IMG/VR virus record: IMGVR_UViG_3300044645_002359
Span: 124,001-188,000 of that record
Direction: 5' to 3' (one strand)
DNA length: 64,000 bases
Shown: positions 1-64,000 of the stretch, one piece after another
Layout: each line of letters starts with the position of its first letter
Position numbering within the stretch: position 1 is the first letter of the stretch
The notes under the pieces: model-generated
What the model saw: only the letters and a program-made list of their open reading frames with translations
Told to the model about the DNA's origin: nothing
Databases searched by the model: none
Position numbers and translations under genes: made by a program

Positions 1-31
1 AGAGGTAAGGAAAAGGAGGAATCTAACAAAA

Positions 32-3000
32 ATGGCAACTTTTTCATTCGGCACCGGAGTAGTTCCCGGCGCCCCTGGCACATACATCAACGAACGTGTT
101 GGTAACGTAGCTTCAGCAGGAATCGCCTCTTTCAGCACTACTTACTTGTTGGTAGAAACTGAGGAAGACGTTCCAACCACACGCTTCCCCTTCAATAAGC
201 CTGTTCCGGTATCTTCTCTACCCGACTACAAAGTACTAGTCGGTGGAGTGCCTGAAACTCGCATTCCCCTGCTAAGCTACAACTGCGTAAATTCTTTCTT
301 CTCCAATGCACAAGTCGGCGATCTTCGGGTCGTTAGAGTTGGTACTCCGAATCAAATCGTAGAAATTGAGATTCTTCCTTCAGGATCAAAAATCAGCAAC
401 TCGGGTTTGCCTTCCTCTTTACAAGCTGGAGATATAGTTTACGCTCAGCTTATTCTTAACGGCTTGAAACTTGTTGCCGGTGACGGCTCTACAGGTTACA
501 CCTCCGAAGGAGAGTGGTTGGGTGTACCAACAGTTATCCCTGTCGACTATATTCCTGGAGACGAGGTAAATAATCGTAAAATTTCCGCTGCTATCTCAAG
601 CGCTATCGCAGCAGCTATCGAGAGCAACCCTAGCGTTCGTAGTGCTATTTACGTCCGCGACTCTGGTCTCGTTAACGACTTGCTTCCTTCTTCCAACTCT
701 GAAAACGGTTACATTACGATTGCAGCATCTACCTATGACGGCAACGTATCTGTAGTAACTGAGCAGCTTCCCGTTGGGGCTGAATATGTTCTGATGCAAA
801 ATGCTTACGTAGTTCAGAACATCGTGGGCCTTCAAAATAACTTGGAGAGAGTTCCCCAAGATTATATTCAGTGCATCAATACCGCTTTTGACGGTCAGGT
901 AAACCAAGGTTATCTTGCAACTCCGACCGCTTATGCCCAGTTCGATGCGGAAGGGCGTGCAGCAGTCGGTGCCGCAGCAGCAGCGCATTGTCAAGACAAC
1001 AACTTCAAGTGGATGGCGGTTGCTGATGCGGGTCCTTTTCTTGTTACCGATATTAACAAGTACAAGGAATATACATCCCATCAACCTGCAGATGACCTTG
1101 TAACAGACAATTTGTACCTGGTAGATAATGCCATGTACAAGTGGATTGGAAACGATGTTACTTACGATCGTCTAAAGTATCAAACTCTTGTGCAAGGTTA
1201 CGATCCTAAGGTTGCGATTCAAAGCTCCGTGGAAGGTGTAGCGGATGACGAGAAAGTAGGTCTTCTTGACCTTGCAAAGTTCACAGCAACTTCAACTTCT
1301 CCTTTAGCTCAACTTGGAGTTTTCCTCTTAGACTCAAATACAATTTGGCCCGTAGATTACCAAATTCAACTGGTAACCCTGAGTGACCTTGGCGCCGACT
1401 TCTTGCCTCTTCTCCCAGTTGGAGAAACTTCGGTTGAGGTTTACTTCGTAGCACCGCCTTTCAATAGCGCATTGTACGGACCTTACCCCTCAGACGGTTC
1501 TGATCAGTTTGTCTATATCGCTCAAACGGCTGCTGAAGCTGTTTCTATCCTAACAGAAGTCACTGCTCTTGGCGGTACTGCTTTAGCTTTAGACGCAACT
1601 CTGACCCCTACCGGCGCATTCAACGTTGTAACTCCTACCACGAGTACAGCAGCAGCGACTTACACCACTCCTCAGTGGAATTTGCCTGTAACGATTGAGG
1701 GTCAAACTTCTAACTTGATTCACAATTTAACTGGTGCTTCCACCTACGTGAATACACTTCACCTTCCTGGAAGTTTACAAGAGCCTACAGAAGAGTATCG
1801 TCTTGCCTTTGTGAGCAGAACTCTGTTTGATCCCGACGCTGTTCTTTCTTCAAGTACAGTGTCTGGCTATACCGGTGCTGCTTCTTTCGAGGTCGTTTCA
1901 CACAAACTGGTGAATGGGCAAAAGCTTTACTTCACTCAGCCGATCTTGAACAATTCTTCAACCTTGTTCAAGGCTACTTTGAGAAACAGCCTTCAAGCTT
2001 ACTACGTCAAAGTGATCGACAACGATAACTTTGTATTGTCAACCTCTAGCTCCAACTACTTGGCTGGCTCATACGTTCCTTACCCAACAGGAAGTGTTAG
2101 CATCTCCTCGAATCCAACGATCCTTTACTCTTCTGTAAGAGGTGGTGGATTAGCCTCAATCAACCTGTCCGAACTAAGTGTCGTACCTTTAATTCGAGGA
2201 AGAAAATACGGCTGGTCCTCGGGGACTATTGCAGATGAAGCTGCTAGCAGTTCCTCCTTCACCCCCTCGGTCGATAACCCAACTGTATCCCTGTTCCTTA
2301 ACACTAGCTCTTCAGTGCTAGGTGCCGAGCGCATTTTCCCCTATGGAGAGGATGATCAAGCAGACTGGCTCCCTTCTCTGAATCTGGTTAATCCTGGTTC
2401 AACCTCAACAACCGTTGACAACTTCCTTTGCACTCCAACCGTCGACCAAAGTTTCACATCAGAAGCTTATCTGGTTCCCTCAATTGATTCTATCTTCGGT
2501 GGAAACTATGAGGCTAACACAACTGCCCTGCTGGGTAATTTAGATATAGTAACTGACTACGCGTCAGCCTGTGGACTTGCAGTGTCGGATACCGGCGTCG
2601 ATATTCAAAGTGCTCTTTCCAAGTTGAGTGGAGTTTACTTTACTGTAACTTCGGCACCAACGAACTCTGTTGCTCCTGATGGAACAACTGAGGTTGTTCT
2701 GGGTGACCGTATAGCTGTAGTCTTCAACGGATCTAGTTACGAATGGGTTGTAGTTCCTGCTGCTTCTCTCGGTGGAGACTTGAGCTCTGTCGCATCTGTC
2801 TGTTACGGCTCTCAAGTTGAATTCGCTCTAACACCTGAGCAAACCCCAGCTGCTGCTCTTTGGAGATTTGAAGCTGTCACTTCAACCGAAATTATCGATG
2901 AAGCACTCCGTGGTGTTGGATTCGCTGGTGAGCCCCAAGCTGTGTTTATTGAAGCCGGTGTCGACAACGTGAACCGCCTTTACGAAGACAGCCAGCGCTA

Positions 3001-3688
3001 CTTCAACGCTTTCGGTTTCATCGCATTCTACGGACCCTACGTGGAAAATTCTGCAGGTCAATTCATTCCTCCAACACCGTACGTAACCGGTGTCGCAACT
3101 CGCCGTTACCGATCAGAAGGGTTCCAATTCCCACCTGCTGGAACCAAGTATCAGCTTGCTGATGCAGTTGGTATCCAAATCTCTGTGAACTCTGCTCAGC
3201 AAAATCTGCTGAATCCTGACGGTTGCAACGTGCTTCGTTCCTTACCAGGCTACCCAAATACTGCGGTATTTATCTGGGGTGGACGTACCCGAATCAACAA
3301 GGCTGTCGCTGACCAACGCAAGTTCCAATTTGTGAACACCCGAGTGATTCAGAACGTTGTATACGGTTCTCTTCGCAATGCTTTTGACAACCAGATTTTC
3401 TCGGTTGTGGATGGCTTCGGAATCGTGTTCAACCAGATTGTTTCGATCGGTAATAGCGTTCTTAGCCAGCTATACTTAGCCGGTGCGTTGTTCGGTGCTC
3501 GTCCTTCTGATGCTTTCCAAGTTATCTGCGACGAAAGAATCAATAGCGGTGAAAATCTTGAGAATGGTGTTGTATTTGTCAAAGTCTTTGACACTCCCGT
3601 TCCAACTCTTGAGAGAATCGAGGTTGACTTGATCCGAGTCTCTGTCGGACAAATGAACAAAGAACTCGAATCACAAGGTTTGGGTTGA
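32..3688 (+). CDS. Contractile tail sheath protein, unusually long (1218 aa) with inserted domains
   Basis: N-terminal PGTYINE motif; C-terminal sheath signature (WGGRT...FQFVNTRV...GALFG...FQVICDERIN...PVPTLERIEV); AGGAGGA RBS upstream. Confidence 0.92.
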   Translation: MATFSFGTGVVPGAPGTYINERVGNVASAGIASFSTTYLLVETEEDVPTTRFPFNKPVPVSSLPDYKVLVGGVPETRIPLLSYNCVNSFFSNAQVGDLRVVRVGTPNQIVEIEILPSGSKISNSGLPSSLQAGDIVYAQLILNGLKLVAGDGSTGYTSEGEWLGVPTVIPVDYIPGDEVNNRKISAAISSAIAAAIESNPSVRSAIYVRDSGLVNDLLPSSNSENGYITIAASTYDGNVSVVTEQLPVGAEYVLMQNAYVVQNIVGLQNNLERVPQDYIQCINTAFDGQVNQGYLATPTAYAQFDAEGRAAVGAAAAAHCQDNNFKWMAVADAGPFLVTDINKYKEYTSHQPADDLVTDNLYLVDNAMYKWIGNDVTYDRLKYQTLVQGYDPKVAIQSSVEGVADDEKVGLLDLAKFTATSTSPLAQLGVFLLDSNTIWPVDYQIQLVTLSDLGADFLPLLPVGETSVEVYFVAPPFNSALYGPYPSDGSDQFVYIAQTAAEAVSILTEVTALGGTALALDATLTPTGAFNVVTPTTSTAAATYTTPQWNLPVTIEGQTSNLIHNLTGASTYVNTLHLPGSLQEPTEEYRLAFVSRTLFDPDAVLSSSTVSGYTGAASFEVVSHKLVNGQKLYFTQPILNNSSTLFKATLRNSLQAYYVKVIDNDNFVLSTSSSNYLAGSYVPYPTGSVSISSNPTILYSSVRGGGLASINLSELSVVPLIRGRKYGWSSGTIADEAASSSSFTPSVDNPTVSLFLNTSSSVLGAERIFPYGEDDQADWLPSLNLVNPGSTSTTVDNFLCTPTVDQSFTSEAYLVPSIDSIFGGNYEANTTALLGNLDIVTDYASACGLAVSDTGVDIQSALSKLSGVYFTVTSAPTNSVAPDGTTEVVLGDRIAVVFNGSSYEWVVVPAASLGGDLSSVASVCYGSQVEFALTPEQTPAAALWRFEAVTSTEIIDEALRGVGFAGEPQAVFIEAGVDNVNRLYEDSQRYFNAFGFIAFYGPYVENSAGQFIPPTPYVTGVATRRYRSEGFQFPPAGTKYQLADAVGIQISVNSAQQNLLNPDGCNVLRSLPGYPNTAVFIWGGRTRINKAVADQRKFQFVNTRVIQNVVYGSLRNAFDNQIFSVVDGFGIVFNQIVSIGNSVLSQLYLAGALFGARPSDAFQVICDERINSGENLENGVVFVKVFDTPVPTLERIEVDLIRVSVGQMNKELESQGLG

Positions 3689-3703
3689 TAAAAGAGTGGG
3701 TTA

Positions 3704-3973
3704 ATGAACAAGGACCTGAAGCTACAAATTCCTGACTCACTTTTCTCTTCTTTATCTCAAAAAGCAAACCAGCGGGGCGTCTCACTTGAGGCGCTCTGCA
3801 TTTCCTTGCTGGGGGAAGAACAGATCTTAATTGAGCCTTCGTTATACAATTCTCTTGGAAACGGGGAAATTCGTATAGAAATGCAAAAACTTATGCAAAG
3901 TAAACTTCCGAAAGAGGAAGTTAACAAGCGGGTCAGGAAGTTAGAAACCCAAATTTTAAGGCTTATTCGATGA
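3704..3973 (+). CDS. Small ribbon-helix-helix (CopG/HicB-C-like) DNA-binding protein
   Basis: LKLQIPDSLFSSLSQKANQRGVSLEALCISLL fits the RHH strand-helix-helix pattern. Confidence 0.55.
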   Translation: MNKDLKLQIPDSLFSSLSQKANQRGVSLEALCISLLGEEQILIEPSLYNSLGNGEIRIEMQKLMQSKLPKEEVNKRVRKLETQILRLIR

Positions 3974-4347
3974 CGGTACCCCAAACATTGTCTCCGGCTA
4001 TTCGAGGGTTGTCATACCCTCTAAGGATCGTAAATGGGAATTTATCCACGAGTACTGATTACGAGCTTAAGACTCAAGAAATCAGAAGCATAGTTGAAAC
4101 TCGGTTTTTTGAAAGAGTTATGAGAGCGGATTACGGTGTTGGAGATCATACTCTCGACGTGATTGATCCTGGCCAAATAAACTCTGAATTCCAAAACTCC
4201 ATACAAGCTTACGTCTCCGGACTAACTTCTCTCGTGGTGAAAGGAGATTGGATAACGAGCGGTGAAGACGGAATTTACAAAGTTTACATTATTTACCAGT
4301 TAAATGGTGTGCCCCAACCCCCACTTGAATTCTCCCTTAGTAACTAA
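3970..4347 (+). CDS. Baseplate wedge protein, gp25/GpW-like
   Basis: GLSYPLRI...IRSIVETRFFERVMRADYG motif typical of the gp25 family; ATGA overlap with upstream gene. Confidence 0.85.
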   Translation: MTVPQTLSPAIRGLSYPLRIVNGNLSTSTDYELKTQEIRSIVETRFFERVMRADYGVGDHTLDVIDPGQINSEFQNSIQAYVSGLTSLVVKGDWITSGEDGIYKVYIIYQLNGVPQPPLEFSLSN

Positions 4348-4418
4348 TCGGGTAAAGTTCCTTAGAAGTGACGCATTAATGAGTACCGAAAACAAAACAA
4401 GTATGGAAAGAGGGAACT

Positions 4419-5960
4419 TTGTCAAACAGATTTAAAACGGCTCCTGTGCCGACTGGGGAGATCTCAAGTTATACGAGCGACCCTTATAATTTATCCAGTA
4501 TTTACATGTTCGGGAGTTCTTCTCCCTTTACAGGATCTGGAAATAGCATAGTTCGGCCTAGCGACGACCTTTTAATCCAAAAGGGTGGAAATCGAGCACT
4601 TTCGGTTTACCAGAGACTCTTCTTTGACGAGCACGTACAAAGTTCTTTTTCTAAGCTGGTTCAAGAAGTTGTATCAAGACCCTGGTATGTTGAAGAGTAT
4701 AGCTCAAAACCGGGTGACATTGCAGTAAGAGACTTCGTAGCAGAGATTCTAGAAGAGCTGGCCTTGGATGAAATTTACAAAGGTTTGGCAGAAGCTCTGA
4801 TTGTAGGGTACAGTGTTGGAGAAGTAATGTGGAAAAAGACCAAGAGGGGGGTTATACCTTTCGACATTAGAATGAGAGACCAGCGCCGCTTCGTTTTCCA
4901 AGAATCGGAGGATTCTCAAAATGGCTTCACGATGCGCTGCTTAACCTTCAACCGGATGTTTGAGGGTGTCGAATTGCCCGCCAGAAAATTTGTGGTAAAT
5001 AGATACTGGTCTCAGCACAATGGTGACCCTTACGGTTCTTCTCTAGGCAGGGTGCTTTACCCGTTGGTTAAGTTTAGACGACGCGCTATAGAATCCTATG
5101 TCCTTTACGGTGACCGTTACGCCACTCCTACCGTTGTTGCTACGGCACCCTTAAGCGCATCTTCCGCAGAAATTGATACAATCTACAACCACATCTCTAA
5201 CTTATCACAAGAAACAGCTCTTGTTTTACCAGAGGGGTACAAGTTAGACTTTATAAATCCGAGCGGAAGCCCGGACGTTTTTAAAAGCTTGATTGACTAC
5301 ATTGATAAGGAAATCAGTTTGATACTTTGCGGAGAAAATGAAGCCGGACAAGCCGAGGCAGGTTCAAGAGCTTCTTCCCAAGTTGCCAATGTTGTAAGAG
5401 TAGTGAAAGCGGCCGAGATTTCTGAAGCTGTCTCCCATACTTTGACAAGAACCTTGGTAAGGTGGATCGTAGACCTTAACTTCGGAATCGACGTTGCGGC
5501 TCCAAGTCTCACAAGAGAGTTCAGAATTGAAGAATCTCCCGTCACAGCTAGTGACCTCTCAGTTCTCATACAATCGGGCTTCAAACCCCGAAGAGAGTGG
5601 GTGGAAAGGCACTTCAGAATTGAGCTTGAGTCTGAAGCTCCAAACTTTGAAACTAAAGGGGAAGAAGACAACACTACTTACAATCCCGACGAAGACACTG
5701 ATCTTTACAATTCAATTTTCGGTGGGGATTACGAATCAGAAGAGTCCGAGTCTACTGGTTCAACCACTAAACAAACTTCTGAGGAACCGCTACCGGAAGC
5801 CGAACCAGAAGAAACTTCCGGGGAATTAGTAGCAGAGGAAGCTCCTGAGGGTTACGATTCAATTTTTGAAGGGGGAGACGAATCAGAAGAGTCTTCCGCA
5901 GATCAACTTGTGGAAGAATTTATTAAGACCAAAACAAGGAAGAAAAGCAAAAAAGGGTAA
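4419..5960 (+). CDS. Portal protein (Mu gp29/DUF935-like) with acidic C-terminal tail
   Basis: ALIVGYSVGEVMW, DPYGSSL, YIDKEISLILCGE, LVRWIVDLNFG motifs; position upstream of protease gene. Confidence 0.88.
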   Translation: MSNRFKTAPVPTGEISSYTSDPYNLSSIYMFGSSSPFTGSGNSIVRPSDDLLIQKGGNRALSVYQRLFFDEHVQSSFSKLVQEVVSRPWYVEEYSSKPGDIAVRDFVAEILEELALDEIYKGLAEALIVGYSVGEVMWKKTKRGVIPFDIRMRDQRRFVFQESEDSQNGFTMRCLTFNRMFEGVELPARKFVVNRYWSQHNGDPYGSSLGRVLYPLVKFRRRAIESYVLYGDRYATPTVVATAPLSASSAEIDTIYNHISNLSQETALVLPEGYKLDFINPSGSPDVFKSLIDYIDKEISLILCGENEAGQAEAGSRASSQVANVVRVVKAAEISEAVSHTLTRTLVRWIVDLNFGIDVAAPSLTREFRIEESPVTASDLSVLIQSGFKPRREWVERHFRIELESEAPNFETKGEEDNTTYNPDEDTDLYNSIFGGDYESEESESTGSTTKQTSEEPLPEAEPEETSGELVAEEAPEGYDSIFEGGDESEESSADQLVEEFIKTKTRKKSKKG

Positions 5961-5969
5961 AAAACGTAT

Positions 5970-8546
5970 ATGAGTACAACAAGTAGTAAAGTGTTTACAA
6001 AACGTGTTCATGTTTTCACGGCGGGGCCTCAGATTTCCGCTCAGGGGGTAGAAAGAGATTTCACCCCCGATGACCTTCAACAAGTTGTTGAATCTTACGA
6101 TCCTCAAACTCATGAGGCTCCCTTAGTAATAGGGCACTCTGGAGACAATGACAGCGTACCTTCTTTCGGGTGGGTTAAAAAATTGGTTCGGAGCGGAGAG
6201 AAATTATACGCCGATGTCGATTTTACAGACACTGCTAAAGATTTGGTGAAGGACGGTCATTATCGCAAAGTTTCGATCTCTTTCTATTCCCCGAACTCCC
6301 CAATCAACCCACATGAAGGGAAGTGGAGTGTTAGACACTTAGCGCTTCTAGGTGCCTCTCCCCCCGCTGTTAAGGGTTTAGAACCTTTTTCATTCTCCGA
6401 AGACAAGGACGGAGTTTTCAACTTCGCTTCCGTTCTTTCACCCAGCGAGATCTTCGATGAAGAACTCGGCCCAACCCTTCTTGTTGAGCGAAGCCCTTTA
6501 GAAATTCTGAAGGAAAAGCTCGAAGAAGTTCGGGGGGACATGAAGTCTTCTTTGAATGATCTTCAAGAAAACCAGGAGCAACAAACAGAAACAGACGTCG
6601 ATGAGACGCGAAACAACACCTCGGCGGATGAAAGCACCGCCCCCGAAAACCCTAACCAGCAATTTTCCGAAATGAAAAAGAAAATGGGGCGTGAAGGAGC
6701 CGAAGTCTCCGAGTCCGCTCAAAAACTCGCAAACATGGAAGATCAGTTTCCAGAAGAAAAATTTGATGAAGGTGTTTCCCGTAAAGTTACAAAGGGAGCA
6801 CATGGCCAAGAAGTCCAAGTTGTGGAAGAAGTCTTTGAAGAAGACGACGAACTTTCCGACGAACATGGTGAACTTCCGGCTGCCTTCAAGAAAAACATGG
6901 CTAAAATGAAAGCCAAGGCTAAGCATAAGGCCCATGAAAATATGGATGATGAGGAAGAGGATGTTTCCGAAGACCACCGAGAACTCCCTGCTGCTTTAAG
7001 AGCAAATGCATCCAAAATGAAGGCTAAAGCTAAGCATAAGGCCCATGATGAAGACATGGACGAAGATGAAGAAGAAGGCGATTTCGCTGAAGTCAGTGAC
7101 AAAACTGCTTCTGGTGGTAAAGCCAGTTTCGGTAAGCACGCTCAGAAAGACTCTGAAGACCCTGCGGGAAGAGCAAAGACCGCTCGCTCCTCTGACGACA
7201 GCTACGGCGACCGTCAGTCGGTTGGTCACGGCGATGAAGAAGATCGTGAAGGCGTCACTTCTGATGACGAGCAAGACCTTGACAGAGTGAACACTGCTAA
7301 GAACGGTGATCAGGATGAAGATCGCAAGAAACTTGCCAAAGTTGCTGAAGGTGAAGGTGACGAAGACTCTCGTTGGGCAGACCAACCAGAAGGTCGCCGC
7401 CGTGCGATGGAAGACGATCAGTACAACGACGGCGAATACGGTCTTCCTCGCCCCAACAAGCCCGGAATTTCTGACGGTACTGACCCACACGGTCGTGACG
7501 GTGGTCCTACTCCCGTTTCTGAAAAGTCTGAGGAAGAACCCGATTCCGAAGATATCGTAGTTCCTCTTCAAAGCACCAAAGGAAACAAGGTTTCCCGTGT
7601 ACTTCATCAAACCTCCGGACAAAAAAGAGCTCCTTTGAAAGGTGGAGAGATCGCAGACCACAGCGAAGAATCTGATGGTGTTACCCGAACTGCTAAAAAG
7701 GCAGGTGTTTCCGCAGGCAATGACCCCCACGGTCGTGATGATGGCCCAACGAACTTCCCATCTCGTTCTGAAGAAGAGCCCGATGATCTGGAAATGGCTG
7801 TGGATCTGGAGAATGCTACTCAGAGCAATAAAGTTCGTATACTTCGTCAAAAGTCCGGAGACCAGCCTTCTCTTGACCACGCCGAAGACGACGACCTTGA
7901 TGTAGAAGAGTGCGAAGCTACTGGCAAAATGACACGCAAGTACGCTGAGCGTGACACTATGACCCGCACAGGAAAGGGTTCTACCTACGGGCAAAAGCGT
8001 TCGTTTATGGACGAGGAGGATGCTGAAGACGAGGATGACGATTATTCAGAAACCGATGACTTCTGCGGAATGGGCTCAATGGGGCAGGCCAAACCCATGG
8101 GTTACCCTGTTCAAATGTTCGAAGAGTTCCAGCGTGAACTAGAGAACCTTAAGAACGAAAATTCTCGTCTCAAGAAAGAGTACCAAGAGCAACAAACTCG
8201 CTCACGCAAACAACGCATCGCCGAGTTCGTAGATAACCTCTACACCGAAGGAAAGTTGACTGATGGGATTATTCCTCAGAGAGATCTTCAAAATTACTGC
8301 GAAGGTCTTGAGTTCGGGACCCTTGAGTTCGCTGAAGGCGAATCTCCAACAACCAAGTTGTTTGGACTTCTTGATCGCTTACCTAACCTGGTCTACTTCG
8401 GAGAAGTTGTCGCTGATGGTCGCTTCGAAGCTCCCGAAGATGAGGACCTTGACCCCCACGCCCGTGCCATGAAAATGGTTGAGTCCGGAGAGTGTGATTA
8501 CGTTGAAGCCATTAAGCGTTGCATTCCTTGGGGTGGAAGAGGCTGA
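5970..8546 (+). CDS. Mu gpI-like prohead protease fused to a long acidic scaffold region
   Basis: HEAPLVIGH, FGWVKKL, YRKVSISFY, RHLALLGASPPAVKGL protease motifs; C-terminal coiled coil; internal repeats. Confidence 0.88.
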   Translation: MSTTSSKVFTKRVHVFTAGPQISAQGVERDFTPDDLQQVVESYDPQTHEAPLVIGHSGDNDSVPSFGWVKKLVRSGEKLYADVDFTDTAKDLVKDGHYRKVSISFYSPNSPINPHEGKWSVRHLALLGASPPAVKGLEPFSFSEDKDGVFNFASVLSPSEIFDEELGPTLLVERSPLEILKEKLEEVRGDMKSSLNDLQENQEQQTETDVDETRNNTSADESTAPENPNQQFSEMKKKMGREGAEVSESAQKLANMEDQFPEEKFDEGVSRKVTKGAHGQEVQVVEEVFEEDDELSDEHGELPAAFKKNMAKMKAKAKHKAHENMDDEEEDVSEDHRELPAALRANASKMKAKAKHKAHDEDMDEDEEEGDFAEVSDKTASGGKASFGKHAQKDSEDPAGRAKTARSSDDSYGDRQSVGHGDEEDREGVTSDDEQDLDRVNTAKNGDQDEDRKKLAKVAEGEGDEDSRWADQPEGRRRAMEDDQYNDGEYGLPRPNKPGISDGTDPHGRDGGPTPVSEKSEEEPDSEDIVVPLQSTKGNKVSRVLHQTSGQKRAPLKGGEIADHSEESDGVTRTAKKAGVSAGNDPHGRDDGPTNFPSRSEEEPDDLEMAVDLENATQSNKVRILRQKSGDQPSLDHAEDDDLDVEECEATGKMTRKYAERDTMTRTGKGSTYGQKRSFMDEEDAEDEDDDYSETDDFCGMGSMGQAKPMGYPVQMFEEFQRELENLKNENSRLKKEYQEQQTRSRKQRIAEFVDNLYTEGKLTDGIIPQRDLQNYCEGLEFGTLEFAEGESPTTKLFGLLDRLPNLVYFGEVVADGRFEAPEDEDLDPHARAMKMVESGECDYVEAIKRCIPWGGRG

Positions 8547-8575
8547 TTAGCCTCTATACCTTGGAGAGCGACCCT

Positions 8576-9277
8576 ATGGACCTGCTAACTTTGGTAGGAC
8601 AAGTCACGAAGAAACGGGGTGATTACTTCTCCCAAGCCGAAAACTTGGCTAGAAAAGCAAAAACGCAAGCAAAACTGAAGAGTCTTATGACAAACCAGTC
8701 TAAAGTTCTTGTCAAAGCTTTAAGAGACCGAGAAATACGCTGGGAGGAGTACTCTCGAACTTTAATTGACAAAACTCTATCAGCTGCTCTTGCCGCTGTC
8801 TATTTGGGTGCGGGGCGAGCTTCTCCAGGAAAGAAAGTTGAAAAGGCTTGGCCCACAGTTACAGGGCAAATACTTCCACCTTTGGTAGACTTTTTGAACC
8901 AAACAGAGATAGCCCTTAGTAAGGGCTCTCTCATGTTGGGAGACGACCGTTCAAACTTCTCTGAAGTTGATATGGATAGCCTTAACTACGAAGAAAAAGA
9001 AATAGCTGAGCCTGTAATGTCCTGGCTCGGTTTGGCTTCAAGGGTAGTTCGCTACCTGGCAAATCCCTCCTACTCATTTTTCAACTTAGGAGATTACTAT
9101 GTCAGACAAGAGCAGGGCTACAAGGAAATGAGAAGGGTTCCAGTCTTTGACAGAAGAACGTGTCCTGACTGCATTAATTTTGGACGAAGGGGGTGGCAGC
9201 CCTTGGGAAGTTTGCCTATGCCTGGGCAAGAATGCAGATGCTATGATCGCTGCCGCTGCTCCATTGAATACCGCTAA
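8576..9277 (+). CDS. Head morphogenesis / minor head protein (Mu gpF-like C-terminus)
   Basis: DRRTCPDC...LPMPGQECRCYDRCRCSIEY; ATG 8576 preceded by GGAG is a better start than 8519. Confidence 0.6.
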   Translation: MDLLTLVGQVTKKRGDYFSQAENLARKAKTQAKLKSLMTNQSKVLVKALRDREIRWEEYSRTLIDKTLSAALAAVYLGAGRASPGKKVEKAWPTVTGQILPPLVDFLNQTEIALSKGSLMLGDDRSNFSEVDMDSLNYEEKEIAEPVMSWLGLASRVVRYLANPSYSFFNLGDYYVRQEQGYKEMRRVPVFDRRTCPDCINFGRRGWQPLGSLPMPGQECRCYDRCRCSIEYR

Positions 9278-9375
9278 CGTTTGCATGGCAAACGAGGGTA
9301 AAACAATTATAACAAACTAGGTGAAAAACAAGTCCTAGAGCAAACCACAAATGTAGACCTTTATCACATAAAAAC

Positions 9376-9849
9376 ATGTCTTTGAACATTGCACCCGTTT
9401 ACGGCAAACAGTTTATCCGTTATGCCGAGACTTGGGAAGCTGCTACCGACAACCAAGCTGGTGATGTCGGCGTAGTCGAAATTCCTGAGTTTGCTGTCGT
9501 TGCTTATGCAACTTATGCCGGCGCTAACAAAGTTTGCACCCCTGGTAACCTTACTTCCTTTACCGGGCCAATCGCTGGTGTCAACCAGTCCTATATCCCC
9601 ACCGCGCTTGCTCAACCTCATACTGCCCGCCAAGCTTCCGTAGCTACCAGTGGTTCTTTGATCGTTGAAGTTAGCGCTGACGCTGTTGCCGCTTTCACCC
9701 TGAATGGCCGCCTCTCTGTTGGTCCCAATGGTAAGGCACTCCCCACCGCTAACGGTGGCGTGAATGTTACCCTCGACGGCACCACTCCGCTTATCCGTGA
9801 AGTTGTTGAAATCGGTGGTCGCACCATCGTAATTGCTTCCTTCGCTTGA
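9376..9849 (+). CDS. Capsid decoration/cement protein
   Basis: 157 aa, Ala/Gly/Val-rich, between scaffold and MCP; ASVATSGSLIVEV...GRLSVGPNGKA pattern. Confidence 0.6.
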   Translation: MSLNIAPVYGKQFIRYAETWEAATDNQAGDVGVVEIPEFAVVAYATYAGANKVCTPGNLTSFTGPIAGVNQSYIPTALAQPHTARQASVATSGSLIVEVSADAVAAFTLNGRLSVGPNGKALPTANGGVNVTLDGTTPLIREVVEIGGRTIVIASFA

Positions 9850-9857
9850 GAAATGCT

Positions 9858-9915
9858 AACGCATTTCGGTGCGTTTTTACTAAGAGCCTTCAACTTCCGG
9901 GTTGTGGGCTCTTTT
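9858..9915 (+). terminator. Two tandem intrinsic-terminator-like hairpins after the decoration gene
   Basis: AACGCAT-TTCG-GTGCGTT-TTT and AAGAGCC...GGCTCTT-TT. Confidence 0.6.
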
Positions 9916-9976
9916 CACTAAGTTTACTTGAAGTCCCATTTAACTAAAATATAGTTAATAAATCAGTATCAGGGAA

Positions 9977-10795
9977 ATGGGTTACCGAAAGAACCTTTTT
10001 ATGGGGGCCTACATGAGACTTATGCGTAAGGGCAGAGGTAGAGGATTACTTACTAAAGGGGAGCAGGGGGTAATGCACAAACACCACATATTTCCTAAGT
10101 CTATTTTCAAGAACAAAAGGACCGTAAACAAGAAGATCGTAGGGTTAACTCCCAAGGAACACTTCCAGGCCCACCACCTGCTCTACCGTGCTTTTATCGA
10201 TAGGTATGGAACTAACCACTGTAGAACAATAAAAATGGGTCATGCCATATCTAAAATGGCCACCAAGCACGGGAAACAAGGGGTTAGGAACATATTATCG
10301 TTAAAACAGTTTGAAGAAGCGGTGAATATGCAAAGGGTCTCCATGAGAGCCCGTTACTCTGACGAAAAGGAACGGGAGAAAACTTCCTTGAAGGCTAAAG
10401 AAAGAATGGCTAGAGAAGGAGAACGGGAGAAGATATCTGAATCTCTGAAAGAATACTTTAAAGACCCTAAGCAAAGGGAGAAGCAAAAATATAACACTCT
10501 GGGAAAAAAGTGGTATAATAACGGTGAGACCCAAACCTTGTCTTGGTGTTGTCCCGGAGAGGAATGGGTGAAAGGAAGACTATCGAATGGTATAACTGGA
10601 ACATATTGGTGTAACAATGGATTTGAAAACTTAAAAGTGAGGAAAGGTAACGAACCCCCTCAGGGATTTTCATCGGGTAGACTTATGAATCTTGGGAAGT
10701 TCTACAATGACGGTAAGAAACAAATAAGAGTTGCAGAAGGTTGTAAGGTTCCCTTAGGCTTCTCTCCTGGGCGACTCAAGAGAAATAGGGTATAA
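9977..10795 (+). CDS. Free-standing HNH homing endonuclease
   Basis: HKHHIFPKS...LTPKEHFQAHHLL HNH module; three C-terminal KWYNNG/YWCNNG/KFYNDG repeats. Confidence 0.8.
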   Translation: MGYRKNLFMGAYMRLMRKGRGRGLLTKGEQGVMHKHHIFPKSIFKNKRTVNKKIVGLTPKEHFQAHHLLYRAFIDRYGTNHCRTIKMGHAISKMATKHGKQGVRNILSLKQFEEAVNMQRVSMRARYSDEKEREKTSLKAKERMAREGEREKISESLKEYFKDPKQREKQKYNTLGKKWYNNGETQTLSWCCPGEEWVKGRLSNGITGTYWCNNGFENLKVRKGNEPPQGFSSGRLMNLGKFYNDGKKQIRVAEGCKVPLGFSPGRLKRNRV

Positions 10796-10878
10796 CTCTA
10801 TTGGTTGCGACATCACGCTCACAACCAGATTGCTAAGGCAATCTTTGAAGTCAACTTTACACAAAGGAAACATCTATT

Positions 10879-13800
10879 ATGATGAATCTTCAACAGACCT
10901 ACGCCGGGGTCGATCCTATCTTGACCACGTTGGCGCAGGGCTTCATGCTCCCTTTGGTGTAGGGGAAAAGAAATTGGGTGAACTGCGGGAAAGCCTACTT
11001 TTGTTCAACGAAAGGGTCAATCCGCAGCCAAGCTTCCGGTACACCGGGAGAAGGTTCAGAGACTACCTGAGAGATATAGTTCTCTTAATAACAGGCTAGA
11101 GCGCCCAACGTTTTGTAAAGAAACGATAAGATAGTCCGACACTCTGTGTAAACAGAGAGAACATACTGTCCACCAACATCGCGAATCGATAAGGTTCCCT
11201 TCAGAGGCAACTCTGATTGAAAATCGGGTGAATTGCTGGGATACCTGACGGTTTCAGAATCTACTTTTCTGGAACACAAGGCAATCAGCAGCCAAGTTTA
11301 CTTTGGGCATCTATTGGCTACAATAGAGATAAGTAAGAAGGTTCAACGACTAGAAAGTGATCAACCCAGAAATAATCTTTCCACGAGCGCCCGACTCTCC
11401 CTTACATTACCAACGGTATGTAAAGCTTATAAACTCCCGCCCCTCTAGAGGTTTGATAAAAGAGATTGGTTTCCACATCCACCACATAGTGCCTAAGTGC
11501 ATGAAGGGTGGGAACGCTAAAGCCAATTTAGTTAAACTCACCTACAGAGAGCATTATCTATCCCATTGCTTGTTAGCTTTAGCTTTCAGTTCCGTGAAGA
11601 AACTGGGTAAAGCTATAAACTCTTTCAAAAAGTCTTCAAAGAACTCTCGGGTTTACGAAAAGGTGGCTCACCATGAGCACTCCGAAGAAACTAAAGTCAA
11701 AATTAGCAAATCCAACAAAGGAAAAGCTAGACCCCGTAAAGTTCCAATGTCTGACGAAGAGAGAACTGCTCGCGCAGAACGATGTAAAAATAGGGTTTGG
11801 AGTGAAGAGTCAAAACAAAAACTTAGAGACAAAGCCTTAAGTAATCCTACTATCCAGTTTGCAATACAAGCAGCTAATAGCCCAGATAGAGATCGAACGG
11901 GAGTTAATAACCCCCGAGCAGATAAAGAAGTTTGGGCCAACTTAGGGGTCTTGCATAGAGCCTGGACAGAAAACGGAAAGTGTGGTGCCAGAAAGCTCCA
12001 CAGGCTAACAAAATTAGGTAATACTTGGCAATCTCTAAAAACCGTTGTTAAAAAGTTTAAGGAAGATGATGATATAGTCTGAACTTACAGGAAACTGTAA
12101 GAAGTGAGTGATAAACTCTCTCACGGTAACAAGTGTTTATCGCACCTGTTGTTGACACCCCTACCAGAGCTGGGAGAATTCTCAGATTTGGTAAGGAACA
12201 ATTTGCTATAAACGACTTCCGTCGTGCTTATGGTACAAACATTCCCTACGTTCAGAGCCGTTACGACTCTGAGCCCTACGCTCTTGAACAAGAAGTTGTG
12301 GCTTGGGAATTGCCTGAAGAAGTCGAACTGGCTTCCGCCGCTTGAGAGAGCGGTTGAAAAACTGGGTGAATTGCCTGGAACCCTAACTGCGTCAGCGTCG
12401 CACAAGGGAATCAGCAGCCAAGTTTACTACGTCGAGAAATCACTATGATTCCTGTAGTAAAAAGGTTCAACGACTAGACGATGAGTTTCGACAACAATAA
12501 CTCGTCCACGAGTGCCCAGCACCCTAACAAATGGTTGAAATGGTACTACACTCTATGCGCCTCCCGAAAACACAGGGGCGTATCCAAGGAAAAGGGTTAC
12601 CACGTACATCACATTATTCCAGAATGTGACGGTGGTGACAACTCCAAAGAAAACAGAGTGAAATTAACAAACCGAGAACACTTTATCGCTCATGTCCTCC
12701 TTGCAAAAGGAACTAACTCAGTCAAACACTGGTACACAGTTAGAAGGATGTTGGGAGTGAAAGGTGGGAAAGGCGCAGTTACCTACCAACCTCGTCTATC
12801 TATTCTATCTACTTCTCTTCAAAAGACTGCTTTTGAAATTGCCCCTGGAGCTGCGCAAAAGGGAAAACCAAAGTCGGAACAAATGCGTTCAAGACTAAGT
12901 CGGACCAAGAAAGGCAAACCTCTACCTCCTGAAACCGTACGAAAAGCACACGAAGCTGTTCGAGGCAGAGTTCAAACAGAAGAGGAAAAGCAAAGGCGAA
13001 GTGAGTCTGCAAAGGCTTACTGGGCCGAGAAAAGAATGAAAGACAAGGGTGAAGATATAGTCTGACCTCCTCTAAAGAGAGAGAAGTGAGGGATAAAGAG
13101 CCCCCACGATAACACAAGTGCATCGAGAACGCTGGTGAAGGCCCTGCACAAGTAGACCTCCGCGCTTTCGAAACCCGTAACGCAATGTCCAGACTGATGA
13201 ACTCATACGAGTACACAGTTTCTCAGGCCGTTACCGTTACCGGTTCCTACAACCCATATGAACCCTGGGATACAACCCCCGGTTCACAAACTGGCCTTGG
13301 TTTTACAACCTGGACCAACTTCAACACCGCTTATGGCACCGCAACCGGCCCCGCCGCATGGTCCGCTCTCTCTGCTAACCCCATTGAGGACATTCTGACC
13401 CTGAAGCGTGCTGTTGCCAACCAGATCGGCATCCGTCCGAACTCCGCTGTTCTTGGAACCGCTGTTTTCGACCTCTTGCTGACCAACCAAGCGATCCTTG
13501 AGCGTATCAAGTATACCTCACCCGACAGCATCGATACAGATGTCATCGCTCGCTACTTCGGTCTTGAGCGTGGCCTGCGCGTAGCCGAAGGTCGTTATTT
13601 GGCCGCAGACGGTACCTTGCAACCGGTATTCCCAAGCAACGGTATCCTTCTGTTCTACAGCCCCAACGGCCCCTCTGATTCAATCATGCCTGCCGGTGGC
13701 GCTAATGCTGCGACTCCTGCGTTTAGCTACACATACCAGTTGACTGGCACACCCGCTGTCCGTCCTGAGTACTACATTCGCGAACGCCGCGTTGTACGTG

Positions 13801-13895
13801 CTGAAATCTCAATCGAACGTGTGGTTAACCTAGTTGGCCTCGGTGCAACTGGTCTTATTGGTTCTGGCGCTATGATCACCGACATCCTGTCCTGA
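10879..13895 (+). CDS. Major capsid protein, spliced: join(10879..10953,11169..11186,12136..12323,13121..13895), 351 aa
   Basis: Exons join in frame to MMNLQQTYAGVDPILTTLAQGFMLP|STNIAN|FIAPVVDTPTRAGRILRFGKE...ELPEEV|IENAGEGPAQVDLRAFETRNAMSRL...; VDPILT, GIRPN and YTYQL motifs typical of this MCP family; AAGGA RBS. Confidence 0.9.
10954..11168 (+). ncRNA. Group I intron 1 in MCP (215 nt, no ORF)
   Basis: 5' exon ends in U (TCCCT pairs with GGGGA, U.G wobble); core GGTGAACTGCGGGAA / AATCCGCAGCCAAG / GTTCAGAGACTA / AAGATAGTCC; terminal G; P10 TTGGTG pairs with exon 2 CACCAA. Confidence 0.9.
11187..12135 (+). mobile_element. Group I intron 2 in MCP (949 nt) carrying an HNH endonuclease
   Basis: P1 GAAT/GTTC; core GGTGAATTGCTGGGA / AATCAGCAGCCAAG / GTTCAACGACTAG / GATATAGTCTG; ends AACAAGTG; P10 CGATAA pairs with exon 3 TTATCG. 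Confidence 0.9.
11357..12082 (+). CDS. Intron-encoded HNH homing endonuclease with NUMOD3-like motif
   Basis: HIHHIVPKCMKGGNAKANLVKLTYREHYLSH; HSEETKVKISKSNKGK; stop lies in intron S element (GATATAGTCTGA); start uncertain. Confidence 0.85.
   Translation: MINPEIIFPRAPDSPLHYQRYVKLINSRPSRGLIKEIGFHIHHIVPKCMKGGNAKANLVKLTYREHYLSHCLLALAFSSVKKLGKAINSFKKSSKNSRVYEKVAHHEHSEETKVKISKSNKGKARPRKVPMSDEERTARAERCKNRVWSEESKQKLRDKALSNPTIQFAIQAANSPDRDRTGVNNPRADKEVWANLGVLHRAWTENGKCGARKLHRLTKLGNTWQSLKTVVKKFKEDDDIV
12324..13120 (+). mobile_element. Group I intron 3 in MCP (797 nt) carrying an HNH endonuclease
   Basis: P1 GAAGT/GCTTC with U.G; core GGTGAATTGCCTGGAA / AATCAGCAGCCAAG / GTTCAACGACTAG / AAGATATAGTCTG; ends ACAAGTG; splits Val codon GT|C and restores frame. 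Confidence 0.9.
12481..13065 (+). CDS. Intron-encoded HNH homing endonuclease with NUMOD3-like repeats
   Basis: HVHHIIPECDGGDNSKENRVKLTNREHFIAH; KGKPKSEQMRSRLS repeats; ends DIV* in S element. Confidence 0.85.
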   Translation: MSFDNNNSSTSAQHPNKWLKWYYTLCASRKHRGVSKEKGYHVHHIIPECDGGDNSKENRVKLTNREHFIAHVLLAKGTNSVKHWYTVRRMLGVKGGKGAVTYQPRLSILSTSLQKTAFEIAPGAAQKGKPKSEQMRSRLSRTKKGKPLPPETVRKAHEAVRGRVQTEEEKQRRSESAKAYWAEKRMKDKGEDIV

Positions 13896-13922
13896 TTAGG
13901 AAGGAAATAAAGAGGTGACACC

Positions 13923-14366
13923 ATGGCAATTCTCAGACCGATTACAAAGGCCCAGTACGAAGTTTCCTTCGTAGCCCCTGACGGCCCCACCCTAATCGCC
14001 ACGTTTACAAAATTCAGCGGAATCAAAGATTCCTCCGATAGTAGTGATTATGCCAATGGTACAGGTAACCGTATTTATCACGTTGTAGGCCCCAGAAAGG
14101 CAGACAACATCACTCTAACCGCACCGTACGATCCCACGATCTTCAAGCAGTTGGAAATTTACTGGTTGCAGTACAATTGTAGAGAAATCACAGTTACTAT
14201 CACTCCAAAAGATTGTGTTGGAAACGGCTCAGCTGCGGCTGGCGGCCAATACACCTGTTACGGATGTCAATTCATGTCTATCAATACTGCTGACGTTGAC
14301 CGTGAAAGCGGCAACGTTCAAGAGATTGAAGTCCAGTTGACAGTGAACTCTTGGGATAGAACCTGA
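13923..14366 (+). CDS. Tail tube protein
   Basis: FTKFSGI...DNITLT...YTCYGCQFMSINTADVDRESGNVQEIEVQLTV, gp19-like tube pattern; 147 aa; GAGG RBS. Confidence 0.75.
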   Translation: MAILRPITKAQYEVSFVAPDGPTLIATFTKFSGIKDSSDSSDYANGTGNRIYHVVGPRKADNITLTAPYDPTIFKQLEIYWLQYNCREITVTITPKDCVGNGSAAAGGQYTCYGCQFMSINTADVDRESGNVQEIEVQLTVNSWDRT

Positions 14367-14376
14367 GTCACAAGTG

Positions 14377-14404
14377 AAAGCCCCCTAACCGGGGCTTTTT
14401 TTTT
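14377..14404 (+). terminator. Intrinsic terminator after tail tube
   Basis: AAAGCCCC-CTAACC-GGGGCTTT followed by a T run. Confidence 0.8.
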
Positions 14405-14454
14405 CGGATACCATAAGAGGGTAAAACCTTTGTAAGAATAGACCTTTTGTATAG

Positions 14455-14931
14455 ATGGCCAAAACCCTGTTTTCAAGTGGCGTCATAGTAACAAGTGAGT
14501 GGTTAAATGGCGCTAGAAATATAGTATTTGACGGCCAGGACTTAGACTGGCATTACAATCCCCTGGGTCTGAACTCCCTTGTAACCGTAGGACCTGATGG
14601 CTTAGACAGTCGCTACTTGACCTTGAGCACAAGCCAGCCAGGTTTGTCTAGCTCAGGCGAATTTTTGACAGGGCAACCCATCTCGGGAGGGAAAGTTGTA
14701 TCAGGTTCTTGGTCTTTCGGGTTTAATCCCGTAGAAAATCCAACCTTAACACAGAATTACGATAACGCCCCTCAGAGCTACCTTACTAATCTCAAGTACG
14801 AAAATGCGAACGGGATAGACCCGGCATCCATTGCACAAAAGTTTGCAGCTTTGTCCGATTCAGACTTGATAACAAAGAAAGTTTTGGTGGAATACCTCAG
14901 TACTCTTGTAGTGGACAACGGCGAATACTAA
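14455..14931 (+). CDS. Putative virion structural protein
   Basis: FSSGVIVTSEWLNG N-terminus resembling tail-protein N-termini; structural operon context. Confidence 0.45.
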   Translation: MAKTLFSSGVIVTSEWLNGARNIVFDGQDLDWHYNPLGLNSLVTVGPDGLDSRYLTLSTSQPGLSSSGEFLTGQPISGGKVVSGSWSFGFNPVENPTLTQNYDNAPQSYLTNLKYENANGIDPASIAQKFAALSDSDLITKKVLVEYLSTLVVDNGEY

Positions 14932-14943
14932 TCGGAGATCCAA

Positions 14944-17766
14944 ATGCCACGTTATTCACCACTACCGTCCGTTTCGATAGACCCCCGAAGTGAAGCAGAT
15001 TTGGTTCAAGCTGCTGCCCAAACCGTCTACGAAGCCTCTAACAAAACTTTAAATGATTTCAGTGCAGGCAACCCTCTGGCAGTTCTTTTAGAGGGGCAGG
15101 CTTTCGCACAGGGAGAATTTTTGTATTGGGCCAATCAGCTACCAGACAAGATCCTGATTGAGTGGATAGGACCCTTTTTGGGGGCGATGAGAAGGCTGGG
15201 GACCACTTCCACAGCCGAGCTGGTTGTAACAATTCCCCCAACCGGGAGTTCTACAGTAATTCCCTCAGGAACGATTTTTTCCACTAACCCTCAACTTACA
15301 TCTGGAGAAAGTTACGAATTCATATCAAATTTAGACCTGGTTATACCTTCGGGAGAGGCGACTGGAAGAGTTCCAGTGTATTCAAGGTTCGTTGGAAGCA
15401 TATATAATGTTCCTTCAAATTCAATTACAGGGGTTGCTAATACAGGTGCTCTCAATCTTTCGGCAACCAACCCTCAGCCGTCTGTTGGAGGTAGCGACGT
15501 AGAAACTTTCCAAGAAGTACAGGAAAGATTTTTCACCCTTATCCGTAGAAGAAACCCTGTCAGTGAGTCCGATTGGCAAGACTTTTTCATTGATTTGTAC
15601 GGGATTGGAACTTTAACTTCGGTTCAACCGAATCGTTCAAATTTTTACGGCTACAACTACACCCAAGATTACACTCTCCCTAATGGACAAGTCTCTTTCT
15701 TCGTGTTGGGTCCCAACGGTCAAGAATTAACCACGCAACAATTGTCCTTGGGTCAAAATGCGGTGAACTTTTCCGTACCCGTTGAAAACCAAGGACATTT
15801 ATTCCCAATCACCTTGAGTCAAGTACAATACAACTTGACTGTTGAGGTTAACTCAAATGGATCGTTCGGCTCAAACTTCAAAGACAGTTCTCTAAATTTT
15901 CGCGATAAACTTTTCTCAGTATTGACACCGGGTCAGACTTTTCCAGCCGACATCACACCGACAGTAAGTGATATCGACGCCGCTTTTTACTCTACTTTTG
16001 ATGCGAATACTAGATTTAGAGACCCCTCAATAACAGAGTCTTTAGCGTATAATACTCCAAATTCCCTGAGTAAAGAAGCAGCGGTTTATACGAACGTCTA
16101 TGATTTCACACCCTCAAGTAGTATCTTGAAGCAGAATGACCTTATTGTTGTAAACACCCCCAACCCAACTTTTTACCCAGTAGAGGCTGATTTCACACCT
16201 TATTCTTCCAATAAGTACGATCAGACCGTTTATGGTAATCTTTCCTTAAAGCAGATAAAACCCTTGACGTCAGGATCTTACCTCCTTGGCGACATTGTGT
16301 ATTACGACGGTGCTGGGGACCCGGCTGAACAAGGACTTCATGTTGTCTTAGAAAACCTCAACATAGCTTCTTCTTCGGACGTTTTGTCTTCTATAGCAAG
16401 CGGAAAAGTGTCTGGGGTTAAAACTTTTTCACCCTGGGTTGTAGGCAACTCTTATGTTTACTCCTCGGGAGGAACCATAGACCCTGAGATAGTAGAGTAC
16501 AATTACTCTTCGGGAGAATTTGTGCCTCTGACTCCTTCTTCTGTTCCCTTAAACAGTCGCCCAGGAGGGTTCGCCTGGCTGGTTTCACAGAACTTCACTC
16601 TCAACCCTTCCACGAATGATATAACTGGGGCCCAGACCGAGGTTTTAATCGGATCCTATATTACCCCTCAACAACTAGAGCCTAATTCGTCCTACACCTC
16701 TGGCATATGGGTTTGCACTCCCCAAATAGGCGGTGGACCATCACAAGTTGTAGATCCGTACTACAACTATGTAGATCTGACCAAAGGGGCCATAGTGAAA
16801 TATGCTTATGTTGAAGCTAATTTCACCTACACCCCTAACGAATTGACCGTTAGCGAGTACTTCAACCTCCTAGTTGATCAAGGAGTGCTGTCGGAAATTC
16901 TAGTATTTGAAGGGGATGGCGGTTTGCCTATCTACAAGTACAAAGCTCGGTTTAAAGCGGGTCAATACTTGCTGTACAAAGAATCCGCGTCCTCTCTACC
17001 CACTTACTACATATCTTCCTTATTTTTCACACCAGATAGCACGAACATACAGGACTTACTAGGGAATGGCTCAGTCTACAATTTGGCGCCGACCCCTGCT
17101 CTTCAAGCGCAACTGAACTCTGATTTGGCGGGCTCTTCTCTGAAAAATTTCGATCGGATGTTCACTTTTTTCCTTGGAGACCGCACTTTTTTCCGGGAAG
17201 GCTCAAATGTACAGTCTTACACTGCAACTTCTGCAGTTACACCCTTATTTGACTTTAACATTTATTTGAACAATGGAATTTTCGTTGAGTCCGAATCTTT
17301 AGGGCAAGCTCTACCTTTAGCTAATGGCTATATCCCGTTTTTTAATCCCGTTTACCTTAACACCACTGAAGACACAATTTTAAGCGAGGACGGAAGAAAT
17401 TACTACAGAGTCATGAAAGCTTTCACACCTTCTACAACGGTGACAAACTGGACTGGAATGGTGACAAACAACACGTCTAGGTACGAAGAATTCGCGGGCA
17501 ATTTACTACGTTTTGTAGTCTCCTACCGGTGCGAAGAACCTGTTCTTTCCCAGTACGGATTGGAGACTTCTTCAATTAAACTTGGATCTTGTCAGATAAC
17601 CATCATACCCAGAAACACTGGCAGGAACTTTAGTTCCTCACCGAACTTAGTCTACGTCTGGGAGAATGCCTCAACCTTGAGCGAAGTACCCGATCTTTCC
17701 TGGTATACAGGAACCACTTTTGAATATAGCCCACCCAACTACGGTGAAGGAACGTTGGCCCTATGA
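14944..17766 (+). CDS. Baseplate J-like (wedge) protein with long C-terminal extension
   Basis: IDPRSEADLV, NDFSAGNPLAVLLE, TNPQPSVGGSDVET...RRRNPVSESDW baseplate-J motifs. Confidence 0.82.
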   Translation: MPRYSPLPSVSIDPRSEADLVQAAAQTVYEASNKTLNDFSAGNPLAVLLEGQAFAQGEFLYWANQLPDKILIEWIGPFLGAMRRLGTTSTAELVVTIPPTGSSTVIPSGTIFSTNPQLTSGESYEFISNLDLVIPSGEATGRVPVYSRFVGSIYNVPSNSITGVANTGALNLSATNPQPSVGGSDVETFQEVQERFFTLIRRRNPVSESDWQDFFIDLYGIGTLTSVQPNRSNFYGYNYTQDYTLPNGQVSFFVLGPNGQELTTQQLSLGQNAVNFSVPVENQGHLFPITLSQVQYNLTVEVNSNGSFGSNFKDSSLNFRDKLFSVLTPGQTFPADITPTVSDIDAAFYSTFDANTRFRDPSITESLAYNTPNSLSKEAAVYTNVYDFTPSSSILKQNDLIVVNTPNPTFYPVEADFTPYSSNKYDQTVYGNLSLKQIKPLTSGSYLLGDIVYYDGAGDPAEQGLHVVLENLNIASSSDVLSSIASGKVSGVKTFSPWVVGNSYVYSSGGTIDPEIVEYNYSSGEFVPLTPSSVPLNSRPGGFAWLVSQNFTLNPSTNDITGAQTEVLIGSYITPQQLEPNSSYTSGIWVCTPQIGGGPSQVVDPYYNYVDLTKGAIVKYAYVEANFTYTPNELTVSEYFNLLVDQGVLSEILVFEGDGGLPIYKYKARFKAGQYLLYKESASSLPTYYISSLFFTPDSTNIQDLLGNGSVYNLAPTPALQAQLNSDLAGSSLKNFDRMFTFFLGDRTFFREGSNVQSYTATSAVTPLFDFNIYLNNGIFVESESLGQALPLANGYIPFFNPVYLNTTEDTILSEDGRNYYRVMKAFTPSTTVTNWTGMVTNNTSRYEEFAGNLLRFVVSYRCEEPVLSQYGLETSSIKLGSCQITIIPRNTGRNFSSSPNLVYVWENASTLSEVPDLSWYTGTTFEYSPPNYGEGTLAL

Positions 17767-19037
17767 GTCAAAACTTAGTTGCATTAAATGGTGGAAGAAA
17801 CCAAATTGAAACCTCTTCCACTTTTCAACAAGGTGTAAACCTATCACGACAGTATGTTGACACCCTAGGGTTAAACCCTCAGCCCACTGAGTGGGTTCTG
17901 GGGGGCAGACCTATCTATGGACGATTACCTTCTGCCTCACAAGTCTATAAACTAGACTTTGGGCTTGACGATGACTCCGCTTACGCTTACGTTCCCGTGG
18001 GAAGCAGCTCCTTCGGAAAAGGTTCTCTCCAGGTTCAGTCTTCTGGAGACAATAAATTCTTAACCATACAGTCCGGTGAAATTGTTTGGAAGTACGGAAA
18101 TTTAGCAGCAAACCCGGTTATCATATCTCTAGAAGAAATGGGAATGATAAGCACGAAGTACCTTTTAGCTTATCAACTCTACTATGACGATTCCCCCTTT
18201 GTCGCTGAATATTCAGTTGAAAACTTTTCCTTATCCGGGTATGAATTGAGTGTGAGTAGCAGTACAGATGTGGTAGAAGGTTGGAGGTACACCCCTGTCT
18301 TCGCATTCACGGATCTTGAGTCTCAAACTTGGAGAAATTACGACGGTCTCTTCCCTTCTTACTCCAGTGAAGCTTTTCTCTCTTGGCAGAGTCCTTACCC
18401 TGCCGCTTATTCCGACCTCACCTTAAGATGCCCTGCGAATTCTTCTGTAACAGGAACAGCTTCCCTGTACTATATGACTTGTCCCAATCCCGTGGAAGGG
18501 GAGACTTACTGTTCGAGCCCCGAATGGATTCTGCAAGGAACTACGAATGTTGAGTCTGACACCGACGGGCAATACTTTAAGTTTTCTTTCCCCCAGCCTT
18601 CATACCGCTACGGTTGGAAAGTCGTGTGGTCCGACATTAAAGTTACAATAAATAGAGTACTCGTAAGCGGCGTTCTCTCTCTGCTAAGGAAACCTGCAAC
18701 GGCGACAAGTTTTTTCCGCTTAATCGCCTACCCCGAAAATAGCGTCCCTAAGACTGTGAAGAATGCCATAGGAATTGAAGTTCCGACCACGTTATGCAAA
18801 CTCGCTTACGTGGACATAAATGGAGCATATGAAGTTGAGAAGATAACTGACCTTAGAGAAATAGTTCACACAGACTATCAACCTGTAGCTGACTGGTTGA
18901 CTAAGGGATTTGACGAAAATTTGATCAACTTATTTTCACAAGTTAAAGAGTACCCTACCCTTTGGATGAGCCCCACCGAGTGCATGGTACAAGAATACCT
19001 CTCTTTGGAAGAGAAGTTGATTACAGTGGAGAAATGA
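17763..19037 (+). CDS. Putative baseplate/tail structural protein
   Basis: 424 aa, translationally coupled to baseplate J gene; beta-rich composition. Confidence 0.5.
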   Translation: MSQNLVALNGGRNQIETSSTFQQGVNLSRQYVDTLGLNPQPTEWVLGGRPIYGRLPSASQVYKLDFGLDDDSAYAYVPVGSSSFGKGSLQVQSSGDNKFLTIQSGEIVWKYGNLAANPVIISLEEMGMISTKYLLAYQLYYDDSPFVAEYSVENFSLSGYELSVSSSTDVVEGWRYTPVFAFTDLESQTWRNYDGLFPSYSSEAFLSWQSPYPAAYSDLTLRCPANSSVTGTASLYYMTCPNPVEGETYCSSPEWILQGTTNVESDTDGQYFKFSFPQPSYRYGWKVVWSDIKVTINRVLVSGVLSLLRKPATATSFFRLIAYPENSVPKTVKNAIGIEVPTTLCKLAYVDINGAYEVEKITDLREIVHTDYQPVADWLTKGFDENLINLFSQVKEYPTLWMSPTECMVQEYLSLEEKLITVEK

Positions 19038-19038
19038 A

Positions 19039-21876
19039 ATGACAGAGATTAAGCCCACATTCAACGTAGAAGAGTTTGAAAATTACGGAAACACAAACTT
19101 TTTCCTGACCGCCGACCAATTAAACTCAGTAGCCCTAACAGAGAGTAGAGTAAATGAGCAACTTGATTGGCTGGCACAATTGCTCGGGTGGAGCGGTCCT
19201 AACTACTGGAACAATCTTGTTTCGTCTGTTTCTCAGAAGAGGGGTCTACAAACCGGCACTTTCGGTGTGTATGACGGATATCTGTACCCCGAGATAGTTG
19301 AGGTCCGAAACTGGGAAAACAAAGTAATTGTGAAGGCAGACACGAGAATTCAGGTTGGTCAAACTTTCTACTTAGGAGATTACTCATACATCCTGTTGGG
19401 AATGAGCCAAGCTGGGGGGAATTACAGCTTGGACTTTGGAACTTTAACTGAGCAATTTTACACCGATCTTTCCGGAAATGAGCAGCTCAAAGTAATCGCC
19501 CCGAAATCTCTTCCAAGCCCCTTCTACCGCCCAGAGCCAGGAGTATCAGCTAACGCCTCTTTTATTTGCGAGATTCAAGGTTCCAATCTCGTTTTGTTCC
19601 CCGACTATAACACCGAAAGAACACTACCCTACAAGTTTAACACTTTCGTTGCCGGAGGTAGATACTACTTTAACCTGCCTGTAACTCTCAGCAGTGATAC
19701 GGTATCGCTTTCGCCTGCATACGACTTTTCCAGAGAACTATGGTACCTTAACATCCCTCTTAACTTGACAACAGATGAGTTAGGTTTGGAGGGTGCTCTT
19801 TCCTATGAAGGTTCAACTTTATTGGTTAGGGTATCTCCTTGGACGAACCCCTCAGATTGGGGAAATTATGATAAAATAAATAACTTCCGAGGGGTTTGGT
19901 CGAACAAGGGAGGTAAGTTGCCTTTTCACTTCGTCTTCGACGCTCTTAGCATACATGGATTCAACGAAAGAGTTTCTCTTTGGTTGGGCAACGTTGAAAG
20001 ATCAATAAAGTTTGATGAGCTCCTTGACTTCGTATACTATCAGACGGTTCCAATATCACCTGGAGAGCCAGATTTAGGGTACGGTAAAGTATGGTGGAAC
20101 AGCCAATCCGGAAGTTTTTCGGTCTTTCTAGGGGATCCATTAAATTGCGGTCCGTGGGCTGAAGTGAACTACCCAGAGTTCCCTGAATTTGGACCCTTTC
20201 CTGACTTCGTTTTCCCGGATGTTTCAAGCTTTTCAACCTATACCGGAGATATACCAGAAGGGTGTCTTGTTACAATTTTAGACTTGTCAGGTTTGGACCC
20301 TTCCTTGGGAATTGAGGGTTTAACGCAGACTTTACTTGGTCCAGGACAGATAGAGATGTTCAGAAAAGAAAGTTCCGAATATTGGACACCTTATTTCATA
20401 GCATTCAACTTAGAAAGTGACTTTTCAGTGAACGCTGAGCTCTTGCCTTCTAGAACGCCTGTGAAACTCTTAGATTCCACGGGTTTGTCTCCCACAGGTG
20501 TTAATTATTCTGTTTCCAACCTGAGCCTTGCTGTGTCTGAGTCCTACCCTCTTCTCCTTATGAAGGGTACTTCCGAGGGCTCTTGGTACATATCTCCCCC
20601 TTCAGACCTCAAATATATCGGAAATACGAGACTATTCGAAAGTTCTCAAGACTACGAAAAACCGGTCGACGGGGAGATGAACTGGGACTTTTCAAACCCA
20701 GATCCAAAAACAAGACTTGCACGAGTTTTTTACTACAACCGCTGGGAACAAGACCTATTAACGAGCGAATGGACATTAGCAGGGGACTGGGTTGGGGTGA
20801 ATGATGGGACATCTTCTTCGTCGGTTCCAGAGGTTGTAGACTTTGGAGCCATACTAGTTTACTGTAACGGGGAACTTCTCTCAGAAGGGGAATCCCTTAG
20901 ACTACCAAATTTTCAGTTTAGTTTTGAAGTGGACCCCGGTACAGGGATTTTCAATTTCCTGTATGTGCCCTTGAACTACAACGGCTGCGTAAATCTACCG
21001 AAAATAACCGTATCGGACTCACTAACTTCTGCGTTTAAGTTCGATATCTCTAACCTGGTGTTCAGCGGTTTAACTTACTACATGTCACCAAATGTAGTAG
21101 ACAGCGAAACTCTACTTAGGTTGTGGAAAAGTGAGCCACTTCACGTTGTTGATTCAATCAGTGAGCTTGAACTCTTAAGAAACTCTAACCCCTTGAGAGC
21201 AGATGTGAACCAAGGTCCTGGTGACATAAACTGGGAGAGATACTTCGTGCGTCTTCCTCCCGCTTATGGGAGAAATGGAAAAGAATGGCAAAAGGTTAAC
21301 CTTATATGCCAGGACTTCGGTTACTGGGGTTCTTCTATAAGTCCCGAGAAAATGGCTTGTCCCTCTGAGCTAGCAGAGCCTAGAATCTACGAACAGGTAG
21401 TTCTTTACGGAGAAAGAGTAGACTCTCCTTCTTACTTATATTCTGAGCCTTACTTATACTCAGACGTTATGTATGACTTTGGAAATTCAGGCGACTACAA
21501 CAATTCAGATATTGTCCCTGGCTTCGACAGGCCCTATGACGACTTTGACGAAGCAGAGCTTGTGAATTACAACCCTTTGCATAACCGCCAAGCAAATACT
21601 TCCTCCACAGGTACTGGCTACGGGGATTGGGAAGGAATTTACCTGCGCTCTCAAGCTTGCTCAAGTCTGAGTGGTTTCCTCGTTAACGATCTAAGCGACG
21701 GTTCTTTAGAGTCTTTACCGGCACCTGTGTGGGATGCAAGTATTTATAAGTGCCCCCCTCTCTGTATAGACGGGAAGGCATCGTCTACAGTCGACTCAAA
21801 TCATTTCAAGATAGGGTACTCTTTCTTCGCCGCCGATCTTTCAGCCGCAGAAGAAGGGTGTTTTGACTTTGAGTAG
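19039..21876 (+). CDS. Large putative baseplate/tail structural protein
   Basis: 945 aa; LDWLAQLLGW motif resembles P2 gpI-like wedge proteins; operon context. Confidence 0.5.
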   Translation: MTEIKPTFNVEEFENYGNTNFFLTADQLNSVALTESRVNEQLDWLAQLLGWSGPNYWNNLVSSVSQKRGLQTGTFGVYDGYLYPEIVEVRNWENKVIVKADTRIQVGQTFYLGDYSYILLGMSQAGGNYSLDFGTLTEQFYTDLSGNEQLKVIAPKSLPSPFYRPEPGVSANASFICEIQGSNLVLFPDYNTERTLPYKFNTFVAGGRYYFNLPVTLSSDTVSLSPAYDFSRELWYLNIPLNLTTDELGLEGALSYEGSTLLVRVSPWTNPSDWGNYDKINNFRGVWSNKGGKLPFHFVFDALSIHGFNERVSLWLGNVERSIKFDELLDFVYYQTVPISPGEPDLGYGKVWWNSQSGSFSVFLGDPLNCGPWAEVNYPEFPEFGPFPDFVFPDVSSFSTYTGDIPEGCLVTILDLSGLDPSLGIEGLTQTLLGPGQIEMFRKESSEYWTPYFIAFNLESDFSVNAELLPSRTPVKLLDSTGLSPTGVNYSVSNLSLAVSESYPLLLMKGTSEGSWYISPPSDLKYIGNTRLFESSQDYEKPVDGEMNWDFSNPDPKTRLARVFYYNRWEQDLLTSEWTLAGDWVGVNDGTSSSSVPEVVDFGAILVYCNGELLSEGESLRLPNFQFSFEVDPGTGIFNFLYVPLNYNGCVNLPKITVSDSLTSAFKFDISNLVFSGLTYYMSPNVVDSETLLRLWKSEPLHVVDSISELELLRNSNPLRADVNQGPGDINWERYFVRLPPAYGRNGKEWQKVNLICQDFGYWGSSISPEKMACPSELAEPRIYEQVVLYGERVDSPSYLYSEPYLYSDVMYDFGNSGDYNNSDIVPGFDRPYDDFDEAELVNYNPLHNRQANTSSTGTGYGDWEGIYLRSQACSSLSGFLVNDLSDGSLESLPAPVWDASIYKCPPLCIDGKASSTVDSNHFKIGYSFFAADLSAAEEGCFDFE

Positions 21877-21907
21877 GCGGGTAAAATTCTTTAGCTAAGA
21901 AACTAAA

Positions 21908-22210
21908 ATGACAACGAGAAAGAAAAAAGTGTTTTCCGACATTGAGAGTCTAGAACAAGGCTTAACAGAAGAGATTCTTGAAGAAAGTTTTTCATTACCC
22001 TCCTTAGAAGATTTCTCGGAGACCCCTGTAGAAAAGGAAGAGGAGCCAGAACCTATTGAAAAGGTGAAGGAAGTAACCGAAGAAGTGAAAGCTGAGGTTA
22101 TTGAACAAGAACCCGAAGGGCAACCTGTTCAAGTGAGACCGAGACCGGCTGCTCCAGCTAAACGGATCCCTTCCAAAAACACTCCGAAACTTTCTGCTAA
22201 ACTTAGGTAA
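21908..22210 (+). CDS. Small acidic hypothetical protein
   Basis: 100 aa Glu/Pro-rich ORF after a GGGTAAA motif. Confidence 0.6.
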   Translation: MTTRKKKVFSDIESLEQGLTEEILEESFSLPSLEDFSETPVEKEEEPEPIEKVKEVTEEVKAEVIEQEPEGQPVQVRPRPAAPAKRIPSKNTPKLSAKLR

Positions 22211-22213
22211 ACT

Positions 22214-23410
22214 ATGAGCCACAGCCTTAGGAACCAACCCTGGATCCGCCAACAGGCGGAGATGATGAAGGCACACGAAGCGAATGCAAGATATGCTGGT
22301 TCACCACGAGGTACAGTCCGAGGTACGATCGTAAGTGTCGACGATCCAGAGGATCTAGGAAGGGTCAAAGTTTTGTTTGATGCTATGAATCCGAAAGATC
22401 TTCCGCCCGTAGAAGGTGCTGGCGAATTCTCTCTGCCCCGTCCTGGAGAATCAAACAACTTCTCTCATTGGCTAGACGTATCTCCTGCATTCAAGGGAAA
22501 GCAGCCGAAATCCCTTGAGGGGAAAAGGGTTAATATAGCTTTGAGTAACGGTGAATATCATTACGCTGTACTCCAAGACGTTCTTTACGACCCCCAGAAT
22601 CTGACTGAAAGTTCGCAAAGAAACTACGAAATTCCTAGCAACAGTACAATGACACGCTTACCTGTGTATGAGGCAGGATCACTGCCCCTTGCTTGTAAGG
22701 AAAACCATGGGTGTTCAGTCATAGAAGAAGGCGGTCCGATGAACTCAGACTGGGTTTGCGTTTGTCTTAAGAGGGACGGTAAATACATTTGGGTTCGCCA
22801 CGCCGACTTGGCGCATGGGCATGCCGGAGGCAACGATGTAACCTCCCAAGTGGATTCTTCGGGAAATCGGGCAAGTCCTGGGCAAATGGCAGCGACTTAC
22901 GATCACGTTTTCGTAACTAGCCACCAGGAGATGAAAAAAGAAGGAAGAACAGGGTATTCAACTGCTCCGGCAGGCAACCCTTGGGGTGTAGATTGCCGCT
23001 GGACCCCTGCCCCAGGAAGCGAAGCTAAGGCTCTTGACTTCGTGGAAGGCCCACTGTTCAGCCAAGACACTGCTCTGACGTATGCGAGAAATTCAGGGTT
23101 CATAGACAATATAACAGGGTCATTCATAACTACCTACGCGCCGGAAATATCGGCAGTGGTGGAAAGCGTTCCTGGTTCTACTTTCGTTCAAAGGGCGGTA
23201 AAGGAAGCTCAAAAGGTTCTGAAAATAGCAGAGAATTTAAGAAAGATAATAGCAAATCCTACTTCTTTTGTTATCAGCGCGGCGGAAAGTTCTCTCTCTT
23301 CTTACGCCCCTGGTGCAACGAAGTTCGTTCTTTCAACGCTTCAGAACCCTGCTGCGACAATAAAAACTGTTTTCTCGAAACTACCTTCATTACCCAATCC
23401 ATTCAAATGA
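22214..23410 (+). CDS. Baseplate central spike (gp5/GpV OB-fold) protein
   Basis: GTVRGTIVSVDDPEDLGRVKVLF OB-fold signature; HGH motif. Confidence 0.72.
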   Translation: MSHSLRNQPWIRQQAEMMKAHEANARYAGSPRGTVRGTIVSVDDPEDLGRVKVLFDAMNPKDLPPVEGAGEFSLPRPGESNNFSHWLDVSPAFKGKQPKSLEGKRVNIALSNGEYHYAVLQDVLYDPQNLTESSQRNYEIPSNSTMTRLPVYEAGSLPLACKENHGCSVIEEGGPMNSDWVCVCLKRDGKYIWVRHADLAHGHAGGNDVTSQVDSSGNRASPGQMAATYDHVFVTSHQEMKKEGRTGYSTAPAGNPWGVDCRWTPAPGSEAKALDFVEGPLFSQDTALTYARNSGFIDNITGSFITTYAPEISAVVESVPGSTFVQRAVKEAQKVLKIAENLRKIIANPTSFVISAAESSLSSYAPGATKFVLSTLQNPAATIKTVFSKLPSLPNPFK

Positions 23411-23778
23411 CTTTTACAGAAGATTACGACCCTGGTTTCATAAATTCACCTGGTTTTGGTCAAAGTGCTACAAATCCTTTGGCTCCCGTTTTCTACCAAT
23501 CTTTGGGAGTTGTTGAGAGCTTGTCTGTTTATGACTCCATCTACGCAGCAAACTCTATAAAAGCCAACGTTTCCTTTTCCATCGGGAATAGTTTGTTGTC
23601 CCAAAGGGGTTTCACGGTTGCGGTTCCTACAACTTTCCTGGATACCGTGACTTGCGACAAAGATGTAAGAGTTAATGCAATAACCAACACAGACAGGTTA
23701 ATAGTTGATGGGAAGGAGTATAGAGAAGGAGTTATTGTTGGAAGGAACGGAACTTTTCGTGTTTTGGTGCAAATCTAA
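23407..23778 (+). CDS. Hypothetical structural protein
   Basis: 123 aa ORF coupled to spike gene. Confidence 0.5.
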   Translation: MTFTEDYDPGFINSPGFGQSATNPLAPVFYQSLGVVESLSVYDSIYAANSIKANVSFSIGNSLLSQRGFTVAVPTTFLDTVTCDKDVRVNAITNTDRLIVDGKEYREGVIVGRNGTFRVLVQI

Positions 23779-24188
23779 TGGCAATTCGTCGACCTTCAGT
23801 TTATCGTCAGCGAGAATTCGTTTTTCAAGACTTTTTCTTCTTTCAAGACGGGGAGTCTCAACTTCGCTATATTCTCGGTAAGTATGACGGGGAGCCTTAC
23901 GAGGTTGTTCCGCAAACTTTTGACTACCCTACCCCTGAGTTTAAGGGAGGGGATATAGTTTCCCGTATTGACTACACGATAACGGGTAAGTTAATAACAA
24001 TAGACAATTGGGAAGTGAATTGGAGGGATGAATGGCCTCTTCGGCTGGCTCTTCAGTTTTTGCTCAATTGCCTCTATCCTTCAGCTCTAGGGTACTCCGT
24101 AAGAGTTCAAAAAGATACCTACCCCTTCTGGGTGTCGGAAACTTTGTTCCCGTTGACGAACGACCCTAACGACTACCTCTTGCACTAA
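23778..24188 (+). CDS. Hypothetical protein
   Basis: 136 aa ORF, TAATG coupling. Confidence 0.55.
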   Translation: MAIRRPSVYRQREFVFQDFFFFQDGESQLRYILGKYDGEPYEVVPQTFDYPTPEFKGGDIVSRIDYTITGKLITIDNWEVNWRDEWPLRLALQFLLNCLYPSALGYSVRVQKDTYPFWVSETLFPLTNDPNDYLLH

Positions 24189-24194
24189 TTTTTC

Positions 24195-25274
24195 ATGGCC
24201 ATCCCTAAGATAAAAGAAGCCATCTTGTCAACGCCGAAGACAGTAGTTCTGTACTTTGACAGCCCCATTGACACCCGAATTAGTGTTCCAGTGAACAGTT
24301 TCACTGTGAACTATGGTCAGTTCGGGGTTGTAACCATTGTATACTCTTCGGACACGATGGTTTCTCTAGGGTTGGATAGTAGCCTCTCTCCTTGGGACGA
24401 AGTTTTCGTTTCCTATGAACCGCCGTTGGATCTGAACGCCTGTATGAGGGGACCCATACCTCCTTCCGCTAACGATGTTGTTAAGAAAAGAAACGCCGTT
24501 AGAGCTTTTTATCGAGTAGCAGTTAGAAACTCTTTAGCGCCCGACGAGCGAACGGACGGTTCCCGTGAAGGGTCGAACCTTGGGCAAACAATCGGGGGTT
24601 ACGGCTTCCCCTATCAGAATCGGTCTGGGGTTCTAACCGAACATAAATCCGACCCACGGAGTGCCTCTCCGGACGACTTCATAATTGCTTACGGGCTTAA
24701 AGAAGCAATTCAGCTCACAAACATAGACGACGCAAGCGCAAACTCGGTGAATGTCGCTAAAATGAGGATGGCGCTTGAGGATGCAAATTCTCTAATTGAC
24801 TCATACATCGAGCAATCAGGTAAAGCGGGAAGGGTTCTAATAACAAGCAACCGCCGCCGAACTGCTTTAATTATAGCAAGATATTACCTAGACAATGTTC
24901 GAAGAAGAGAAGATGTATACAAAGATTATGTAGAATCTCTAAAACAGCTTGACGCTGAACGCGAAATGACTGCTATTCGAGCAGGGCATGGAGATTCGGC
25001 GATAGACACGAAGAGAGGAATTATGCGTTCCTGGCGCATCCCTCAAAGATATAATGGTGTGTCCGGTAAAGGTCTCAGCGGTTGGACAACGGATACAGCT
25101 GGGGATCAAGCACCAGACTACCGTTTAGGTTACGGTGCGGTAGGGCAAAACAACGATCAAGAAAATTGGATTTCCGCCCGAAACTACGAAGACTTGGGAG
25201 GTACTCCTCAAATCACAGCACCTAGTGATGCGGGTGGTTACTTCATTAACGGCTCCGACCAAACTTTCCCTTAA
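24195..25274 (+). CDS. Head-tail adaptor (Mu gp36/DUF1320-like) with N-terminal Ig-like (SwmB-like) domain
   Basis: FIIAYGLKEAIQLT...ALEDANSLIDSYI...IARYYLD...YKDYVESLKQL; N-terminal VVLYFDSPI...NSFTVN...VFVSYEPP. Confidence 0.7.
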   Translation: MAIPKIKEAILSTPKTVVLYFDSPIDTRISVPVNSFTVNYGQFGVVTIVYSSDTMVSLGLDSSLSPWDEVFVSYEPPLDLNACMRGPIPPSANDVVKKRNAVRAFYRVAVRNSLAPDERTDGSREGSNLGQTIGGYGFPYQNRSGVLTEHKSDPRSASPDDFIIAYGLKEAIQLTNIDDASANSVNVAKMRMALEDANSLIDSYIEQSGKAGRVLITSNRRRTALIIARYYLDNVRRREDVYKDYVESLKQLDAEREMTAIRAGHGDSAIDTKRGIMRSWRIPQRYNGVSGKGLSGWTTDTAGDQAPDYRLGYGAVGQNNDQENWISARNYEDLGGTPQITAPSDAGGYFINGSDQTFP

Positions 25275-25279
25275 ACTAA

Positions 25280-26503
25280 ATGGAACTAAATTCCTTAACG
25301 CGCATCGAGCAATTTCTCTGTGACTCTTTAATAGCTTCTCCTTTAATCCCCCTGGGCGTAAATGTTTTACGTTTGGCAGACGCAGTTGAAAATGAGGGGG
25401 TAGTTACCCAGACAAATAATATTGTTGTTCGCTATGTGAATTCTACGAGCAATGTGAAAAATAGAGTACCGTTCATCTATGAGGACTCTCTGAACTTTGA
25501 GCTAAACTTTTCGTGCCAGAATTACTTGACAAGTTCCGGTCACGACTTTGCAACTCAACTTCTCATGGGTGCAAAAATCACTCTGTCTGGGAGTGCACCC
25601 TCGGGTGCGTATGTACAAGTCCTGCAACCTTTCAGCTGCTCCTCTTCTCAATTCACCGGAATAAGCGAAGAATCCCAGTACACCTACACACAGAACTGGA
25701 CCGTAACAATTGAGGAAACATTGCCTTACATTGCTCTGGATCCCTGTGTTCAACGAGGTGATTGTCGGCAAATATTTCCAAGTCGAAACGTTGCAACAAC
25801 GCTGCCTTTGGCAGGTGTGCTAGATGAGGCGTCGGGTAGCATATACATTCCGTGGTGGCCTGGCACGAATGAGCTTGAAGCTGCCTTCACCGAAGCCCTC
25901 GGAGTTCGTTGGAGTGAAGAACTTACACAGTCCGGAGATTGGGTTTACGTTTGCGCCCCTGATGAAGTTTTTATTGAGGACCCTCTTAATCAACCTATCT
26001 ATTTACTGAGCAATAACAACTATACGGAGGACGGTCGCTTAGTTGTTACAGTTTGGGATGCTATTACGAAAGAGCCAATTAAAGAAGTCTTTTACGTTGA
26101 CTCTGGCAAAAAACTTGCTCGTTATGCTGTTGAACTTTGGAGGAACACGGTTCTAGGGTCTCTTGGAGGTGTAATCGATCCGATGAGTGTGAAGGACGCT
26201 TCATGGACTTCGGGTATTACTATTGGAGAATTTGCGGTGGTAAGAGGTGCAAATCAGACACTTTTCACAGATCCTCTTGACCCGAACGGAAAAATGCAAA
26301 CGTTGATGGGAGGAACCTTAATCGGCGTGAAACCCGACACCTTCATTCAAACCCCGAAAGGCAGATTCTACTTTGTCGGACAGTCTCCACAGGGTAAAGG
26401 TTGGTTGATACAAGACTCCTTTGAGCTTGCTTCGATTAATTCCCTTTGGAAACTCGGCTGCAATCCTTGCGAGGGCGGACCGAATCCCCCTAGCCTTTGT
26501 TAA
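25280..26503 (+). CDS. Putative tail terminator/neck protein (Mu gp37-like N-terminus) with extension
   Basis: LTRIEQFLCDSL N-terminus; follows the gp36-like gene as in Mu. Confidence 0.45.
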   Translation: MELNSLTRIEQFLCDSLIASPLIPLGVNVLRLADAVENEGVVTQTNNIVVRYVNSTSNVKNRVPFIYEDSLNFELNFSCQNYLTSSGHDFATQLLMGAKITLSGSAPSGAYVQVLQPFSCSSSQFTGISEESQYTYTQNWTVTIEETLPYIALDPCVQRGDCRQIFPSRNVATTLPLAGVLDEASGSIYIPWWPGTNELEAAFTEALGVRWSEELTQSGDWVYVCAPDEVFIEDPLNQPIYLLSNNNYTEDGRLVVTVWDAITKEPIKEVFYVDSGKKLARYAVELWRNTVLGSLGGVIDPMSVKDASWTSGITIGEFAVVRGANQTLFTDPLDPNGKMQTLMGGTLIGVKPDTFIQTPKGRFYFVGQSPQGKGWLIQDSFELASINSLWKLGCNPCEGGPNPPSLC

Positions 26504-26505
26504 CC

Positions 26506-26658
26506 ATGGCGACTCCAGCACAATTATGGGCCCAGTACGACGTTGCTGTTAAGTCCAATAACATGCCTCTAGCACAAGCAATCTTGAAACAATTACAAAA
26601 CTTTAAGAGCTACCCTGCTGTAAAAACAGGGTGCTCACGATGCAGAAAAACACTATGA
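26506..26658 (+). CDS. 50 aa hypothetical protein with CxxC (not in ORF track)
   Basis: MATPAQLWAQYDVAVKSNNMPLAQAILKQLQNFKSYPAVKTGCSRCRKTL fills the gap; its TGA overlaps the next ATG. Confidence 0.6.
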   Translation: MATPAQLWAQYDVAVKSNNMPLAQAILKQLQNFKSYPAVKTGCSRCRKTL

Positions 26659-26927
26659 CAAGCCCCAACGAAAAAATTCTAAAACAGAAAGAATCACTTG
26701 CAGCAGCAGCTTTACAGGTTGCAGAAGATGCTCTTGAACTCCTGCAAGGTCAACTGGAGGAGTGCAGCACTCGCGACCTTGTTACCGTTTTTAACTCGGC
26801 TGTGAAAGCCCACCGCGAAATCGTTTCCGACATTGTAAGTCTAACTGATTCTGAAAGCAAGCAGGAAAAGGTCTTAGCTAAAGAGTACAATACGACACTA
26901 GAAAAGTTATTGAAAAATCTAGAGTGA
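26655..26927 (+). CDS. Putative terminase small subunit
   Basis: 90 aa helical protein immediately upstream of TerL; ATGA coupling supports start at 26655. Confidence 0.45.
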   Translation: MTSPNEKILKQKESLAAAALQVAEDALELLQGQLEECSTRDLVTVFNSAVKAHREIVSDIVSLTDSESKQEKVLAKEYNTTLEKLLKNLE

Positions 26928-26947
26928 AACAACGAGTTTTAAATTAA

Positions 26948-28711
26948 ATGACCTTTCAACACCCCTCTATAACACATGCTTCTCAACTTGACGAAAAGTC
27001 ACGGTGGAGAAAGTATAAAAGAGGGATTCGAGAACTTGAGCTTCTTGAGGCCCCTAAATCCGTAATTCAAGAATTTAAGTACAAAGCAGCGAGAGATTGT
27101 TTCCTAGCCTTCTGCGACATCATGAAAAACGGGGACTTAAAAGTTGCCCCATTTCATGAAATCATAGCCAGCGCTTTTGAAGATCTTTTTGAACGAAGGT
27201 ACAGACGTCTCATTATATCGTGCCCTCCGCGTTCGGGGAAATCTATGCTTTCTACGATGTTTTTAGCGTGGCTGTTGGGTAAGGACGAAAGGACTCAGCA
27301 TATCTTGGCTTCTTACGGTGCCACGCTGTCTCAAAAATTCCACAGAGAAGCTGTGGTAATGATGAAAACCCCTTCCTATAAAAAGATCTTTCCTGAATTT
27401 TCTGGATTCAACCGGGATTCTAAATATGACTTAATAGGAGGTGGCTACATACTTGCGACTTCTGTGGGGGGTATTCTCACAGGTTTCACTTCTGGGACAA
27501 TTGATATGGACTCAGTAGGTATTGGAGCGGCTTTGATCGACGATCCACTAAAGTCTTCGGATTCGAAAGCAGCCCTAGACAACTTAGAAAGTTGGTGGGC
27601 AGAGCAAATGTCTACTAGAAGAACAAACCACTACGCTCAAGTTATCATTGCAACTCGCTTCCATGAGAAAGACCTTCACGGGGTGTTACTTGATGGGGAT
27701 GGACTCTATGACCCTGGGGAGAACCCGTTCGGATGGAGATGGATCAACATCGCAGGACTTTGTGAGGACCCTGAAAACGACCCTCTAGGTAGACAACTTG
27801 GAGAGAGCCATTGGCCGGAAAATTCTGCCTTCTCTGTGCCTATGCTTGAGTCCCAGAAAAAGATCATGGGCAGCTTTAAGTTTGCCGCTCTATACCAAGG
27901 AGTCCCTGTAGCTTCCGAAGGGCAGATCGTAAAAAGCAGCTGGGTTGAGATCATTGAAGAGGAAGAATGCCCCGACCTGGATGTTGTATGGTTCGGAGTT
28001 GACTGTGCCTTTTCAGAAAGGGAGATGGCTGACGAAAGTGCGATCTGCGTGGCTGGGATAAGTACTCGGACACCGGACATTGTTTACATTCGAGACATTG
28101 TGAAAGGTAAATGGGGCTTTCCGGACTTAATTGAGTCAGTGAAGCAACAGTACGCCTATTACAAAGCGAAAGTTCTTTGCATTGAAAAAGCAGCGTCGGG
28201 GCACTCTCTCATTCAAATGCTAAAGAGGGAAGCCAGGATCCCAATCGAAGAAATGCGTCCCTTAAAGTCGAAAACCACTCGCCTTCAGGCAGTCTGCCCT
28301 TTACTTGAGAACAGCCGCGTTAAACTAGTAAGGGGTCTATGGACCGATGCGTTCGTAAAAGAGTTGACCTCTTTCCCCTACGTAAGGCACGAAGACAGTC
28401 TCGACGCGATGGTCTGGGCGCTGACCTACTACTCTCTCAAACTTGATACCATCGACAGAGGGATTCAAGAGTCAATCGTTCAAAACCGAAAGTGGAGTGG
28501 CGATCTTCGCAGAGCCGCTTTTAGTGACGGCGCTTCTTACGGAAACCTGTTTGAGGATAAGGGCAGTGCCCTTGGCGGGCGTAGAATGCCTGGCGACGGT
28601 AGTTTAAACGACCCTGACTTTCAGTCTGCTAACACTCCGGATCAAGGTCTCTTCAGGGGCGGCAGGAGCAGAAACCTTCGCAGTGGGTCTGGATACAACC
28701 TTTGGAATTGA
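26948..28711 (+). CDS. Terminase large subunit
   Basis: Walker A PPRSGKS, Walker B LIDDP, ATRFHEKDL, ALYQGVP, nuclease GVDCAF...DESA, IEKAASG, HEDSLDA. Confidence 0.93.
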   Translation: MTFQHPSITHASQLDEKSRWRKYKRGIRELELLEAPKSVIQEFKYKAARDCFLAFCDIMKNGDLKVAPFHEIIASAFEDLFERRYRRLIISCPPRSGKSMLSTMFLAWLLGKDERTQHILASYGATLSQKFHREAVVMMKTPSYKKIFPEFSGFNRDSKYDLIGGGYILATSVGGILTGFTSGTIDMDSVGIGAALIDDPLKSSDSKAALDNLESWWAEQMSTRRTNHYAQVIIATRFHEKDLHGVLLDGDGLYDPGENPFGWRWINIAGLCEDPENDPLGRQLGESHWPENSAFSVPMLESQKKIMGSFKFAALYQGVPVASEGQIVKSSWVEIIEEEECPDLDVVWFGVDCAFSEREMADESAICVAGISTRTPDIVYIRDIVKGKWGFPDLIESVKQQYAYYKAKVLCIEKAASGHSLIQMLKREARIPIEEMRPLKSKTTRLQAVCPLLENSRVKLVRGLWTDAFVKELTSFPYVRHEDSLDAMVWALTYYSLKLDTIDRGIQESIVQNRKWSGDLRRAAFSDGASYGNLFEDKGSALGGRRMPGDGSLNDPDFQSANTPDQGLFRGGRSRNLRSGSGYNLWN

Positions 28712-28729
28712 CAAATTTACTTTACTAAA

Positions 28730-30127
28730 ATGACACCGAAACATCCAAAAATAACACACGTTTCCCAGCTATCGGAGCACTCAAGCTGGAGAAAGTACAA
28801 GAGAGAACTTCTTGAACTTGAAATGAATGGCGGCCACTGGGCAAAAACGACTGACTTAACTAAAGAGTCTGTCAAAAATAGTTTCGCTGCCTATTTATCT
28901 CTCTCCACATCCGCACCCCTTCTAAACTGGGAAACTTATGAAGTCTTGGGGTCCGCCTTTGAAGACATTGCTGAAGGCAGGTACCCAATCCTCTTAGTAT
29001 CAATGCCCCCCCGCACAGGAAAGTCAACATTGGGCTCTCTCTTTCTGTCATGGCTCCTGGGTAAAGACCCTGATACTAACCATTTCGTAACTTCTTACAA
29101 TGAGGGTATCACCGACTTAGCAGTAAGTAGAGTTAAGCAGTTGGTTAGTGCCTTTCCTTTTGAGGAATTGTTTTCAAAACTTGATTTGCGGGCTGATAGC
29201 GTAACATCGGCTAACATCCCCTGGCGTAGGCACGGGTATCGTTCACCTTGGGGTGGACCCAACGGGGTACCAGGGGTTTGGTTAATCGATGACTATCACA
29301 AGTCCTCAAATATAACAGTAAATAAAGACTGGATAGAAGAGGAAATTATGACCCGGCGCCACCAAAACAGTGCCATTGTTGTTCTCGGGTCAAGATGGGG
29401 TGATGAAGACATTTTTGGCTACTTTTTAGAGAAATTCGGTGTCTTTGACCCCGTATCAAACCCGAAAGGAGCCGCCCACATTAATTTGTCAGCAATTATT
29501 GAAAGTAAAGAAGAGGCAGAAAATGATATTCTGGGTAGGAATGTAGGGGAAACCCCGAGTATAATCAATTCCTTCTGGTCCCCCGAAAATCTGAACCATA
29601 TTAGAAGGAATATCGGCGATGAAAAGTTCTCCTGGCTCTATAAGGGATGCTCACCGACACCAGAAATCCCCCCATTAGATAGAGTTATCATTTCTGTTGA
29701 TCCTGCTTTCAGTGCCGACAGCATTGATAAAACAGGTATTTGCATCGCAGGGGTTACAAAGAAAAGGGACTACATGTATGTTCTTGATACTTACGAAGGC
29801 AATTGGGACTTGAAAACTGTCGGAGTAATCCTAAGCCTAGCAGTTAAGGCATACGGAGCGGAAGAAATTGTACTTGAATCCGCCAGGGTAAGTGCAGCTT
29901 GGACTGTGTACCTACAGGACTTAGGGTTAAACGTTTGCGTAGGTAGCAAGTTGAAACAAACCAAATTAAATGCCTTCACTCAAATGTTAAGCTCAGGGAA
30001 AGTAAAATTCTCTAATTCGGATACTCTCAGTGCGTTGGATGCCTGTGATAACTTCCAGATTTCATTATCCGACACCATGTATGCAGTCTTAGTTAGCTAC
30101 AGCCAACTACTGCCTGTCGTTACTTGA
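28730..30127 (+). CDS. Second, diverged terminase large subunit paralogue
   Basis: N-terminus similar to preceding TerL; PPRTGKS, LIDDY, GSRWGDED, ISVDPAF...DKTGI; internal deletions. Confidence 0.8.
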   Translation: MTPKHPKITHVSQLSEHSSWRKYKRELLELEMNGGHWAKTTDLTKESVKNSFAAYLSLSTSAPLLNWETYEVLGSAFEDIAEGRYPILLVSMPPRTGKSTLGSLFLSWLLGKDPDTNHFVTSYNEGITDLAVSRVKQLVSAFPFEELFSKLDLRADSVTSANIPWRRHGYRSPWGGPNGVPGVWLIDDYHKSSNITVNKDWIEEEIMTRRHQNSAIVVLGSRWGDEDIFGYFLEKFGVFDPVSNPKGAAHINLSAIIESKEEAENDILGRNVGETPSIINSFWSPENLNHIRRNIGDEKFSWLYKGCSPTPEIPPLDRVIISVDPAFSADSIDKTGICIAGVTKKRDYMYVLDTYEGNWDLKTVGVILSLAVKAYGAEEIVLESARVSAAWTVYLQDLGLNVCVGSKLKQTKLNAFTQMLSSGKVKFSNSDTLSALDACDNFQISLSDTMYAVLVSYSQLLPVVT

Positions 30128-30185
30128 CGGCAAATTGCGATTCGCAACCGCATAAAAAGTTGCTGTTGTTACCAACAGTTTCAAA

Positions 30186-30389
30186 ATGGCTATTTCACCA
30201 ACAGATAAAAACCCTGCTATCATGCAGGAGCTACACGGCACTCGTTGCCTTATCACAGACCCTGCCTCAGATAAGTACCTCAGTCAAGCCAAGAAAAGAC
30301 CCCAATATGTCATTCCCGAAGACTCCTACTCCCGATGGTGTGGAGGAGCTAACGGGTTCGACTTGTTTGTCGAAAGGGTTCATGAATGA
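30186..30389 (+). CDS. Small hypothetical protein
   Basis: 67 aa ATG ORF followed by a terminator; more plausible than overlapping TTG ORF 30124..30435. Confidence 0.5.
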   Translation: MAISPTDKNPAIMQELHGTRCLITDPASDKYLSQAKKRPQYVIPEDSYSRWCGGANGFDLFVERVHE

Positions 30390-30441
30390 GTACATAGAGA
30401 GTTTGCTTAACCGTGAGGAGTGGTGGTCTCTTTAGAACCTT

Positions 30442-30464
30442 GACCCTCTAACGAGGGTCTTTTT
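30442..30464 (+). terminator. Intrinsic terminator
   Basis: GACCCTC-TAAC-GAGGGTC-TTTTT. Confidence 0.75.
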
Positions 30465-30502
30465 GCAGGGTAAAATAAGATCGTAGAGTTTCCCTTTCAC
30501 AA

Positions 30503-31327
30503 ATGACTCTGCCTATTCGTTTCGAAGGGGGTGAGGATCATGTAGTCCTAATTATCAACGAAGCATACACGTTATCCACTGTTGTCACTAACCCTCTTTA
30601 TCAAATGTTGAAAAGTAAAGAAAAGCGCAAAACACGCCGCGCTGAATCCGCTCAAATGGTTGAACGCTCCTACAACCGAGGCATGGATGTTGCCTCTCCG
30701 AAATTCCTCACCTGGCGGCAGGAAGAGTTTTGGAATCTACTTAAGAGAAATACCGTTACTATTGCCGCAGGTTCGGCCGGAACAGGTAAGACTCTTATTG
30801 CTCTGCATTTCGGACTCGTTGGAGTAGCAAACGGGGACTTTGACAAAGTCTACTATGTTCGCAGCGATGTTGGAGTTGAACTGCAAAGGGGGAGAGGAGC
30901 CCTACCGGGCGAGATGTCAGACAAGATTGCCCCACTCGTAGCTCCAATATACGACAACCTTCCCTGCATCATGCGGTCTCAAGGGGCTGCCGAATACCTG
31001 CTATCCAAGAAAATTATTGAGCCGATTCTACTCGAGGACATTCGGGGCCGCTCACTAAATAATGCTTTCATCATTGTAGATGAGGCCCAGAACTTCCTAT
31101 CAGGACACTGCAAAACGGCGCTCTCTCGCGTTGGCAAAGACTCAAAAATTTGCCTCATAGGAGATACAAAACAAACAGACTTGGAAGCTTTCCGCAGAGA
31201 CAACGGCTTGCTTGACGCCATTCATAGATTGAAAAATCTTGAGCAGGTTGGAATCGTGCAGTTTCAGAGAGAGGACATCGTTCGCAACTCTGTAATTGCT
31301 CACATTCTAGACAGATACGAGGATTGA
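30503..31327 (+). CDS. phoH: PhoH-family ATPase
   Basis: GSAGTGKT, GALPG, RGRSLNNAFIIVDEAQN, LSRVGKDSK, GDTKQTD, DIVRNSVI. Confidence 0.95.
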   Translation: MTLPIRFEGGEDHVVLIINEAYTLSTVVTNPLYQMLKSKEKRKTRRAESAQMVERSYNRGMDVASPKFLTWRQEEFWNLLKRNTVTIAAGSAGTGKTLIALHFGLVGVANGDFDKVYYVRSDVGVELQRGRGALPGEMSDKIAPLVAPIYDNLPCIMRSQGAAEYLLSKKIIEPILLEDIRGRSLNNAFIIVDEAQNFLSGHCKTALSRVGKDSKICLIGDTKQTDLEAFRRDNGLLDAIHRLKNLEQVGIVQFQREDIVRNSVIAHILDRYED

Positions 31328-31344
31328 AATTGTCTAGAGTTTCT

Positions 31345-31367
31345 GAGGGGCTTCGGCCCCTCTTTTT
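31345..31367 (+). terminator. Intrinsic terminator (UUCG loop)
   Basis: GAGGGGC-TTCG-GCCCCTC-TTTTT. Confidence 0.85.
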
Positions 31368-31401
31368 GAAGGGTAAAGTCTAATACACCTTTTTTTTAAA
31401 C

Positions 31402-32038
31402 ATGCAAGGTTCATTCTCTGAAGACTCCCTTAAAGTTTTCAACAAGCTTGCTTCAGCAACTCAGGAGTTAAATTACAGCGAATCTGGAACAGATTCGTAT
31501 GACTTCACCCGTTGTGTAAGGCCGAATGGCACTGCCTATGGTACCAAGGGTAAATGTAGAAAAGGTTCGGAGGAAGAAAGACAAACTTCAGAACTGCAAA
31601 AAAAATTCCCCCGAAGTAGAGGCATTGGCTAAAAAACTCATAAAGTTTCAAAAGAAAGAAAATTTCTTTAAAAGGCTGCAGGACCTTAGACCCGGTGTTT
31701 TGAGTGAACATTTTATGACTGCAAAAAATTTAGATTTAGTAATGTATTTTCTTGAAAAAGAGAAAGCTGCTCTAGAAGCTGAGAAAACAAGGATAAGGAA
31801 AGGCGAGATTGAAACTCCAAAACCAAAAGGTACTAAATCCTCTGAAGCAGAAATTGTAGCCAAAAAGTTAAATACAAGGTTGAAACGAGAATCTAGTTAT
31901 ACAGATTTCTTAGCAAAAGGCCGTGGATCTCTTGATAAAGAGCACGGTGACGAAGTAGCCCTATATTGGCTTACGAAGTTTAAGGAGGAAAGAGAAGTCC
32001 TGGAAGCCAGGAAAGCAAAATCAGAGGCTGAAAAATAA
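31402..32038 (+). CDS. Leader-bearing late protein, frameshifted at A8 run (31598-31605); ~211 aa if fused
   Basis: ORF 31402..31632 (MQGSFSEDSL...DFTRCVRPNGTAYGTKGKCRKG) and ORF ending 32038 are joined by a +1 shift in CAAAAAAAATT; C-terminal part has two ~65 aa repeats. Confidence 0.55.
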
Positions 32039-32154
32039 GAATACTTACTTGGACTTTACGCGAGTTTGATGAGAAAATTGGGGTCCAATAACAAAAGACT
32101 ACTCATAGTAACTTTCTCAGTACTAGGCATTCAGAGCCAATCAGCAAATCACCA

Positions 32155-32179
32155 GGGGCTTCGGCCCCCCTTTTTTTTT
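32155..32179 (+). terminator. Intrinsic terminator (UUCG loop)
   Basis: GGGGC-TTCG-GCCCC-CC-T9. Confidence 0.8.
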
Positions 32180-32221
32180 CTCTCAGGGTAAAATACTACA
32201 TAACGTGTCTTATGTTTAAAA

Positions 32222-33847
32222 GTGAGTAGTAAATTCCTGTGGCAAAGTTTCTCCTCAAGACTTGAAAAGGCAGGTGAGGAAGCCCTAAGAGCTCTCCAGG
32301 AAGAAGCAAGAATAGAAAAGCAAACTAAAAGTGCTTCTTCCCCTGAGGGAGACCACACAAGTCTAGAGATACAAAGGGCGAAGGAAAAAGCTTCTCAGTC
32401 TTCAGGGAAAGTTAAAAAATGTTCCACAGGCAAACCTTGTTCTGCGACGTGTATTCACAAAAATGATGATTGTATATCGACTTTGCCTGCTCCCCTTGGA
32501 ATTGCCTTAACAAGGCTTTCTAAAGTCCTCTCCGAGCAAGTGGGCGAAAATAGAATTTCAGAAGAACAGGCAGAAGAGGTTGTATCAAAGATAAAAAGTA
32601 CAGAAGATTCTCAACTAAAGGCGTTTGACCTCTTTAAGAAACTAGTTGATTCTGGTAAAGCGTCCGAGACAGAAATGGACTCGGTCGCCAAGCTCCTTAT
32701 TAGCACCACTTTGACCCCTGGCCAAGACAGAAATGCCCCTCGTGTAATGAGCTTCGACGATATCGAGGCGGTCTTGAAGCCAGGGAAATTAGAACAGCTA
32801 GAACAAGCTTATCAAAATTCTTTCAGCTCGAAAGGGAAATTCGACCCCTCTCAGAAAGGGGGAATGGGGGATCTAATAAGTTCGAAGTACCTGGTAAATA
32901 AGGTCTCAGATGAGGTTGCAACCGCTGCTTACTATATGCTCCCCTCAAAAGTGCGGTCTGCCATAGACAAGGCGGGTGCTGTTAAAGGAGAGTCTGTAAT
33001 GTTCGCCGGCAATGATAAAGACGGTAACCCTACTTTTTCTGACAAACCTTCACGAGAGAGAGGAATTTTCTTGGTTAAACGCTGGATGGAACAAGGGGAA
33101 CTGGACCCTTACACAGGAAAACCCATTGACATAAGAAATGCAGAGCCGGAGCACATGGTTGCATTCGCCCATGCACTCGCAAAGGGTGGTGGTGGTGACC
33201 AACCTCGCAACCTGCTTTGGTCGGCATCTCAACCAAACAACCAAAAAGCTGGGTCAGACGATAATTTCATGGAGTGGAAAAAACGTCTTCAAGAGTTTAA
33301 GAAAATGGGTAGAGAGGCTTACGAACGTGAAGTATATAACCCCGCTGCAAACAAAGCCGAAGAAGCCAGAGGTAAGAAGGGTTCTGCCTCCGCAGATATA
33401 GCCAAAGCTTTATCGTCTCAAACACCAGAAGAAAGAATTGCAGGAGTGAAAGGACTGATACAGGCTTACGGGGATAAAGTTCGATATCTGGTAAGAGCGG
33501 CTGAGGTAGGCTGGCAACATCAGGATAGAGACTTAGATCACAGAATGGGTGGCAAACCCGCGTTCATGAACAACGGGGTTCCAAAACTACCCGGAACCAA
33601 TGTGAAGCCGAGCACAGCGGTTTTGGTAGCATTGGCTGCTGTGGACCCTTCGAAAAAAGAAGCTCTCAAGGAAGGGTTAGAGGATTTAAGAAAAGCTCGT
33701 ATTTTGACCGACGGTGAAGCGCAGTCTGTGAGGGGGGATAATAGCGCACGACTTAAACTTCAGACGCAAAAGAGTTCAGACTACGGCGAAAAATTAGCGG
33801 AATTACTGAACAACTTTGTGCCCAATATAAATGTGATATTAGAGTAA
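32222..33847 (+). CDS. Protein with 4-Cys motif and central HNH-like nuclease domain
   Basis: KKCSTGKPCSATCIHKNDDC; DPYTGKPI...EPEHMVAF...GGGDQPRNLLW...NNQK HNH-like pattern. Confidence 0.65.
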   Translation: MSSKFLWQSFSSRLEKAGEEALRALQEEARIEKQTKSASSPEGDHTSLEIQRAKEKASQSSGKVKKCSTGKPCSATCIHKNDDCISTLPAPLGIALTRLSKVLSEQVGENRISEEQAEEVVSKIKSTEDSQLKAFDLFKKLVDSGKASETEMDSVAKLLISTTLTPGQDRNAPRVMSFDDIEAVLKPGKLEQLEQAYQNSFSSKGKFDPSQKGGMGDLISSKYLVNKVSDEVATAAYYMLPSKVRSAIDKAGAVKGESVMFAGNDKDGNPTFSDKPSRERGIFLVKRWMEQGELDPYTGKPIDIRNAEPEHMVAFAHALAKGGGGDQPRNLLWSASQPNNQKAGSDDNFMEWKKRLQEFKKMGREAYEREVYNPAANKAEEARGKKGSASADIAKALSSQTPEERIAGVKGLIQAYGDKVRYLVRAAEVGWQHQDRDLDHRMGGKPAFMNNGVPKLPGTNVKPSTAVLVALAAVDPSKKEALKEGLEDLRKARILTDGEAQSVRGDNSARLKLQTQKSSDYGEKLAELLNNFVPNINVILE

Positions 33848-33851
33848 AACC

Positions 33852-34187
33852 ATGAGGAGAGACAACCGCTTCCCCCGTCCCGACCGCTTCACCTTGGAGC
33901 AAGGTCTACCACCCGGCACACTGAGCCACCCTCAAGCCTATGGGGTGTGGTCGATTTTCTTGCAGTGCGACGATCCTCACGACGTTGCACACAAGTTCCG
34001 TTCCTACCGTGACAGCAACTTTTGTTCAATACCCCGTGAGCAACTCCGGGCAATGAGAGACACCTTAATTCTTGGTATGAGGGAGTCAAATAAATCCTCG
34101 GCAAAACCGCTTAAGGAAAAGCAAAAAGGTCGGCACTATGCCGACTATGAGAATGAATGGGCGGAAAAGCCCCGCACTGGTGCCTAA
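33852..34187 (+). CDS. Hypothetical protein
   Basis: 111 aa ATG ORF tightly packed in operon. Confidence 0.55.
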   Translation: MRRDNRFPRPDRFTLEQGLPPGTLSHPQAYGVWSIFLQCDDPHDVAHKFRSYRDSNFCSIPREQLRAMRDTLILGMRESNKSSAKPLKEKQKGRHYADYENEWAEKPRTGA

Positions 34188-34189
34188 TT

Positions 34190-34555
34190 ATGACAAGTAC
34201 GAAAGATAAAATTGAGGGGCAATACCGCATACCCTGTGGCCCGATGGACATCGCCGCCGATGCAATTTGCCGCCGCTCATTGCGCGACCGTTTCGACAAG
34301 TTGCTCGATAGGCTGACTCTCGAAGTTAACCCTCACCTTCCCACCCCCGGAAAACTACCAAAAGACCTCGAAGTTTCTGATGACGGAAAAATCGTTGCGA
34401 AAAAAGAAGAGTCAGAGGAGGATCGCAGGAGAAAGCTCATTGACGAAGGAAAGTTTCGCGCAGAGGTTCACGCGGAAATCAAAAAGTACCGTGAGGACCT
34501 CCAAGGAAATGGGAAGATGCTACAGGATATCTCTGGTAAGTATGAGTCGATCTGA
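34190..34555 (+). CDS. Hypothetical protein
   Basis: ATG at 34190 right after upstream stop; 121 aa. Confidence 0.55.
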   Translation: MTSTKDKIEGQYRIPCGPMDIAADAICRRSLRDRFDKLLDRLTLEVNPHLPTPGKLPKDLEVSDDGKIVAKKEESEEDRRRKLIDEGKFRAEVHAEIKKYREDLQGNGKMLQDISGKYESI

Positions 34556-34596
34556 GTCTTTCTAAGGGTAAAGTTACTCAGTCTACAAACTATACA

Positions 34597-35184
34597 ATGT
34601 CCAACAGAATCAACGGTGACTTTGACTCTGACTCGATTGAAGCCTTCAGAGCAGCGTACGCAGCACAAATCCTAGAACCGGAAGACCAAGAGACAGACCA
34701 ATACACTGGTCTACCCACAAACTTGGTCCTAAATACTTCCCCTTGGCTACAACACACAGGACTGTGGAAAGCGAACGACGGCACGAACAAGGACTTCCAA
34801 CCGAACCAAGTTCTGGTACCCGGCTTAGAAAATTCTGAGGAAGAAGGCGAGTACGACGAACTTGACGATCTCTCTGAAGAAGAACTCGAAGAACTTATCG
34901 ACCAGCTTCTAGCCGACGAAGGCGACGACGACGACGACGAGGAGGAAGACCTGACCTATTATGAAGAAGATGGGGATGAGGACGAGCTTTCCGATGAAGA
35001 AGTTGAAAGGTTGATTGAGGAGCTTTTGAGTGAAGATGATGAAGAAATTTTCTTGTCAGATGAAAATGAATACGAGGGAGAAGAAATAGAAGAACAGGAA
35101 ATTACTGACGAAGAGATAGATGCCCTGATTGCAGAGATTGAAGCTGAATCCGAAGAGCTTAATTACGATCCTGAAGAAGATTGA
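34597..35184 (+). CDS. Very acidic protein with G-D-F leader
   Basis: MSNRINGDFDSDSIEAF; three LS/IT-D/E-EE-L/V/I-x-x-LI repeats in Asp/Glu-rich C-half. Confidence 0.65.
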   Translation: MSNRINGDFDSDSIEAFRAAYAAQILEPEDQETDQYTGLPTNLVLNTSPWLQHTGLWKANDGTNKDFQPNQVLVPGLENSEEEGEYDELDDLSEEELEELIDQLLADEGDDDDDEEEDLTYYEEDGDEDELSDEEVERLIEELLSEDDEEIFLSDENEYEGEEIEEQEITDEEIDALIAEIEAESEELNYDPEED

Positions 35185-35191
35185 GGTAACA

Positions 35192-35503
35192 ATGGCAACG
35201 TTCAATGAAAGAGCTTTTCTCATACGTGCATTAGCTGGAATTTTCGTAGTTCAATTTATTACGGTAGGTTACCAAACTTGGTCCTGCCAGTCTTCTGCCA
35301 CCCAGAATAAAGACTCAACTCAGGTCACTCTTATTTGCAACAATGCCACAAATTCTTTTAACGAGACCGGAAAACTTGCTCTAACAACGATTCTTGCTCT
35401 CCTGGTTCCTTCCTCGGGTCAAAACGTTTCTGAAATTCTTGATTCGGTGAGAGGAAACCGCAAACGTAAAGGTGAGGACGAAAATCAAGAGGGTAAAGTT
35501 TAG
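35192..35503 (+). CDS. Small membrane protein (two hydrophobic segments), possibly lysis-related
   Basis: FLIRALAGIFVVQFITVGY and LALTTILALLV; GAGG RBS before ATG 35192; charged C-terminus. Confidence 0.5.
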   Translation: MATFNERAFLIRALAGIFVVQFITVGYQTWSCQSSATQNKDSTQVTLICNNATNSFNETGKLALTTILALLVPSSGQNVSEILDSVRGNRKRKGEDENQEGKV

Positions 35504-35521
35504 GATCACTGTAGTGTCTTT

Positions 35522-36496
35522 ATGTACGGAGCTAATTTAGATTTTTCTTCTGTGTCTTTGCCAGGGGTCGGGGGTTCTCTCAATGCAGCTACCGCCATAT
35601 CCTCCGACAAACTTCAGGAAATGAATCGCACTGGCAAAAAATGGCGCACCGATAAAGACGGTAACATGTCTTTCCATAACGAAGCCATTTTGGACGCCAA
35701 TAAAGCAAGTCGCGAACGAAGGGAAAACTTGGTAAATCGTGACCGAGACGCCCATGCAGACGGTCAAGCGGCGATGAAAGAAATTTTCGGCCGAAAGAAA
35801 GCCCGGATGGAAGCCTTTCGAGAAATAAAAAGAAACGAATACAACTTTGCCGACGACACGGAACTAATGTCAATGCCACAACCTTTCGGTGAGGGTTGTT
35901 CTACAAGTTGCAAAAGCCCTGGAAAGTGTTCTTGCTCTTCCTGTAAAGCAAAAGCGAAAGCTGACTCAGAATTTCGTGAATGGACCACAGAAAAGCGCAA
36001 GAAACTTCAAACCGGTGAGGCGAAAGGGGAATTCGCCGGCCCGGGAATGTCGTTCCCGATCGCAAGTCCAGAGGACGTTTCAGCCGCTTGGTCCTCTGTA
36101 GGACGGGCAGCGAACCCCCGTAAAATCATGGCAGAAATCATTCGCATTGCTAAGAAGTATGGCTGGGAATCTGGCCTACCTCAGACGGTTAAAGATCGCA
36201 TGGAAGAGGGTGAGTCCGGTCTACCGTCCCCTGACTTTCGTGAATGGCCTTCAACAAAGAGGGAAGCTATGAAAAAAGGCGACATTGTCGGACAATTCGC
36301 TGGCCCAGGAATGTCCTTTCCCATCGCAAGTCCACAAGATGTTTCGGCAGCTTGGTCTTCCGTTGGCCGAGCTTCAAATCCTCGCGAAACAATGGCTAAA
36401 ATTATTGCAATCGCTAAGAAAAACGGCTGGGAGTCTGGACTCCCTCAGACAGTTAAAGACCGCCTGAACGCAGGTCAGTCAGGATTACCGAGGTAA
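35522..36496 (+). CDS. Hypothetical protein with tandem 88 aa domain duplication
   Basis: FREW...FAGPGMSFPIASPxDVSAAWSSVGRA...GWESGLPQTVKDR repeated with 264 nt period (35969, 36233). Confidence 0.75.
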   Translation: MYGANLDFSSVSLPGVGGSLNAATAISSDKLQEMNRTGKKWRTDKDGNMSFHNEAILDANKASRERRENLVNRDRDAHADGQAAMKEIFGRKKARMEAFREIKRNEYNFADDTELMSMPQPFGEGCSTSCKSPGKCSCSSCKAKAKADSEFREWTTEKRKKLQTGEAKGEFAGPGMSFPIASPEDVSAAWSSVGRAANPRKIMAEIIRIAKKYGWESGLPQTVKDRMEEGESGLPSPDFREWPSTKREAMKKGDIVGQFAGPGMSFPIASPQDVSAAWSSVGRASNPRETMAKIIAIAKKNGWESGLPQTVKDRLNAGQSGLPR

Positions 36497-36500
36497 GAAA

Positions 36501-36872
36501 ATGGGTTTAGTTGAAATTCCTCTAATCATTGCCGGTTGGTTTCTCACAGCAGGAATAGCAGGAGTAGGCGGAACTTTTGCCATTCAGGGTCGGAACAATA
36601 AGAGATTAGACACACTAAGGAGTAACTCTGATAAGAAAATTGAAAGACTTATCGAGGAAAATGACAAGAGAATTAACACTTTGATTGCTGCCAATACCCT
36701 CCAAAATGAGAACGTATTAAATCATATTAAGAACGTAGAAAAGGCTCTTAATGACATGAGAGCCGAATTACCGGAAAAGTACACTCTCAAGTCCGACCAC
36801 TTAAGATTGGTAGACAAAGTAGAAGAGTTGTCGATACAGTTCTACAGACATAGAGAGAAAGAAGGTGAGTGA
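36501..36872 (+). CDS. Membrane-anchored coiled-coil protein
   Basis: N-terminal hydrophobic segment followed by heptad-rich region. Confidence 0.55.
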   Translation: MGLVEIPLIIAGWFLTAGIAGVGGTFAIQGRNNKRLDTLRSNSDKKIERLIEENDKRINTLIAANTLQNENVLNHIKNVEKALNDMRAELPEKYTLKSDHLRLVDKVEELSIQFYRHREKEGE

Positions 36873-37377
36873 GAGCTACGACTGGCACCGGCTGGAAGGT
36901 TTGGGTTTTGACCTGAACTACATTGAAAAGGCACTTCCTGCCTCATACAAAAAAGGTCTAACTGCACGAGAGCAAGGTGTCGCTAAGCGTGAAGCGAAAG
37001 ATACTATGGAGAAGGCCAGCAGCAAGAAAACCTCGGCGAAAGAATTGTATAAAGACTGGGAGTCGGATAAGAGTTTCCGGAATAGGGAAAAAGAGATACC
37101 GAAGTCCCCAGCCACAGAAGCATTTGAGCGCGACTTTGCTGAGTCTTCCCCTTCCGACACAGCCCTTAAGAACAAGTCAAAAAAGTCCGGCATCCCTATG
37201 CCTATACTGAGACAAGTGTTTAAGAGAGGAATGGCAGCTTGGAGGTCTGGTCACCGTCCTGGTGTTGCACCGCAGCAATGGGCTCAGGCAAGAGTGTCAA
37301 GTTTCATCACGGGAGTGGGAGGAGCACGGAAGGCTGATGCCGACCTTTGGAAAAAAGCTAAGGGTAAAAAACATTAG
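36865..37377 (+). CDS. Conserved viral protein (DUF5824-like C-terminal domain)
   Basis: LKNKSKKSGIPMPILRQVFKRGMAAWRSGHRPGVAPQQWAQARVSSF, recognised from algal viruses and cyanophages. Confidence 0.6.
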   Translation: MSESYDWHRLEGLGFDLNYIEKALPASYKKGLTAREQGVAKREAKDTMEKASSKKTSAKELYKDWESDKSFRNREKEIPKSPATEAFERDFAESSPSDTALKNKSKKSGIPMPILRQVFKRGMAAWRSGHRPGVAPQQWAQARVSSFITGVGGARKADADLWKKAKGKKH

Positions 37378-37393
37378 TTTAGAACTTAGAGAA

Positions 37394-37762
37394 ATGAGTA
37401 ACTTGGGATCTTTTTCTCCGGAAGCTTACAGAGCTTACAAATATGGGGTTGAAAACCCGAGTAATTTCATGGGAATTGCTCCTGCATTCGAGGCAGAACC
37501 AGGGAGAAACCCTGATTCTTTTTCCATGGGCGAAGATGACGAGACTGACGAAGACGATTACGATCCAGATTACGGGAACGAGGACTTTGAGCCGAACGGG
37601 GGCATGGCTATGACCCAACTTCGCTCTATGCAAGATAACATCGAGACTATTCTTGAAATGATCGGTCCCTACTCAAACTTAGACCCCTGGATGGCTGCAA
37701 AGTTGGCCGAGGCTGAGCATGGTATGACAGCGATCGCCGACGCTTTACAATACAGAGATTGA
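37394..37762 (+). CDS. Hypothetical protein with G-S-F leader
   Basis: MSNLGSFSPEAYRAY; ATG 37394 lies just downstream of a GGGTAAA motif. Confidence 0.6.
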   Translation: MSNLGSFSPEAYRAYKYGVENPSNFMGIAPAFEAEPGRNPDSFSMGEDDETDEDDYDPDYGNEDFEPNGGMAMTQLRSMQDNIETILEMIGPYSNLDPWMAAKLAEAEHGMTAIADALQYRD

Positions 37763-37767
37763 TCAAA

Positions 37768-38127
37768 ATGTGGGGATCTTTCTTACAATCTGCTTATGAT
37801 TCTTTCCTGGAAGCGGCTATAGAAAAGTACGTTGAGAAAGTTGACAAAAATTCACTAGATTGCAATGACCCCCACGCCACTCCGAGTCACCCTACGAAAT
37901 CTCACATAGTTAAAGCGTGCTATCCTGGAGCCCCGAAAGGTGGCAAGCTGATTCGATTCGGTCAACAAGGTGTGAAAGGGTCGCCAAAGAAAGAAGGGGA
38001 ATCGGAGGCTTATAAAGCCAGACGAGAGGCTTTCAAGGCAAGACATGCTGCTAATATTGCGAAGGGTAAGTCTTCAGCTGCCTACTGGAGTAATCTGGAA
38101 GAATGGGCGGAAGACATTAAGTGGTAG
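37768..38127 (+). CDS. Conserved phage protein with G-S-F leader
   Basis: MWGSFLQSAYDSF; KSHIVKAC...KLIRFGQQG...RREAFKARH...SAAYWS domain seen in many aquatic phages. Confidence 0.6.
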   Translation: MWGSFLQSAYDSFLEAAIEKYVEKVDKNSLDCNDPHATPSHPTKSHIVKACYPGAPKGGKLIRFGQQGVKGSPKKEGESEAYKARREAFKARHAANIAKGKSSAAYWSNLEEWAEDIKW

Positions 38128-38159
38128 GGTATAATTCAGGTTGTAATCAACCTTAAACA

Positions 38160-38858
38160 ATGAAACACAACCACAGAATACTGCCCGGCCACATGGGAGG
38201 CGAGTACGTAGAAGGCAATGTTATACCTGTACAAGTAACTCAGTGTGACACTAACACTGCCAACCATGTAATGTGGCACTTTGCCAACTGGTGCCTTTAT
38301 GGTAAAGAAGAAGATCGAGCAGCCTATAAAGGTTTATCAGGTTGTTATAGTAAAGAAAAAATTATCGAGGAGAGGTTGAGACTAGCTGGTCAAATGCATG
38401 TCGATTCCGGCCACATTCAAGAAATAGGCAGGATTAACGGTAAGAGAGCCATGTCTCCGGGTGGATGGTTATACATGAACAGAATAGAATATGGGCGTTT
38501 AGGCTACAAATCAGGGATAGGAAAGTCGGAAAACAGGTTAACAGGGGAACAACTATCTGAGTTGGCTAAAAAGACTTGGAGAGAAGGGAAAGGTTTGGCA
38601 GCTTTAACTCCTGAGCAAAGAAGCGAAATAGGAAAAAGAGCTGGCAAAATTAGTGGACAAGTGAACAGAGAAAATAAAACAGGGGTTTGCGGAATTCCTC
38701 CAGAAGAACACTCCAAAAGAATGTCCGAAACGAACCGTCAAAAATGGCAATGTCCCGTGTGTGGTTTAATTGGTAATGCCAAGCAAATAAACGCGCATAT
38801 GGCAGCTGAACATAATCTCGATAAAAAAGCCAAAATTAAGTGTAACTCTAACCACTAG
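38160..38858 (+). CDS. Free-standing HNH-like endonuclease with C-terminal C2H2 zinc finger
   Basis: HNHRILPGHMGGEYVEGNVI...NHVMWH; EQRSEIGKRAG-type repeats; CPVCG...HMAAEH. Confidence 0.65.
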   Translation: MKHNHRILPGHMGGEYVEGNVIPVQVTQCDTNTANHVMWHFANWCLYGKEEDRAAYKGLSGCYSKEKIIEERLRLAGQMHVDSGHIQEIGRINGKRAMSPGGWLYMNRIEYGRLGYKSGIGKSENRLTGEQLSELAKKTWREGKGLAALTPEQRSEIGKRAGKISGQVNRENKTGVCGIPPEEHSKRMSETNRQKWQCPVCGLIGNAKQINAHMAAEHNLDKKAKIKCNSNH

Positions 38859-38891
38859 GAGGGTAAAGTTCACTGACAGCAATCTCTAAAC

Positions 38892-39515
38892 ATGCAAGGA
38901 AATTTCGGTATCCCAAATATAGACCACCTGGTAGAAGGAGTTCACTACCACATTGTAGATTGGGACTTTGCAGACCCTGCTCCTGCAGCCCCGACACCTA
39001 CCCCTCCTCACAATCCGGGTGAATCGTGCCCACCAAATCAAAAAATGGTCTTCGGGGTATGCCGCCGCGTGAATGCTAGCGGAGAACAACAAGTAGGAGA
39101 CGACACTGACCAGGAAAGATCCCTAAAAGACCAAGCTAAGAAAGAAGGCTCGGCTTTTGAGAATAACAAGGCAATGAGTGCCGGTGGTAAGAAGTACGGT
39201 TGGGCTATGAAAGGTGGAAAACCGGTAATGGTGGCTTGGGGATCTGTAGCAGGTGAGAAAAAAGTTGGGCTCAAGAAGCCTGCTTCTGCGGCTCCACCTA
39301 CCGCGCTCACCGGTTCCCCCGCTCCACGCGCTGGAGCATCCCCTGCACCCGCTAGAGCTGGTTCCCCAGCTCCAACTACAGCTCCAACAGCCCCAATATC
39401 AGCTACTGATAGAGCTGCTTATAACGCAGGAGGGGGCAATGCCGCAGCGCAAAGAGGCACGGGGCGAACTACTGAGCAAGTTATAGCTCAAGGTAAGAAA
39501 ATTTGGATAGACTAG
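38892..39515 (+). CDS. Pro/Ala-rich hypothetical protein with G-N-F leader
   Basis: MQGNFG; CPPNQKMVFGVCR motif; AGASPAP repeats. Confidence 0.6.
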   Translation: MQGNFGIPNIDHLVEGVHYHIVDWDFADPAPAAPTPTPPHNPGESCPPNQKMVFGVCRRVNASGEQQVGDDTDQERSLKDQAKKEGSAFENNKAMSAGGKKYGWAMKGGKPVMVAWGSVAGEKKVGLKKPASAAPPTALTGSPAPRAGASPAPARAGSPAPTTAPTAPISATDRAAYNAGGGNAAAQRGTGRTTEQVIAQGKKIWID

Positions 39516-39590
39516 ATCAGGGTAAGGGTAGGCGCTGATACGAATAAAGGGTAAGTTACAATTAACAGACATACTCTCCCCACTTGGCAA

Positions 39591-40112
39591 ATGTATAACC
39601 CAAGACCCTTAGACTTAGATACATTCTCAGAACAAGAGTTGCAAATCGAAGGGTACACTCATATGCCCACGGATTATTACAGGAACACCGTCATGGAGCC
39701 TGAAACCGTCTCCACATTAAGACCGAGTTTCGGAGAGTATGAAGCCATGGGAGAGAGGCACGAGGAAATCTCTTCTAAGATTGACTTACTCAATCAAGCA
39801 ATGAAACTTTCCCGTCAGAGGGGGGCTTTTCAAGAGTTGCAGAATCAAATGGCTGCCGTCAAGAAACTTGTAAAAGAGCGTGAAGAAATTGATGCAAAAA
39901 TGGCCACTGTTGACCTTGCCCGAAAGAAAACAGATGACCACAACATTGCTGCCGGTATGGAAACTTCTTACACAGAGCAACTGGATTCGGTAAACTCTCG
40001 CATCAACCGTTTACAAAAGCTTCTTCAGGACTTCAGTGAGTCCATGGGAGAAGGTGAGTTTGACTTTACTCGTAACGGTCGTAAAGGCAAAGCCTGTGAG
40101 GAGACACAATGA
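39591..40112 (+). CDS. Coiled-coil hypothetical protein
   Basis: 173 aa; several F/Y-x-E motifs; ends in degenerate KGKAC motif. Confidence 0.6.
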   Translation: MYNPRPLDLDTFSEQELQIEGYTHMPTDYYRNTVMEPETVSTLRPSFGEYEAMGERHEEISSKIDLLNQAMKLSRQRGAFQELQNQMAAVKKLVKEREEIDAKMATVDLARKKTDDHNIAAGMETSYTEQLDSVNSRINRLQKLLQDFSESMGEGEFDFTRNGRKGKACEETQ

Positions 40113-41389
40113 GGCGCTGCTCGAAAGGAAAAAGCTGCGGAGGAACTTGCATCAACCGCAACGTTAAATGCAGAGCCACTTTGTCTCCGAAAGTATCAAA
40201 GCAGGTTGAGGAAGCGGGCGACATCTTCCTCCGTTTGGTTAACGAGGATAAAAAACCGAGTTTGATTGTACAAAGGCTGATTGACGCCTTAGGGTTGGGC
40301 CCACTAACTCAAAGAGAAGTTGGCAATGACTTTCCCGTCTTAAAGAGGGAGGCAGAACGCCAACTCGCTGAGTTGCGCAGCCAACCCTCTATGACAGATG
40401 AGGAGATTGATCGGGCCAAACGACTTGAAATGGCTCTTATGGATGCTTGGGAAAAGCATACTAAGGCCGACCGCATGGTACTCTACGATCGACAGGACGC
40501 TCGAGAGTTTGACCATGATTTCATTCCTACCGACAAATTCGGCAAAGATTATGACTGGTCTCAGTCTTACGAATCTGGTGCCAAAGGTTTGGGCTCAGGA
40601 AGCTACGGAAACGTTATGCTCTCTAAACCACCACCGGCTCTTGTAGTGAAGAGAGGAGAAGTGAGTGAAAGTGAGGTTAAAATTCTAGAAAAGTTAAACG
40701 GTAAAGACATTTCTCCGAAGTTCGTTTCAGCGGAGGTCAACAAATACACCGTTATGGCGCGAGAAGGGGATATAGAATTCTACGAAGGAAGAATTGCAAT
40801 GACACGGGTTCCGGGTAAAGCCGTAGAAGATTTTGATGACAATGATCCCGCATACGGGACGAAGGTCGGAAGTACAACTCTTGGAGACGCTTATTTTCTT
40901 CTTCGTAGGAGACTTCACGAAAGCGGAGTTGCCCATAATGACTCTCACATAGAAAATGTCATTGTAGATAATAAGGGGAAAGCACGCTTCATTGATTTCG
41001 GGCTTTCTCAGGACGACCCTAGAGCAGCTCTATCAGAGGCCATTGGCATACTTGCAGATCGAAAATTGCTTCCTCAAGGTGTTGTACTAAAACGAGTTTT
41101 AGATGATTTTTCCGGGGACCGAAAAGGAAGGAAATATAAAGCTTACACCCAACCCATAAAAGACCTTCTTAAGGGTGGCACCAATACCAACCTCGAAAAG
41201 GTTGTTCGTAATCGCACTAAAGTATACGCAGAGCTTGCAAAGCTAGGTTTATCCAAGGATGAGATAGCTGAGCTTGTGGTTCATGAGTTAAACCAGCCCA
41301 TCAGCTCCTACAACAAAGGTGCCTGGTCCAAAGTAAGCAAAAAAGATGCAATGCGGATTATCCCCCTACTCTACGAAGGCGTAAATTAA
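40109..41389 (+). CDS. Ser/Thr protein-kinase-like protein with N-terminal 4-Cys motif
   Basis: RRCSKGKSCGGTCINRNVKC; Gly-loop LGSGSYGNV, VVK lysine, catalytic HNDSHIEN, DFG. Confidence 0.8.
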   Translation: MRRCSKGKSCGGTCINRNVKCRATLSPKVSKQVEEAGDIFLRLVNEDKKPSLIVQRLIDALGLGPLTQREVGNDFPVLKREAERQLAELRSQPSMTDEEIDRAKRLEMALMDAWEKHTKADRMVLYDRQDAREFDHDFIPTDKFGKDYDWSQSYESGAKGLGSGSYGNVMLSKPPPALVVKRGEVSESEVKILEKLNGKDISPKFVSAEVNKYTVMAREGDIEFYEGRIAMTRVPGKAVEDFDDNDPAYGTKVGSTTLGDAYFLLRRRLHESGVAHNDSHIENVIVDNKGKARFIDFGLSQDDPRAALSEAIGILADRKLLPQGVVLKRVLDDFSGDRKGRKYKAYTQPIKDLLKGGTNTNLEKVVRNRTKVYAELAKLGLSKDEIAELVVHELNQPISSYNKGAWSKVSKKDAMRIIPLLYEGVN

Positions 41390-41550
41390 TGAAAAATGAT
41401 CAAAAGTATTTGGAGCTAATGGCTCTCTACAAAAAAGTTCGAGGTAACCCGGATAAAATTAAACAAGCAGACAAAGTGTTGGATGCGGCTCTGAAACTTG
41501 GTAAGAGTGGTGTGAGTCCAGACGCAAAAGAAGCAGCGAGATACCTCTGA
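41389..41550 (+). CDS. 53 aa helical protein coupled to kinase gene (not in ORF track)
   Basis: TAATG overlap; MKNDQKYLELMALYKKVRGNPDKIKQADKVLDAALKLGKSGVSPDAKEAARYL. Confidence 0.6.
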   Translation: MKNDQKYLELMALYKKVRGNPDKIKQADKVLDAALKLGKSGVSPDAKEAARYL

Positions 41551-41602
41551 GTCGGGGTAAAGATTAGGGTGCCCTTGCACACAGTCTTAAGCTCTTTAGC
41601 AA

Positions 41603-44600
41603 ATGTCAGCAAAACGAATAATCCTGAAGCGTTCTTCAATCGCAGGAAAGCGTCCAACTTCAGAAAACCTCTCTCCCGGCGAACTCGGACTAAATACGAA
41701 TAGCGTAGAACCGGGCATTTTCTTCGAAGCAACCGACGGTCAGATAGTCAAAGCGGGTCCTCCTGCTGTACTGCCTTACTCTCCAACCAACTTTCCTGAA
41801 AAGGGGGAATTGTGGTACGACCTGGAAGACGGAACCCTAAATGTAGGCGACGCTGAGAAACACTGGCGCACCGTAGCCGCTCCTTTCTTAGGGGGCGGAG
41901 GAAGCGTAGTATTTGTCGCGCCCGAGTTTGAGTACTCAACGGACTCTCTAAGGAATGACGGGCAAGCTCTGCCCTTCCAAACTCTAACCCGTGCAATACT
42001 TGAATTATCCAAAATATATATAAGCCGCGTTTTAACTGGCTTTTCAACTTCGGATGAGAGCAACCGCTACACAATTTTCCTATCGTCCTCAGTAATTACA
42101 GCGAACAACGGCCCAGGAGTCAGCCTTAACGACTTCACCGTAAATTTTTCCTCTTCAACAGAAACAGCGGTCACAATTCCACAACTCCAGCAGTTTAACC
42201 CTGTTGAAGGGGGTATTATGGTACCTTTCGGTATTTCCATCCGGGGCTTGGATCTGAAAAAGTGTATAATTTCTCCCTCTTACGTTCCAACTTACTTAAA
42301 CCCTTCCTTCCCTCCAGCTTCTCAGGGTGTAGACCAACCCCTGAGTTCAATCCTTAAGTGTGGAGGAAATGTTCTAGCCAACGACTTTTCTGTTATTGAT
42401 AAGTTGAGATCGAGAGTAGTAATTTCAGTATCGGATAAAAATGGCCTAGCCGTCTTTGACTCAGAAAGACCCCATTGCCTCGGCTTCAACGATCTTGTAT
42501 CCGTTAATTTTGAGCCCACCGTAGATCAGAGCACTGGAACTTTCACTGCTGGAAATTACTACGCGATACCACTAAACACTTATAGTTTCTACCTTTCCTA
42601 CGGCTCTCAAACTGAAAATCCTGCAGCGGAATACGTTCCATTCGCAGCTTTGCCACTTTCAGGTTCTGGTAAAACTCCTAAACTTTTAGTGACAAACACA
42701 CTCAAGTCGTCTCACAGGTTGAAAGTTTTTGAAAATGCTACTCTGGCAGACATTGGCGATTACTTCACAAAAGTACAAAGAGCTTTTCCAGACTTCTTTG
42801 GTGGCAGAGTTACAGAGGGTTCTAGTATAGTAAACAGCGGAGACTACGTAATTGTGGGTCCGGTTGATACTTATCCAAATAACGAAGGGTCCAACACAAC
42901 TAAAAACTCGTCTTTCTACGCAAATCAAGTTAACTTGAGATCTGAATACGGAATGAATTGGGGAGACTTTGATGGCTCCATAGTTTCCGGATTCAAGTCA
43001 GTGATCGCGAATGCTTGCACAGCGATTTCTCTTCAAAATGATCCTTGTGTGTACGAAATTTACACAACGTTGGTGAACCCTGCTACCGGACTCCCTGAGC
43101 AAAAGTGGTGGAATTTAACCGAAGCAAAGTTCTTGTCCACTCCTGTCGAACTTCGCCCCTCTTCAATAGCCGATGTTCCTGTTCCTGAACAGCTCTCTCT
43201 ACTCAACTCAACACCCATAAACAACATACGCTACTATTACAAGAACCTGACTGAACCTGGAGGGGCAAGCATAGGAATTGTTGACATTGAAAGAGATTTC
43301 CGGCACTTCGGGTTCAGAGTAAGGAACGGTGCCTACGGCCAATTCCAATCGGTTTACAGCATTGGACCCGCAATCGGTGTTTGGGCCTTGAATGGTGGTA
43401 TTTGTAGCTTAACAAATAGTACGACAAACTTCGGATCAGTTGCCTTTAAGACCGAAGGTTTCCTTGGAATTAACACCATTGGAGGGGCAAAGCCCAACGG
43501 AAAGGGTTTCGTTTTAGAGGGTGTTCAAAGACCTTTGGCGCTTCTGAAGTCACAAGTAGAGAGCCAAGATAATAAGAAAATTCTTTCTCTCGGTGGCAAA
43601 ATCTCCTCTATCTACATCGACCCTGAGGACCCGAACATACAAATTTTAGGGTTAAACTCGGACTTCTTACCTTGCTATTTGTTGCCTTATTCATTGGCAC
43701 CTGGCACTGCACTATGGGTAGAAACTGAGTCTTGTACCTACAGGGGTTTTCTAGCCACAGATGGCGGTCCCACAATTATAACAGGTTTGGGAGACCCCAT
43801 CAATTTCGCTAAGATTAGACTCAGATCTTCAGACAGCACTATTCCGAATGACGAAGGTCTTCTTCCAGTCTTGGGGGTTCCTTACATTAGAAGATTTATA
43901 GACCCGCGACTTGACTTTGAGAGGTCTTACAGTCTTTTTATTCGTAACACCCTTCCAAACGCAATCGCGCCCCAAGTCGGTTCAGTTCTGCGCCTAAACC
44001 AAACTAGCCAGCAACTGGGGTCTGTTTCATTGAGGCCCAACGTACAATTTGACCCTGGAATCTTGGGGGGATGGGGAAGAATTTTTACAGTCGACGCAAC
44101 CGAGACCGGTGGGCAAGGCTCTTCCCCCCAATTCAACTACGTTATAGGAGACAGCAACCAAGACCTTACCTATTACGTTGCTATTACGACCACGGATTAC
44201 AGTCGTCCCTGGGGGCAAGGTCCGAACTTTGATCTTCCCGCCGGTTCTTACACAACGTACAGGAATAGAAATTGGTACTCAGCCGAAAACAACCTATGGG
44301 GTTGTGTTTATTACGGAGATGCTTCTAGTTTCACTGATAGCTTCGGACCTTTCTCAGTCGCTCCTGTCGAATCTTGCTCACCCTTCGTAGATACGAGTGT
44401 TTTAGAGAGGCAAGACAGAGTCTCAGAGACTTTTCAAGGTTCTTATGCTGCGGATTCCTACCTAGCCTTGGAAGGTTATCTGGAACAAACATATTTTAGG
44501 GGGGCAACAGAGCCTTACCCAACTTACTCCTCTCAGAATGTATACGATGGAGACGATAGCACCGAAGGGTTAGGATTATGTTTGAAAGACTTGGCGGACG

Positions 44601-46372
44601 GCGAAGTAACTTACACCGTTTCAGAATTGGTAGAGATACAGTCAGAGCAACAGGCGACTTTGACTCCAGTTCCGCAAAGATACCGTCCCGCAATAGTAGA
44701 GTTCTCCGTTCTATCCTCGGTAAACATTGAAAACCCTCGTCAAACAGCTTCCGTCCTGAGACTCAGCTCTGTGTCAGGAGTTGAATACATTCGAGTGATA
44801 AATCTGAATGGAACCGTTGTTCGAGGTATTCGTTTAACCTATGAAAATGGCTACTACCCCACAACTTTACCAGGGAACGATTGGCCTCAACAAACCACAG
44901 TAACAGTTTGCAGTACAAATCCAATCCCTCAGACCGAACTTTACGATCCTGACTGGATAAACACGAAGAGGGCCGTATACCGATTCTTCGAAGTTATGGG
45001 ATACTCTCAAAGCGTCATGAAGCCTTATCTTACCCCGAAGTACTGGGGTGAACGTTTACTATCGGTACTCTCTTTAACCGGAAATCTTCCGATTAACGGG
45101 TATGCATTGACGACAGATAAGTGGCCCCTTGAGTTTAACCAGCCCTCGATTGTAATTGCAAACACTCACACTTGGGCTTACGCAGGGTACTACAATTATT
45201 CTCGTGGTCTCCCTGAGTTCCAGAGTAACGATTTCACGAGAAAGTTAGCCACGGACTACCAAGCTACAACTACATGGAGCGGAAGACTTACGGTAACAGG
45301 GGTGAACGACAAGGGAGAAATTGTACAGTTTGGTCCTCAGCGTCAGGCTCTCACTGCGAACTATTACGAATCTACTGCTCCAATTGTAAACCCGAGCAAT
45401 CAGCAAATCTATGAAGAACAACCTTATGTTGAATTCCCCTCACAAGTTGTTGTTTACTCTGCCGACGACTTCTCGTCAAGTTTCGATGGCTCTCAATCAA
45501 CTTTCGATTTAACTCGCAGTGGTTTAGCAATTCCTCCGGATCAGCTGCTTGCAGAGTCAATGTTAGTGACACTCGGTGCTTCCGTTCAAAAACCTTACCA
45601 AGACTACATACTTATTGGGAACAGAATTCAATTCACAACTCCCCCCGTAGCCGGTTTGTCGAGCAACGTTCGAATCATAACTAGCGTTGACTCAAGCCGA
45701 ACTCTAACGGTCGCTACATTAGCTTTCGTTGAAACCTTCGATGGGGCAAGAACTACTTTCACTGCTAATATTCCGTCTGATCCGGCTTCTCTGATCCCTT
45801 TGGAGATCACTGCTAACAACACTTTCGTTTTCTTGGGTGGCGTTGAGCAAATTCCTCTCTCAAATGTGAACCCTTCTCTACCGTTCTCGTACTCGGTAGA
45901 AAGAACTTCTCCAACGACAGTTCAATTCTCTTTCACAGGTGTACCTCCTACGGGCACTACTCTCGACGTGAGAGCTATTTGTTCTGGCTCCTACTGGTCT
46001 CTACGTTCAACTTTCCCTGTGGAAGTTTATTCCCTCGATGACATCAGCAGTGAATTTAATGGGGCTCAGACCTCTTTCACTCTGAAGTATGGGGGGAAAG
46101 TTGTAAACGCAGCGACTGTAACTGCTGATAACCTTCTGCTAAGCTTAGGGGGCGCCGTTCAGATTCCGGGAGTTTCTTACACAGTTGAAAACTCAGTTCT
46201 AACCTTCTTGGATTCCACGGATGCCCCTCAGCCCGATACTCTTGTGAACTTGAGGGTAATTACAAACGCCGAATTCATTTTCTGCCCAAACCAGGGTAAG
46301 TATGGAAGCAGCTTTTTGCGTTGGGGTCCTGGCATAGTCCTGACGTTGGCTAACGAAGCAGGCCTGCTGTGA
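41603..46372 (+). CDS. Large tail fibre/baseplate-associated protein (1589 aa)
   Basis: ILKRSSIAGKRP...PGELGLN N-terminus, beta-helix-like core, C-terminal FDGSQSTFDL/FNGAQTSFTL repeats typical of cyanophage virion proteins. Confidence 0.7.
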   Translation: MSAKRIILKRSSIAGKRPTSENLSPGELGLNTNSVEPGIFFEATDGQIVKAGPPAVLPYSPTNFPEKGELWYDLEDGTLNVGDAEKHWRTVAAPFLGGGGSVVFVAPEFEYSTDSLRNDGQALPFQTLTRAILELSKIYISRVLTGFSTSDESNRYTIFLSSSVITANNGPGVSLNDFTVNFSSSTETAVTIPQLQQFNPVEGGIMVPFGISIRGLDLKKCIISPSYVPTYLNPSFPPASQGVDQPLSSILKCGGNVLANDFSVIDKLRSRVVISVSDKNGLAVFDSERPHCLGFNDLVSVNFEPTVDQSTGTFTAGNYYAIPLNTYSFYLSYGSQTENPAAEYVPFAALPLSGSGKTPKLLVTNTLKSSHRLKVFENATLADIGDYFTKVQRAFPDFFGGRVTEGSSIVNSGDYVIVGPVDTYPNNEGSNTTKNSSFYANQVNLRSEYGMNWGDFDGSIVSGFKSVIANACTAISLQNDPCVYEIYTTLVNPATGLPEQKWWNLTEAKFLSTPVELRPSSIADVPVPEQLSLLNSTPINNIRYYYKNLTEPGGASIGIVDIERDFRHFGFRVRNGAYGQFQSVYSIGPAIGVWALNGGICSLTNSTTNFGSVAFKTEGFLGINTIGGAKPNGKGFVLEGVQRPLALLKSQVESQDNKKILSLGGKISSIYIDPEDPNIQILGLNSDFLPCYLLPYSLAPGTALWVETESCTYRGFLATDGGPTIITGLGDPINFAKIRLRSSDSTIPNDEGLLPVLGVPYIRRFIDPRLDFERSYSLFIRNTLPNAIAPQVGSVLRLNQTSQQLGSVSLRPNVQFDPGILGGWGRIFTVDATETGGQGSSPQFNYVIGDSNQDLTYYVAITTTDYSRPWGQGPNFDLPAGSYTTYRNRNWYSAENNLWGCVYYGDASSFTDSFGPFSVAPVESCSPFVDTSVLERQDRVSETFQGSYAADSYLALEGYLEQTYFRGATEPYPTYSSQNVYDGDDSTEGLGLCLKDLADGEVTYTVSELVEIQSEQQATLTPVPQRYRPAIVEFSVLSSVNIENPRQTASVLRLSSVSGVEYIRVINLNGTVVRGIRLTYENGYYPTTLPGNDWPQQTTVTVCSTNPIPQTELYDPDWINTKRAVYRFFEVMGYSQSVMKPYLTPKYWGERLLSVLSLTGNLPINGYALTTDKWPLEFNQPSIVIANTHTWAYAGYYNYSRGLPEFQSNDFTRKLATDYQATTTWSGRLTVTGVNDKGEIVQFGPQRQALTANYYESTAPIVNPSNQQIYEEQPYVEFPSQVVVYSADDFSSSFDGSQSTFDLTRSGLAIPPDQLLAESMLVTLGASVQKPYQDYILIGNRIQFTTPPVAGLSSNVRIITSVDSSRTLTVATLAFVETFDGARTTFTANIPSDPASLIPLEITANNTFVFLGGVEQIPLSNVNPSLPFSYSVERTSPTTVQFSFTGVPPTGTTLDVRAICSGSYWSLRSTFPVEVYSLDDISSEFNGAQTSFTLKYGGKVVNAATVTADNLLLSLGGAVQIPGVSYTVENSVLTFLDSTDAPQPDTLVNLRVITNAEFIFCPNQGKYGSSFLRWGPGIVLTLANEAGLL

Positions 46373-46413
46373 TTAAAGGGTAAAGTTCACTATATACGTT
46401 AGTTCTGAAAACA

Positions 46414-49400
46414 GTGTCATTAACTAGAGCTCAACTACTAATGGGAGACAGCGGCCAAGGCCCTGTTTTACCCGGACAAGTCCAAGGGGTTAAAGCAGGA
46501 GCCGGTGTCAATATTGCCTTAGACGGCACCATCACCTTCAACTCCTCTTCGGCGACCGGAGTTGTAAGGACAAATAACCCTGCTGCATATAACTCCTACG
46601 TTTGGCCTGCTGCACCTATAAATGGTGGTCAGCTCTTCGTTAATTCCACCGGAATTCTATCTTGGGGCAGGGTTCCCGGCTTCGGCTTGATGGAGGAAGG
46701 CATAGGCGCAGTTCACTTGAAGGCTGCCCTACCCGTTTCTGCGACTCCACCTACAATCGGGGCAGGGCTAGAGGATGCACCGGAAGGGGGTCTTTATTGG
46801 AATAGCGAGAGCAATCTCTTATTCATAAATTACGGGGGAATTTGGACTCAGGCGAGTTACGGCCCTGCGGATTTAAATAAGGACCTTTTAACAGGAACGT
46901 ACACTCTATACGTGAATCCCCAGATTGGAAGTGATATTTATGTGACCGGGATTTATGACCCTCTTGCAAATCCAGTAGTCACCAACCAAATGGCTACAGC
47001 GGGCTATACTGCTCAAAAACCTTTCAAAACCATTCAAAGGGCCGCACTAGAAGTAGCCAGGATTCAAAGTGGCTTAGGTCAGGATGCTCAGTCATTCGAC
47101 CGTTTTGTGATTAAGTGTGCCGCAGGAGGGTTCGCAGTAGATAACGCTCTCGGTAGTTCGTCTGTTTCGGCCTGGGCGAACGACACCGTTCCTTCTGATG
47201 CCCAATTAAGGGCCATGAATAGCACTGGTTACCCTGGTATCATTCTGCCCAGAGGTGTATCGGTAATTGGAGAGGATCTAAGGAAGACCATTATTAGGCC
47301 CTTGTATGTTCCCCCAAAAACGGGTAATATCGACACAGACCGTGGTTCCATCCTAAGGATCACTGGTGGAGGGTTCTTCTTCAACTTCACTTTCAAGGAC
47401 AAAGAAGGTTTGTCATCTAGTCACCACCTTCTTGATTGTTTTTCGTTCGTCTCTGAAGCAGACTTGGACGATTACTATGCAAAAGTTCAAACAATTTTTT
47501 CTCAGTCTTACCCGGACGTTCCTGTTAACCCTGGCGAAACAGAGATTGTTGCCCCTCAACCACCAGGCACCCCTGAACAAGATACAGACGGAATCTTAGG
47601 AGCTTCCCCGTACATCTTCAACTGTTCTGTGCGTTCGGTTTACGGCCTTTGCGGAATAAACGCAGATGGTGACGATGTAACTGGATTCAAATCCATGGTG
47701 ACAGCCCAGTTTACTGGGGTTAGCTTGCAGAAAGACTTAAGCTGTTGGCAGAAATATAATTCGGGTCCGAAAACTTGGACCAATACCATCGCCAATTATG
47801 ATACATACATTGCGTTGGATCCGAATAATGTTAGGATGGATCCTACGAAAAGAAACTTTCACATTAGGTCCATCAATGGAGCGTTCATACAGGAAGTTTC
47901 TGTATTTGCCATCGGACAAGGAATTCACCACTGGGTGAAATCTGGTGGTGAAGTTTCTATCACAAACTCTAACAGTTCTTTCGGAGGCTGTGCTGCTTTA
48001 GCTGAGGGTTACAAAACAGAAGCATTTCCACAAGACTCGAACTGGAACGTTGCCACGATAAACTTGGCAACAAACATGACGGATCAAACTGCCGTCGTAA
48101 ATAATATTTCTTTAGGTGTTGTAGATGCCGGAGTAGCAGATAATGCTATCACTATCACTCTGACCCAACCGCTAATAGACTCAGAGGTGTACCCCGGTGT
48201 TCCCCAAGTTCTTGCGTCAAAAAATTACACTTTCACTGATGGAAGCTACCTGTGGATTGAAAACCCGAACGGACCGGATTGGAGGGCGCCTTTATCCTCA
48301 GCAGCTTGGAGTTCCTCCAGCCCAACGGACATTGAAATTACTGTCCAAATGGAAAACCAAGATGGTGATTTCCCGGGAGTTGGAGGCAACCCTAGTTTAG
48401 AAGGTAGTAAGGTTTACATCCGCCGCCTTGTAGACAACCGCTCTTTGACTCAAAGACGATATAGCATTAATGTCACCAACACCGATAGCAACACTCGCAC
48501 TCCTTTAAGGGACTATGTAATTCAAACTACCCTGGGCACTGGTGGTGGAGTCGTAGACTTGCTTCCTGAGTCGGACATGGTAATTGTAAACAAGTCGGGT
48601 CCCATCCCAATTGGAACAGACCCGGTTGTTAGGAAGGCTCAAATTATTCTGGAAAGAGCTAATCCTTCTAATGTTTGGACCGCAGGAAATTACTACAGAT
48701 CAGGTGAAACGGTTAAGTATCAAAATAAACACTTCACCTGCGTAGTTAAGAACTCAGATGTTGTTTTTGACCTCGAAAAGTGGAGCCAATCGTATGTCCA
48801 TATGCAATCGGACTACAACGCTTACGACTTTTTCGTCAATGTTGCTCCTGTAATTTATTTCGACAATGATACGGATGGTGACCAACCAACGACAAATTGC
48901 GGCTATGACTTGACTACATGTTGGTTCACTGACCCGAAGATTATTTCTCAGTACACAACAGCAACGGACTATAGAGGTGTTTATCAATTCCTGATTGGTA
49001 TCGGTTTCACTGGCCCTGAAGCTACAGACCTTCTGCTACCCGTAGCAACTGCTGATAGGGAATTAAATCCTGCTTCTAATGTAGACATGAAGGGATATAT
49101 CCCCGATGGAGCAGCAGACTTACTGTCAAACTGGCCCATTGAGTTCAGGCGCCCATCTGTTATACGAATGTTCGGTCATGCTTGGGAATGGGCGGGCTTC
49201 CTCAACTATACGAAAGCACTTCCCCGTTACCAAGGCGACTTGTCCCCGCAGAACCAGTTTACTTATTACTTCACCAACGAACTTGGTGGTAGAGTTTACG
49301 CTACTGGCTTCAACCAAGAGGGGTACTTTGTAACTGCCGCTGGTTTGACTGATTTGAGTACCAATGCGACACTAGGTGTGCAGGATCTTGGTAACCCATT

Positions 49401-50064
49401 CGCCGGGATTGATATTCCTACCTATTTCCCAGAACTTTCCGTAGGAAATTTGACAGTAAATTCTGAGATATCTGGATCTCCGCTATTCTCACCAGGGTGG
49501 TATACGAACTTCCGTGTTGCTAGCCAGACTCAAACTGGAATAACCCGTTATGCTACCAATGCTGAGACAGCCGCAGGTACTGCCACTGACTTAGCCATTT
49601 CTCCGGCAACATTGGCATCAGCTTCGCTATTAGAACCGGGCTTAGTCGTACAAGCAGCATTCTCGTCCGCCCCGACTGGGAGGTTCCTGTATTGCAATGG
49701 GGCTCCAGCATCCAGAACAACTTATTCGGCCCTTTTCGCCAAAATCGGAACAACTTATGGCATTGGGGATGGGTCAACAACCTTTAATTTGCCTGACGGG
49801 AGGGGTTTGACTATTCGTGGTTGGGATGACGGCAGGGGGTTCGACCCTGGGAGGGTGTTCGGTTCCTATCAGGCAGACGGCATTCAGGCCCATACCCATT
49901 CTATATACAATAGTGATACTTCAACATTCCCTTATACTCCAGGGTACATATCCGCACTTTTAGGTACTCAAACGGGTTCTTTTGGAGAGGTAATCTCTTC
50001 ATCATTCGGTGGAACTGAAACCAGAGTTAAGAGTATTGCATGGAAGTTTTTCATCTCCTATTAA
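46414..50064 (+). CDS. Tail fibre protein with C-terminal tail-collar domain
   Basis: LYVNPQIGSD...PFKTIQRA; collar motif FLYCNGAPASRTTYSALFAKIGTTYGIGDGSTTFNLPDGRG; HTH motif. Confidence 0.82.
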   Translation: MSLTRAQLLMGDSGQGPVLPGQVQGVKAGAGVNIALDGTITFNSSSATGVVRTNNPAAYNSYVWPAAPINGGQLFVNSTGILSWGRVPGFGLMEEGIGAVHLKAALPVSATPPTIGAGLEDAPEGGLYWNSESNLLFINYGGIWTQASYGPADLNKDLLTGTYTLYVNPQIGSDIYVTGIYDPLANPVVTNQMATAGYTAQKPFKTIQRAALEVARIQSGLGQDAQSFDRFVIKCAAGGFAVDNALGSSSVSAWANDTVPSDAQLRAMNSTGYPGIILPRGVSVIGEDLRKTIIRPLYVPPKTGNIDTDRGSILRITGGGFFFNFTFKDKEGLSSSHHLLDCFSFVSEADLDDYYAKVQTIFSQSYPDVPVNPGETEIVAPQPPGTPEQDTDGILGASPYIFNCSVRSVYGLCGINADGDDVTGFKSMVTAQFTGVSLQKDLSCWQKYNSGPKTWTNTIANYDTYIALDPNNVRMDPTKRNFHIRSINGAFIQEVSVFAIGQGIHHWVKSGGEVSITNSNSSFGGCAALAEGYKTEAFPQDSNWNVATINLATNMTDQTAVVNNISLGVVDAGVADNAITITLTQPLIDSEVYPGVPQVLASKNYTFTDGSYLWIENPNGPDWRAPLSSAAWSSSSPTDIEITVQMENQDGDFPGVGGNPSLEGSKVYIRRLVDNRSLTQRRYSINVTNTDSNTRTPLRDYVIQTTLGTGGGVVDLLPESDMVIVNKSGPIPIGTDPVVRKAQIILERANPSNVWTAGNYYRSGETVKYQNKHFTCVVKNSDVVFDLEKWSQSYVHMQSDYNAYDFFVNVAPVIYFDNDTDGDQPTTNCGYDLTTCWFTDPKIISQYTTATDYRGVYQFLIGIGFTGPEATDLLLPVATADRELNPASNVDMKGYIPDGAADLLSNWPIEFRRPSVIRMFGHAWEWAGFLNYTKALPRYQGDLSPQNQFTYYFTNELGGRVYATGFNQEGYFVTAAGLTDLSTNATLGVQDLGNPFAGIDIPTYFPELSVGNLTVNSEISGSPLFSPGWYTNFRVASQTQTGITRYATNAETAAGTATDLAISPATLASASLLEPGLVVQAAFSSAPTGRFLYCNGAPASRTTYSALFAKIGTTYGIGDGSTTFNLPDGRGLTIRGWDDGRGFDPGRVFGSYQADGIQAHTHSIYNSDTSTFPYTPGYISALLGTQTGSFGEVISSSFGGTETRVKSIAWKFFISY

Positions 50065-50068
50065 ACAA

Positions 50069-50416
50069 ATGCTCGTATACAACTACCACCCAACCCACGG
50101 GTATTATATCGATTCAGAAGACGCACCCCCATCCCCTGAGGAACCGGGTATTTGGCTTATACCACCGAATTCCACGACTGAGGAACCCCCTGAAACTAAA
50201 GACAATGAGGTAGCTTTTTGGTTGGGAAATGGATGGGTAATCAAGGAGGTGCCACCACAAAAAATTGAAAAAATTTGCCCCCTCCTACGACAACCTTGCA
50301 TAAAAGAACTTTGCGAATGGTTTGTGCCGACTTATGACGAGCCAACTGTTAAATCGACTGCTAAATCAAGTGAAAGTACTGGGAAGTGTTCCGTTCTACT
50401 TTTATTGCCAACTTAA
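50069..50416 (+). CDS. Tail fibre assembly chaperone-like protein
   Basis: MLVYNYHPTHGYYI...WLIPPNSTTEEPP...FWLGNGW Tfa-like N-terminus; follows collar-domain fibre. Confidence 0.65.
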   Translation: MLVYNYHPTHGYYIDSEDAPPSPEEPGIWLIPPNSTTEEPPETKDNEVAFWLGNGWVIKEVPPQKIEKICPLLRQPCIKELCEWFVPTYDEPTVKSTAKSSESTGKCSVLLLLPT

Positions 50417-50513
50417 GCCCCTCTTTCTAATTATACTTAAGGCGTTATCGAAGGCCATTAAACTGGGGCGGGTATAACTCACTATAAGGACTGAAAACGA
50501 ACTCTAAGTCACC

Positions 50514-53500
50514 ATGCCCCAAACAATCCAAATCCTAAGGAGTCTAGAGGCAAAGAAGCGCCCTAACCCCGCAACTCTTTTACCGGGGCAACTGGCTGCT
50601 AACATTGATCCAACAGAACCTGGCTTATACTTCTCTGACACAAGCGGCAACCTCAGGAAAGTTGGCCCTTGTCACATTGGCAGTGAACCACCCAACTCCG
50701 ACGTAGTACCACCTGCATTCGCAGGAAATTGCATTGGAGAGATGTGGTATGATACTGTTGGGGAGGTCCTGAAAATTTGGGATGGAACTATTTGGGTATC
50801 TACCCAAAGTGGGGGTGGTGGTGGAACCGGCGATTTAGGAGACCTTGCTCTTACCAATACTGCTAGCAACCCGTTCCTTATTTTCACAGATTCCAGCGGA
50901 AATCCTCAAAAATTTAATCTTAACGCATCTCTTACTCAAAAGGGACAAGTACAACTTTCCTCCTCTTTGACAGATGTTTCCGAGACGTTAGCAGCCACAC
51001 CGAGGGCAATCAGTCTCTTAAATACCAACATTGGAACCGTAAGTTCAGGTTTAACTACTGCGAACGCAAACATTGCCACCCTACAACAGCAACTTTTAAA
51101 GTTCAGAGATGGCAATAGGATATATGTTTCTAAAAGCATCTATGCCAGTGATAGCAACAACGGGACTTCTCCTGGCGAACCTTTATTAACACTTGGCGCA
51201 GCGGCAGCGGCTGCCCAACCGGGCGATCTAGTTGAAGTTGGTCCTGGCCTTTATACCGAGCCAAGCCTTCCCATTCGTTGGAAGCGTGATGTTGGCATTT
51301 TGGGTAAGGGTCTTCGTAACGCACGGGTACAACCTGCAGCCGGTCAAGAATACAATGACATTTTTAAAGTAGATAGTGGATTCTGGTGCTGGGGACTAGA
51401 ATTCGCTGGCCACCAAGCTGATAGTTCTACCGGACAGCAAGCCTGGGCTATTAGTTTTAATGAGACTGCCGATAATACTTCTTTAGGGGCTGTTGGCCTT
51501 GGGGCGTATATTTTCAAATCACCATACATCCAGAACTGTACCTCCCTAACAGCAGAGGACGATAACGGCAATGCCGGATCCCAGTCAACGGGTGATACTG
51601 GGGGTGGAATCATTGTTGATGGTGCATCTTGTGCTAAAAATAGCCCCATCCGATCAATGGTAGTGGATAGCTTTACACAGGTTAACCTTGGTGGTCCAGG
51701 GTGCCTTGTGAAGAATGATGGTTATGCTCAGTTGGTTTCCTTCTTCGGAACTTTTTGTAACTACCATGTCCGCACTGAGAGTGGGGGTCAAGTAAACCTC
51801 TCGGGTGGTGGTACCAGTGACTTTGGTACATACGGATTAATGGCCGACGGTTACTCTCCATCCCCTTTATATACTGCGAAAGCACGTGTTTCTGCATTCG
51901 GAGCCACAAGAATTGAAAAGGGAGTTACATTTGACATTCCCTCTAACCTGATAACTTGCACTGACTTGTTGGGCCATGGTCTCTCAATTGACGACCAAGT
52001 AATTTTCAATTGTTCACAGGGTACGTTCCCGGACAACATAGTAACAGGGACGGAATACTATGTGATTTCCAGCGGATTTACAACAGTAGATTTCAAAGTT
52101 TCCCTAACTCAGGGGGGATCCCCTGTTGACATTTCCGGAACTGCCACAGGGGCTTACACAGTTATTCGCCAGGGTAATACCGAAGTAGATGTTATAGACT
52201 TGGGTGCCAATAGATTAGGCAGGCAACTCAAATACCCGACTGCAGGGAGCGCAGGAAGTCCCGGAAATGCCGTTACGATCACGGCAAGAGGTGGTTCGAC
52301 CGCAGGATCTAGCTTCACCGTAACCTTAGACACCAGCACTATCAGGCACGAGTACATTGGTGGCGGAACCGTCACCATCGGGGCTAACTCTTACCCCGTC
52401 TCAAGTTGCACCTATGACAACCTAACCGGCTCCACGGTTTTAGCGGCCACAGGTTATGCTCCCACCTTGGGCGCACAAGTGACGATGCAGGATCTGTTCT
52501 TCACTTGTAGTTCCTCCAGCCGCCCTAGCTCTGGTATTTTACTATTCCCCCAACTTCCTTTCCCAAGTGGCGGTGCTACACCATTCACCTACACTAAGAC
52601 AGGCGCCAATACATTCACTTATTTAACCACTGCAACTCCTTCTGGTCCAGAACACGAATATGTTTCAGGAGGTACTGCCGTCATTGGATCGACTAACTAC
52701 GGTGTTGCAGATTGCTCCTACGTTAAAAATACTGGCCTCGTAACGATCACAACGGTTACCCCATTGCCTGGGGCTTCATCCGGAACCGTAACCGTTGAAG
52801 GTCTAAATTTCATTTGCCCAACTTCGGGTTATATTGTTACTGGTAGTGTTCCAATTGACATTAACGGAAACCCTGTGGCATTTGGCGCACCCACTCAAGC
52901 TGGTTACCGAATTAACTTCTATTCAGGTGTTAATGGGGGTCTGAAAAATACGATTGATGCCGACCAAGTCATTGACTTCCGTAATAGAAGCCAGGTTAGT
53001 GCCCCTAGCCACACTTTTGAATATGTAGGGTCCGGTACAAATTACGATGCTTTGCCCTATAATGGAGGGGTTCCCGTACCTGCTAACAAGATAGTTGAAA
53101 CCAACAATGGTAGAGTTTTTAGTAGCAATACCGATGAATTGGGGAACTTTGCTGTTGGGACTCAATTTTATGTCGATGGGACCAACGGGTCAGTAACTAT
53201 TAATACTGATCAGTTTAACCTGAGTGGCCTCAACTTTATCGGTCCATTCAGCCGAAACGGAGGTATAAGCACCGTTGGTGAGCAGCTTCGTGAGATTAGC
53301 AACAACACTAGTTTAATCGCGAGTACTGGAGTTGCAGATGGAAATACTGCACCAACTCAGTTTGCTGTTAAAGAGTACACAGGTAGCCGTTACGTTACGA
53401 ATGTAGCTACCGAACTTGGTGGGCCTTTAAGTGTTACCGGAAATGCCGGTGCCAGCGGTGAGGGTATTTGGAGTTATGTGAAGACTTTATCTATTGCAGC

Positions 53501-55055
53501 AGCAACGACTTCCGCTCGTGGAACCATGAGTGCAGCCGATAAGTTGAAACTTAACAGCATTGCCGATGGGGCAACTGCAAACCAGACTGATGCGTTTTTG
53601 CTGAGTCGTACCAATCATACTGGGACGCAGACGGCGTCAACTATTACCGGGCTAGCTGCAGTGGCCATCAGCGGCAGCGCCACTGACTTGGGCACCGGCA
53701 CGCTCCCGGCTGCCAGGCTTCCAGACACAACAGTAACCGTCGGCAGCTACGGCACAGCCTCTGCAGTGCCTCAGTTCACGGTTGACGCAGCGGGGCGGCT
53801 TACGGCAGCGGCATCCATCGACATTGCCATCGCCTCCACTGCGGTATCTGGCCTTGGCAGCCTAGCCACGCAGTCAGGCACATTTTCTGGCACTAGCAGC
53901 GGTACAAATACAGGCGATAATGCTGTAAATACCCTTTACTCTGGCCTGGTTTCTAATGCTAATCATAGCGGAGACGCTAGTGGCTCCACTGTTTTAACCC
54001 TTGCAACCGTCAACTCAAACGTCGGATCGTTTGGCTCTGCAACTGTTACCCCAATTTTCACCGTTAACGGTAAGGGGCTGATCACTGCTGCTAGCACTTC
54101 CACTATTACACCTGCCGTCGGCAGTATCACCGGCCTAGGAACCGGAATTGCACAAGCCCTAGCCGTCAACACTGGCGCTGAAGGAGCCCCGGTGATCCTA
54201 GGCGGAGCGGGAGGAATTCCTTCAAGCCTCACGCTCACCAACGCCACCGGGTTGCCGTTTGGAACAGGCATAAGTGATAAACCTACAACCCTATCAGGCT
54301 ACGGTATAACAGACGGCTTCACCGAAGCCAACGTCCGATCAACGACTCTCACAGGGTATACCAGTGGCGCCGGGACGATCACGGCTGCAGACACTGTGCT
54401 CACAGCAATCCAAAAGCTTAACGGTAATGCAGCGACGTTCGGTACTGGTAGCGTTACTAGCGTCGGTCTTAGCCTCCCAAATTTGTTCAACGTTACTACT
54501 ACGACGGTCACCACCAGCGGCACCCTGACGGCCAGTCTGAACACGCAGGACGCCAATCTTGTCTGGGCTGGTCCGACCAGCGGTAGTGCAGCGGCCCCGA
54601 CCTTCCGAACCCTGGTGGCGGCCGATTTGCCTTCGACCCCGCAATTCACGAACTTAGGTTTGGGAACCGCCGCTGTGAGCGGCTGGGAGTTGACCGTCGT
54701 AGGCGGAATGGTACAGAGGCGAGAATTGATAAGCCCAGTCAGTGGCGTTTATACGATCGATGTCACATCGGGCAATGAATTTTATCTTGACAACCCTATC
54801 AACGGGGCCACCACAATTAACCTGAGCAACCTAAGCAACATTCCAAATAGTTATCGCTGGACGGGTGTGTTAGAATTTACCTACACTAGCGGCGCGATCT
54901 CGTGGTTTACCGGCAATTCTGGGTGGACCGTGAGTTGGAAAACGCCTACAAAAACAGCAAAAGTTCCAACCTCTGGAAACGTTGAAGAATTCGTAATCCG
55001 TGTGATTGGTTCCTCATTTCGGATTGTTGTGGCACCAACTACGGAGACTAACTGA
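50514..55055 (+). CDS. Long tail fibre/tailspike (1513 aa)
   Basis: ILRSLEAKKRP N-terminus, KGQVQLSS fibre repeat, beta-helix region (SMVVDSFTQVN...YAQLVSFF), Gly/Thr-rich shaft. Confidence 0.8.
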   Translation: MPQTIQILRSLEAKKRPNPATLLPGQLAANIDPTEPGLYFSDTSGNLRKVGPCHIGSEPPNSDVVPPAFAGNCIGEMWYDTVGEVLKIWDGTIWVSTQSGGGGGTGDLGDLALTNTASNPFLIFTDSSGNPQKFNLNASLTQKGQVQLSSSLTDVSETLAATPRAISLLNTNIGTVSSGLTTANANIATLQQQLLKFRDGNRIYVSKSIYASDSNNGTSPGEPLLTLGAAAAAAQPGDLVEVGPGLYTEPSLPIRWKRDVGILGKGLRNARVQPAAGQEYNDIFKVDSGFWCWGLEFAGHQADSSTGQQAWAISFNETADNTSLGAVGLGAYIFKSPYIQNCTSLTAEDDNGNAGSQSTGDTGGGIIVDGASCAKNSPIRSMVVDSFTQVNLGGPGCLVKNDGYAQLVSFFGTFCNYHVRTESGGQVNLSGGGTSDFGTYGLMADGYSPSPLYTAKARVSAFGATRIEKGVTFDIPSNLITCTDLLGHGLSIDDQVIFNCSQGTFPDNIVTGTEYYVISSGFTTVDFKVSLTQGGSPVDISGTATGAYTVIRQGNTEVDVIDLGANRLGRQLKYPTAGSAGSPGNAVTITARGGSTAGSSFTVTLDTSTIRHEYIGGGTVTIGANSYPVSSCTYDNLTGSTVLAATGYAPTLGAQVTMQDLFFTCSSSSRPSSGILLFPQLPFPSGGATPFTYTKTGANTFTYLTTATPSGPEHEYVSGGTAVIGSTNYGVADCSYVKNTGLVTITTVTPLPGASSGTVTVEGLNFICPTSGYIVTGSVPIDINGNPVAFGAPTQAGYRINFYSGVNGGLKNTIDADQVIDFRNRSQVSAPSHTFEYVGSGTNYDALPYNGGVPVPANKIVETNNGRVFSSNTDELGNFAVGTQFYVDGTNGSVTINTDQFNLSGLNFIGPFSRNGGISTVGEQLREISNNTSLIASTGVADGNTAPTQFAVKEYTGSRYVTNVATELGGPLSVTGNAGASGEGIWSYVKTLSIAAATTSARGTMSAADKLKLNSIADGATANQTDAFLLSRTNHTGTQTASTITGLAAVAISGSATDLGTGTLPAARLPDTTVTVGSYGTASAVPQFTVDAAGRLTAAASIDIAIASTAVSGLGSLATQSGTFSGTSSGTNTGDNAVNTLYSGLVSNANHSGDASGSTVLTLATVNSNVGSFGSATVTPIFTVNGKGLITAASTSTITPAVGSITGLGTGIAQALAVNTGAEGAPVILGGAGGIPSSLTLTNATGLPFGTGISDKPTTLSGYGITDGFTEANVRSTTLTGYTSGAGTITAADTVLTAIQKLNGNAATFGTGSVTSVGLSLPNLFNVTTTTVTTSGTLTASLNTQDANLVWAGPTSGSAAAPTFRTLVAADLPSTPQFTNLGLGTAAVSGWELTVVGGMVQRRELISPVSGVYTIDVTSGNEFYLDNPINGATTINLSNLSNIPNSYRWTGVLEFTYTSGAISWFTGNSGWTVSWKTPTKTAKVPTSGNVEEFVIRVIGSSFRIVVAPTTETN

Positions 55056-55057
55056 TC

Positions 55058-56098
55058 ATGCTAGGGCGTAACGCATTACTAATGGCAAACGGTGGGACGG
55101 GTACGCCAGGCTTTGGGGTCAGGTTTAGCAACCCAGCAACTTTGCCGCCCGGAACAGGTTACGGAGTTGCTTTTAGTCCTGATGGGTCCGCTATTGCGGT
55201 TGCTTCTAGTGCTACCGCATACCCTTGGTCGTCATCAGGATTCGGCACTAAATATGCCAACCCTGCAACGCTTCCCGCAAGTTTTGCGTATTGCGTTGCC
55301 TTTAGTCCTTCCGGTGGATCCATCGCTTTTGGCCATTTTTCAAACCCTTTTATCACTGCATACCCCTGGTCATCATCAGGATTTGGCACTAAATATGCGA
55401 ACCCTGCGACGCTGCCAGGAGGCTATGTCCTGGGCGTAGCATTTAGCCCTTCTGGTGATTCTATTGCAGTAGCCGGAAACGGCTCTCCATGGCTTATTGT
55501 TTATGCCTGGTCATCATCAGGATTTGGCACTAAATATGCTAATCCTGCAACATTGCCTACAGGGGTTGGCAATGCGGCTGCCTTTAGCCCTGACGGTGCT
55601 GCAATTGCGGTCTCCCACGTATCGTCTCCCCGTATTACCGCATACCCCTGGTCATCATCAGGATTTGGCACTAAATATGCGAACCCTGCGACGCTGCCCA
55701 CAGGCGACGGCAAAGGTGTTGCTTTTAGTCCTGATGGTAGTGCCTTGGCGACTATCCATTTTTCAAGCCCTTTTATCACCGCATACCCTTGGTCATCATC
55801 AGGGTTTGGGGTTAAATATAATAATCCGGCAACATTGCCGGTTATGTCAATAGCCACCACGCCCGCCATGGGGGTTGCGTTCAGTCCGGACGGGAGAGCC
55901 CTTGCGGTTGCGCACAATAACTCCCCACATATCACCGCATACCCTTGGTCGTCATCAGGCTTTGGTGCTAAATACAACGACCCGATCACTTTGCCGCCGA
56001 ATGATGGCCTTGGCGTTGCCTTTAGTCCTGATAATAGCGCTTTGGCGGTTGCTCACGCAGACAGCCCGTTCCTCTCTGTTTACACTTTCACCACATGA
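55058..56098 (+). CDS. Seven-bladed beta-propeller (WD40-like) protein, likely receptor-binding/fibre tip
   Basis: Seven ~47 aa repeats VAFSPDG..IAV.H...P.ITAYPWSSSGFGTKYANPATLP. Confidence 0.75.
   Translation: MLGRNALLMANGGTGTPGFGVRFSNPATLPPGTGYGVAFSPDGSAIAVASSATAYPWSSSGFGTKYANPATLPASFAYCVAFSPSGGSIAFGHFSNPFITAYPWSSSGFGTKYANPATLPGGYVLGVAFSPSGDSIAVAGNGSPWLIVYAWSSSGFGTKYANPATLPTGVGNAAAFSPDGAAIAVSHVSSPRITAYPWSSSGFGTKYANPATLPTGDGKGVAFSPDGSALATIHFSSPFITAYPWSSSGFGVKYNNPATLPVMSIATTPAMGVAFSPDGRALAVAHNNSPHITAYPWSSSGFGAKYNDPITLPPNDGLGVAFSPDNSALAVAHADSPFLSVYTFTT
55120..56090 (+). repeat. Coding tandem repeat, 141 bp period
   Basis: Anchor TAC/TAT-(C/G)CN-TGGTC at 55220, 55361, 55502, 55643, 55784, 55940. 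Confidence 0.85.
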
Positions 56099-56355
56099 AC
56101 AGCAAGCTCCCCATCCTCGCCCCCGCCCTTGAAGGCCGCGATGCCGAACTTCTCGGCTACCAGGTCAATATCGATAACTATGTCTTAGCGATTGCTAAGA
56201 TTGAACAAGACTACGCTGACAATGACGATCTCATTGCATTCCGTGACGACCTCCAAACCCGACTAGACGAGGAGCGCCGCCAGCAACTGCGCTGCCAGGT
56301 CATCCGCGATGTAATCGCCGAGCAGGTCGCTCAACTCACCATTGAAGCCGAATGA
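56095..56355 (+). CDS. Small helical protein of fibre-tip module
   Basis: 86 aa, ATGA-coupled on both sides. Confidence 0.6.
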   Translation: MNSKLPILAPALEGRDAELLGYQVNIDNYVLAIAKIEQDYADNDDLIAFRDDLQTRLDEERRQQLRCQVIRDVIAEQVAQLTIEAE

Positions 56356-57266
56356 ACCTAATCAACCTCCTCACCAACGCCTACCCCGTCAGCCTCTACG
56401 AGGTGCGCCAGGCCAACCCCAACGTTTCCTTTCCCGTCAACCCCACCGACGAGGATCTAGCACCGTTCGGCTATGCCAATGTCTATCCTACCTTACAACC
56501 CACTGAGTACGATCCACGCACACAGCGCATCGAAGAGGCAACTCCAGAGCCCGATCCCGAGGGTATCTATCAGCAGCAGTGGACAATCCGCGAAGCTACC
56601 GAACAAGAAATTGCGGCCTATGATGAAGCTAACCGCCCTGCCCCTAATTACTCAGGATTCTATAACGACCTGATCGCCAATCCGATCTACACAGCAATCA
56701 GCATGAGGGCAGCATTATTTCAACCCCTACTTGCTGCATCGACAGAATTTATTGCGGCATTTGCCGATGCCAAGGCTGGCAACCCGAATCCTGACGCCAT
56801 CCGTATGACAGTCTGGAGGTTGTTTTATTGGTTAAAACCATCTGTCGATGAAGTGGCGGCAATTCAGACAATGCTTGAAGACAATAACCTAGCCGATTTA
56901 TATTCATTGGAAATACCAGTCCCGGTCTTAGAGGCATTCAATTCACTACCTAATCCATTCCTTTTCTATCAAGGTGTGTTGGGTAGTAACTTATATCAGA
57001 GGAAGTTGGTTCAGCTTATTCTTTCCGGTGCAAGTTCAGTTCCCGGCGATGCGACAACGATAATGGGGTTTGCCATTAAGGACGCCCAGGCTGGATTAGT
57101 TCCTCCGCCAGTTGTTGGCGCCCCCCCAAATAGTCTCCAATCCGCAATCTGGCTATTTATGGCTGCTGTGGGGTCATTGATTGATGAGGATGATGTGGCT
57201 GAACTTCAGACTTTACTGGATGCTGCTAATCTATCGGGGATGTATTCGCTGTTGCCACCAACATGA
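56352..57266 (+). CDS. Putative tail fibre assembly/accessory protein
   Basis: YPVSLYEVRQANPNVSFP...YQQQWTIREAT N-terminal domain; duplicated C-terminal PN...FY helical unit. Confidence 0.55.
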   Translation: MNLINLLTNAYPVSLYEVRQANPNVSFPVNPTDEDLAPFGYANVYPTLQPTEYDPRTQRIEEATPEPDPEGIYQQQWTIREATEQEIAAYDEANRPAPNYSGFYNDLIANPIYTAISMRAALFQPLLAASTEFIAAFADAKAGNPNPDAIRMTVWRLFYWLKPSVDEVAAIQTMLEDNNLADLYSLEIPVPVLEAFNSLPNPFLFYQGVLGSNLYQRKLVQLILSGASSVPGDATTIMGFAIKDAQAGLVPPPVVGAPPNSLQSAIWLFMAAVGSLIDEDDVAELQTLLDAANLSGMYSLLPPT

Positions 57267-57337
57267 TTATGTAGGGAAGGTGTTAAACTCTCGGCAAAGC
57301 TTCTCCTTTCACCCACCGTACCCTTAGTCAAAGATAT

Positions 57338-58096
57338 TTAAAAGTCTAGAGCTAGATCTTCTGGACCCTGCTTTGAGAAAGAACCAAAAAGTTCAGAAGG
57401 TGTTTCATAACCTTCGCTCCCTTTTGACCTATTAGCTGAAGCACAGACGAGGGAAAATCTGGCTTTAGCCTCGTGATACAACTTCCAATCTTTCCACAGA
57501 ATCTCATCTTTGAATTTCTTGGCAGTAGGTGGCCCAGTTAGAGAAACATCCGTATAGGTTAAAGAATTTAACTTTATAAAAGAATCGGCAATTTCCGCGA
57601 AAGAAAGCCCTACATGGTCAACGTCGGTTCTCATGCCTCTTCGAATGCTCTTTCCTGTCAAGTAACAAGTTATTGGAAGGTTCAAAGACTCTCTAAAGTC
57701 CTTCAACTGAGATGAAACTCCATTCCTCATGGCAGCTTTCACGGCATTGTAATGCTTTTCTTCTAAACTCGCGCTTGTTGCTATCTTCTTAGCGGGGTAC
57801 AAAAAGTCTATCAACTTAGCCTTTGGGACGGGTTGCTTCGAGCCCCCTCGCTCAAGGCTTATCATTTTAACTTTTCTACCCCCTGCAATTTCTACATTCC
57901 TCAAGTAAACATTAACGTCTAGGTCGTTCGACAGTTTCGCCCACGTTGGAGAAAGACGGCAAGATCTCAGAACGAAGTCTCTGGGCTCACCGACCAACCT
58001 TGAATTTGCTCGATGGTTTTCAATTATTCTACTTAGTTTTTCCGTGTAGTCCTTCTTAGTTAGCCCAAGGGTGTCTTTTCCTATCGTGTTGCTCAT
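57338..58096 (-). CDS. Putative HNH-fold nuclease
   Basis: CYLTGK...DVDHVG...SLVCASANRSK; the only convincing minus-strand gene, preceded by a minus-strand GGGTAAA. Confidence 0.55.
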   Translation of the reverse strand: MSNTIGKDTLGLTKKDYTEKLSRIIENHRANSRLVGEPRDFVLRSCRLSPTWAKLSNDLDVNVYLRNVEIAGGRKVKMISLERGGSKQPVPKAKLIDFLYPAKKIATSASLEEKHYNAVKAAMRNGVSSQLKDFRESLNLPITCYLTGKSIRRGMRTDVDHVGLSFAEIADSFIKLNSLTYTDVSLTGPPTAKKFKDEILWKDWKLYHEAKARFSLVCASANRSKGSEGYETPSELFGSFSKQGPEDLALDF

Positions 58097-58171
58097 TTCA
58101 GTGGGTTGAATCTAATAAACTTTACCCGACTACAAGGAAGCTAGGATAAGGTCAACGGTAATTGACTCAAT

Positions 58172-58546
58172 GTGCTAGAAAAAACTTCGGTTATTCGTCA
58201 ACGGGGTGACCTGAAATACCTCCTTGGAACTGAAGTTGAGTGCTCGGGGAGGGTAAAAGAGCTTCGCCCCCACGAAAAGAGAAAAGATCTAGACTCAATT
58301 TGTTTAGTGAATGTCATTGTAACACCTTTACCATTCGGTGAATCCATATACGTAGACCACTTATGGATTTTGAGGCGCCAATTCAAAAAAGTCGGCAAAG
58401 TGCCTGAACAAAATGAAAGAGTGTATTTCACTGGCAAAGTTTACTCCTACAAAAGACTAGGAGGGAAATCAATCGACCGTGGATTATACGGAATAGAAGA
58501 TTACGGAGTTCTTCCTTTAATGTTGGGGAAAGTTCATGAAAATTGA
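58172..58546 (+). CDS. Hypothetical protein (possible OB-fold)
   Basis: 124 aa; VDHLW...VYFTGKVYSY. Confidence 0.5.
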   Translation: MLEKTSVIRQRGDLKYLLGTEVECSGRVKELRPHEKRKDLDSICLVNVIVTPLPFGESIYVDHLWILRRQFKKVGKVPEQNERVYFTGKVYSYKRLGGKSIDRGLYGIEDYGVLPLMLGKVHEN

Positions 58547-58772
58547 GATCAAGAGTCAAATTTTCGAGGGAAGAGAATACCTTGAGTTTCTCTTGCACGA
58601 TGGGCCAAATGAAAGAGAGAAGATAAGGGGTTACGCCACTGACCTTATCGTAGCGTTCACGAAAATCATTGAGTGGCACGAAAGGATAGAGTCGGAGTAC
58701 GGTAGTGGTGAGGGTATACCCTCTATGCCCGAGGGCTATAGTAAGATCGAAGCGGAACCACCGCCTTTGTAA
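58536..58772 (+). CDS. Hypothetical protein
   Basis: 78 aa overlapping upstream stop. Confidence 0.5.
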   Translation: MKIEIKSQIFEGREYLEFLLHDGPNEREKIRGYATDLIVAFTKIIEWHERIESEYGSGEGIPSMPEGYSKIEAEPPPL

Positions 58773-58785
58773 TCTTCATTAAACA

Positions 58786-59406
58786 GTGAAACCAACAGAG
58801 TTAGAGTTTAAAGAACTCAAGCAAAAGTCCTCAGAGTGGGCTGAACAACGACTGTCTGACCCTAAAACAGTAGTTATTGACTGTGAAACTACTGGGATCT
58901 TAAGAAACGATCCAAATACCGAAATCGTTCAACTTACAGTTACGAACGTTGCAGCCAGGCCTCTATTTTCAATGTTGATTAAGCCCGCTCAGCCAATGAG
59001 AGACGAGCTGGTAAATATCCATGGCATTTCCAACGAGATGGTGATGGATAGTCCCATTTTCCCTCAGGTAGCGAAGCTAATCTCGTTCATTCTCGAAGGT
59101 AAGCACGTTGTCGCATATAACGCTGACTTCGACGTTGCCCTCTTGGTTCATCTATATAAAAAGTACGACATACCCGCTCCGAAGTTCTCCGGGGCCAGTT
59201 GCTGCATGGACAGGTATTCCGAGTGGAAGGGTGAATGGAACGAAGGTAAGGAAGGAATCCGTTGGCAAAAACTTCCAAACTTGTCAGGTATGCCTGCTCA
59301 CGACGCACTGTCTGACTGCGTTTCCACTATTCGCGTAATGGAATTAATGGCCAGGGGAATTGACTTGGCTACCCTTGATTCTGAAGAAATTTCTCTAAAC
59401 TTTTGA
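58786..59406 (+). CDS. DEDDh 3'-5' exonuclease (DnaQ-like)
   Basis: ExoI VIDCETTG, ExoII YNADFD, ExoIII HDALSD. Confidence 0.92.
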   Translation: MKPTELEFKELKQKSSEWAEQRLSDPKTVVIDCETTGILRNDPNTEIVQLTVTNVAARPLFSMLIKPAQPMRDELVNIHGISNEMVMDSPIFPQVAKLISFILEGKHVVAYNADFDVALLVHLYKKYDIPAPKFSGASCCMDRYSEWKGEWNEGKEGIRWQKLPNLSGMPAHDALSDCVSTIRVMELMARGIDLATLDSEEISLNF

Positions 59407-59411
59407 TAACC

Positions 59412-59711
59412 ATGTTCGGTAAAATTACGATCACCTACGAGCCCCCCAACAATGACCCAGATGAGAGTAGGGTCTCTATGCAATTTTCTTCAGAGGCAGA
59501 CCTGAACGAAATTGTAAGGAACTTCGAGCGTTTCCTTCGAGTAATGGAGTACCCTCTAGATCAAGGTGATTCTCTCGAGGTTGTTTACGCAAAAGACTGC
59601 CCTGACACACCTGCGCACTTCACGGCTTTCCCTAGTCTCGGAAAAAACTGTTACCTCACTTTGACCGATGGTAGTCTGTATAACCTAACATCAAGAGATT
59701 CGGAGAGCTGA
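59412..59711 (+). CDS. Hypothetical protein
   Basis: LNEIVRNFERFLRVMEY helix motif common in small phage proteins. Confidence 0.55.
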   Translation: MFGKITITYEPPNNDPDESRVSMQFSSEADLNEIVRNFERFLRVMEYPLDQGDSLEVVYAKDCPDTPAHFTAFPSLGKNCYLTLTDGSLYNLTSRDSES

Positions 59712-59712
59712 G

Positions 59713-60555
59713 GTGGAAAACAATAATCCCTGGTTCATTGAAGGATCAAGTAAATCTCGTCTAGTTACCGTTACACCTCACGCAGAAGAGCATATTGCTT
59801 ATATCGCCAGAGTAACAAGCAAGAACCAAAGCAACCCTAAAATCTCAGGTTTGCTAAAGTACTGTGCAAAAGACGGACATTGGAGCGTTTTCGAGCAAGC
59901 TACCATGTCAGTAGAAGTTGTCACACCTTTGGCAATCTCAATTCAGGCACTGAGGCACCGGTCCTTTTGCTTTCAGCAATTTTCAGGAAGGTATGAAGAT
60001 CAGGGTTTCATGAGAAACTATACAGAAGATCTTTCCACCTACCAAGATCTGTTCTACATGCCCGAAGAAGCAAGGCTCCAAGACACCAAGAACCGTCAGA
60101 ATAGCTTCGTGGCAGATGACGCAAGTCTCACAGACTTTATGTGGTCTGAATTCGAGTTCGCCTACAAAGCTTCTATCACTGCCTACAATAATCTCCTTGG
60201 GCGCGGTATCGCTAAGGAACTAGCACGTTTTGTTCTTCCCGAGGGTGTGTATACTCGTCTCTACATTACCGGAAATGTGAGATCGTTCATTCACTACATT
60301 AACGTGAGAGACGATCATGGGGTGGCTCAGTGGGAACACGTAGAACTTGCAAGGGCTGTGCGTTCCGTGTTTGCAACCCAATTCCCCACTATTTACAGCT
60401 CTTTGTTCGACCCGCAAACGGGTAGTCTTTTATACAAAGACAAAGAGCACGAAGAGCAGATTGCCCAACTTCAAGGAGAAATTTCGGTCCTCCAAGACGA
60501 GATCACAGGCTTGAAAACTACTATTACCCTTCTTCAAAATCGACTGTCTAACTGA
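59713..60555 (+). CDS. thyX: Flavin-dependent thymidylate synthase
   Basis: GHWSVFEQ, RHRSFCFQQFSGRY (RHRx7S), KELARFVLP, QWEH. Confidence 0.95.
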   Translation: MENNNPWFIEGSSKSRLVTVTPHAEEHIAYIARVTSKNQSNPKISGLLKYCAKDGHWSVFEQATMSVEVVTPLAISIQALRHRSFCFQQFSGRYEDQGFMRNYTEDLSTYQDLFYMPEEARLQDTKNRQNSFVADDASLTDFMWSEFEFAYKASITAYNNLLGRGIAKELARFVLPEGVYTRLYITGNVRSFIHYINVRDDHGVAQWEHVELARAVRSVFATQFPTIYSSLFDPQTGSLLYKDKEHEEQIAQLQGEISVLQDEITGLKTTITLLQNRLSN

Positions 60556-60788
60556 TGAACAACCAAATTGCAAAAGGATTCTGGAAAATCGTTGAGGATT
60601 CTCCCCCTGTAGATAAAGAGTATTTGGTTGCGTTCCCTGATAGAGCAGGGAGCTACAATCTCATAGACTGCGACATTTGGCAGTTTAAATCTGGAGAATG
60701 GCGTAGCTTGTCAGACTCTAGGTTTCTAGAGGAAGAAGTTGGCCTACCGGCTTACTACATTGACATTCCTATGCCGAAAGCTGAGTAG
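60555..60788 (+). CDS. Small hypothetical protein
   Basis: 77 aa; W..VEDSPPVDKEYLV pattern. Confidence 0.5.
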   Translation: MNNQIAKGFWKIVEDSPPVDKEYLVAFPDRAGSYNLIDCDIWQFKSGEWRSLSDSRFLEEEVGLPAYYIDIPMPKAE

Positions 60789-60839
60789 TTTACGAAAGAC
60801 GGTAACTCCAATAATAAAAGGGTTACCGTTACAACCCTC

Positions 60840-61823
60840 ATGAGTGAAAGTCAACCCGCCCGCCCCAAACTCGAGTCTTACTTCAAACTTGACAGTGATC
60901 CTGCTCCTTTGGTGGTAGTTGACTTTCACGTATACTTACACGATGTGAAAAAGTGGTTCGAAGAAAAAGTTGAGGGGTCCGTCAGTAAAGAAGTAGAAGA
61001 CAAATTGATAAAAGGATGTTGGGCCTTGAAGATAAATCGAGGGCCGGATATGCTGCCTAGGCACGATTACCGTATTGTTGTTGTTGCAGATAGCAGATTT
61101 TCGGATACAGGTAATTACTGGCGCGACACTTTCATGAAACGATCTGCAGACGTGCAGTCGGCTTGGTTAGCTTTTGCGGAAAAAGAGGGGAAAGATCTAT
61201 CGGAAATCCCAACCCATTACAAGGGCACTCGTGGAGAGAAAACCGAGACGTTTTGGCGCATATTCAACATAGGTTGGGACTACGTCAACAAATACTATCC
61301 GGTTTTTTCTCAAGAAGGGTTTGAAGCGGACGATGTAGCAGGGGCTATATATCGCCTGTCTCGCAATAGCCCCCCAGGTTCTGTGGTACGAGAGAGGCAG
61401 ATTTTGCTTTCAACTTTAGACCGAGATTGGTCTCAATTGGTTGATGAAGACATGAATGTTTATTTCGCAAACACCCGTGTTCCCTTCCCTAACGAAAAGA
61501 TTCAGGAAAGATTAGTAGGCAATATAGGGGTTATTGAACATACGAAACATAGGATGGGTTACGACCTTGACCACCCGAAGAATTTGGCCGACTGGAAAGT
61601 TAAACATGGTGATTCATCTGACAATTTGCCACCAGGCTCTCCAAAATGTCTTTTCGACCTATGCGAACCCCATACAGAATACACTATAGAAAGAACTGCT
61701 TCCTGGTACCCTCAGCTTGAGGAGTGTTTGAATGACCCCTCTGCCAATATAAAAACTTTTCACTTTGATCAGGCTTACAAAGAATTCGCTAAAATTAGTA
61801 TTGACATACCGGTGAGGTTGTAA
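60840..61823 (+). CDS. 5'-3' exonuclease / flap endonuclease (T4 RNase H, T5 D15-like)
   Basis: VVVDF, VVADS, YKGTR, EGFEADDV, STLDRDWSQL, GDSSDNLP. Confidence 0.88.
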   Translation: MSESQPARPKLESYFKLDSDPAPLVVVDFHVYLHDVKKWFEEKVEGSVSKEVEDKLIKGCWALKINRGPDMLPRHDYRIVVVADSRFSDTGNYWRDTFMKRSADVQSAWLAFAEKEGKDLSEIPTHYKGTRGEKTETFWRIFNIGWDYVNKYYPVFSQEGFEADDVAGAIYRLSRNSPPGSVVRERQILLSTLDRDWSQLVDEDMNVYFANTRVPFPNEKIQERLVGNIGVIEHTKHRMGYDLDHPKNLADWKVKHGDSSDNLPPGSPKCLFDLCEPHTEYTIERTASWYPQLEECLNDPSANIKTFHFDQAYKEFAKISIDIPVRL

Positions 61824-61857
61824 AGCGGGTAAAACTAGGTAGAATGAATATGTACGG

Positions 61858-62529
61858 ATGCAATCCGACTCTGCCTACTTTGCTCAATGTAATCCGATGG
61901 CTCACCTTCTTATTGAAGTGTGTGGCGGAAATGCTGCGGCTATTCCTCAGCATTACCTTGATAATTTCCACCATGACTTTGCTGACGGGGATATCTCTCT
62001 GGTTCCAGCACTCTCTAAGCTTGATGACGAGGTAGACTTGAGCCCAGAAGAGCTTGATGAGACCCTGGAAGCATTGCAAAAAGTCAACCCGAACCACTGG
62101 CCCGCCGTTGACGTTATAGAAAACATAGACCCACACAGGCTTCTAAATTTATCTGGGGAATTTGAAAATCTCTCTGAAAACTTTGTTGAAGACAACCTCG
62201 GCACTGCGGAAAAAGTTGAAAGAGTTTTGAAGGGAGTGATTGAAAGTGTTTTCGGAGGTACTGTAAACAGTATTCGAGATCCCAAGGGCGAATATCCGTC
62301 AAGTTCAAACGACTTTTTACAGGAGGATGACGGTACCTTTTCAGGAACCTTTCAACATGAAGGCCATCACTTTCGCTTTGAGATAGCTCCCACCGAGCAA
62401 GGGTGGATCTGCACTTATCGCATGGAAGAATCCTCTCTCGACAAGATTCCTCAGATTGTGAAAGATGCGAAGAGGGACAATAAAGAATCTACGAAAGTTA
62501 AAAGTGTTCGCAGTCAGGGGTGGAAGTAA
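61858..62529 (+). CDS. Acidic hypothetical protein
   Basis: 223 aa after a GGGTAAA motif. Confidence 0.6.
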   Translation: MQSDSAYFAQCNPMAHLLIEVCGGNAAAIPQHYLDNFHHDFADGDISLVPALSKLDDEVDLSPEELDETLEALQKVNPNHWPAVDVIENIDPHRLLNLSGEFENLSENFVEDNLGTAEKVERVLKGVIESVFGGTVNSIRDPKGEYPSSSNDFLQEDDGTFSGTFQHEGHHFRFEIAPTEQGWICTYRMEESSLDKIPQIVKDAKRDNKESTKVKSVRSQGWK

Positions 62530-64000
62530 TGGCTTTTTCAGGTTCAATACCTCTTGTTTCCCTGGGGTCTGGCTCTTTAAGTGGCATAGCCGGGGGGCTA
62601 ATCAACAACCTAACTTCCTCGGCAATCAGTGTAGCTTTAAGCCCCAGGTTATCTGACCAGTGGGCGAATTCCTTAGGGCTAAACCCTCAGGCTCTAACAA
62701 ACTTTGTAGGAACCATTGCGACTCCGGGGCTAATCTCAGCAGGTGGTCAGGCCATCTCTCAGGCGCTGACCTCTTCGATTGTAAACTCGAAAGCTCTTGG
62801 GCCTGCAGGACCCTTGGTCCAAAACTTTGTGACCGGAGCGGCTAACAATTTAACCCAGGGTTTGCTCGGAAACATTTTTCCGCCAACAACGAGTAGCCCT
62901 ACGAAATTCTTCCCTGGCGCGGGGAATGAGCCTGAAGCTGATTACCAGGGGTTCACTTATAACCTCGGAACCAACGGCCCTGACGTTGTTTTCTCTCTTA
63001 AACCCGCTACGACTGGTGCTCAAGCCGAAGTGAAAGACCAAGTCTCTGGAAACGGTCCCGGCGGTGTTTCAACGTCTATACCAGCTGGTCAGAGTGTTCC
63101 GTCATCTAGTGGCGCTCCTGCCTCTTCTATCGGGGACTATTCAAAAGCCTTTCAAAACACTTCCAACACATTCCTGACTGACTTAAATCTTCAAGCTATC
63201 TCGGCAGGGTCAAGTAGCGGTATTCCGTTCGGTAGTCCGGACGCATTTAAGACTTTGTCTGCAGTCCCCTTGAACTTAACTTTTTCTGCAGTGGGACAAC
63301 CTTTCTCTTTAGACACATCTCAAAGTTCAGTTTGGAATTTTATCTGTGCCCCAGAAGAAATTTCGTGGTCCACTGCTGCTCAGGTTGATCGGGTTCCAAT
63401 TTTCGGTACCAACTACCCACCTGTAGTGTCTGGTAGCAGGGGAATGAGAGAGCTGAGCATGTCAAATGCCCTGGTTGAGGGGTTCACAAGAGGCAAGACC
63501 ATCGAAGGGAAAATATCCGACTTAGAAAATCTACTGAACTTCTCTCTTGATACGAAAAACGGGTATGTGAAAGTACCCGTGTACTGGATTTACGCGAACA
63601 ACAAGAGATACGGGGATGTTGACGGCGGTTGTTTCATTATCAAGGAGATGAAAGTTAAAGAGGAAATGAGAGACTTGACTGGTTTGTCGACTCGTGCCAA
63701 AGTAGATATATCTTTTTCTCAGGTTCCTCCATACCAAGTCGACGACGGTAGAGACATAGCGAGCAAGACAGTGTCGGGAACGACTTCGAGTCTGGGTGCA
63801 GTTGCTAACGTTCAGAGAGAAAGACCCATAAACATAGCCCCAACCACTGGAGCTAGTGGCAGAAGGGGGAGGCAAGGTAGCAGTGTGACGGGTAGTGCTA
63901 ATCAAGGTGTTTCTCCAACTGTGAAAATACTGGGGGTTCCCACAGGAGCGACTAATGTGAAAATTGATACGAATAAAAAGGGTGAATCTACGGTTAGATA
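62529..64000 (+). CDS. Tail tube initiator / P2 GpU-like baseplate protein, truncated by window end (not in ORF track)
   Basis: Open frame from ATG 62529 (MAFSGSIPLV...) with no stop seen; contains WNFICAPEEISWS...VPIFGTNYPPVVSGSRGMRELSM...IKEMKVKEEMRDLTGLSTRAKVDISFSQ. Confidence 0.6.
   Translation, partial: MAFSGSIPLVSLGSGSLSGIAGGLINNLTSSAISVALSPRLSDQWANSLGLNPQALTNFVGTIATPGLISAGGQAISQALTSSIVNSKALGPAGPLVQNFVTGAANNLTQGLLGNIFPPTTSSPTKFFPGAGNEPEADYQGFTYNLGTNGPDVVFSLKPATTGAQAEVKDQVSGNGPGGVSTSIPAGQSVPSSSGAPASSIGDYSKAFQNTSNTFLTDLNLQAISAGSSSGIPFGSPDAFKTLSAVPLNLTFSAVGQPFSLDTSQSSVWNFICAPEEISWSTAAQVDRVPIFGTNYPPVVSGSRGMRELSMSNALVEGFTRGKTIEGKISDLENLLNFSLDTKNGYVKVPVYWIYANNKRYGDVDGGCFIIKEMKVKEEMRDLTGLSTRAKVDISFSQVPPYQVDDGRDIASKTVSGTTSSLGAVANVQRERPINIAPTTGASGRRGRQGSSVTGSANQGVSPTVKILGVPTGATNVKIDTNKKGESTVR

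What the first reader, a model, noticed from the sequence alone, without database searches (positions are those of the whole stretch)
31402..41550. Candidate capsid-loaded effector system: shared N-terminal targeting leader on otherwise unrelated late proteins
Seen in sequence: four unrelated proteins begin with the same 11-residue pattern G-[SD]-F-x-x-[DES]-[SA]-[LIY]-x-[VAS]-[FY]. These are 31402 (GSFSEDSLKVF), 34597 (GDFDSDSIEAF), 37394 (GSFSPEAYRAY) and 37768 (GSFLQSAYDSF); 38892 has a partial copy (MQGNFG). All but 37768 sit directly behind a GGGTAAA motif. Established: T4 internal proteins share a short N-terminal capsid-targeting sequence (MKTYQEFIAE) that the prohead protease removes after Glu. 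Inference: this is an analogous, apparently undescribed loading signal in a Mu-type head, delivering a variable cargo set (acidic protein, DUF5824-like domain, nuclease, kinase) into the host with the DNA.
Basis: partly seen in the sequence, partly recalled or inferred. Interest (0 to 1): 0.85.

Follow-up and report, generated by a model that had tools for sequence, protein, structure and literature searches.

The report
Shared leader on late phage proteins
A short conserved tag sits at the very start of at least five otherwise unrelated late proteins of an uncultured freshwater phage with a Mu-type head. In relatives the same tag sits on ADP-ribosyltransferases and kinases, so it is a good but unproven candidate for a signal that loads proteins into the virus particle for injection.

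Summary
A search with no prior pattern over all window N-termini returns the same motif (1-6 of 300 controls reach it).

- **Independent check:** a profile built from one family alone finds the other families in related contigs, 10 of 16 hits at N-termini against a 4% background.
- **Conservation:** the Gly and both Phe are invariant down to 43% identity and use all synonymous codons.
- **Tag behaves as an add-on:** homologues of the 37768 domain in other phages lack it, and one relative fuses two of the proteins behind a single leader.
- **Breadth:** the 31402-type N-terminal module matches 940 protein clusters, nearly always at residues 1-58. Its C-terminal partners vary and include ADP-ribosyltransferases and kinases, and one ADP-ribosyltransferase version lies in this same locus of a relative.

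GGGTAAA is a late-promoter-like element shared with head, tail and lysis genes, so it is not specific to these proteins. In the window itself the kinase and the DUF5824 protein carry no leader.

Packaging into the capsid, and removal of the leader, are plausible by analogy with T4 and P1 but remain untested.

The parts
31402..31632 (+). Family D protein (76 aa). Leader GSFSEDSLKVF at residues 3-13 (31408-31440), followed by a two-Cys knuckle (YDFTRC...GKCRKG). It amounts to the N-terminal module alone, with almost nothing behind it.
   Evidence: A profile of this module finds 940 protein clusters, matched at residues 1-58. Stand-alone versions of 68-78 aa exist. The gene is absent from the 90%-identical relative L003.
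34597..35184 (+). Family A protein (195 aa). Leader GDFDSDSIEAF at residues 7-17 (34615-34647), then a conserved NTSPW...GLWK core and an acidic tail of repeated LSxEExxxLIxEL units. It is a core gene of the locus in all relatives.
   Evidence: The leader residues are nearly invariant across 22 sequences. The S-CBWM1 gp108 homologue has only a degenerate leader.
37394..37762 (+). Family B protein (122 aa, acidic). Leader GSFSPEAYRAY at residues 5-15 (37406-37438).
   Evidence: The L005 orthologue reads GSFSEDSLRSF, closer to the 31402 leader than to its own orthologue. A 306-aa version exists in L027.
37768..38127 (+). Family C protein (119 aa). Leader GSFLQSAYDSF at residues 3-13 (37774-37806), joined to a phrog_7595 domain.
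   Evidence: G3, F5 and F13 are invariant in 13 sequences down to 43% identity. Homologues of the domain in SIO1, CRP, S-CBS2, HMO-2011 and Vibrio D274 phages lack the leader.
38892..39515 (+). Family E protein (207 aa) with a degenerate leader, GNFGIPNIDHL (38898-38930). In L017 the homologous C-terminal part sits behind a canonical leader (MLGEFSLESIL...).
32222..33847 (+). 541-aa protein with a Cys-rich module (residues ~65-85) and an HNH-like motif. Its N-terminus (SSKFLWQSFSSRL) resembles the leader only loosely. It is the orthologue (43% identity, full length) of S-CBWM1 gp174, which the depositors call 'virion structural protein'.
   Evidence: Membership in the leader set is not established.
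35522..36496 (+). 324-aa protein with two DUF6582-like repeats. The N-terminus (GANLDFSSVSL) is leader-like by eye only and has no helical amphipathicity.
   Evidence: A core gene of the locus. Not counted as leader-bearing.
40109..41389 (+). RIO/APH-like protein kinase. It has no leader; it begins with the Cys module RCSKGKSCGGTCI.
   Evidence: Leader plus kinase fusions do exist elsewhere (P0112).
36865..37377 (+). DUF5824 protein (170 aa) with no leader.
   Evidence: PF19141, 69 bits.
31347..31377 (+). Terminator-promoter element: GGGGCTTCGGCCCC hairpin, T run, then GGGTAAA. Left border of the family D cassette.
32156..32192 (+). Second copy of the same terminator-promoter element, forming the right border of the family D cassette. 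L003 has one hybrid copy and no cassette.
34566..34572 (+). GGGTAAA late-promoter-like element 31 nt before 34597. Equivalent elements lie at 37362, 38861, 35491, 30468, 41555 and 46378, and GGGTATA variants at 38127 and 50470.
   Evidence: In S-CBWM1 the same motif precedes the portal, protease, capsid, sheath, tape-measure, fibre and endolysin genes (one search read).
5970..8546 (+). Mu-like head maturation protease (residues 7-359) with a 500-residue acidic extension. It is the candidate scaffold and processing enzyme that a capsid-targeting leader would have to work with.
   Evidence: No interaction with the leader was tested.

Best explanation
The leader is a portable N-terminal tag. It consists of a short extended segment, (hydrophobic)-G-[S/D/E]-F-[S/D/N], running into an acidic amphipathic helix of about 14 residues: x-[E/D]-[A/S]-[L/I/V/Y]-x-x-[F/Y]...

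A lineage of freshwater phages with Mu-type heads, related to Synechococcus phage S-CBWM1, places this tag on late-expressed accessory proteins. The most likely role is to bring these proteins into the assembling prohead, through the scaffold/protease core or the inner shell, so that they travel with the DNA into the next host. [quoted passage not shown]

Shown here:
- the tag exists and is under protein-level selection;
- it is strictly N-terminal;
- it is combined with interchangeable C-terminal domains, including enzymes that would be useful at the start of infection;
- it is encoded in mobile cassettes bounded by terminator-promoter elements, inside the structural gene region.

Inferred, not shown: late expression, presence in virions, the binding partner, any proteolytic removal, and injection.
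For: 1. **Real and N-terminal.** Four exact matches, all at starts. The pattern-free search returns the same motif. A profile built from family A alone finds families B, C, D/H and others in related contigs; 10 of 16 distinct hits are N-terminal against a 4.25% background (P = 1e-10; counted by family, 5 of 10, P = 3e-5).

2. **Selection on the peptide.** G3, F5 and F13 are invariant in family C down to 43% identity and the leader is nearly invariant in family A. All four Gly codons and both Phe codons are used among 54 distinct leader DNAs.

3. **An add-on, not part of the fold.** The phrog_7595 profile starts after the leader. Homologues in other phage groups lack it. L005 fuses a 31402-type N-terminus to a 37768-type domain. 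L017 puts a canonical leader on the family E C-terminal part.

4. **Position and breadth.** The family D module matches 940 clusters (350 at E <= 1e-10). In 121 of the best 150 the Gly is residue 3, and protein lengths run from 68 to 699 aa. When the Cys knuckle lies 200 residues in, the leader still sits at the N-terminus.

5. **Effector-like partners.** ADPrib_exo_Tox/ART in 5 members, kinases in 2-3, plus cytidylyltransferase-like and DUF3626. In L077 a leader-ART gene lies in this very locus next to TerL, PhoH and the Cys/HNH-like gene (32222 homologue). Phage ARTs next to terminase and portal genes are argued to be head-packaged (PMC9503650), and T4 Alt is the precedent.

6. **Context.** The locus lies between the terminase and the giant baseplate/fibre protein and is syntenic over many contigs. 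Its genes carry the GGGTAAA element shared with head, tail and lysis genes. A Mu-like prohead protease with a long extension is present.

7. **A neighbour labelled as virion protein.** The orthologue of the 32222 protein in S-CBWM1 is deposited as 'virion structural protein'.

8. **Structure and charge.** AlphaFold2 with 150 sequences gives pLDDT 87-91 for residues 1-20, with a helix at 7-20. The leaders are amphipathic and acidic, which suits a protein partner better than a membrane.

9. **Precedents for N-terminal capsid-targeting signals:** PMC3012670 (T4) and PMC9024508 (P1 DarB).
Against: - No virion proteomics is available for this phage or a close relative.
- In the S-CBWM1 record the family A homologue gp108 and the RIO-like kinase are not labelled as virion proteins, and the basis of the 'virion structural protein' labels is unknown to me (paper not held).
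- S-CBWM1 gp108 has only a degenerate leader.
- No conserved cleavage-like motif follows the leader, and in family C it runs straight into the conserved domain.
- Families A, C and E are core, syntenic genes rather than a hypervariable effector set. They could be morphogenetic factors that share a docking helix.
- PhoH, not a known virion protein, carries the same promoter element.
- The leader shows no sequence homology to the T4 signal, and the head proteins are of a different type, so the analogy is functional only.
Confidence: 0.45

Rival explanations
1. The leader is a docking helix for a shared partner that has nothing to do with packaging. Candidates are a phage or host protein acting inside the infected cell: RNA polymerase or one of the phage sigma factors, one of the phage kinases or phosphatases, PhoH, or a chaperone. 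Ser/Asp/Glu alternation at position 2 could even mark a phosphosite.
For: An amphipathic acidic helix suits protein binding. Position 2 alternates S/E/D/H. S-CBWM1-type phages encode several kinases, phosphatases and two sigma factors. Families A, C and E are core genes in fixed order, as expected of a functional module.
Against: This does not explain why the tag must sit at the extreme N-terminus in 121 of 150 representatives. It also does not explain why ARTs and kinases, which are useful at the start of infection, would be made from late-type promoters inside the structural region.
Confidence: 0.25
2. The similarity is a by-product of how the genes are shuffled. Cassettes recombine at repeated terminator-promoter elements and carry the first codons along, or the genes are old tandem paralogues that kept only their first helix. 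No common function is implied.
For: The family D cassette is bounded by two copies of the same hairpin/T-run/GGGTAAA element and is missing in L003, which has one hybrid copy. 5' UTR lengths are uniform at 31-36 nt. The leader genes are neighbours.
Against: 37768 has no promoter element of its own yet keeps the leader. The Gly and Phe positions stay invariant while their codons vary freely. The leader persists over divergence to about 40% identity and through domain swaps. Neutral hitch-hiking codons would have decayed.
Confidence: 0.12
3. The leader loads proteins into the contractile tail or baseplate rather than the head, as N-terminal signals do for cargo of extracellular contractile injection systems.
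For: The phage has a sheath, baseplate and very large baseplate/fibre proteins. The locus abuts the giant baseplate-like gene.
Against: No loading ATPase of the contractile-injection-system type was seen near the locus. In true phages the tube lumen is occupied by the tape measure protein (established knowledge). The locus starts at the terminase, i.e. on the head-packaging side.
Confidence: 0.08
4. The resemblance is a chance match among short N-termini.
For: Pairwise 11-mer scores of 26-31 are individually unremarkable, and the pattern was fitted after the fact to the four sequences.
Against:: the pattern-free search, the single-family profile test and the 940-cluster N-terminal module all argue against chance.
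Confidence: 0.02

Closest known systems
T4 capsid-targeting sequence (CTS) of the internal proteins (PMC3012670; Mullaney and Black 1996 as cited in PMC9024508)
   Same: A roughly 10-residue N-terminal sequence shared by otherwise unrelated, diverse proteins. The genes sit in a plastic locus with their own regulatory elements. A prohead protease is present. The T4 head also carries an ADP-ribosyltransferase, Alt, which is injected (PMC9503650).
   Different: No sequence homology. The head is Mu-type (Portal_Mu, Mu-like_Pro), not T4-type. No conserved (L/I)xE-type cleavage site follows the leader. Three of the families are conserved core genes rather than hypervariable ones. Packaging and processing are not demonstrated.
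P1 DarB N-terminal packaging signal (PMC9024508)
   Same: An N-terminal stretch of about 30 residues is sufficient to send a protein into a myovirus capsid, and the protein it carries is an enzyme delivered to the host.
   Different: The P1 signal is described for one protein, not as a motif shared by many families. No sequence relation was tested or is expected.
MuF (Phage_Mu_F / SPP1 gp7) domain fused to C-terminal toxin or effector domains (PMC5576092, PMC5512222, PMC9503650)
   Same: A conserved N-terminal head-incorporation module with polymorphic C-terminal enzymatic domains, often ARTs, in phages with portal-terminase heads that include Mu-type ones.
   Different: MuF is a folded domain of a few hundred residues. 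Here the shared part is 11-20 residues (58 in family D), and no leader-bearing protein matches PF04233.
Encapsulin cargo-loading peptides (from my own knowledge, not tested)
   Same: A short peptide with a small-residue/hydrophobic signature that docks cargo to the inner face of an HK97-fold shell.
   Different: These peptides are usually C-terminal, belong to a different lineage, and involve no DNA packaging or injection. The resemblance is conceptual only.
T4-type mobile regulatory cassettes (promoter/stem-loop elements flanking shuffled genes; from my own knowledge)
   Same: The family D gene is an insertion/deletion bounded by repeated hairpin-plus-promoter elements.
   Different: Here the elements appear to be late-type promoter junctions. 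This explains gene mobility, not conservation of the peptide.

Membership tests
T4-type capsid-targeting sequence system | A short N-terminal sequence shared by otherwise unrelated proteins | tested here: met
T4-type capsid-targeting sequence system | Sequence homology to the T4 signal, and a T4-type head (gp20/gp21/gp22/gp23 homologues) | tested here: not met
The head genes are Mu-type (Portal_Mu, Mu-like_Pro, Mu Gp36, Phage_cap_E). Any likeness is physicochemical only.
T4-type capsid-targeting sequence system | The signal is necessary and sufficient for incorporation into proheads | not testable with these tools
   Needs virion proteomics and reporter fusions.
T4-type capsid-targeting sequence system | The signal is removed by the prohead protease at a consensus site | tested here: inconclusive
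   A prohead protease is present. No conserved motif follows the leader across families. The specificity of Mu-like proteases is unknown to me.
T4-type capsid-targeting sequence system | The genes are expressed late, together with head genes | tested here: inconclusive
   The leader genes share the GGGTAAA element with structural and lysis genes in the window and in S-CBWM1. No expression data are available.
MuF-fused polymorphic effectors | An N-terminal Phage_Mu_F (PF04233) domain | tested here: not met
   No PF04233 hit in any leader-bearing protein scanned.
MuF-fused polymorphic effectors | Variable C-terminal enzymatic or toxin domains behind a constant N-terminal module | tested here: met
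   ART, kinase, cytidylyltransferase-like, DUF3626, phrog_7595 and many unknown tails. After masking, 85 of the 150 tails cluster with no other.
   PF19141 matches only 36865-37377, which has no leader. 37768 matches phrog_7595 and has no Pfam hit.
Signal peptides / membrane-targeting amphipathic helices | A hydrophobic core, or a basic amphipathic helix | tested here: not met
   The leaders carry net charge 0 to -5 and have no hydrophobic stretch.

The most novel reading that the evidence does not exclude
A sequence-defined, portable packaging tag for Mu-type (HK97-fold) phage heads. One uncultured but abundant freshwater phage lineage would use a leader of about 12-20 residues, extended in one family to a 58-residue helix-plus-Cys-knuckle module found in about 940 protein clusters. 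The tag would load interchangeable effectors (ADP-ribosyltransferases, kinases, many unknown domains) into virions. The injected-protein repertoire of these phages could then be read directly from metagenomes, and the tag could be reused to load foreign proteins.
Probability: 0.4. Interest if true: 0.8.

Novelty: new variant of a known kind. Interest (0 to 1): 0.65.

Why it matters
Which proteins phages inject along with their DNA is known for only a handful of model phages, and a defined targeting signal is described for only a few (T4, and P1 DarB). A recognisable leader in an environmental phage lineage would allow three things. Candidate injected effectors could be listed from sequence alone; 940 clusters already match the larger module. 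Late-expressed ARTs and kinases in the structural region would have an explanation. A Mu-type head would gain a loading tag that can be tested with reporter fusions. Even if packaging proves wrong, the leader and the 58-residue module are widespread conserved N-terminal elements that neither Pfam nor PHROGs describes.

Tried and rejected
- **Nearest relatives.** Megablast of 18 kb against phage isolates found nothing. The nearest isolate is known only from protein search: S-CBWM1, TerL 58% identical.
- **Family annotation.** Pfam and PHROGs give no annotation for the leader proteins beyond phrog_7595.
- **Solved structures.** PDB sequence searches with 37768, 35522, 32222, P0047 and P0078 found nothing useful.
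- **Structure prediction of 37768.** AlphaFold2 with 13 sequences gave pLDDT 55.8, too poor for a fold search. I ran no fold search on either model, because the small N-terminal module would be swamped by long helices.
- **A Pfam call spent badly.** One call went on the wrong ten representatives while I was looking for the ART members.
- **First tail clustering.** It was dominated by low-complexity links and was repeated with masking.
- **Is 31402 a frameshifted longer gene?** I asked whether it continues into ORF 31526-32038. No homologue supports this, and stand-alone modules of 68-78 aa exist, so it is left open.
- **Membrane-helix reading.** Rejected on charge.
- **RNA/DNA-level explanation of the conservation.** Rejected on codon variety.
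- **MuF test.** I looked for Phage_Mu_F in 8519-9277 even at E = 5; no hit.
- **S-CBWM1 paper.** Xu et al. 2018, which may hold virion mass spectrometry, is not in the library.
Full report
**What the window is.** The window is part of a 201-kb IMG/VR contig (L002 is identical to it) from an uncultured phage.
- It has no close DNA relative among isolates.
- The nearest isolate is the estuarine Synechococcus myovirus S-CBWM1, with TerL 58% identical. It shares the gene order TerL, PhoH, Cys-rich 520-aa protein, small proteins, RIO-like kinase, giant baseplate-like protein.
- The window holds a tail sheath, a Mu-type portal (PF06074), a Mu-like prohead protease (PF10123, 858 aa), a Mu Gp36-like adaptor and an E-type capsid protein.

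**The observation.**
- 38892 starts MQGNFG.
- Beyond the leader the five proteins are unrelated (best cross E = 0.57).
- Because the pattern was fitted to its own examples, I ran three tests that do not depend on it.
  - The tripeptide G[SDNQ]F lies in the first ten residues of 6 of 62 window proteins against 0.54 expected (P = 2e-5).
It beats 294 of 300 sets of internal windows and 299 of 300 shuffles.
  - A profile built only from family A (34597 homologues) was scanned over 361,276 ORF positions of related contigs. It finds the other families, and 10 of 16 distinct non-A hits are N-terminal against a 4.25% background (P = 1e-10; counted by family, P = 3e-5).

**Relatives.** An alignment of the 541-aa neighbour (A1) retrieved 4 viral and 68 metagenome loci, nearly all from freshwater samples.
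- The locus is syntenic across them: TerL, PhoH, Cys/HNH-like protein, two small genes, family A, a variable slot, the 35522 homologue, a membrane protein, DUF5824 or B, C, E, a coiled-coil protein, kinase, giant protein.
- Within families the leader is among the best-conserved parts. G3, F5 and F13 are invariant in 13 family C sequences down to 43% identity. I5, G7, D8, F9, E15, A16, F17, R18, A20, Y21 and A22 are (nearly) invariant in 22 family A sequences.
- Among 54 distinct leader DNAs all four Gly codons and both Phe codons occur at the invariant positions, so selection acts on the peptide.
- The family-weighted consensus is G-[S/E/D]-F-[S/D]-x-[E/D]-[A/S]-[L/I/V/Y]-x-x-[F/Y], with weaker conservation for another 5-8 residues. 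The Gly is residue 3, 5 or 7.

**The leader is modular.**
- The phrog_7595 profile aligns to 37768 only from residue 26.
- 46 isolate phages (SIO1, CRP roseophages, S-CBS2, HMO-2011 and others) have the domain, mostly aligning from residue 23-33. The Vibrio phage D274 protein starts without any leader.
- In L005 a 290-aa protein joins a 31402-type N-terminus to a 37768-type C-terminus.
- In L017 a canonical leader precedes the C-terminal part of family E.
- The 31402 gene is missing from the 90%-identical relative L003. In the window it is bounded by two copies of one element (GGGGCTTCGGCCCC hairpin, T run, GGGTAAA), while L003 has a single hybrid copy. The gene is therefore a cassette that moves by recombination between terminator-promoter junctions. 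It also sits at different places in L056, L041, L028 and L077.

**The 31402 family is large.** Its first 58 residues form a conserved module: leader helix, linker with a second DFSE-like motif, and a two-Cys knuckle (A4).
- A profile of this module finds 940 cluster representatives at E <= 1e-3 (350 at <= 1e-10) among 1.84 billion.
- In the best 150 the match is almost always profile 1-58 to protein 1-58, and the Gly is residue 3 in 121 of them. Lengths run from 68 to 699 aa.
- Where the knuckle lies 200 residues in, the leader is still at the N-terminus.
- After low-complexity masking, 85 of the 150 tails cluster with no other and 44 share one conserved region.
- Pfam finds ADP-ribosyltransferase domains in 5 members, kinase-type domains in 2-3, and a cytidylyltransferase-like domain, DUF3626 and DUF6496.
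- One leader-ART gene (349 aa, PF03496 at 54 bits) lies in this same locus in L077, between the Cys/HNH-like gene and the two small genes.
- AlphaFold2 with the 150-sequence alignment gives pLDDT 87-91 for residues 1-20, with a helix at 7-20 followed by a small beta unit.
- Leaders are amphipathic as helices (62nd-94th percentile of window N-termini for the canonical ones) and carry net charge 0 to -5.

**GGGTAAA.** The motif occurs 25 times against 10.5 +/- 3 expected, 21 of them on the + strand.
- About 16 copies lie 29-48 nt before start codons, often just after a GC hairpin and T run. They precede PhoH, 32222, 35522, the giant protein, tail-fibre genes and others.
- In S-CBWM1 the same motif (46 on the + strand, 7 on the - strand) precedes the portal, protease, capsid, sheath, tape-measure, fibre and endolysin genes (one search read). 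That phage encodes two sigma factors.
- I read the motif as the -10-like element of a late promoter class. It supports the 'late' label for the leader genes but is not specific to them.

**Mechanism.** The best-supported reading (0.45) is a virion-incorporation signal.
- For:
  - the strict N-terminal position and the add-on behaviour of the leader;
  - interchangeable, enzyme-rich partner domains;
  - late-type promoters;
  - location between the terminase and the baseplate genes;
  - a prohead protease with a long acidic extension;
  - the deposited label 'virion structural protein' on the S-CBWM1 orthologue (43% identity) of the neighbouring 32222 protein;
  - published arguments that phage ARTs beside packaging genes are head-packaged (PMC9503650);
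  - precedents for N-terminal capsid signals in T4 (PMC3012670) and P1 (PMC9024508).
- Against:
  - no proteomics;
  - no conserved cleavage site;
  - core rather than hypervariable status of families A, C and E;
  - S-CBWM1 gp108 and its kinase carry no virion label;
  - PhoH shares the promoter element.
- Rivals are a docking helix for a non-structural partner (0.25), a recombination or paralogy relic (0.12), tail loading (0.08) and chance (0.02).

In this window the kinase (40109) and the DUF5824 protein (36865) have no leader, and the 32222 protein has at most a degenerate one. These proteins instead share a second N-terminal element, a Cys-rich module (K/R-C-x-K-G-K-x-C-G/S-x-T/S-C-I). 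That module is itself widespread and is present in the S-CBWM1 'virion structural protein'. Removal of the leader 'after Glu' has no support.

**Verdict.** The leader is a real, conserved and apparently undescribed N-terminal element with variable partner domains, in a Mu-head phage lineage. As a functional analogue of the T4 and P1 capsid-targeting signals it is a new variant of a known kind. The packaging function is a well-motivated hypothesis, not a result.

Noticed in passing
window 9376-13895: The major capsid protein gene is in pieces. Only the C-terminal half (13185-13895) matches capsid families. Upstream lie three Rfam group I introns (10862-11158, 11177-12101, 12320-13083) and three homing-endonuclease ORFs (9977-10795, 11357-12082, 12481-13065). 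Exon junctions were not mapped.
   Followed up: partly
window 26948-30127: Two terminase-like ORFs lie in tandem with near-identical N-termini. The first (587 aa) is a good TerL. The second (465 aa) has only a weak nuclease-domain match. L003 has both; L005, L012 and S-CBWM1 have one.
   Followed up: no
window 40109-40180, 32414-32476; L075 47076-48662: A second shared N-terminal element: a Cys-rich module (K/R-C-x-K-G-K-x-C-G/S-x-T/S-C-I...C). It begins the kinase, lies at residue ~65 of the 32222 protein, and occurs in S-CBWM1 gp106, gp113 and gp174. A back-translated pattern of it hit 523 stretches in metagenomes. It may be another targeting or binding module.
   Followed up: partly
window 31347-31377 and 32156-32192; L003 9940-9975: Repeated terminator-promoter junctions (identical GGGGCTTCGGCCCC hairpin, T run, GGGTAAA) flank a gene cassette that is present in the window and L006 and absent in L003. 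This looks like a mechanism for cassette gain and loss.
   Followed up: yes
window 34860-35184: The acidic tail of the family A protein is built of repeats of an LSxEE(I/V)xxL(I/L)xE(I/L) unit. Copy number varies from 1 to about 6 between relatives.
   Followed up: no
window 31526-32038: A 170-aa Lys-rich ORF overlaps the end of 31402 in another frame and is conserved in L006. It has no family hit. Whether it is a separate gene or the shifted continuation of 31402 is unresolved.
   Followed up: partly
window 8519-9277; L075 44623-45396: The protein after the prohead protease ends in a conserved Cys cluster (...LPxPGxxCRCxDRCRC), shared with S-CBWM1 gp171. From memory this resembles the end of MuF-type minor head proteins, but Pfam gives no hit even at E = 5.
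   Followed up: partly
window 35522-36496: An internal duplication of a segment of about 90 residues (EFAGPGMSFPIASP...GLPQTVKDR), weakly DUF6582-like. S-CBWM1 gp111 has only the N-terminal part.
   Followed up: no
window 21908-22210 and 50036-50416: Two further leader-like strings lie outside the locus. One is internal, ESFSLPSLEDFSE at residue ~26 of a small acidic protein in the baseplate region. The other is MHGSFSSPIKQ at a possible non-ATG start of the ORF after the collar-domain tail fibre. Neither was counted as a member.
   Followed up: no

Follow-up and report, generated by a model that had tools for sequence, protein, structure and literature searches.

Why should two unrelated enzymes of one phage genome share the same cysteine motif near their N-terminus? 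The question is raised by a 64,000-nucleotide stretch of the IMG/VR virus record IMGVR_UViG_3300044645_002359 (positions 124,001 to 188,000; hereafter, the window). The pattern C-x2-GK-x-C-[GS]-x-T-C-I-x5-C, which we call Cys4, had exactly two matches in the six-frame translation of the 201,260-bp phage genome, one in a 541-aa HNH-type protein and the other opening a 426-aa protein kinase. The four peptides reported in a first-pass annotation were all present at the positions it gave, among them KKCSTGKPCSATCIHKNDDC (32414-32473, inside ORF 32222-33847) and MRRCSKGKSCGGTCINRNVKC (40109-40171, the N-terminal start of ORF 40109-41389). The features of the window are collected in Table 1.

We searched all six frames with a strict pattern, C..GK.C[GSA].[TS]C[IVL].....C, which matched exactly twice in the genome and never in 100 shuffled versions of it. 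Eight columns of the motif were invariant in 52 diverse sequences: in copy 1 they correspond to C67, G70, K71, C73, T76, C77, I78 and C84, invariant across 23 members of the HNH-protein family, and in copy 2 to C4, G7, K8, C10, T13, C14, I15 and C21, invariant among the kinase homologues. In a library of 1.84 billion representatives, the Cys4 profile detected 796 protein clusters at E<=1e-3 (the median position of the module being aa 26) and 69 clusters at E<=1e-10. The shuffles, the invariant columns and the 69 clusters refute a chance or compositional likeness of two unrelated Cys-containing stretches, a reading that we regard as practically out of the question, even though the motif is short and about 20 of 132 pattern matches in viral contigs fell into spurious frames, either interrupted by stops or confined to a very short ORF. 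At the DNA level the two copies agree in only 29 of 54 nucleotides, and in 4 of 18 third codon positions; they are therefore old and conserved at the protein level, and a recent duplication as their source is ruled out.

Table 1. Positions of the effector genes, modules and flanking genes in the window.
Feature	Position	Strand	Basis or remark
PhoH-like gene	30503..31327	+	upstream slot edge
76-aa ORF, complete DFTRC module (31402-31575) and little else	31402..31632	+	85 bits
Overlapping ORF, +1 frame	31526..32038	+	possibly detached 3' part of 31402 gene
541-aa protein gene: N-terminal leader, Cys4 module, HNH-type body	32222..33847	+	ORF
Cys4 module copy 1 (aa 62-100)	32405..32521	+	profile match, 54.4 bits
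Cys4 copy 1 Cys codons	32420, 32438, 32450, 32471	+	
HNH (beta-beta-alpha-metal) core, aa ~252-352	32975..33277	+	invariant columns, predicted structure
Invariant H311	33152-33154	+	HNH core, 23 family members
Invariant N330	33209-33211	+	HNH core, 23 family members
Conserved 111-aa gene, S-CBWM1 gp107-like	33852..34187	+	downstream edge of effector slot
173-aa ORF ending in decayed DFTRC module, core 40062-40097	39591..40112	+	
426-aa protein gene: Cys4 at extreme N-terminus, then Bud32/RIO-like protein kinase	40109..41389	+	
Cys4 module copy 2 (aa 3-36)	40115..40216	+	profile match, 51.6 bits
53-aa gene, start overlapping kinase stop	41389..41550	+	predicted active-site plug/partner of kinase

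The motif is the core of an unannotated domain of 40-60 aa, which had no match among Pfam models, NCBIfam models or PDB sequences. A basic helix (consensus S-x-I-R-x-A-K-x-K-A-V-G-G-x-[KR]-[KR]) lies ahead of the Cys hairpin of the above pattern, which is followed by L-V-x-L-P, and AF2 predicts the module as a beta-hairpin in which the inner Cys, one per strand, lie across from each other on facing strands. As in zinc ribbons and knuckles, four Cys lie within ~18 residues on a small hairpin, but an identity with these failed on the C-x5-C-x3-C-x6-C spacing, which does not form two CxxC (or CxxH) knuckles. We infer that the hairpin may be stabilised by a metal or by disulfides.

The partners of the domain are interchangeable. 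The pattern occurred in at least 119 loci of viral contigs, with ~109 intact ORFs among the matches listed, and in these ~109 listed ORFs at least 18 unrelated C-terminal clusters stood behind the module. The C-termini found with Cys4 included Pkinase/APH-like, HNH-like, Zeta_toxin (8e-22), SNase with Ada_Zn, and PGDYG domains, with weak matches to ART-PolyVal and ATLF; among the best 140 Cys4 proteins, Pfam assigned Pkinase to 12, ABC1 to 6, ADPrib_exo_Tox to 6 and ART to 4. Together with the 23 C-terminal clusters behind a second module, DFTRC (see below), and the kinase, ART and HNH matches in the 796 clusters, the pattern and profile searches thus returned many C-terminal families and not one fixed architecture, as the first-pass annotation had expected when it proposed interchangeable effector C-termini. 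Recurrent words (F-S-E, F-A-E, W-F-D-F-A) were seen in the leaders of tagged proteins, and one tagged family matched a minor head protein PHROG.

Small secreted bacterial proteins carry Cys4 directly after a signal peptide, also in tandem, so it cannot be purely a capsid signal. These forms would suit a disulfide-stapled cationic hairpin that stabilises proteins or binds the envelope outside the cytoplasm and is no sorting signal. The facing inner Cys pair in the AF2 hairpin, a spacing unlike CxxC-pair zinc ribbons, the presence of only two Cys in DFTRC, and giant phage Cys4 proteins with lipase and LRAT/NlpC-like domains, which probably act on the envelope, point the same way. However, kinase, HNH, ART and NMNAT cargo must work in the cytoplasm, and the phage forms have no signal peptide and an additional conserved basic helix; we consider this hairpin role quite unlikely.

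The two cargo bodies of the window were then compared with known enzymes. The gene of the 541-aa protein starts with GTG here and with ATG in related strains. The protein itself stayed under every Pfam threshold, and HNH_4 and HNH gave weak matches in 6 and 4 of the 23 family members, respectively (best HNH_4 0.0012). Atlas HNH clusters aligned to its residues 252-352 (TM 0.51 over 87 aa), and AF2 placed a beta-beta-alpha unit at 307-343, as in HNH domains, with strands 307-311 and 331-335 followed by a helix (336-343). On these grounds the cargo domain is a predicted Cas9-type HNH nuclease that has kept its catalytic residues. In the full-length model (pLDDT 79.8) the body was confident and residues 1-89 were floppy; the leader and the Cys4 module were of low confidence and detached from the body, which we counted as support for an independent module. 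The protein shows 45% identity to gp174 of Synechococcus phage S-CBWM1, also its best BFVD match (8e-40), and its fold matches the S-TIM5 'virion structural protein and packaging' (1e-8).

The 426-aa protein has the hallmarks of a protein kinase, namely the Gly-rich loop, beta3 Lys, alphaC Glu, HxDxxxxN catalytic loop and DFG, with G162, G164, K181, E189, H276, D278, N283, D296 and G298 invariant in 16 homologues. It matched Pfam Pkinase, APH and ABC1 and NCBIfam Bud32, each under the curated cut-off, and by synteny its gene corresponds to that of the RIO-like kinase of S-CBWM1 (gp113). Judged by these catalytic residues, the kinase is predicted to be intact.

The adjacent 53-aa gene corresponds to S-CBWM1 gp114 and adjoins the Cys4 kinase, on either side, in 11 of the 12 viral loci that have it. 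A modelled complex of the two proteins, obtained from self-made alignments, reached an ipSAE of 0.87 vs 0.01 for the best control; in the benchmark of this score, 58 of 80 solved complexes scored as high, as did 2 of 110 mismatched pairs. Three runs agreed on at least 85% of contacts (partner pLDDT 85-86), and the predicted interface on the kinase comprises the G-loop, K181, D278, N283 and D296. From this model we infer that the 53-aa protein may plug the active site, though it might act as a substrate or an activator instead. In epsilon-zeta toxin-antitoxin systems and PKI-type pseudosubstrate inhibitors, a small protein occupies the nucleotide or substrate cleft of a kinase. The arrangement here, as predicted, is alike in that a small helical protein sits beside a kinase-fold enzyme and in its cleft, but the 53-aa protein has no sequence relation to those inhibitors. 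We regard the predicted pair as a new candidate for a regulator or an antitoxin-like system.

The second module, DFTRC, spans ~57 aa with two Cys (consensus M-x-G-S-F-S-E..L..Y..L.....F-S-E...Y-D-F-T-R-C-x4-G-x3-G-x2-G-K-C), and its 23 C-terminal clusters include kinase, ART and cytidylyltransferase-like domains. ORF 31402-31632, which contains DFTRCVRPNGTAYGTKGKCRKG, has paralogues at genome positions 10325, 11348, 27047, 45712 and 52109. Besides the copy in ORF 39591, six DFTRC copies were found in the genome, 3 of them damaged or very short, and the DFTRC genes are scattered across the genome and not restricted to late regions. An A8 run at 31598-31605, confirmed by two samples, lies where a one-base loss would fuse the frames of the 31402 and 31526 ORFs; related strains have other homopolymers at this junction and their frames are still separate.

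Decay is also seen directly upstream of the kinase, a position in which homologues of ORF 39591 precede Cys4 kinases in many loci. The C-terminal end of ORF 39591-40112 (...FDFTRNGRKGKACEETQ) had been taken for a degenerate Cys4 copy; its tail instead aligns column for column with DFTRC modules and is a deleted, truncated copy of that module. Compared with an intact homologue (L078:3276-4118), the ORF has lost 8 residues, the first Cys and ~100 C-terminal residues. The DNA resemblance between this tail and the kinase start, also reported earlier, does exist (40083-40105 to 40124-40146, 15 of 23 bases), in different frames; at least 15 of 23 matches have a probability of 8e-5 at a fixed offset and arise in ~0.8% of trials as the best of offsets 20-80.

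The stretch from PhoH to the 111-aa gene is a variable slot, in which both tags are found. In 40 viral loci, a set in which adjacency counts are biased because the loci were retrieved by the motifs themselves, the ORF upstream of the 111-aa gene was Cys4-tagged in 26, of DFTRC type in 9 and PhoH itself in 4; in the remaining locus it was cut by the locus end. Since the ORF ahead of the 111-aa gene encodes one of several unrelated effectors or is PhoH itself, the 111-aa gene is not effector-specific. The genes of the window share one strand and are bounded by TerL/PhoH and the tail-fibre genes, and a homologue of this block was present in 65 of 102 Cys4 loci. The giant Cys4 proteins have 1-2 strict-pattern and 2-4 profile matches each, and in 3 of the 4 contexts looked up they adjoin Phage_Mu_F, major capsid and neck genes; the fourth giant (P0007), with no head-gene neighbours, is found among very large genes and a peptidase M23 gene.

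S-CBWM1 is the only cultured phage with these tags. It has five Cys4 proteins (gp106, gp113, gp161, gp162 and gp174) and two of DFTRC type (gp39, the NMNAT, and gp165). Three kinases (APH, ChoK and Rio2) and an NMNAT-like protein are reported from its virions, as cited at second hand in a published study (PMC10665884), which describes virion-associated kinases or NMNAT-like proteins in S-CBWM1, S-CRM01, S-TIM5, S-SCSM1 and S-CREM2. Each of the four S-CBWM1 enzymes named there as virion proteins is tagged, and a fifth tagged protein, gp174, is annotated 'virion structural protein' in the GenBank record; the fourth kinase, PknB-like gp173, is untagged and missing from the virion list in that text. 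The enzymes of our phage belong to the same classes, its kinase and HNH-type protein being homologues of gp113 and gp174 and its genome-encoded NMNAT-like protein a homologue of gp39. The searchable part of the literature on cyanophage virion kinases and NMNAT describes no shared N-terminal module. The targeting role put forward in the first-pass annotation thus gains a correlation, as far as the cited virion list goes. Both tags were absent, by tblastn, from T4-like cyanophages that package kinases and NMNAT, so the tags are not the sole route into the virion.

On this correlation and the gene context, we consider it probable that Cys4 and DFTRC serve to load effector enzymes into virions. 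Two other functions of Cys4 were weighed against such loading. The very basic flanks (K/R-rich helix, [KR][KR]C, GK), a bacterial form fused to an Ada Zn-binding domain and SNase, and the HNH nuclease among the cargo would agree with a basic nucleic-acid-binding knuckle that holds enzymes on phage or host DNA in the cell, virion presence being incidental. This is unlikely in our judgement, as it is not evident why kinases, ARTs, NMNAT and zeta-toxin kinases would need DNA, the secreted bacterial forms are away from it, and no DNA-binding family in Pfam, NCBIfam or PDB sequences matched the module; it overlaps in part with loading, since the enzymes might be loaded by way of DNA binding. A redox- or metal-sensing or oligomerisation switch that tunes enzyme activity, with no localisation role, would fit four invariant Cys in a cyanobacterial, redox-active setting and a module detached from the catalytic body in the AF2 model, yet one device would need to regulate at least 18 unrelated folds, and the virion detection link, the head-gene context and the secreted bacterial forms would be left unexplained, which makes a switch very unlikely.

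Loading of this kind has precedents. In T4, an N-terminal capsid targeting sequence brings non-structural proteins, including an ADP-ribosyltransferase, into the head; it has ~10 residues, without Cys, and is cut off by the prohead protease. The internal proteins and Alt are injected with the DNA and are the first to act. The packaging and injection of Alt have been summarised (PMC5512222). The tags described here are, in contrast, conserved domains of 40-60 residues that contain 4 or 2 Cys, and they showed no sequence similarity to the T4 signal.

The analogy with polymorphic toxin loci, also drawn in the first-pass annotation, stands in part. As in polymorphic toxin, MuF and polyvalent systems (PMC5512222), a constant N-terminus precedes swappable kinase, ART, nucleotidyltransferase and nuclease domains, and genomes hold several paralogues, some of them decayed, with a head-gene context for the giants and, for one effector, the kinase, a predicted small partner, the plug; the variable slot between conserved flanks agrees with it too. 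Known secretion or trafficking domains do not: Pfam and PHROG found no Rhs, PAAR, LXG, MuF or zincin domain in the window proteins, and no Rhs, PAAR, LXG, filamentous haemagglutinin or MuF domain in the family representatives. Polymorphic toxins are each accompanied by a cognate immunity gene; beside the kinase gene stands the 53-aa gene as a candidate partner, and beside the HNH gene the 111-aa gene, which is not specific to one effector. Polyvalent proteins (Iyer et al. 2017) are likewise encoded with packaging and head genes, as in the window (TerL/PhoH to tail fibres) and in 3 of 4 giants, but have 2-15 effector domains, whereas the window proteins have one enzymatic domain each; some distant module-bearing giants have several per polypeptide. 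The paper on polyvalent proteins makes no mention of cysteine.

We conclude that the Cys4 domain is real and widespread, with interchangeable partners, and that the slot architecture exists and the catalytic residues are kept. In the explanation that we propose, Cys4 and DFTRC would be N-terminal tags fronting unrelated host-manipulating enzymes in S-CBWM1-like freshwater cyanophages. Through contact with the packaged DNA or with a partner inside the head, a tag would bring its enzyme into the virion, and the enzyme would enter the next host with the genome and act ahead of any phage gene expression. The 53-aa protein in the kinase cleft may be a safety catch in the producing cell or a dedicated substrate, and effectors would be swapped at fixed genomic slots and be quick to decay. 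A stronger version, in which either module alone suffices to load an arbitrary protein into the head of these myoviruses, effectors are shuffled behind the modules and each dangerous cargo is plugged by a small cognate protein until delivery, is more tentative, and we lean somewhat against it.

A few enzymes are known to be injected by phages along with their DNA, and only for a handful of model phages is it understood how non-structural enzymes come to be chosen for the virion. Cys4 represents a domain family of ~800 clusters without a Pfam or NCBIfam model, and its signature marks a diverse, fast-turning arsenal of kinases, nucleases, ADP-ribosyltransferases, zeta-type kinases and NMNAT. Loading by the tags would account for the published, unexplained kinases and NMNAT in cyanophage virions, and is testable in culture with S-CBWM1 on Synechococcus CBW1002. 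If a tag were sufficient, it would act as a modular cargo code for effectors that phages inject, like encapsulin targeting peptides, and could be used to put chosen proteins into phage particles. The sequence signature could, finally, predict which proteins travel in the virion in a widespread group of freshwater cyanophages.

We searched the genome for a short cysteine module (Cys4; core C-x2-GK-x-C-[GS]-x-T-C-I-x5-C) that the first-pass annotation had reported in two proteins of the window, and all the peptides quoted there were found at the positions assigned to them. The strict pattern had two matches in a six-frame translation of the genome and none in 100 shuffles: at aa 67-84, behind a leader, in a putative HNH-type protein of 541 aa, and at the very start of a 426-aa kinase. 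The two copies have 29 of 54 nucleotides in common and 4 of 18 third positions; thus, the peptide is what selection acts on, and both copies are old. A degenerate DNA pattern recovered at least 119 stretches in IMG/VR, and about 109 of the stretches listed were intact ORFs with all four cysteines. The consensus extended to [KR][KR]-C-x2-G-K-x-C-[GS]-x-T-C-I-x5-C-x-[VI]-x-[LF], preceded in most phage proteins by a basic helix (S-x-I-R-x-A-K-x-K-A-V-G-G). A profile built from 52 sequences was searched against 1.84 billion representatives and hit 796 clusters at E<=1e-3, 69 of them at E<=1e-10; the median match began at aa 26.

Neither Cys4 nor a second N-terminal tag of the same phage group (DFTRC) had a model in Pfam, PHROGs or NCBIfam; the Cys4 profile matched nothing among PDB sequences at E<=10, and cysteine is nowhere mentioned in a survey of polyvalent proteins (PMC5512222). 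Cys4 may bind Zn or form disulfides; its cysteine spacing is unlike that of zinc ribbons, and the DFTRC tag carries two cysteines only. AF2 modelled the Cys4 module alone as a hairpin (pLDDT 72) with the two inner cysteines on its strands; this model was too small for a Foldseek search against PDB to find anything, and Atlas feature searches with the small bacterial form and the kinase N-terminus gave unnamed clusters or nothing.

For the partner count we clustered only the C-terminal parts behind Cys4, as whole proteins all merge through the common module. Among the viral matches listed, 18 unrelated C-terminal groups were found, including a kinase-like group (31 loci), the HNH family of the 541-aa protein (29 loci), Zeta_toxin (Pfam, 8e-22), SNase with an Ada Zn-binding domain, PGDYG, weak matches to ART-PolyVal and Anthrax-LF-like domains, and one family matching a minor head protein PHROG. 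With 23 further groups behind DFTRC (kinase, ART and cytidylyltransferase-like domains among them), the proposal of interchangeable C-termini was confirmed. In the best 140 of the 796 library matches, Pfam identified Pkinase (12), ABC1 (6), APH (4), ADPrib_exo_Tox (6) and ART (4). We also found giant phage proteins of 1100-2000 aa with one or two strict-pattern matches and two to four profile matches, which carry lipase or LRAT domains (P0092 excepted); of four whose surroundings were looked up, three are encoded next to Phage_Mu_F, neck and major-capsid genes, and one (P0007) has very large unnamed genes and a gene for peptidase M23 as neighbours. Finally, small bacterial proteins from metagenomes (P0010, P0016, P0028, P0042, P0058) combine a signal peptide with two tandem Cys4 modules, often ending in C-H; no library gives them a name, and they occur in ordinary chromosomal contexts (loci L177 and L178). 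As the secreted forms make clear, phages have co-opted a domain whose underlying biochemical property (stability or binding) is more general.

The DFTRC module comprises about 57 aa (M-x-G-S-F-S-E..L..Y..L...F-S-E...Y-D-F-T-R-C-x4-G-x3-G-x2-G-K-C-R-K-G). The genome holds six copies, a decayed one not counted; the copy at 31402, described earlier as a different Cys module with the DFTR word, proved to be one of them. The exact DNA pattern occurred in 55 IMG/VR stretches, tblastn with the module found up to 8 copies in one stretch, and both tags stood together in 18 loci of at most 15 kb. The tail of the ORF at 39591, previously read as a degenerate Cys4 copy, aligns to DFTRC instead: it lacks 8 residues, the first cysteine and about 100 C-terminal residues, all retained in an intact homologue (L078:3276-4118), and the same decay recurs in an independent contig of about 87% DNA identity. 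The reported DNA likeness between this tail and the kinase start (15 of 23 bases match) comes from the K-G-K-x-C that both encode.

In the short DFTRC ORF of the window, one base fewer in an A8 run would join it to an overlapping ORF as a protein of about 212 aa. The A8 was confirmed by contigs from two samples, and two related strains have A7-T6-C3, likewise out of frame; the overlap may represent a pseudogene or a site of slippage. Read-through of the TAG in another DFTRC paralogue was considered and rejected, since aragorn listed no suppressor tRNA among 38 tRNA genes; the TAG was therefore treated as a nonsense mutation.

Coordinates of the features discussed, in the window and in the whole genome (G000:C1)
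Feature	Window	Genome	Remark
Homologue of S-CBWM1 head peptidase gp170	5997-8525		two aligned pieces (aa 2-228, 362-472) about 1.5 kb apart
Major capsid protein gene	about 10879-13892		in three tblastn pieces
Group I introns (Rfam)	10862-11158, 11177-12101, 12320-13083		major capsid gene region
TerL	28730-30127
PhoH	30503-31327
DFTRC copy	31402		short
Overlap with 170-aa +1-frame ORF	31526-31632		A8-T2-C5 homopolymer stretch; A8 at 31598-31605
541-aa protein	32222-33847 (+)		Cys4
Conserved 111-aa gene	33852-34187
324-aa protein	35522-36496		two tandem repeats of about 95 aa, weakly DUF6582-like
170-aa protein	36865-37377		DUF5824 (4e-19)
232-aa ORF	38160-38858		within 38106-39007, missing from L117
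ORF with decayed DFTRC tail	39591
Kinase, 426 aa	40109-41389 (+)		Cys4
53-aa gene	41389-41550 (+)
tRNA gene array and tmRNA-like gene		1-17600, 24423-24732	outside window; about 35 tRNA genes
DFTRC copy		10325	then ART-like domain by eye, apparently truncated
DFTRC copy		11348	in-frame TAG (11453) at conserved Tyr
DFTRC paralogue with TAG (locus L167)		11348-12140	outside window; about 225 residues stay open behind TAG
DFTRC copy		27047	in 530-aa protein of unknown function
DFTRC copy		45712	then NMNAT-like domain by eye; no Pfam match at E<=0.01
DFTRC copy		52109	short

The genome is that of a myovirus-type cyanophage, assembled from a lake-water metagenome as a single contig of 201,260 bp, of which the window takes up bases 124001-188000. 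Among cultured phages it is closest to Synechococcus phage S-CBWM1 (genus Aokuangvirus), with identities of 28.5% for TerL, 62% for the portal and 62-78% for the major capsid protein; by megablast, the region had no counterpart among 50,697 phage records. TerL, PhoH, several small genes, the kinase and three tail-fibre genes (1589, 1216 and 1513 aa) form a one-strand block syntenic with S-CBWM1 gp103-gp116. Within it, the 324-aa protein has a Cys-rich stretch, CSTSCKSPGKCSCSSCK, matching CGGSCSCDEC of S-CBWM1 gp111. The DUF5824 domain of the 170-aa protein is also the C-terminus of large 'cytidyltransferase' proteins in T4-like cyanophages (phrog_3041), a different portion of which resembles the 541-aa protein in fold. 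The 232-aa ORF looks like an insertion, being missing from a related, otherwise collinear contig; by eye it has an H-N-H-like word at its N-terminus and a CxxC...H...H finger at its C-terminus, and Pfam gave weak zinc-finger matches alone. Elsewhere, the two pieces of the gp170 homologue suggest an insertion or a divergent middle, and the tRNA array, which S-CBWM1 likewise has, is accompanied by a permuted tmRNA-like gene (aragorn).

Between PhoH and the 111-aa gene lies a variable effector slot, occupied in the window by the Cys4-HNH gene together with the short DFTRC ORF; the kinase lies apart, in a second cassette. In 40 viral loci we located the ORF 36-233 bp upstream of the 111-aa gene: it was Cys4-tagged in 26 (HNH family, a 282-303-aa family, or kinase-like), DFTRC-type in 9, PhoH itself in 4 (an empty slot) and cut by the locus end in one, counts that are biased because the tags themselves served to retrieve these loci. 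The tight adjacency to the 111-aa gene is no product of this sampling. We rejected the 111-aa gene as an HNH immunity protein, since it also lies 3' of unrelated tagged effectors and, in the four empty slots, of PhoH.

The AF2 model of the 541-aa protein was confident from residue 90 on (pLDDT 79.8, pTM 0.70), and residues 1-89, module included, were floppy. Its best structural relatives were the 'virion structural protein' gp174 of S-CBWM1 (8e-40) and a 'virion structural protein and packaging' of S-TIM5 (1e-8). Foldseek of the full-length model against PDB and VIA-align wide gave insignificant helical matches only, so the HNH assignment rests on other evidence: H311 and N330 are invariant in the family and fall within a predicted beta-beta-alpha unit (307-343), the Cas9-type HNH_4 model matched weakly in 6 of 23 family members, and Atlas HNH endonuclease clusters aligned to residues 252-352. 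Together these are evidence for a putative HNH-type nuclease.

No catalytic residue of a protein kinase is missing from the 426-aa protein, and none varies across 16 homologues: the Gly-rich loop (G162, G164), beta3 lysine (K181), alphaC glutamate (E189), catalytic loop (H276, D278, N283) and DFG motif (D296, G298). Matches to the Pkinase, APH, ABC1 and Bud32 models were weak and below threshold. In its cassette the Cys4 kinase is flanked by a 39591-like gene and the 53-aa gene, an arrangement shared by 11 loci and by S-CBWM1 (gp112-114). The 53-aa protein has 13 invariant residues (D4, K6, Y7, L10, M11, Y14, K15, R18, P21, L31, A34, S43, Y52). Complex prediction for the pair scored 0.87, against 0.01 for the best of three controls. 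This mark was attained by 58 of 80 solved complexes and 2 of 110 mismatched pairs, counts that apply only roughly here because the prediction used self-built alignments. Runs agreed in at least 85% of contacts (partner pLDDT 85-86). The predicted interface covers the G-loop (159-167), K181, D278, 280-283, D296 and the hinge region, with C-terminal residues 45-53 of the small protein placed in the cleft. The model supports binding of the 53-aa protein to the kinase and suggests an active-site plug, by antitoxin or pseudosubstrate logic; the small protein could also be a dedicated substrate.

Either tag was found in one of the 50,697 phage records, S-CBWM1 alone. Its Cys4 proteins are gp106 (HNH protein), gp113 (RIO-like kinase), gp161 (ChoK-like kinase), gp162 (APH-like kinase) and gp174 (annotated virion structural), and its DFTRC-type proteins gp39 (NMNAT) and gp165. 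For gp113 (L121, record 70401-70463) and gp161 (L172, record 117830-117886) the module lies 5' of the annotated starts, so the deposited proteins are without it; translation seems in fact to begin at MSKRC... and MGKNC.... A paper that cites the S-CBWM1 virion proteome (PMC10665884) reports the APH, ChoK and Rio2 kinases and NMNAT-like proteins from virions, and the fourth kinase, the untagged PknB-like gp173, is absent from its list. With the tagged kinases and NMNAT reported in virions, gp174 annotated as virion structural and gp173 unlisted, the tag thus tracks reported virion presence in S-CBWM1, the one relative with data. This correlation, the late-gene and head-gene contexts and the choice of cargo (from classes of enzyme that phages are known or proposed to inject; PMC5512222) together favour virion loading, and we consider it fairly probable that the tags load enzymes into the virion. 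T4-like cyanophages, in contrast, package similar enzymes without Cys4 or DFTRC tags.

The main points of the first-pass annotation, a constant, putative targeting part with swappable enzymes among them, were supported, apart from the 'degenerate copy', which belongs to DFTRC. Beside the new domain family, the analysis also brought to light the predicted pair of kinase and plug. Cys4 is a new domain family serving a known strategy, that of phage-carried effectors in which a constant, putative targeting part is joined to swappable enzymes.
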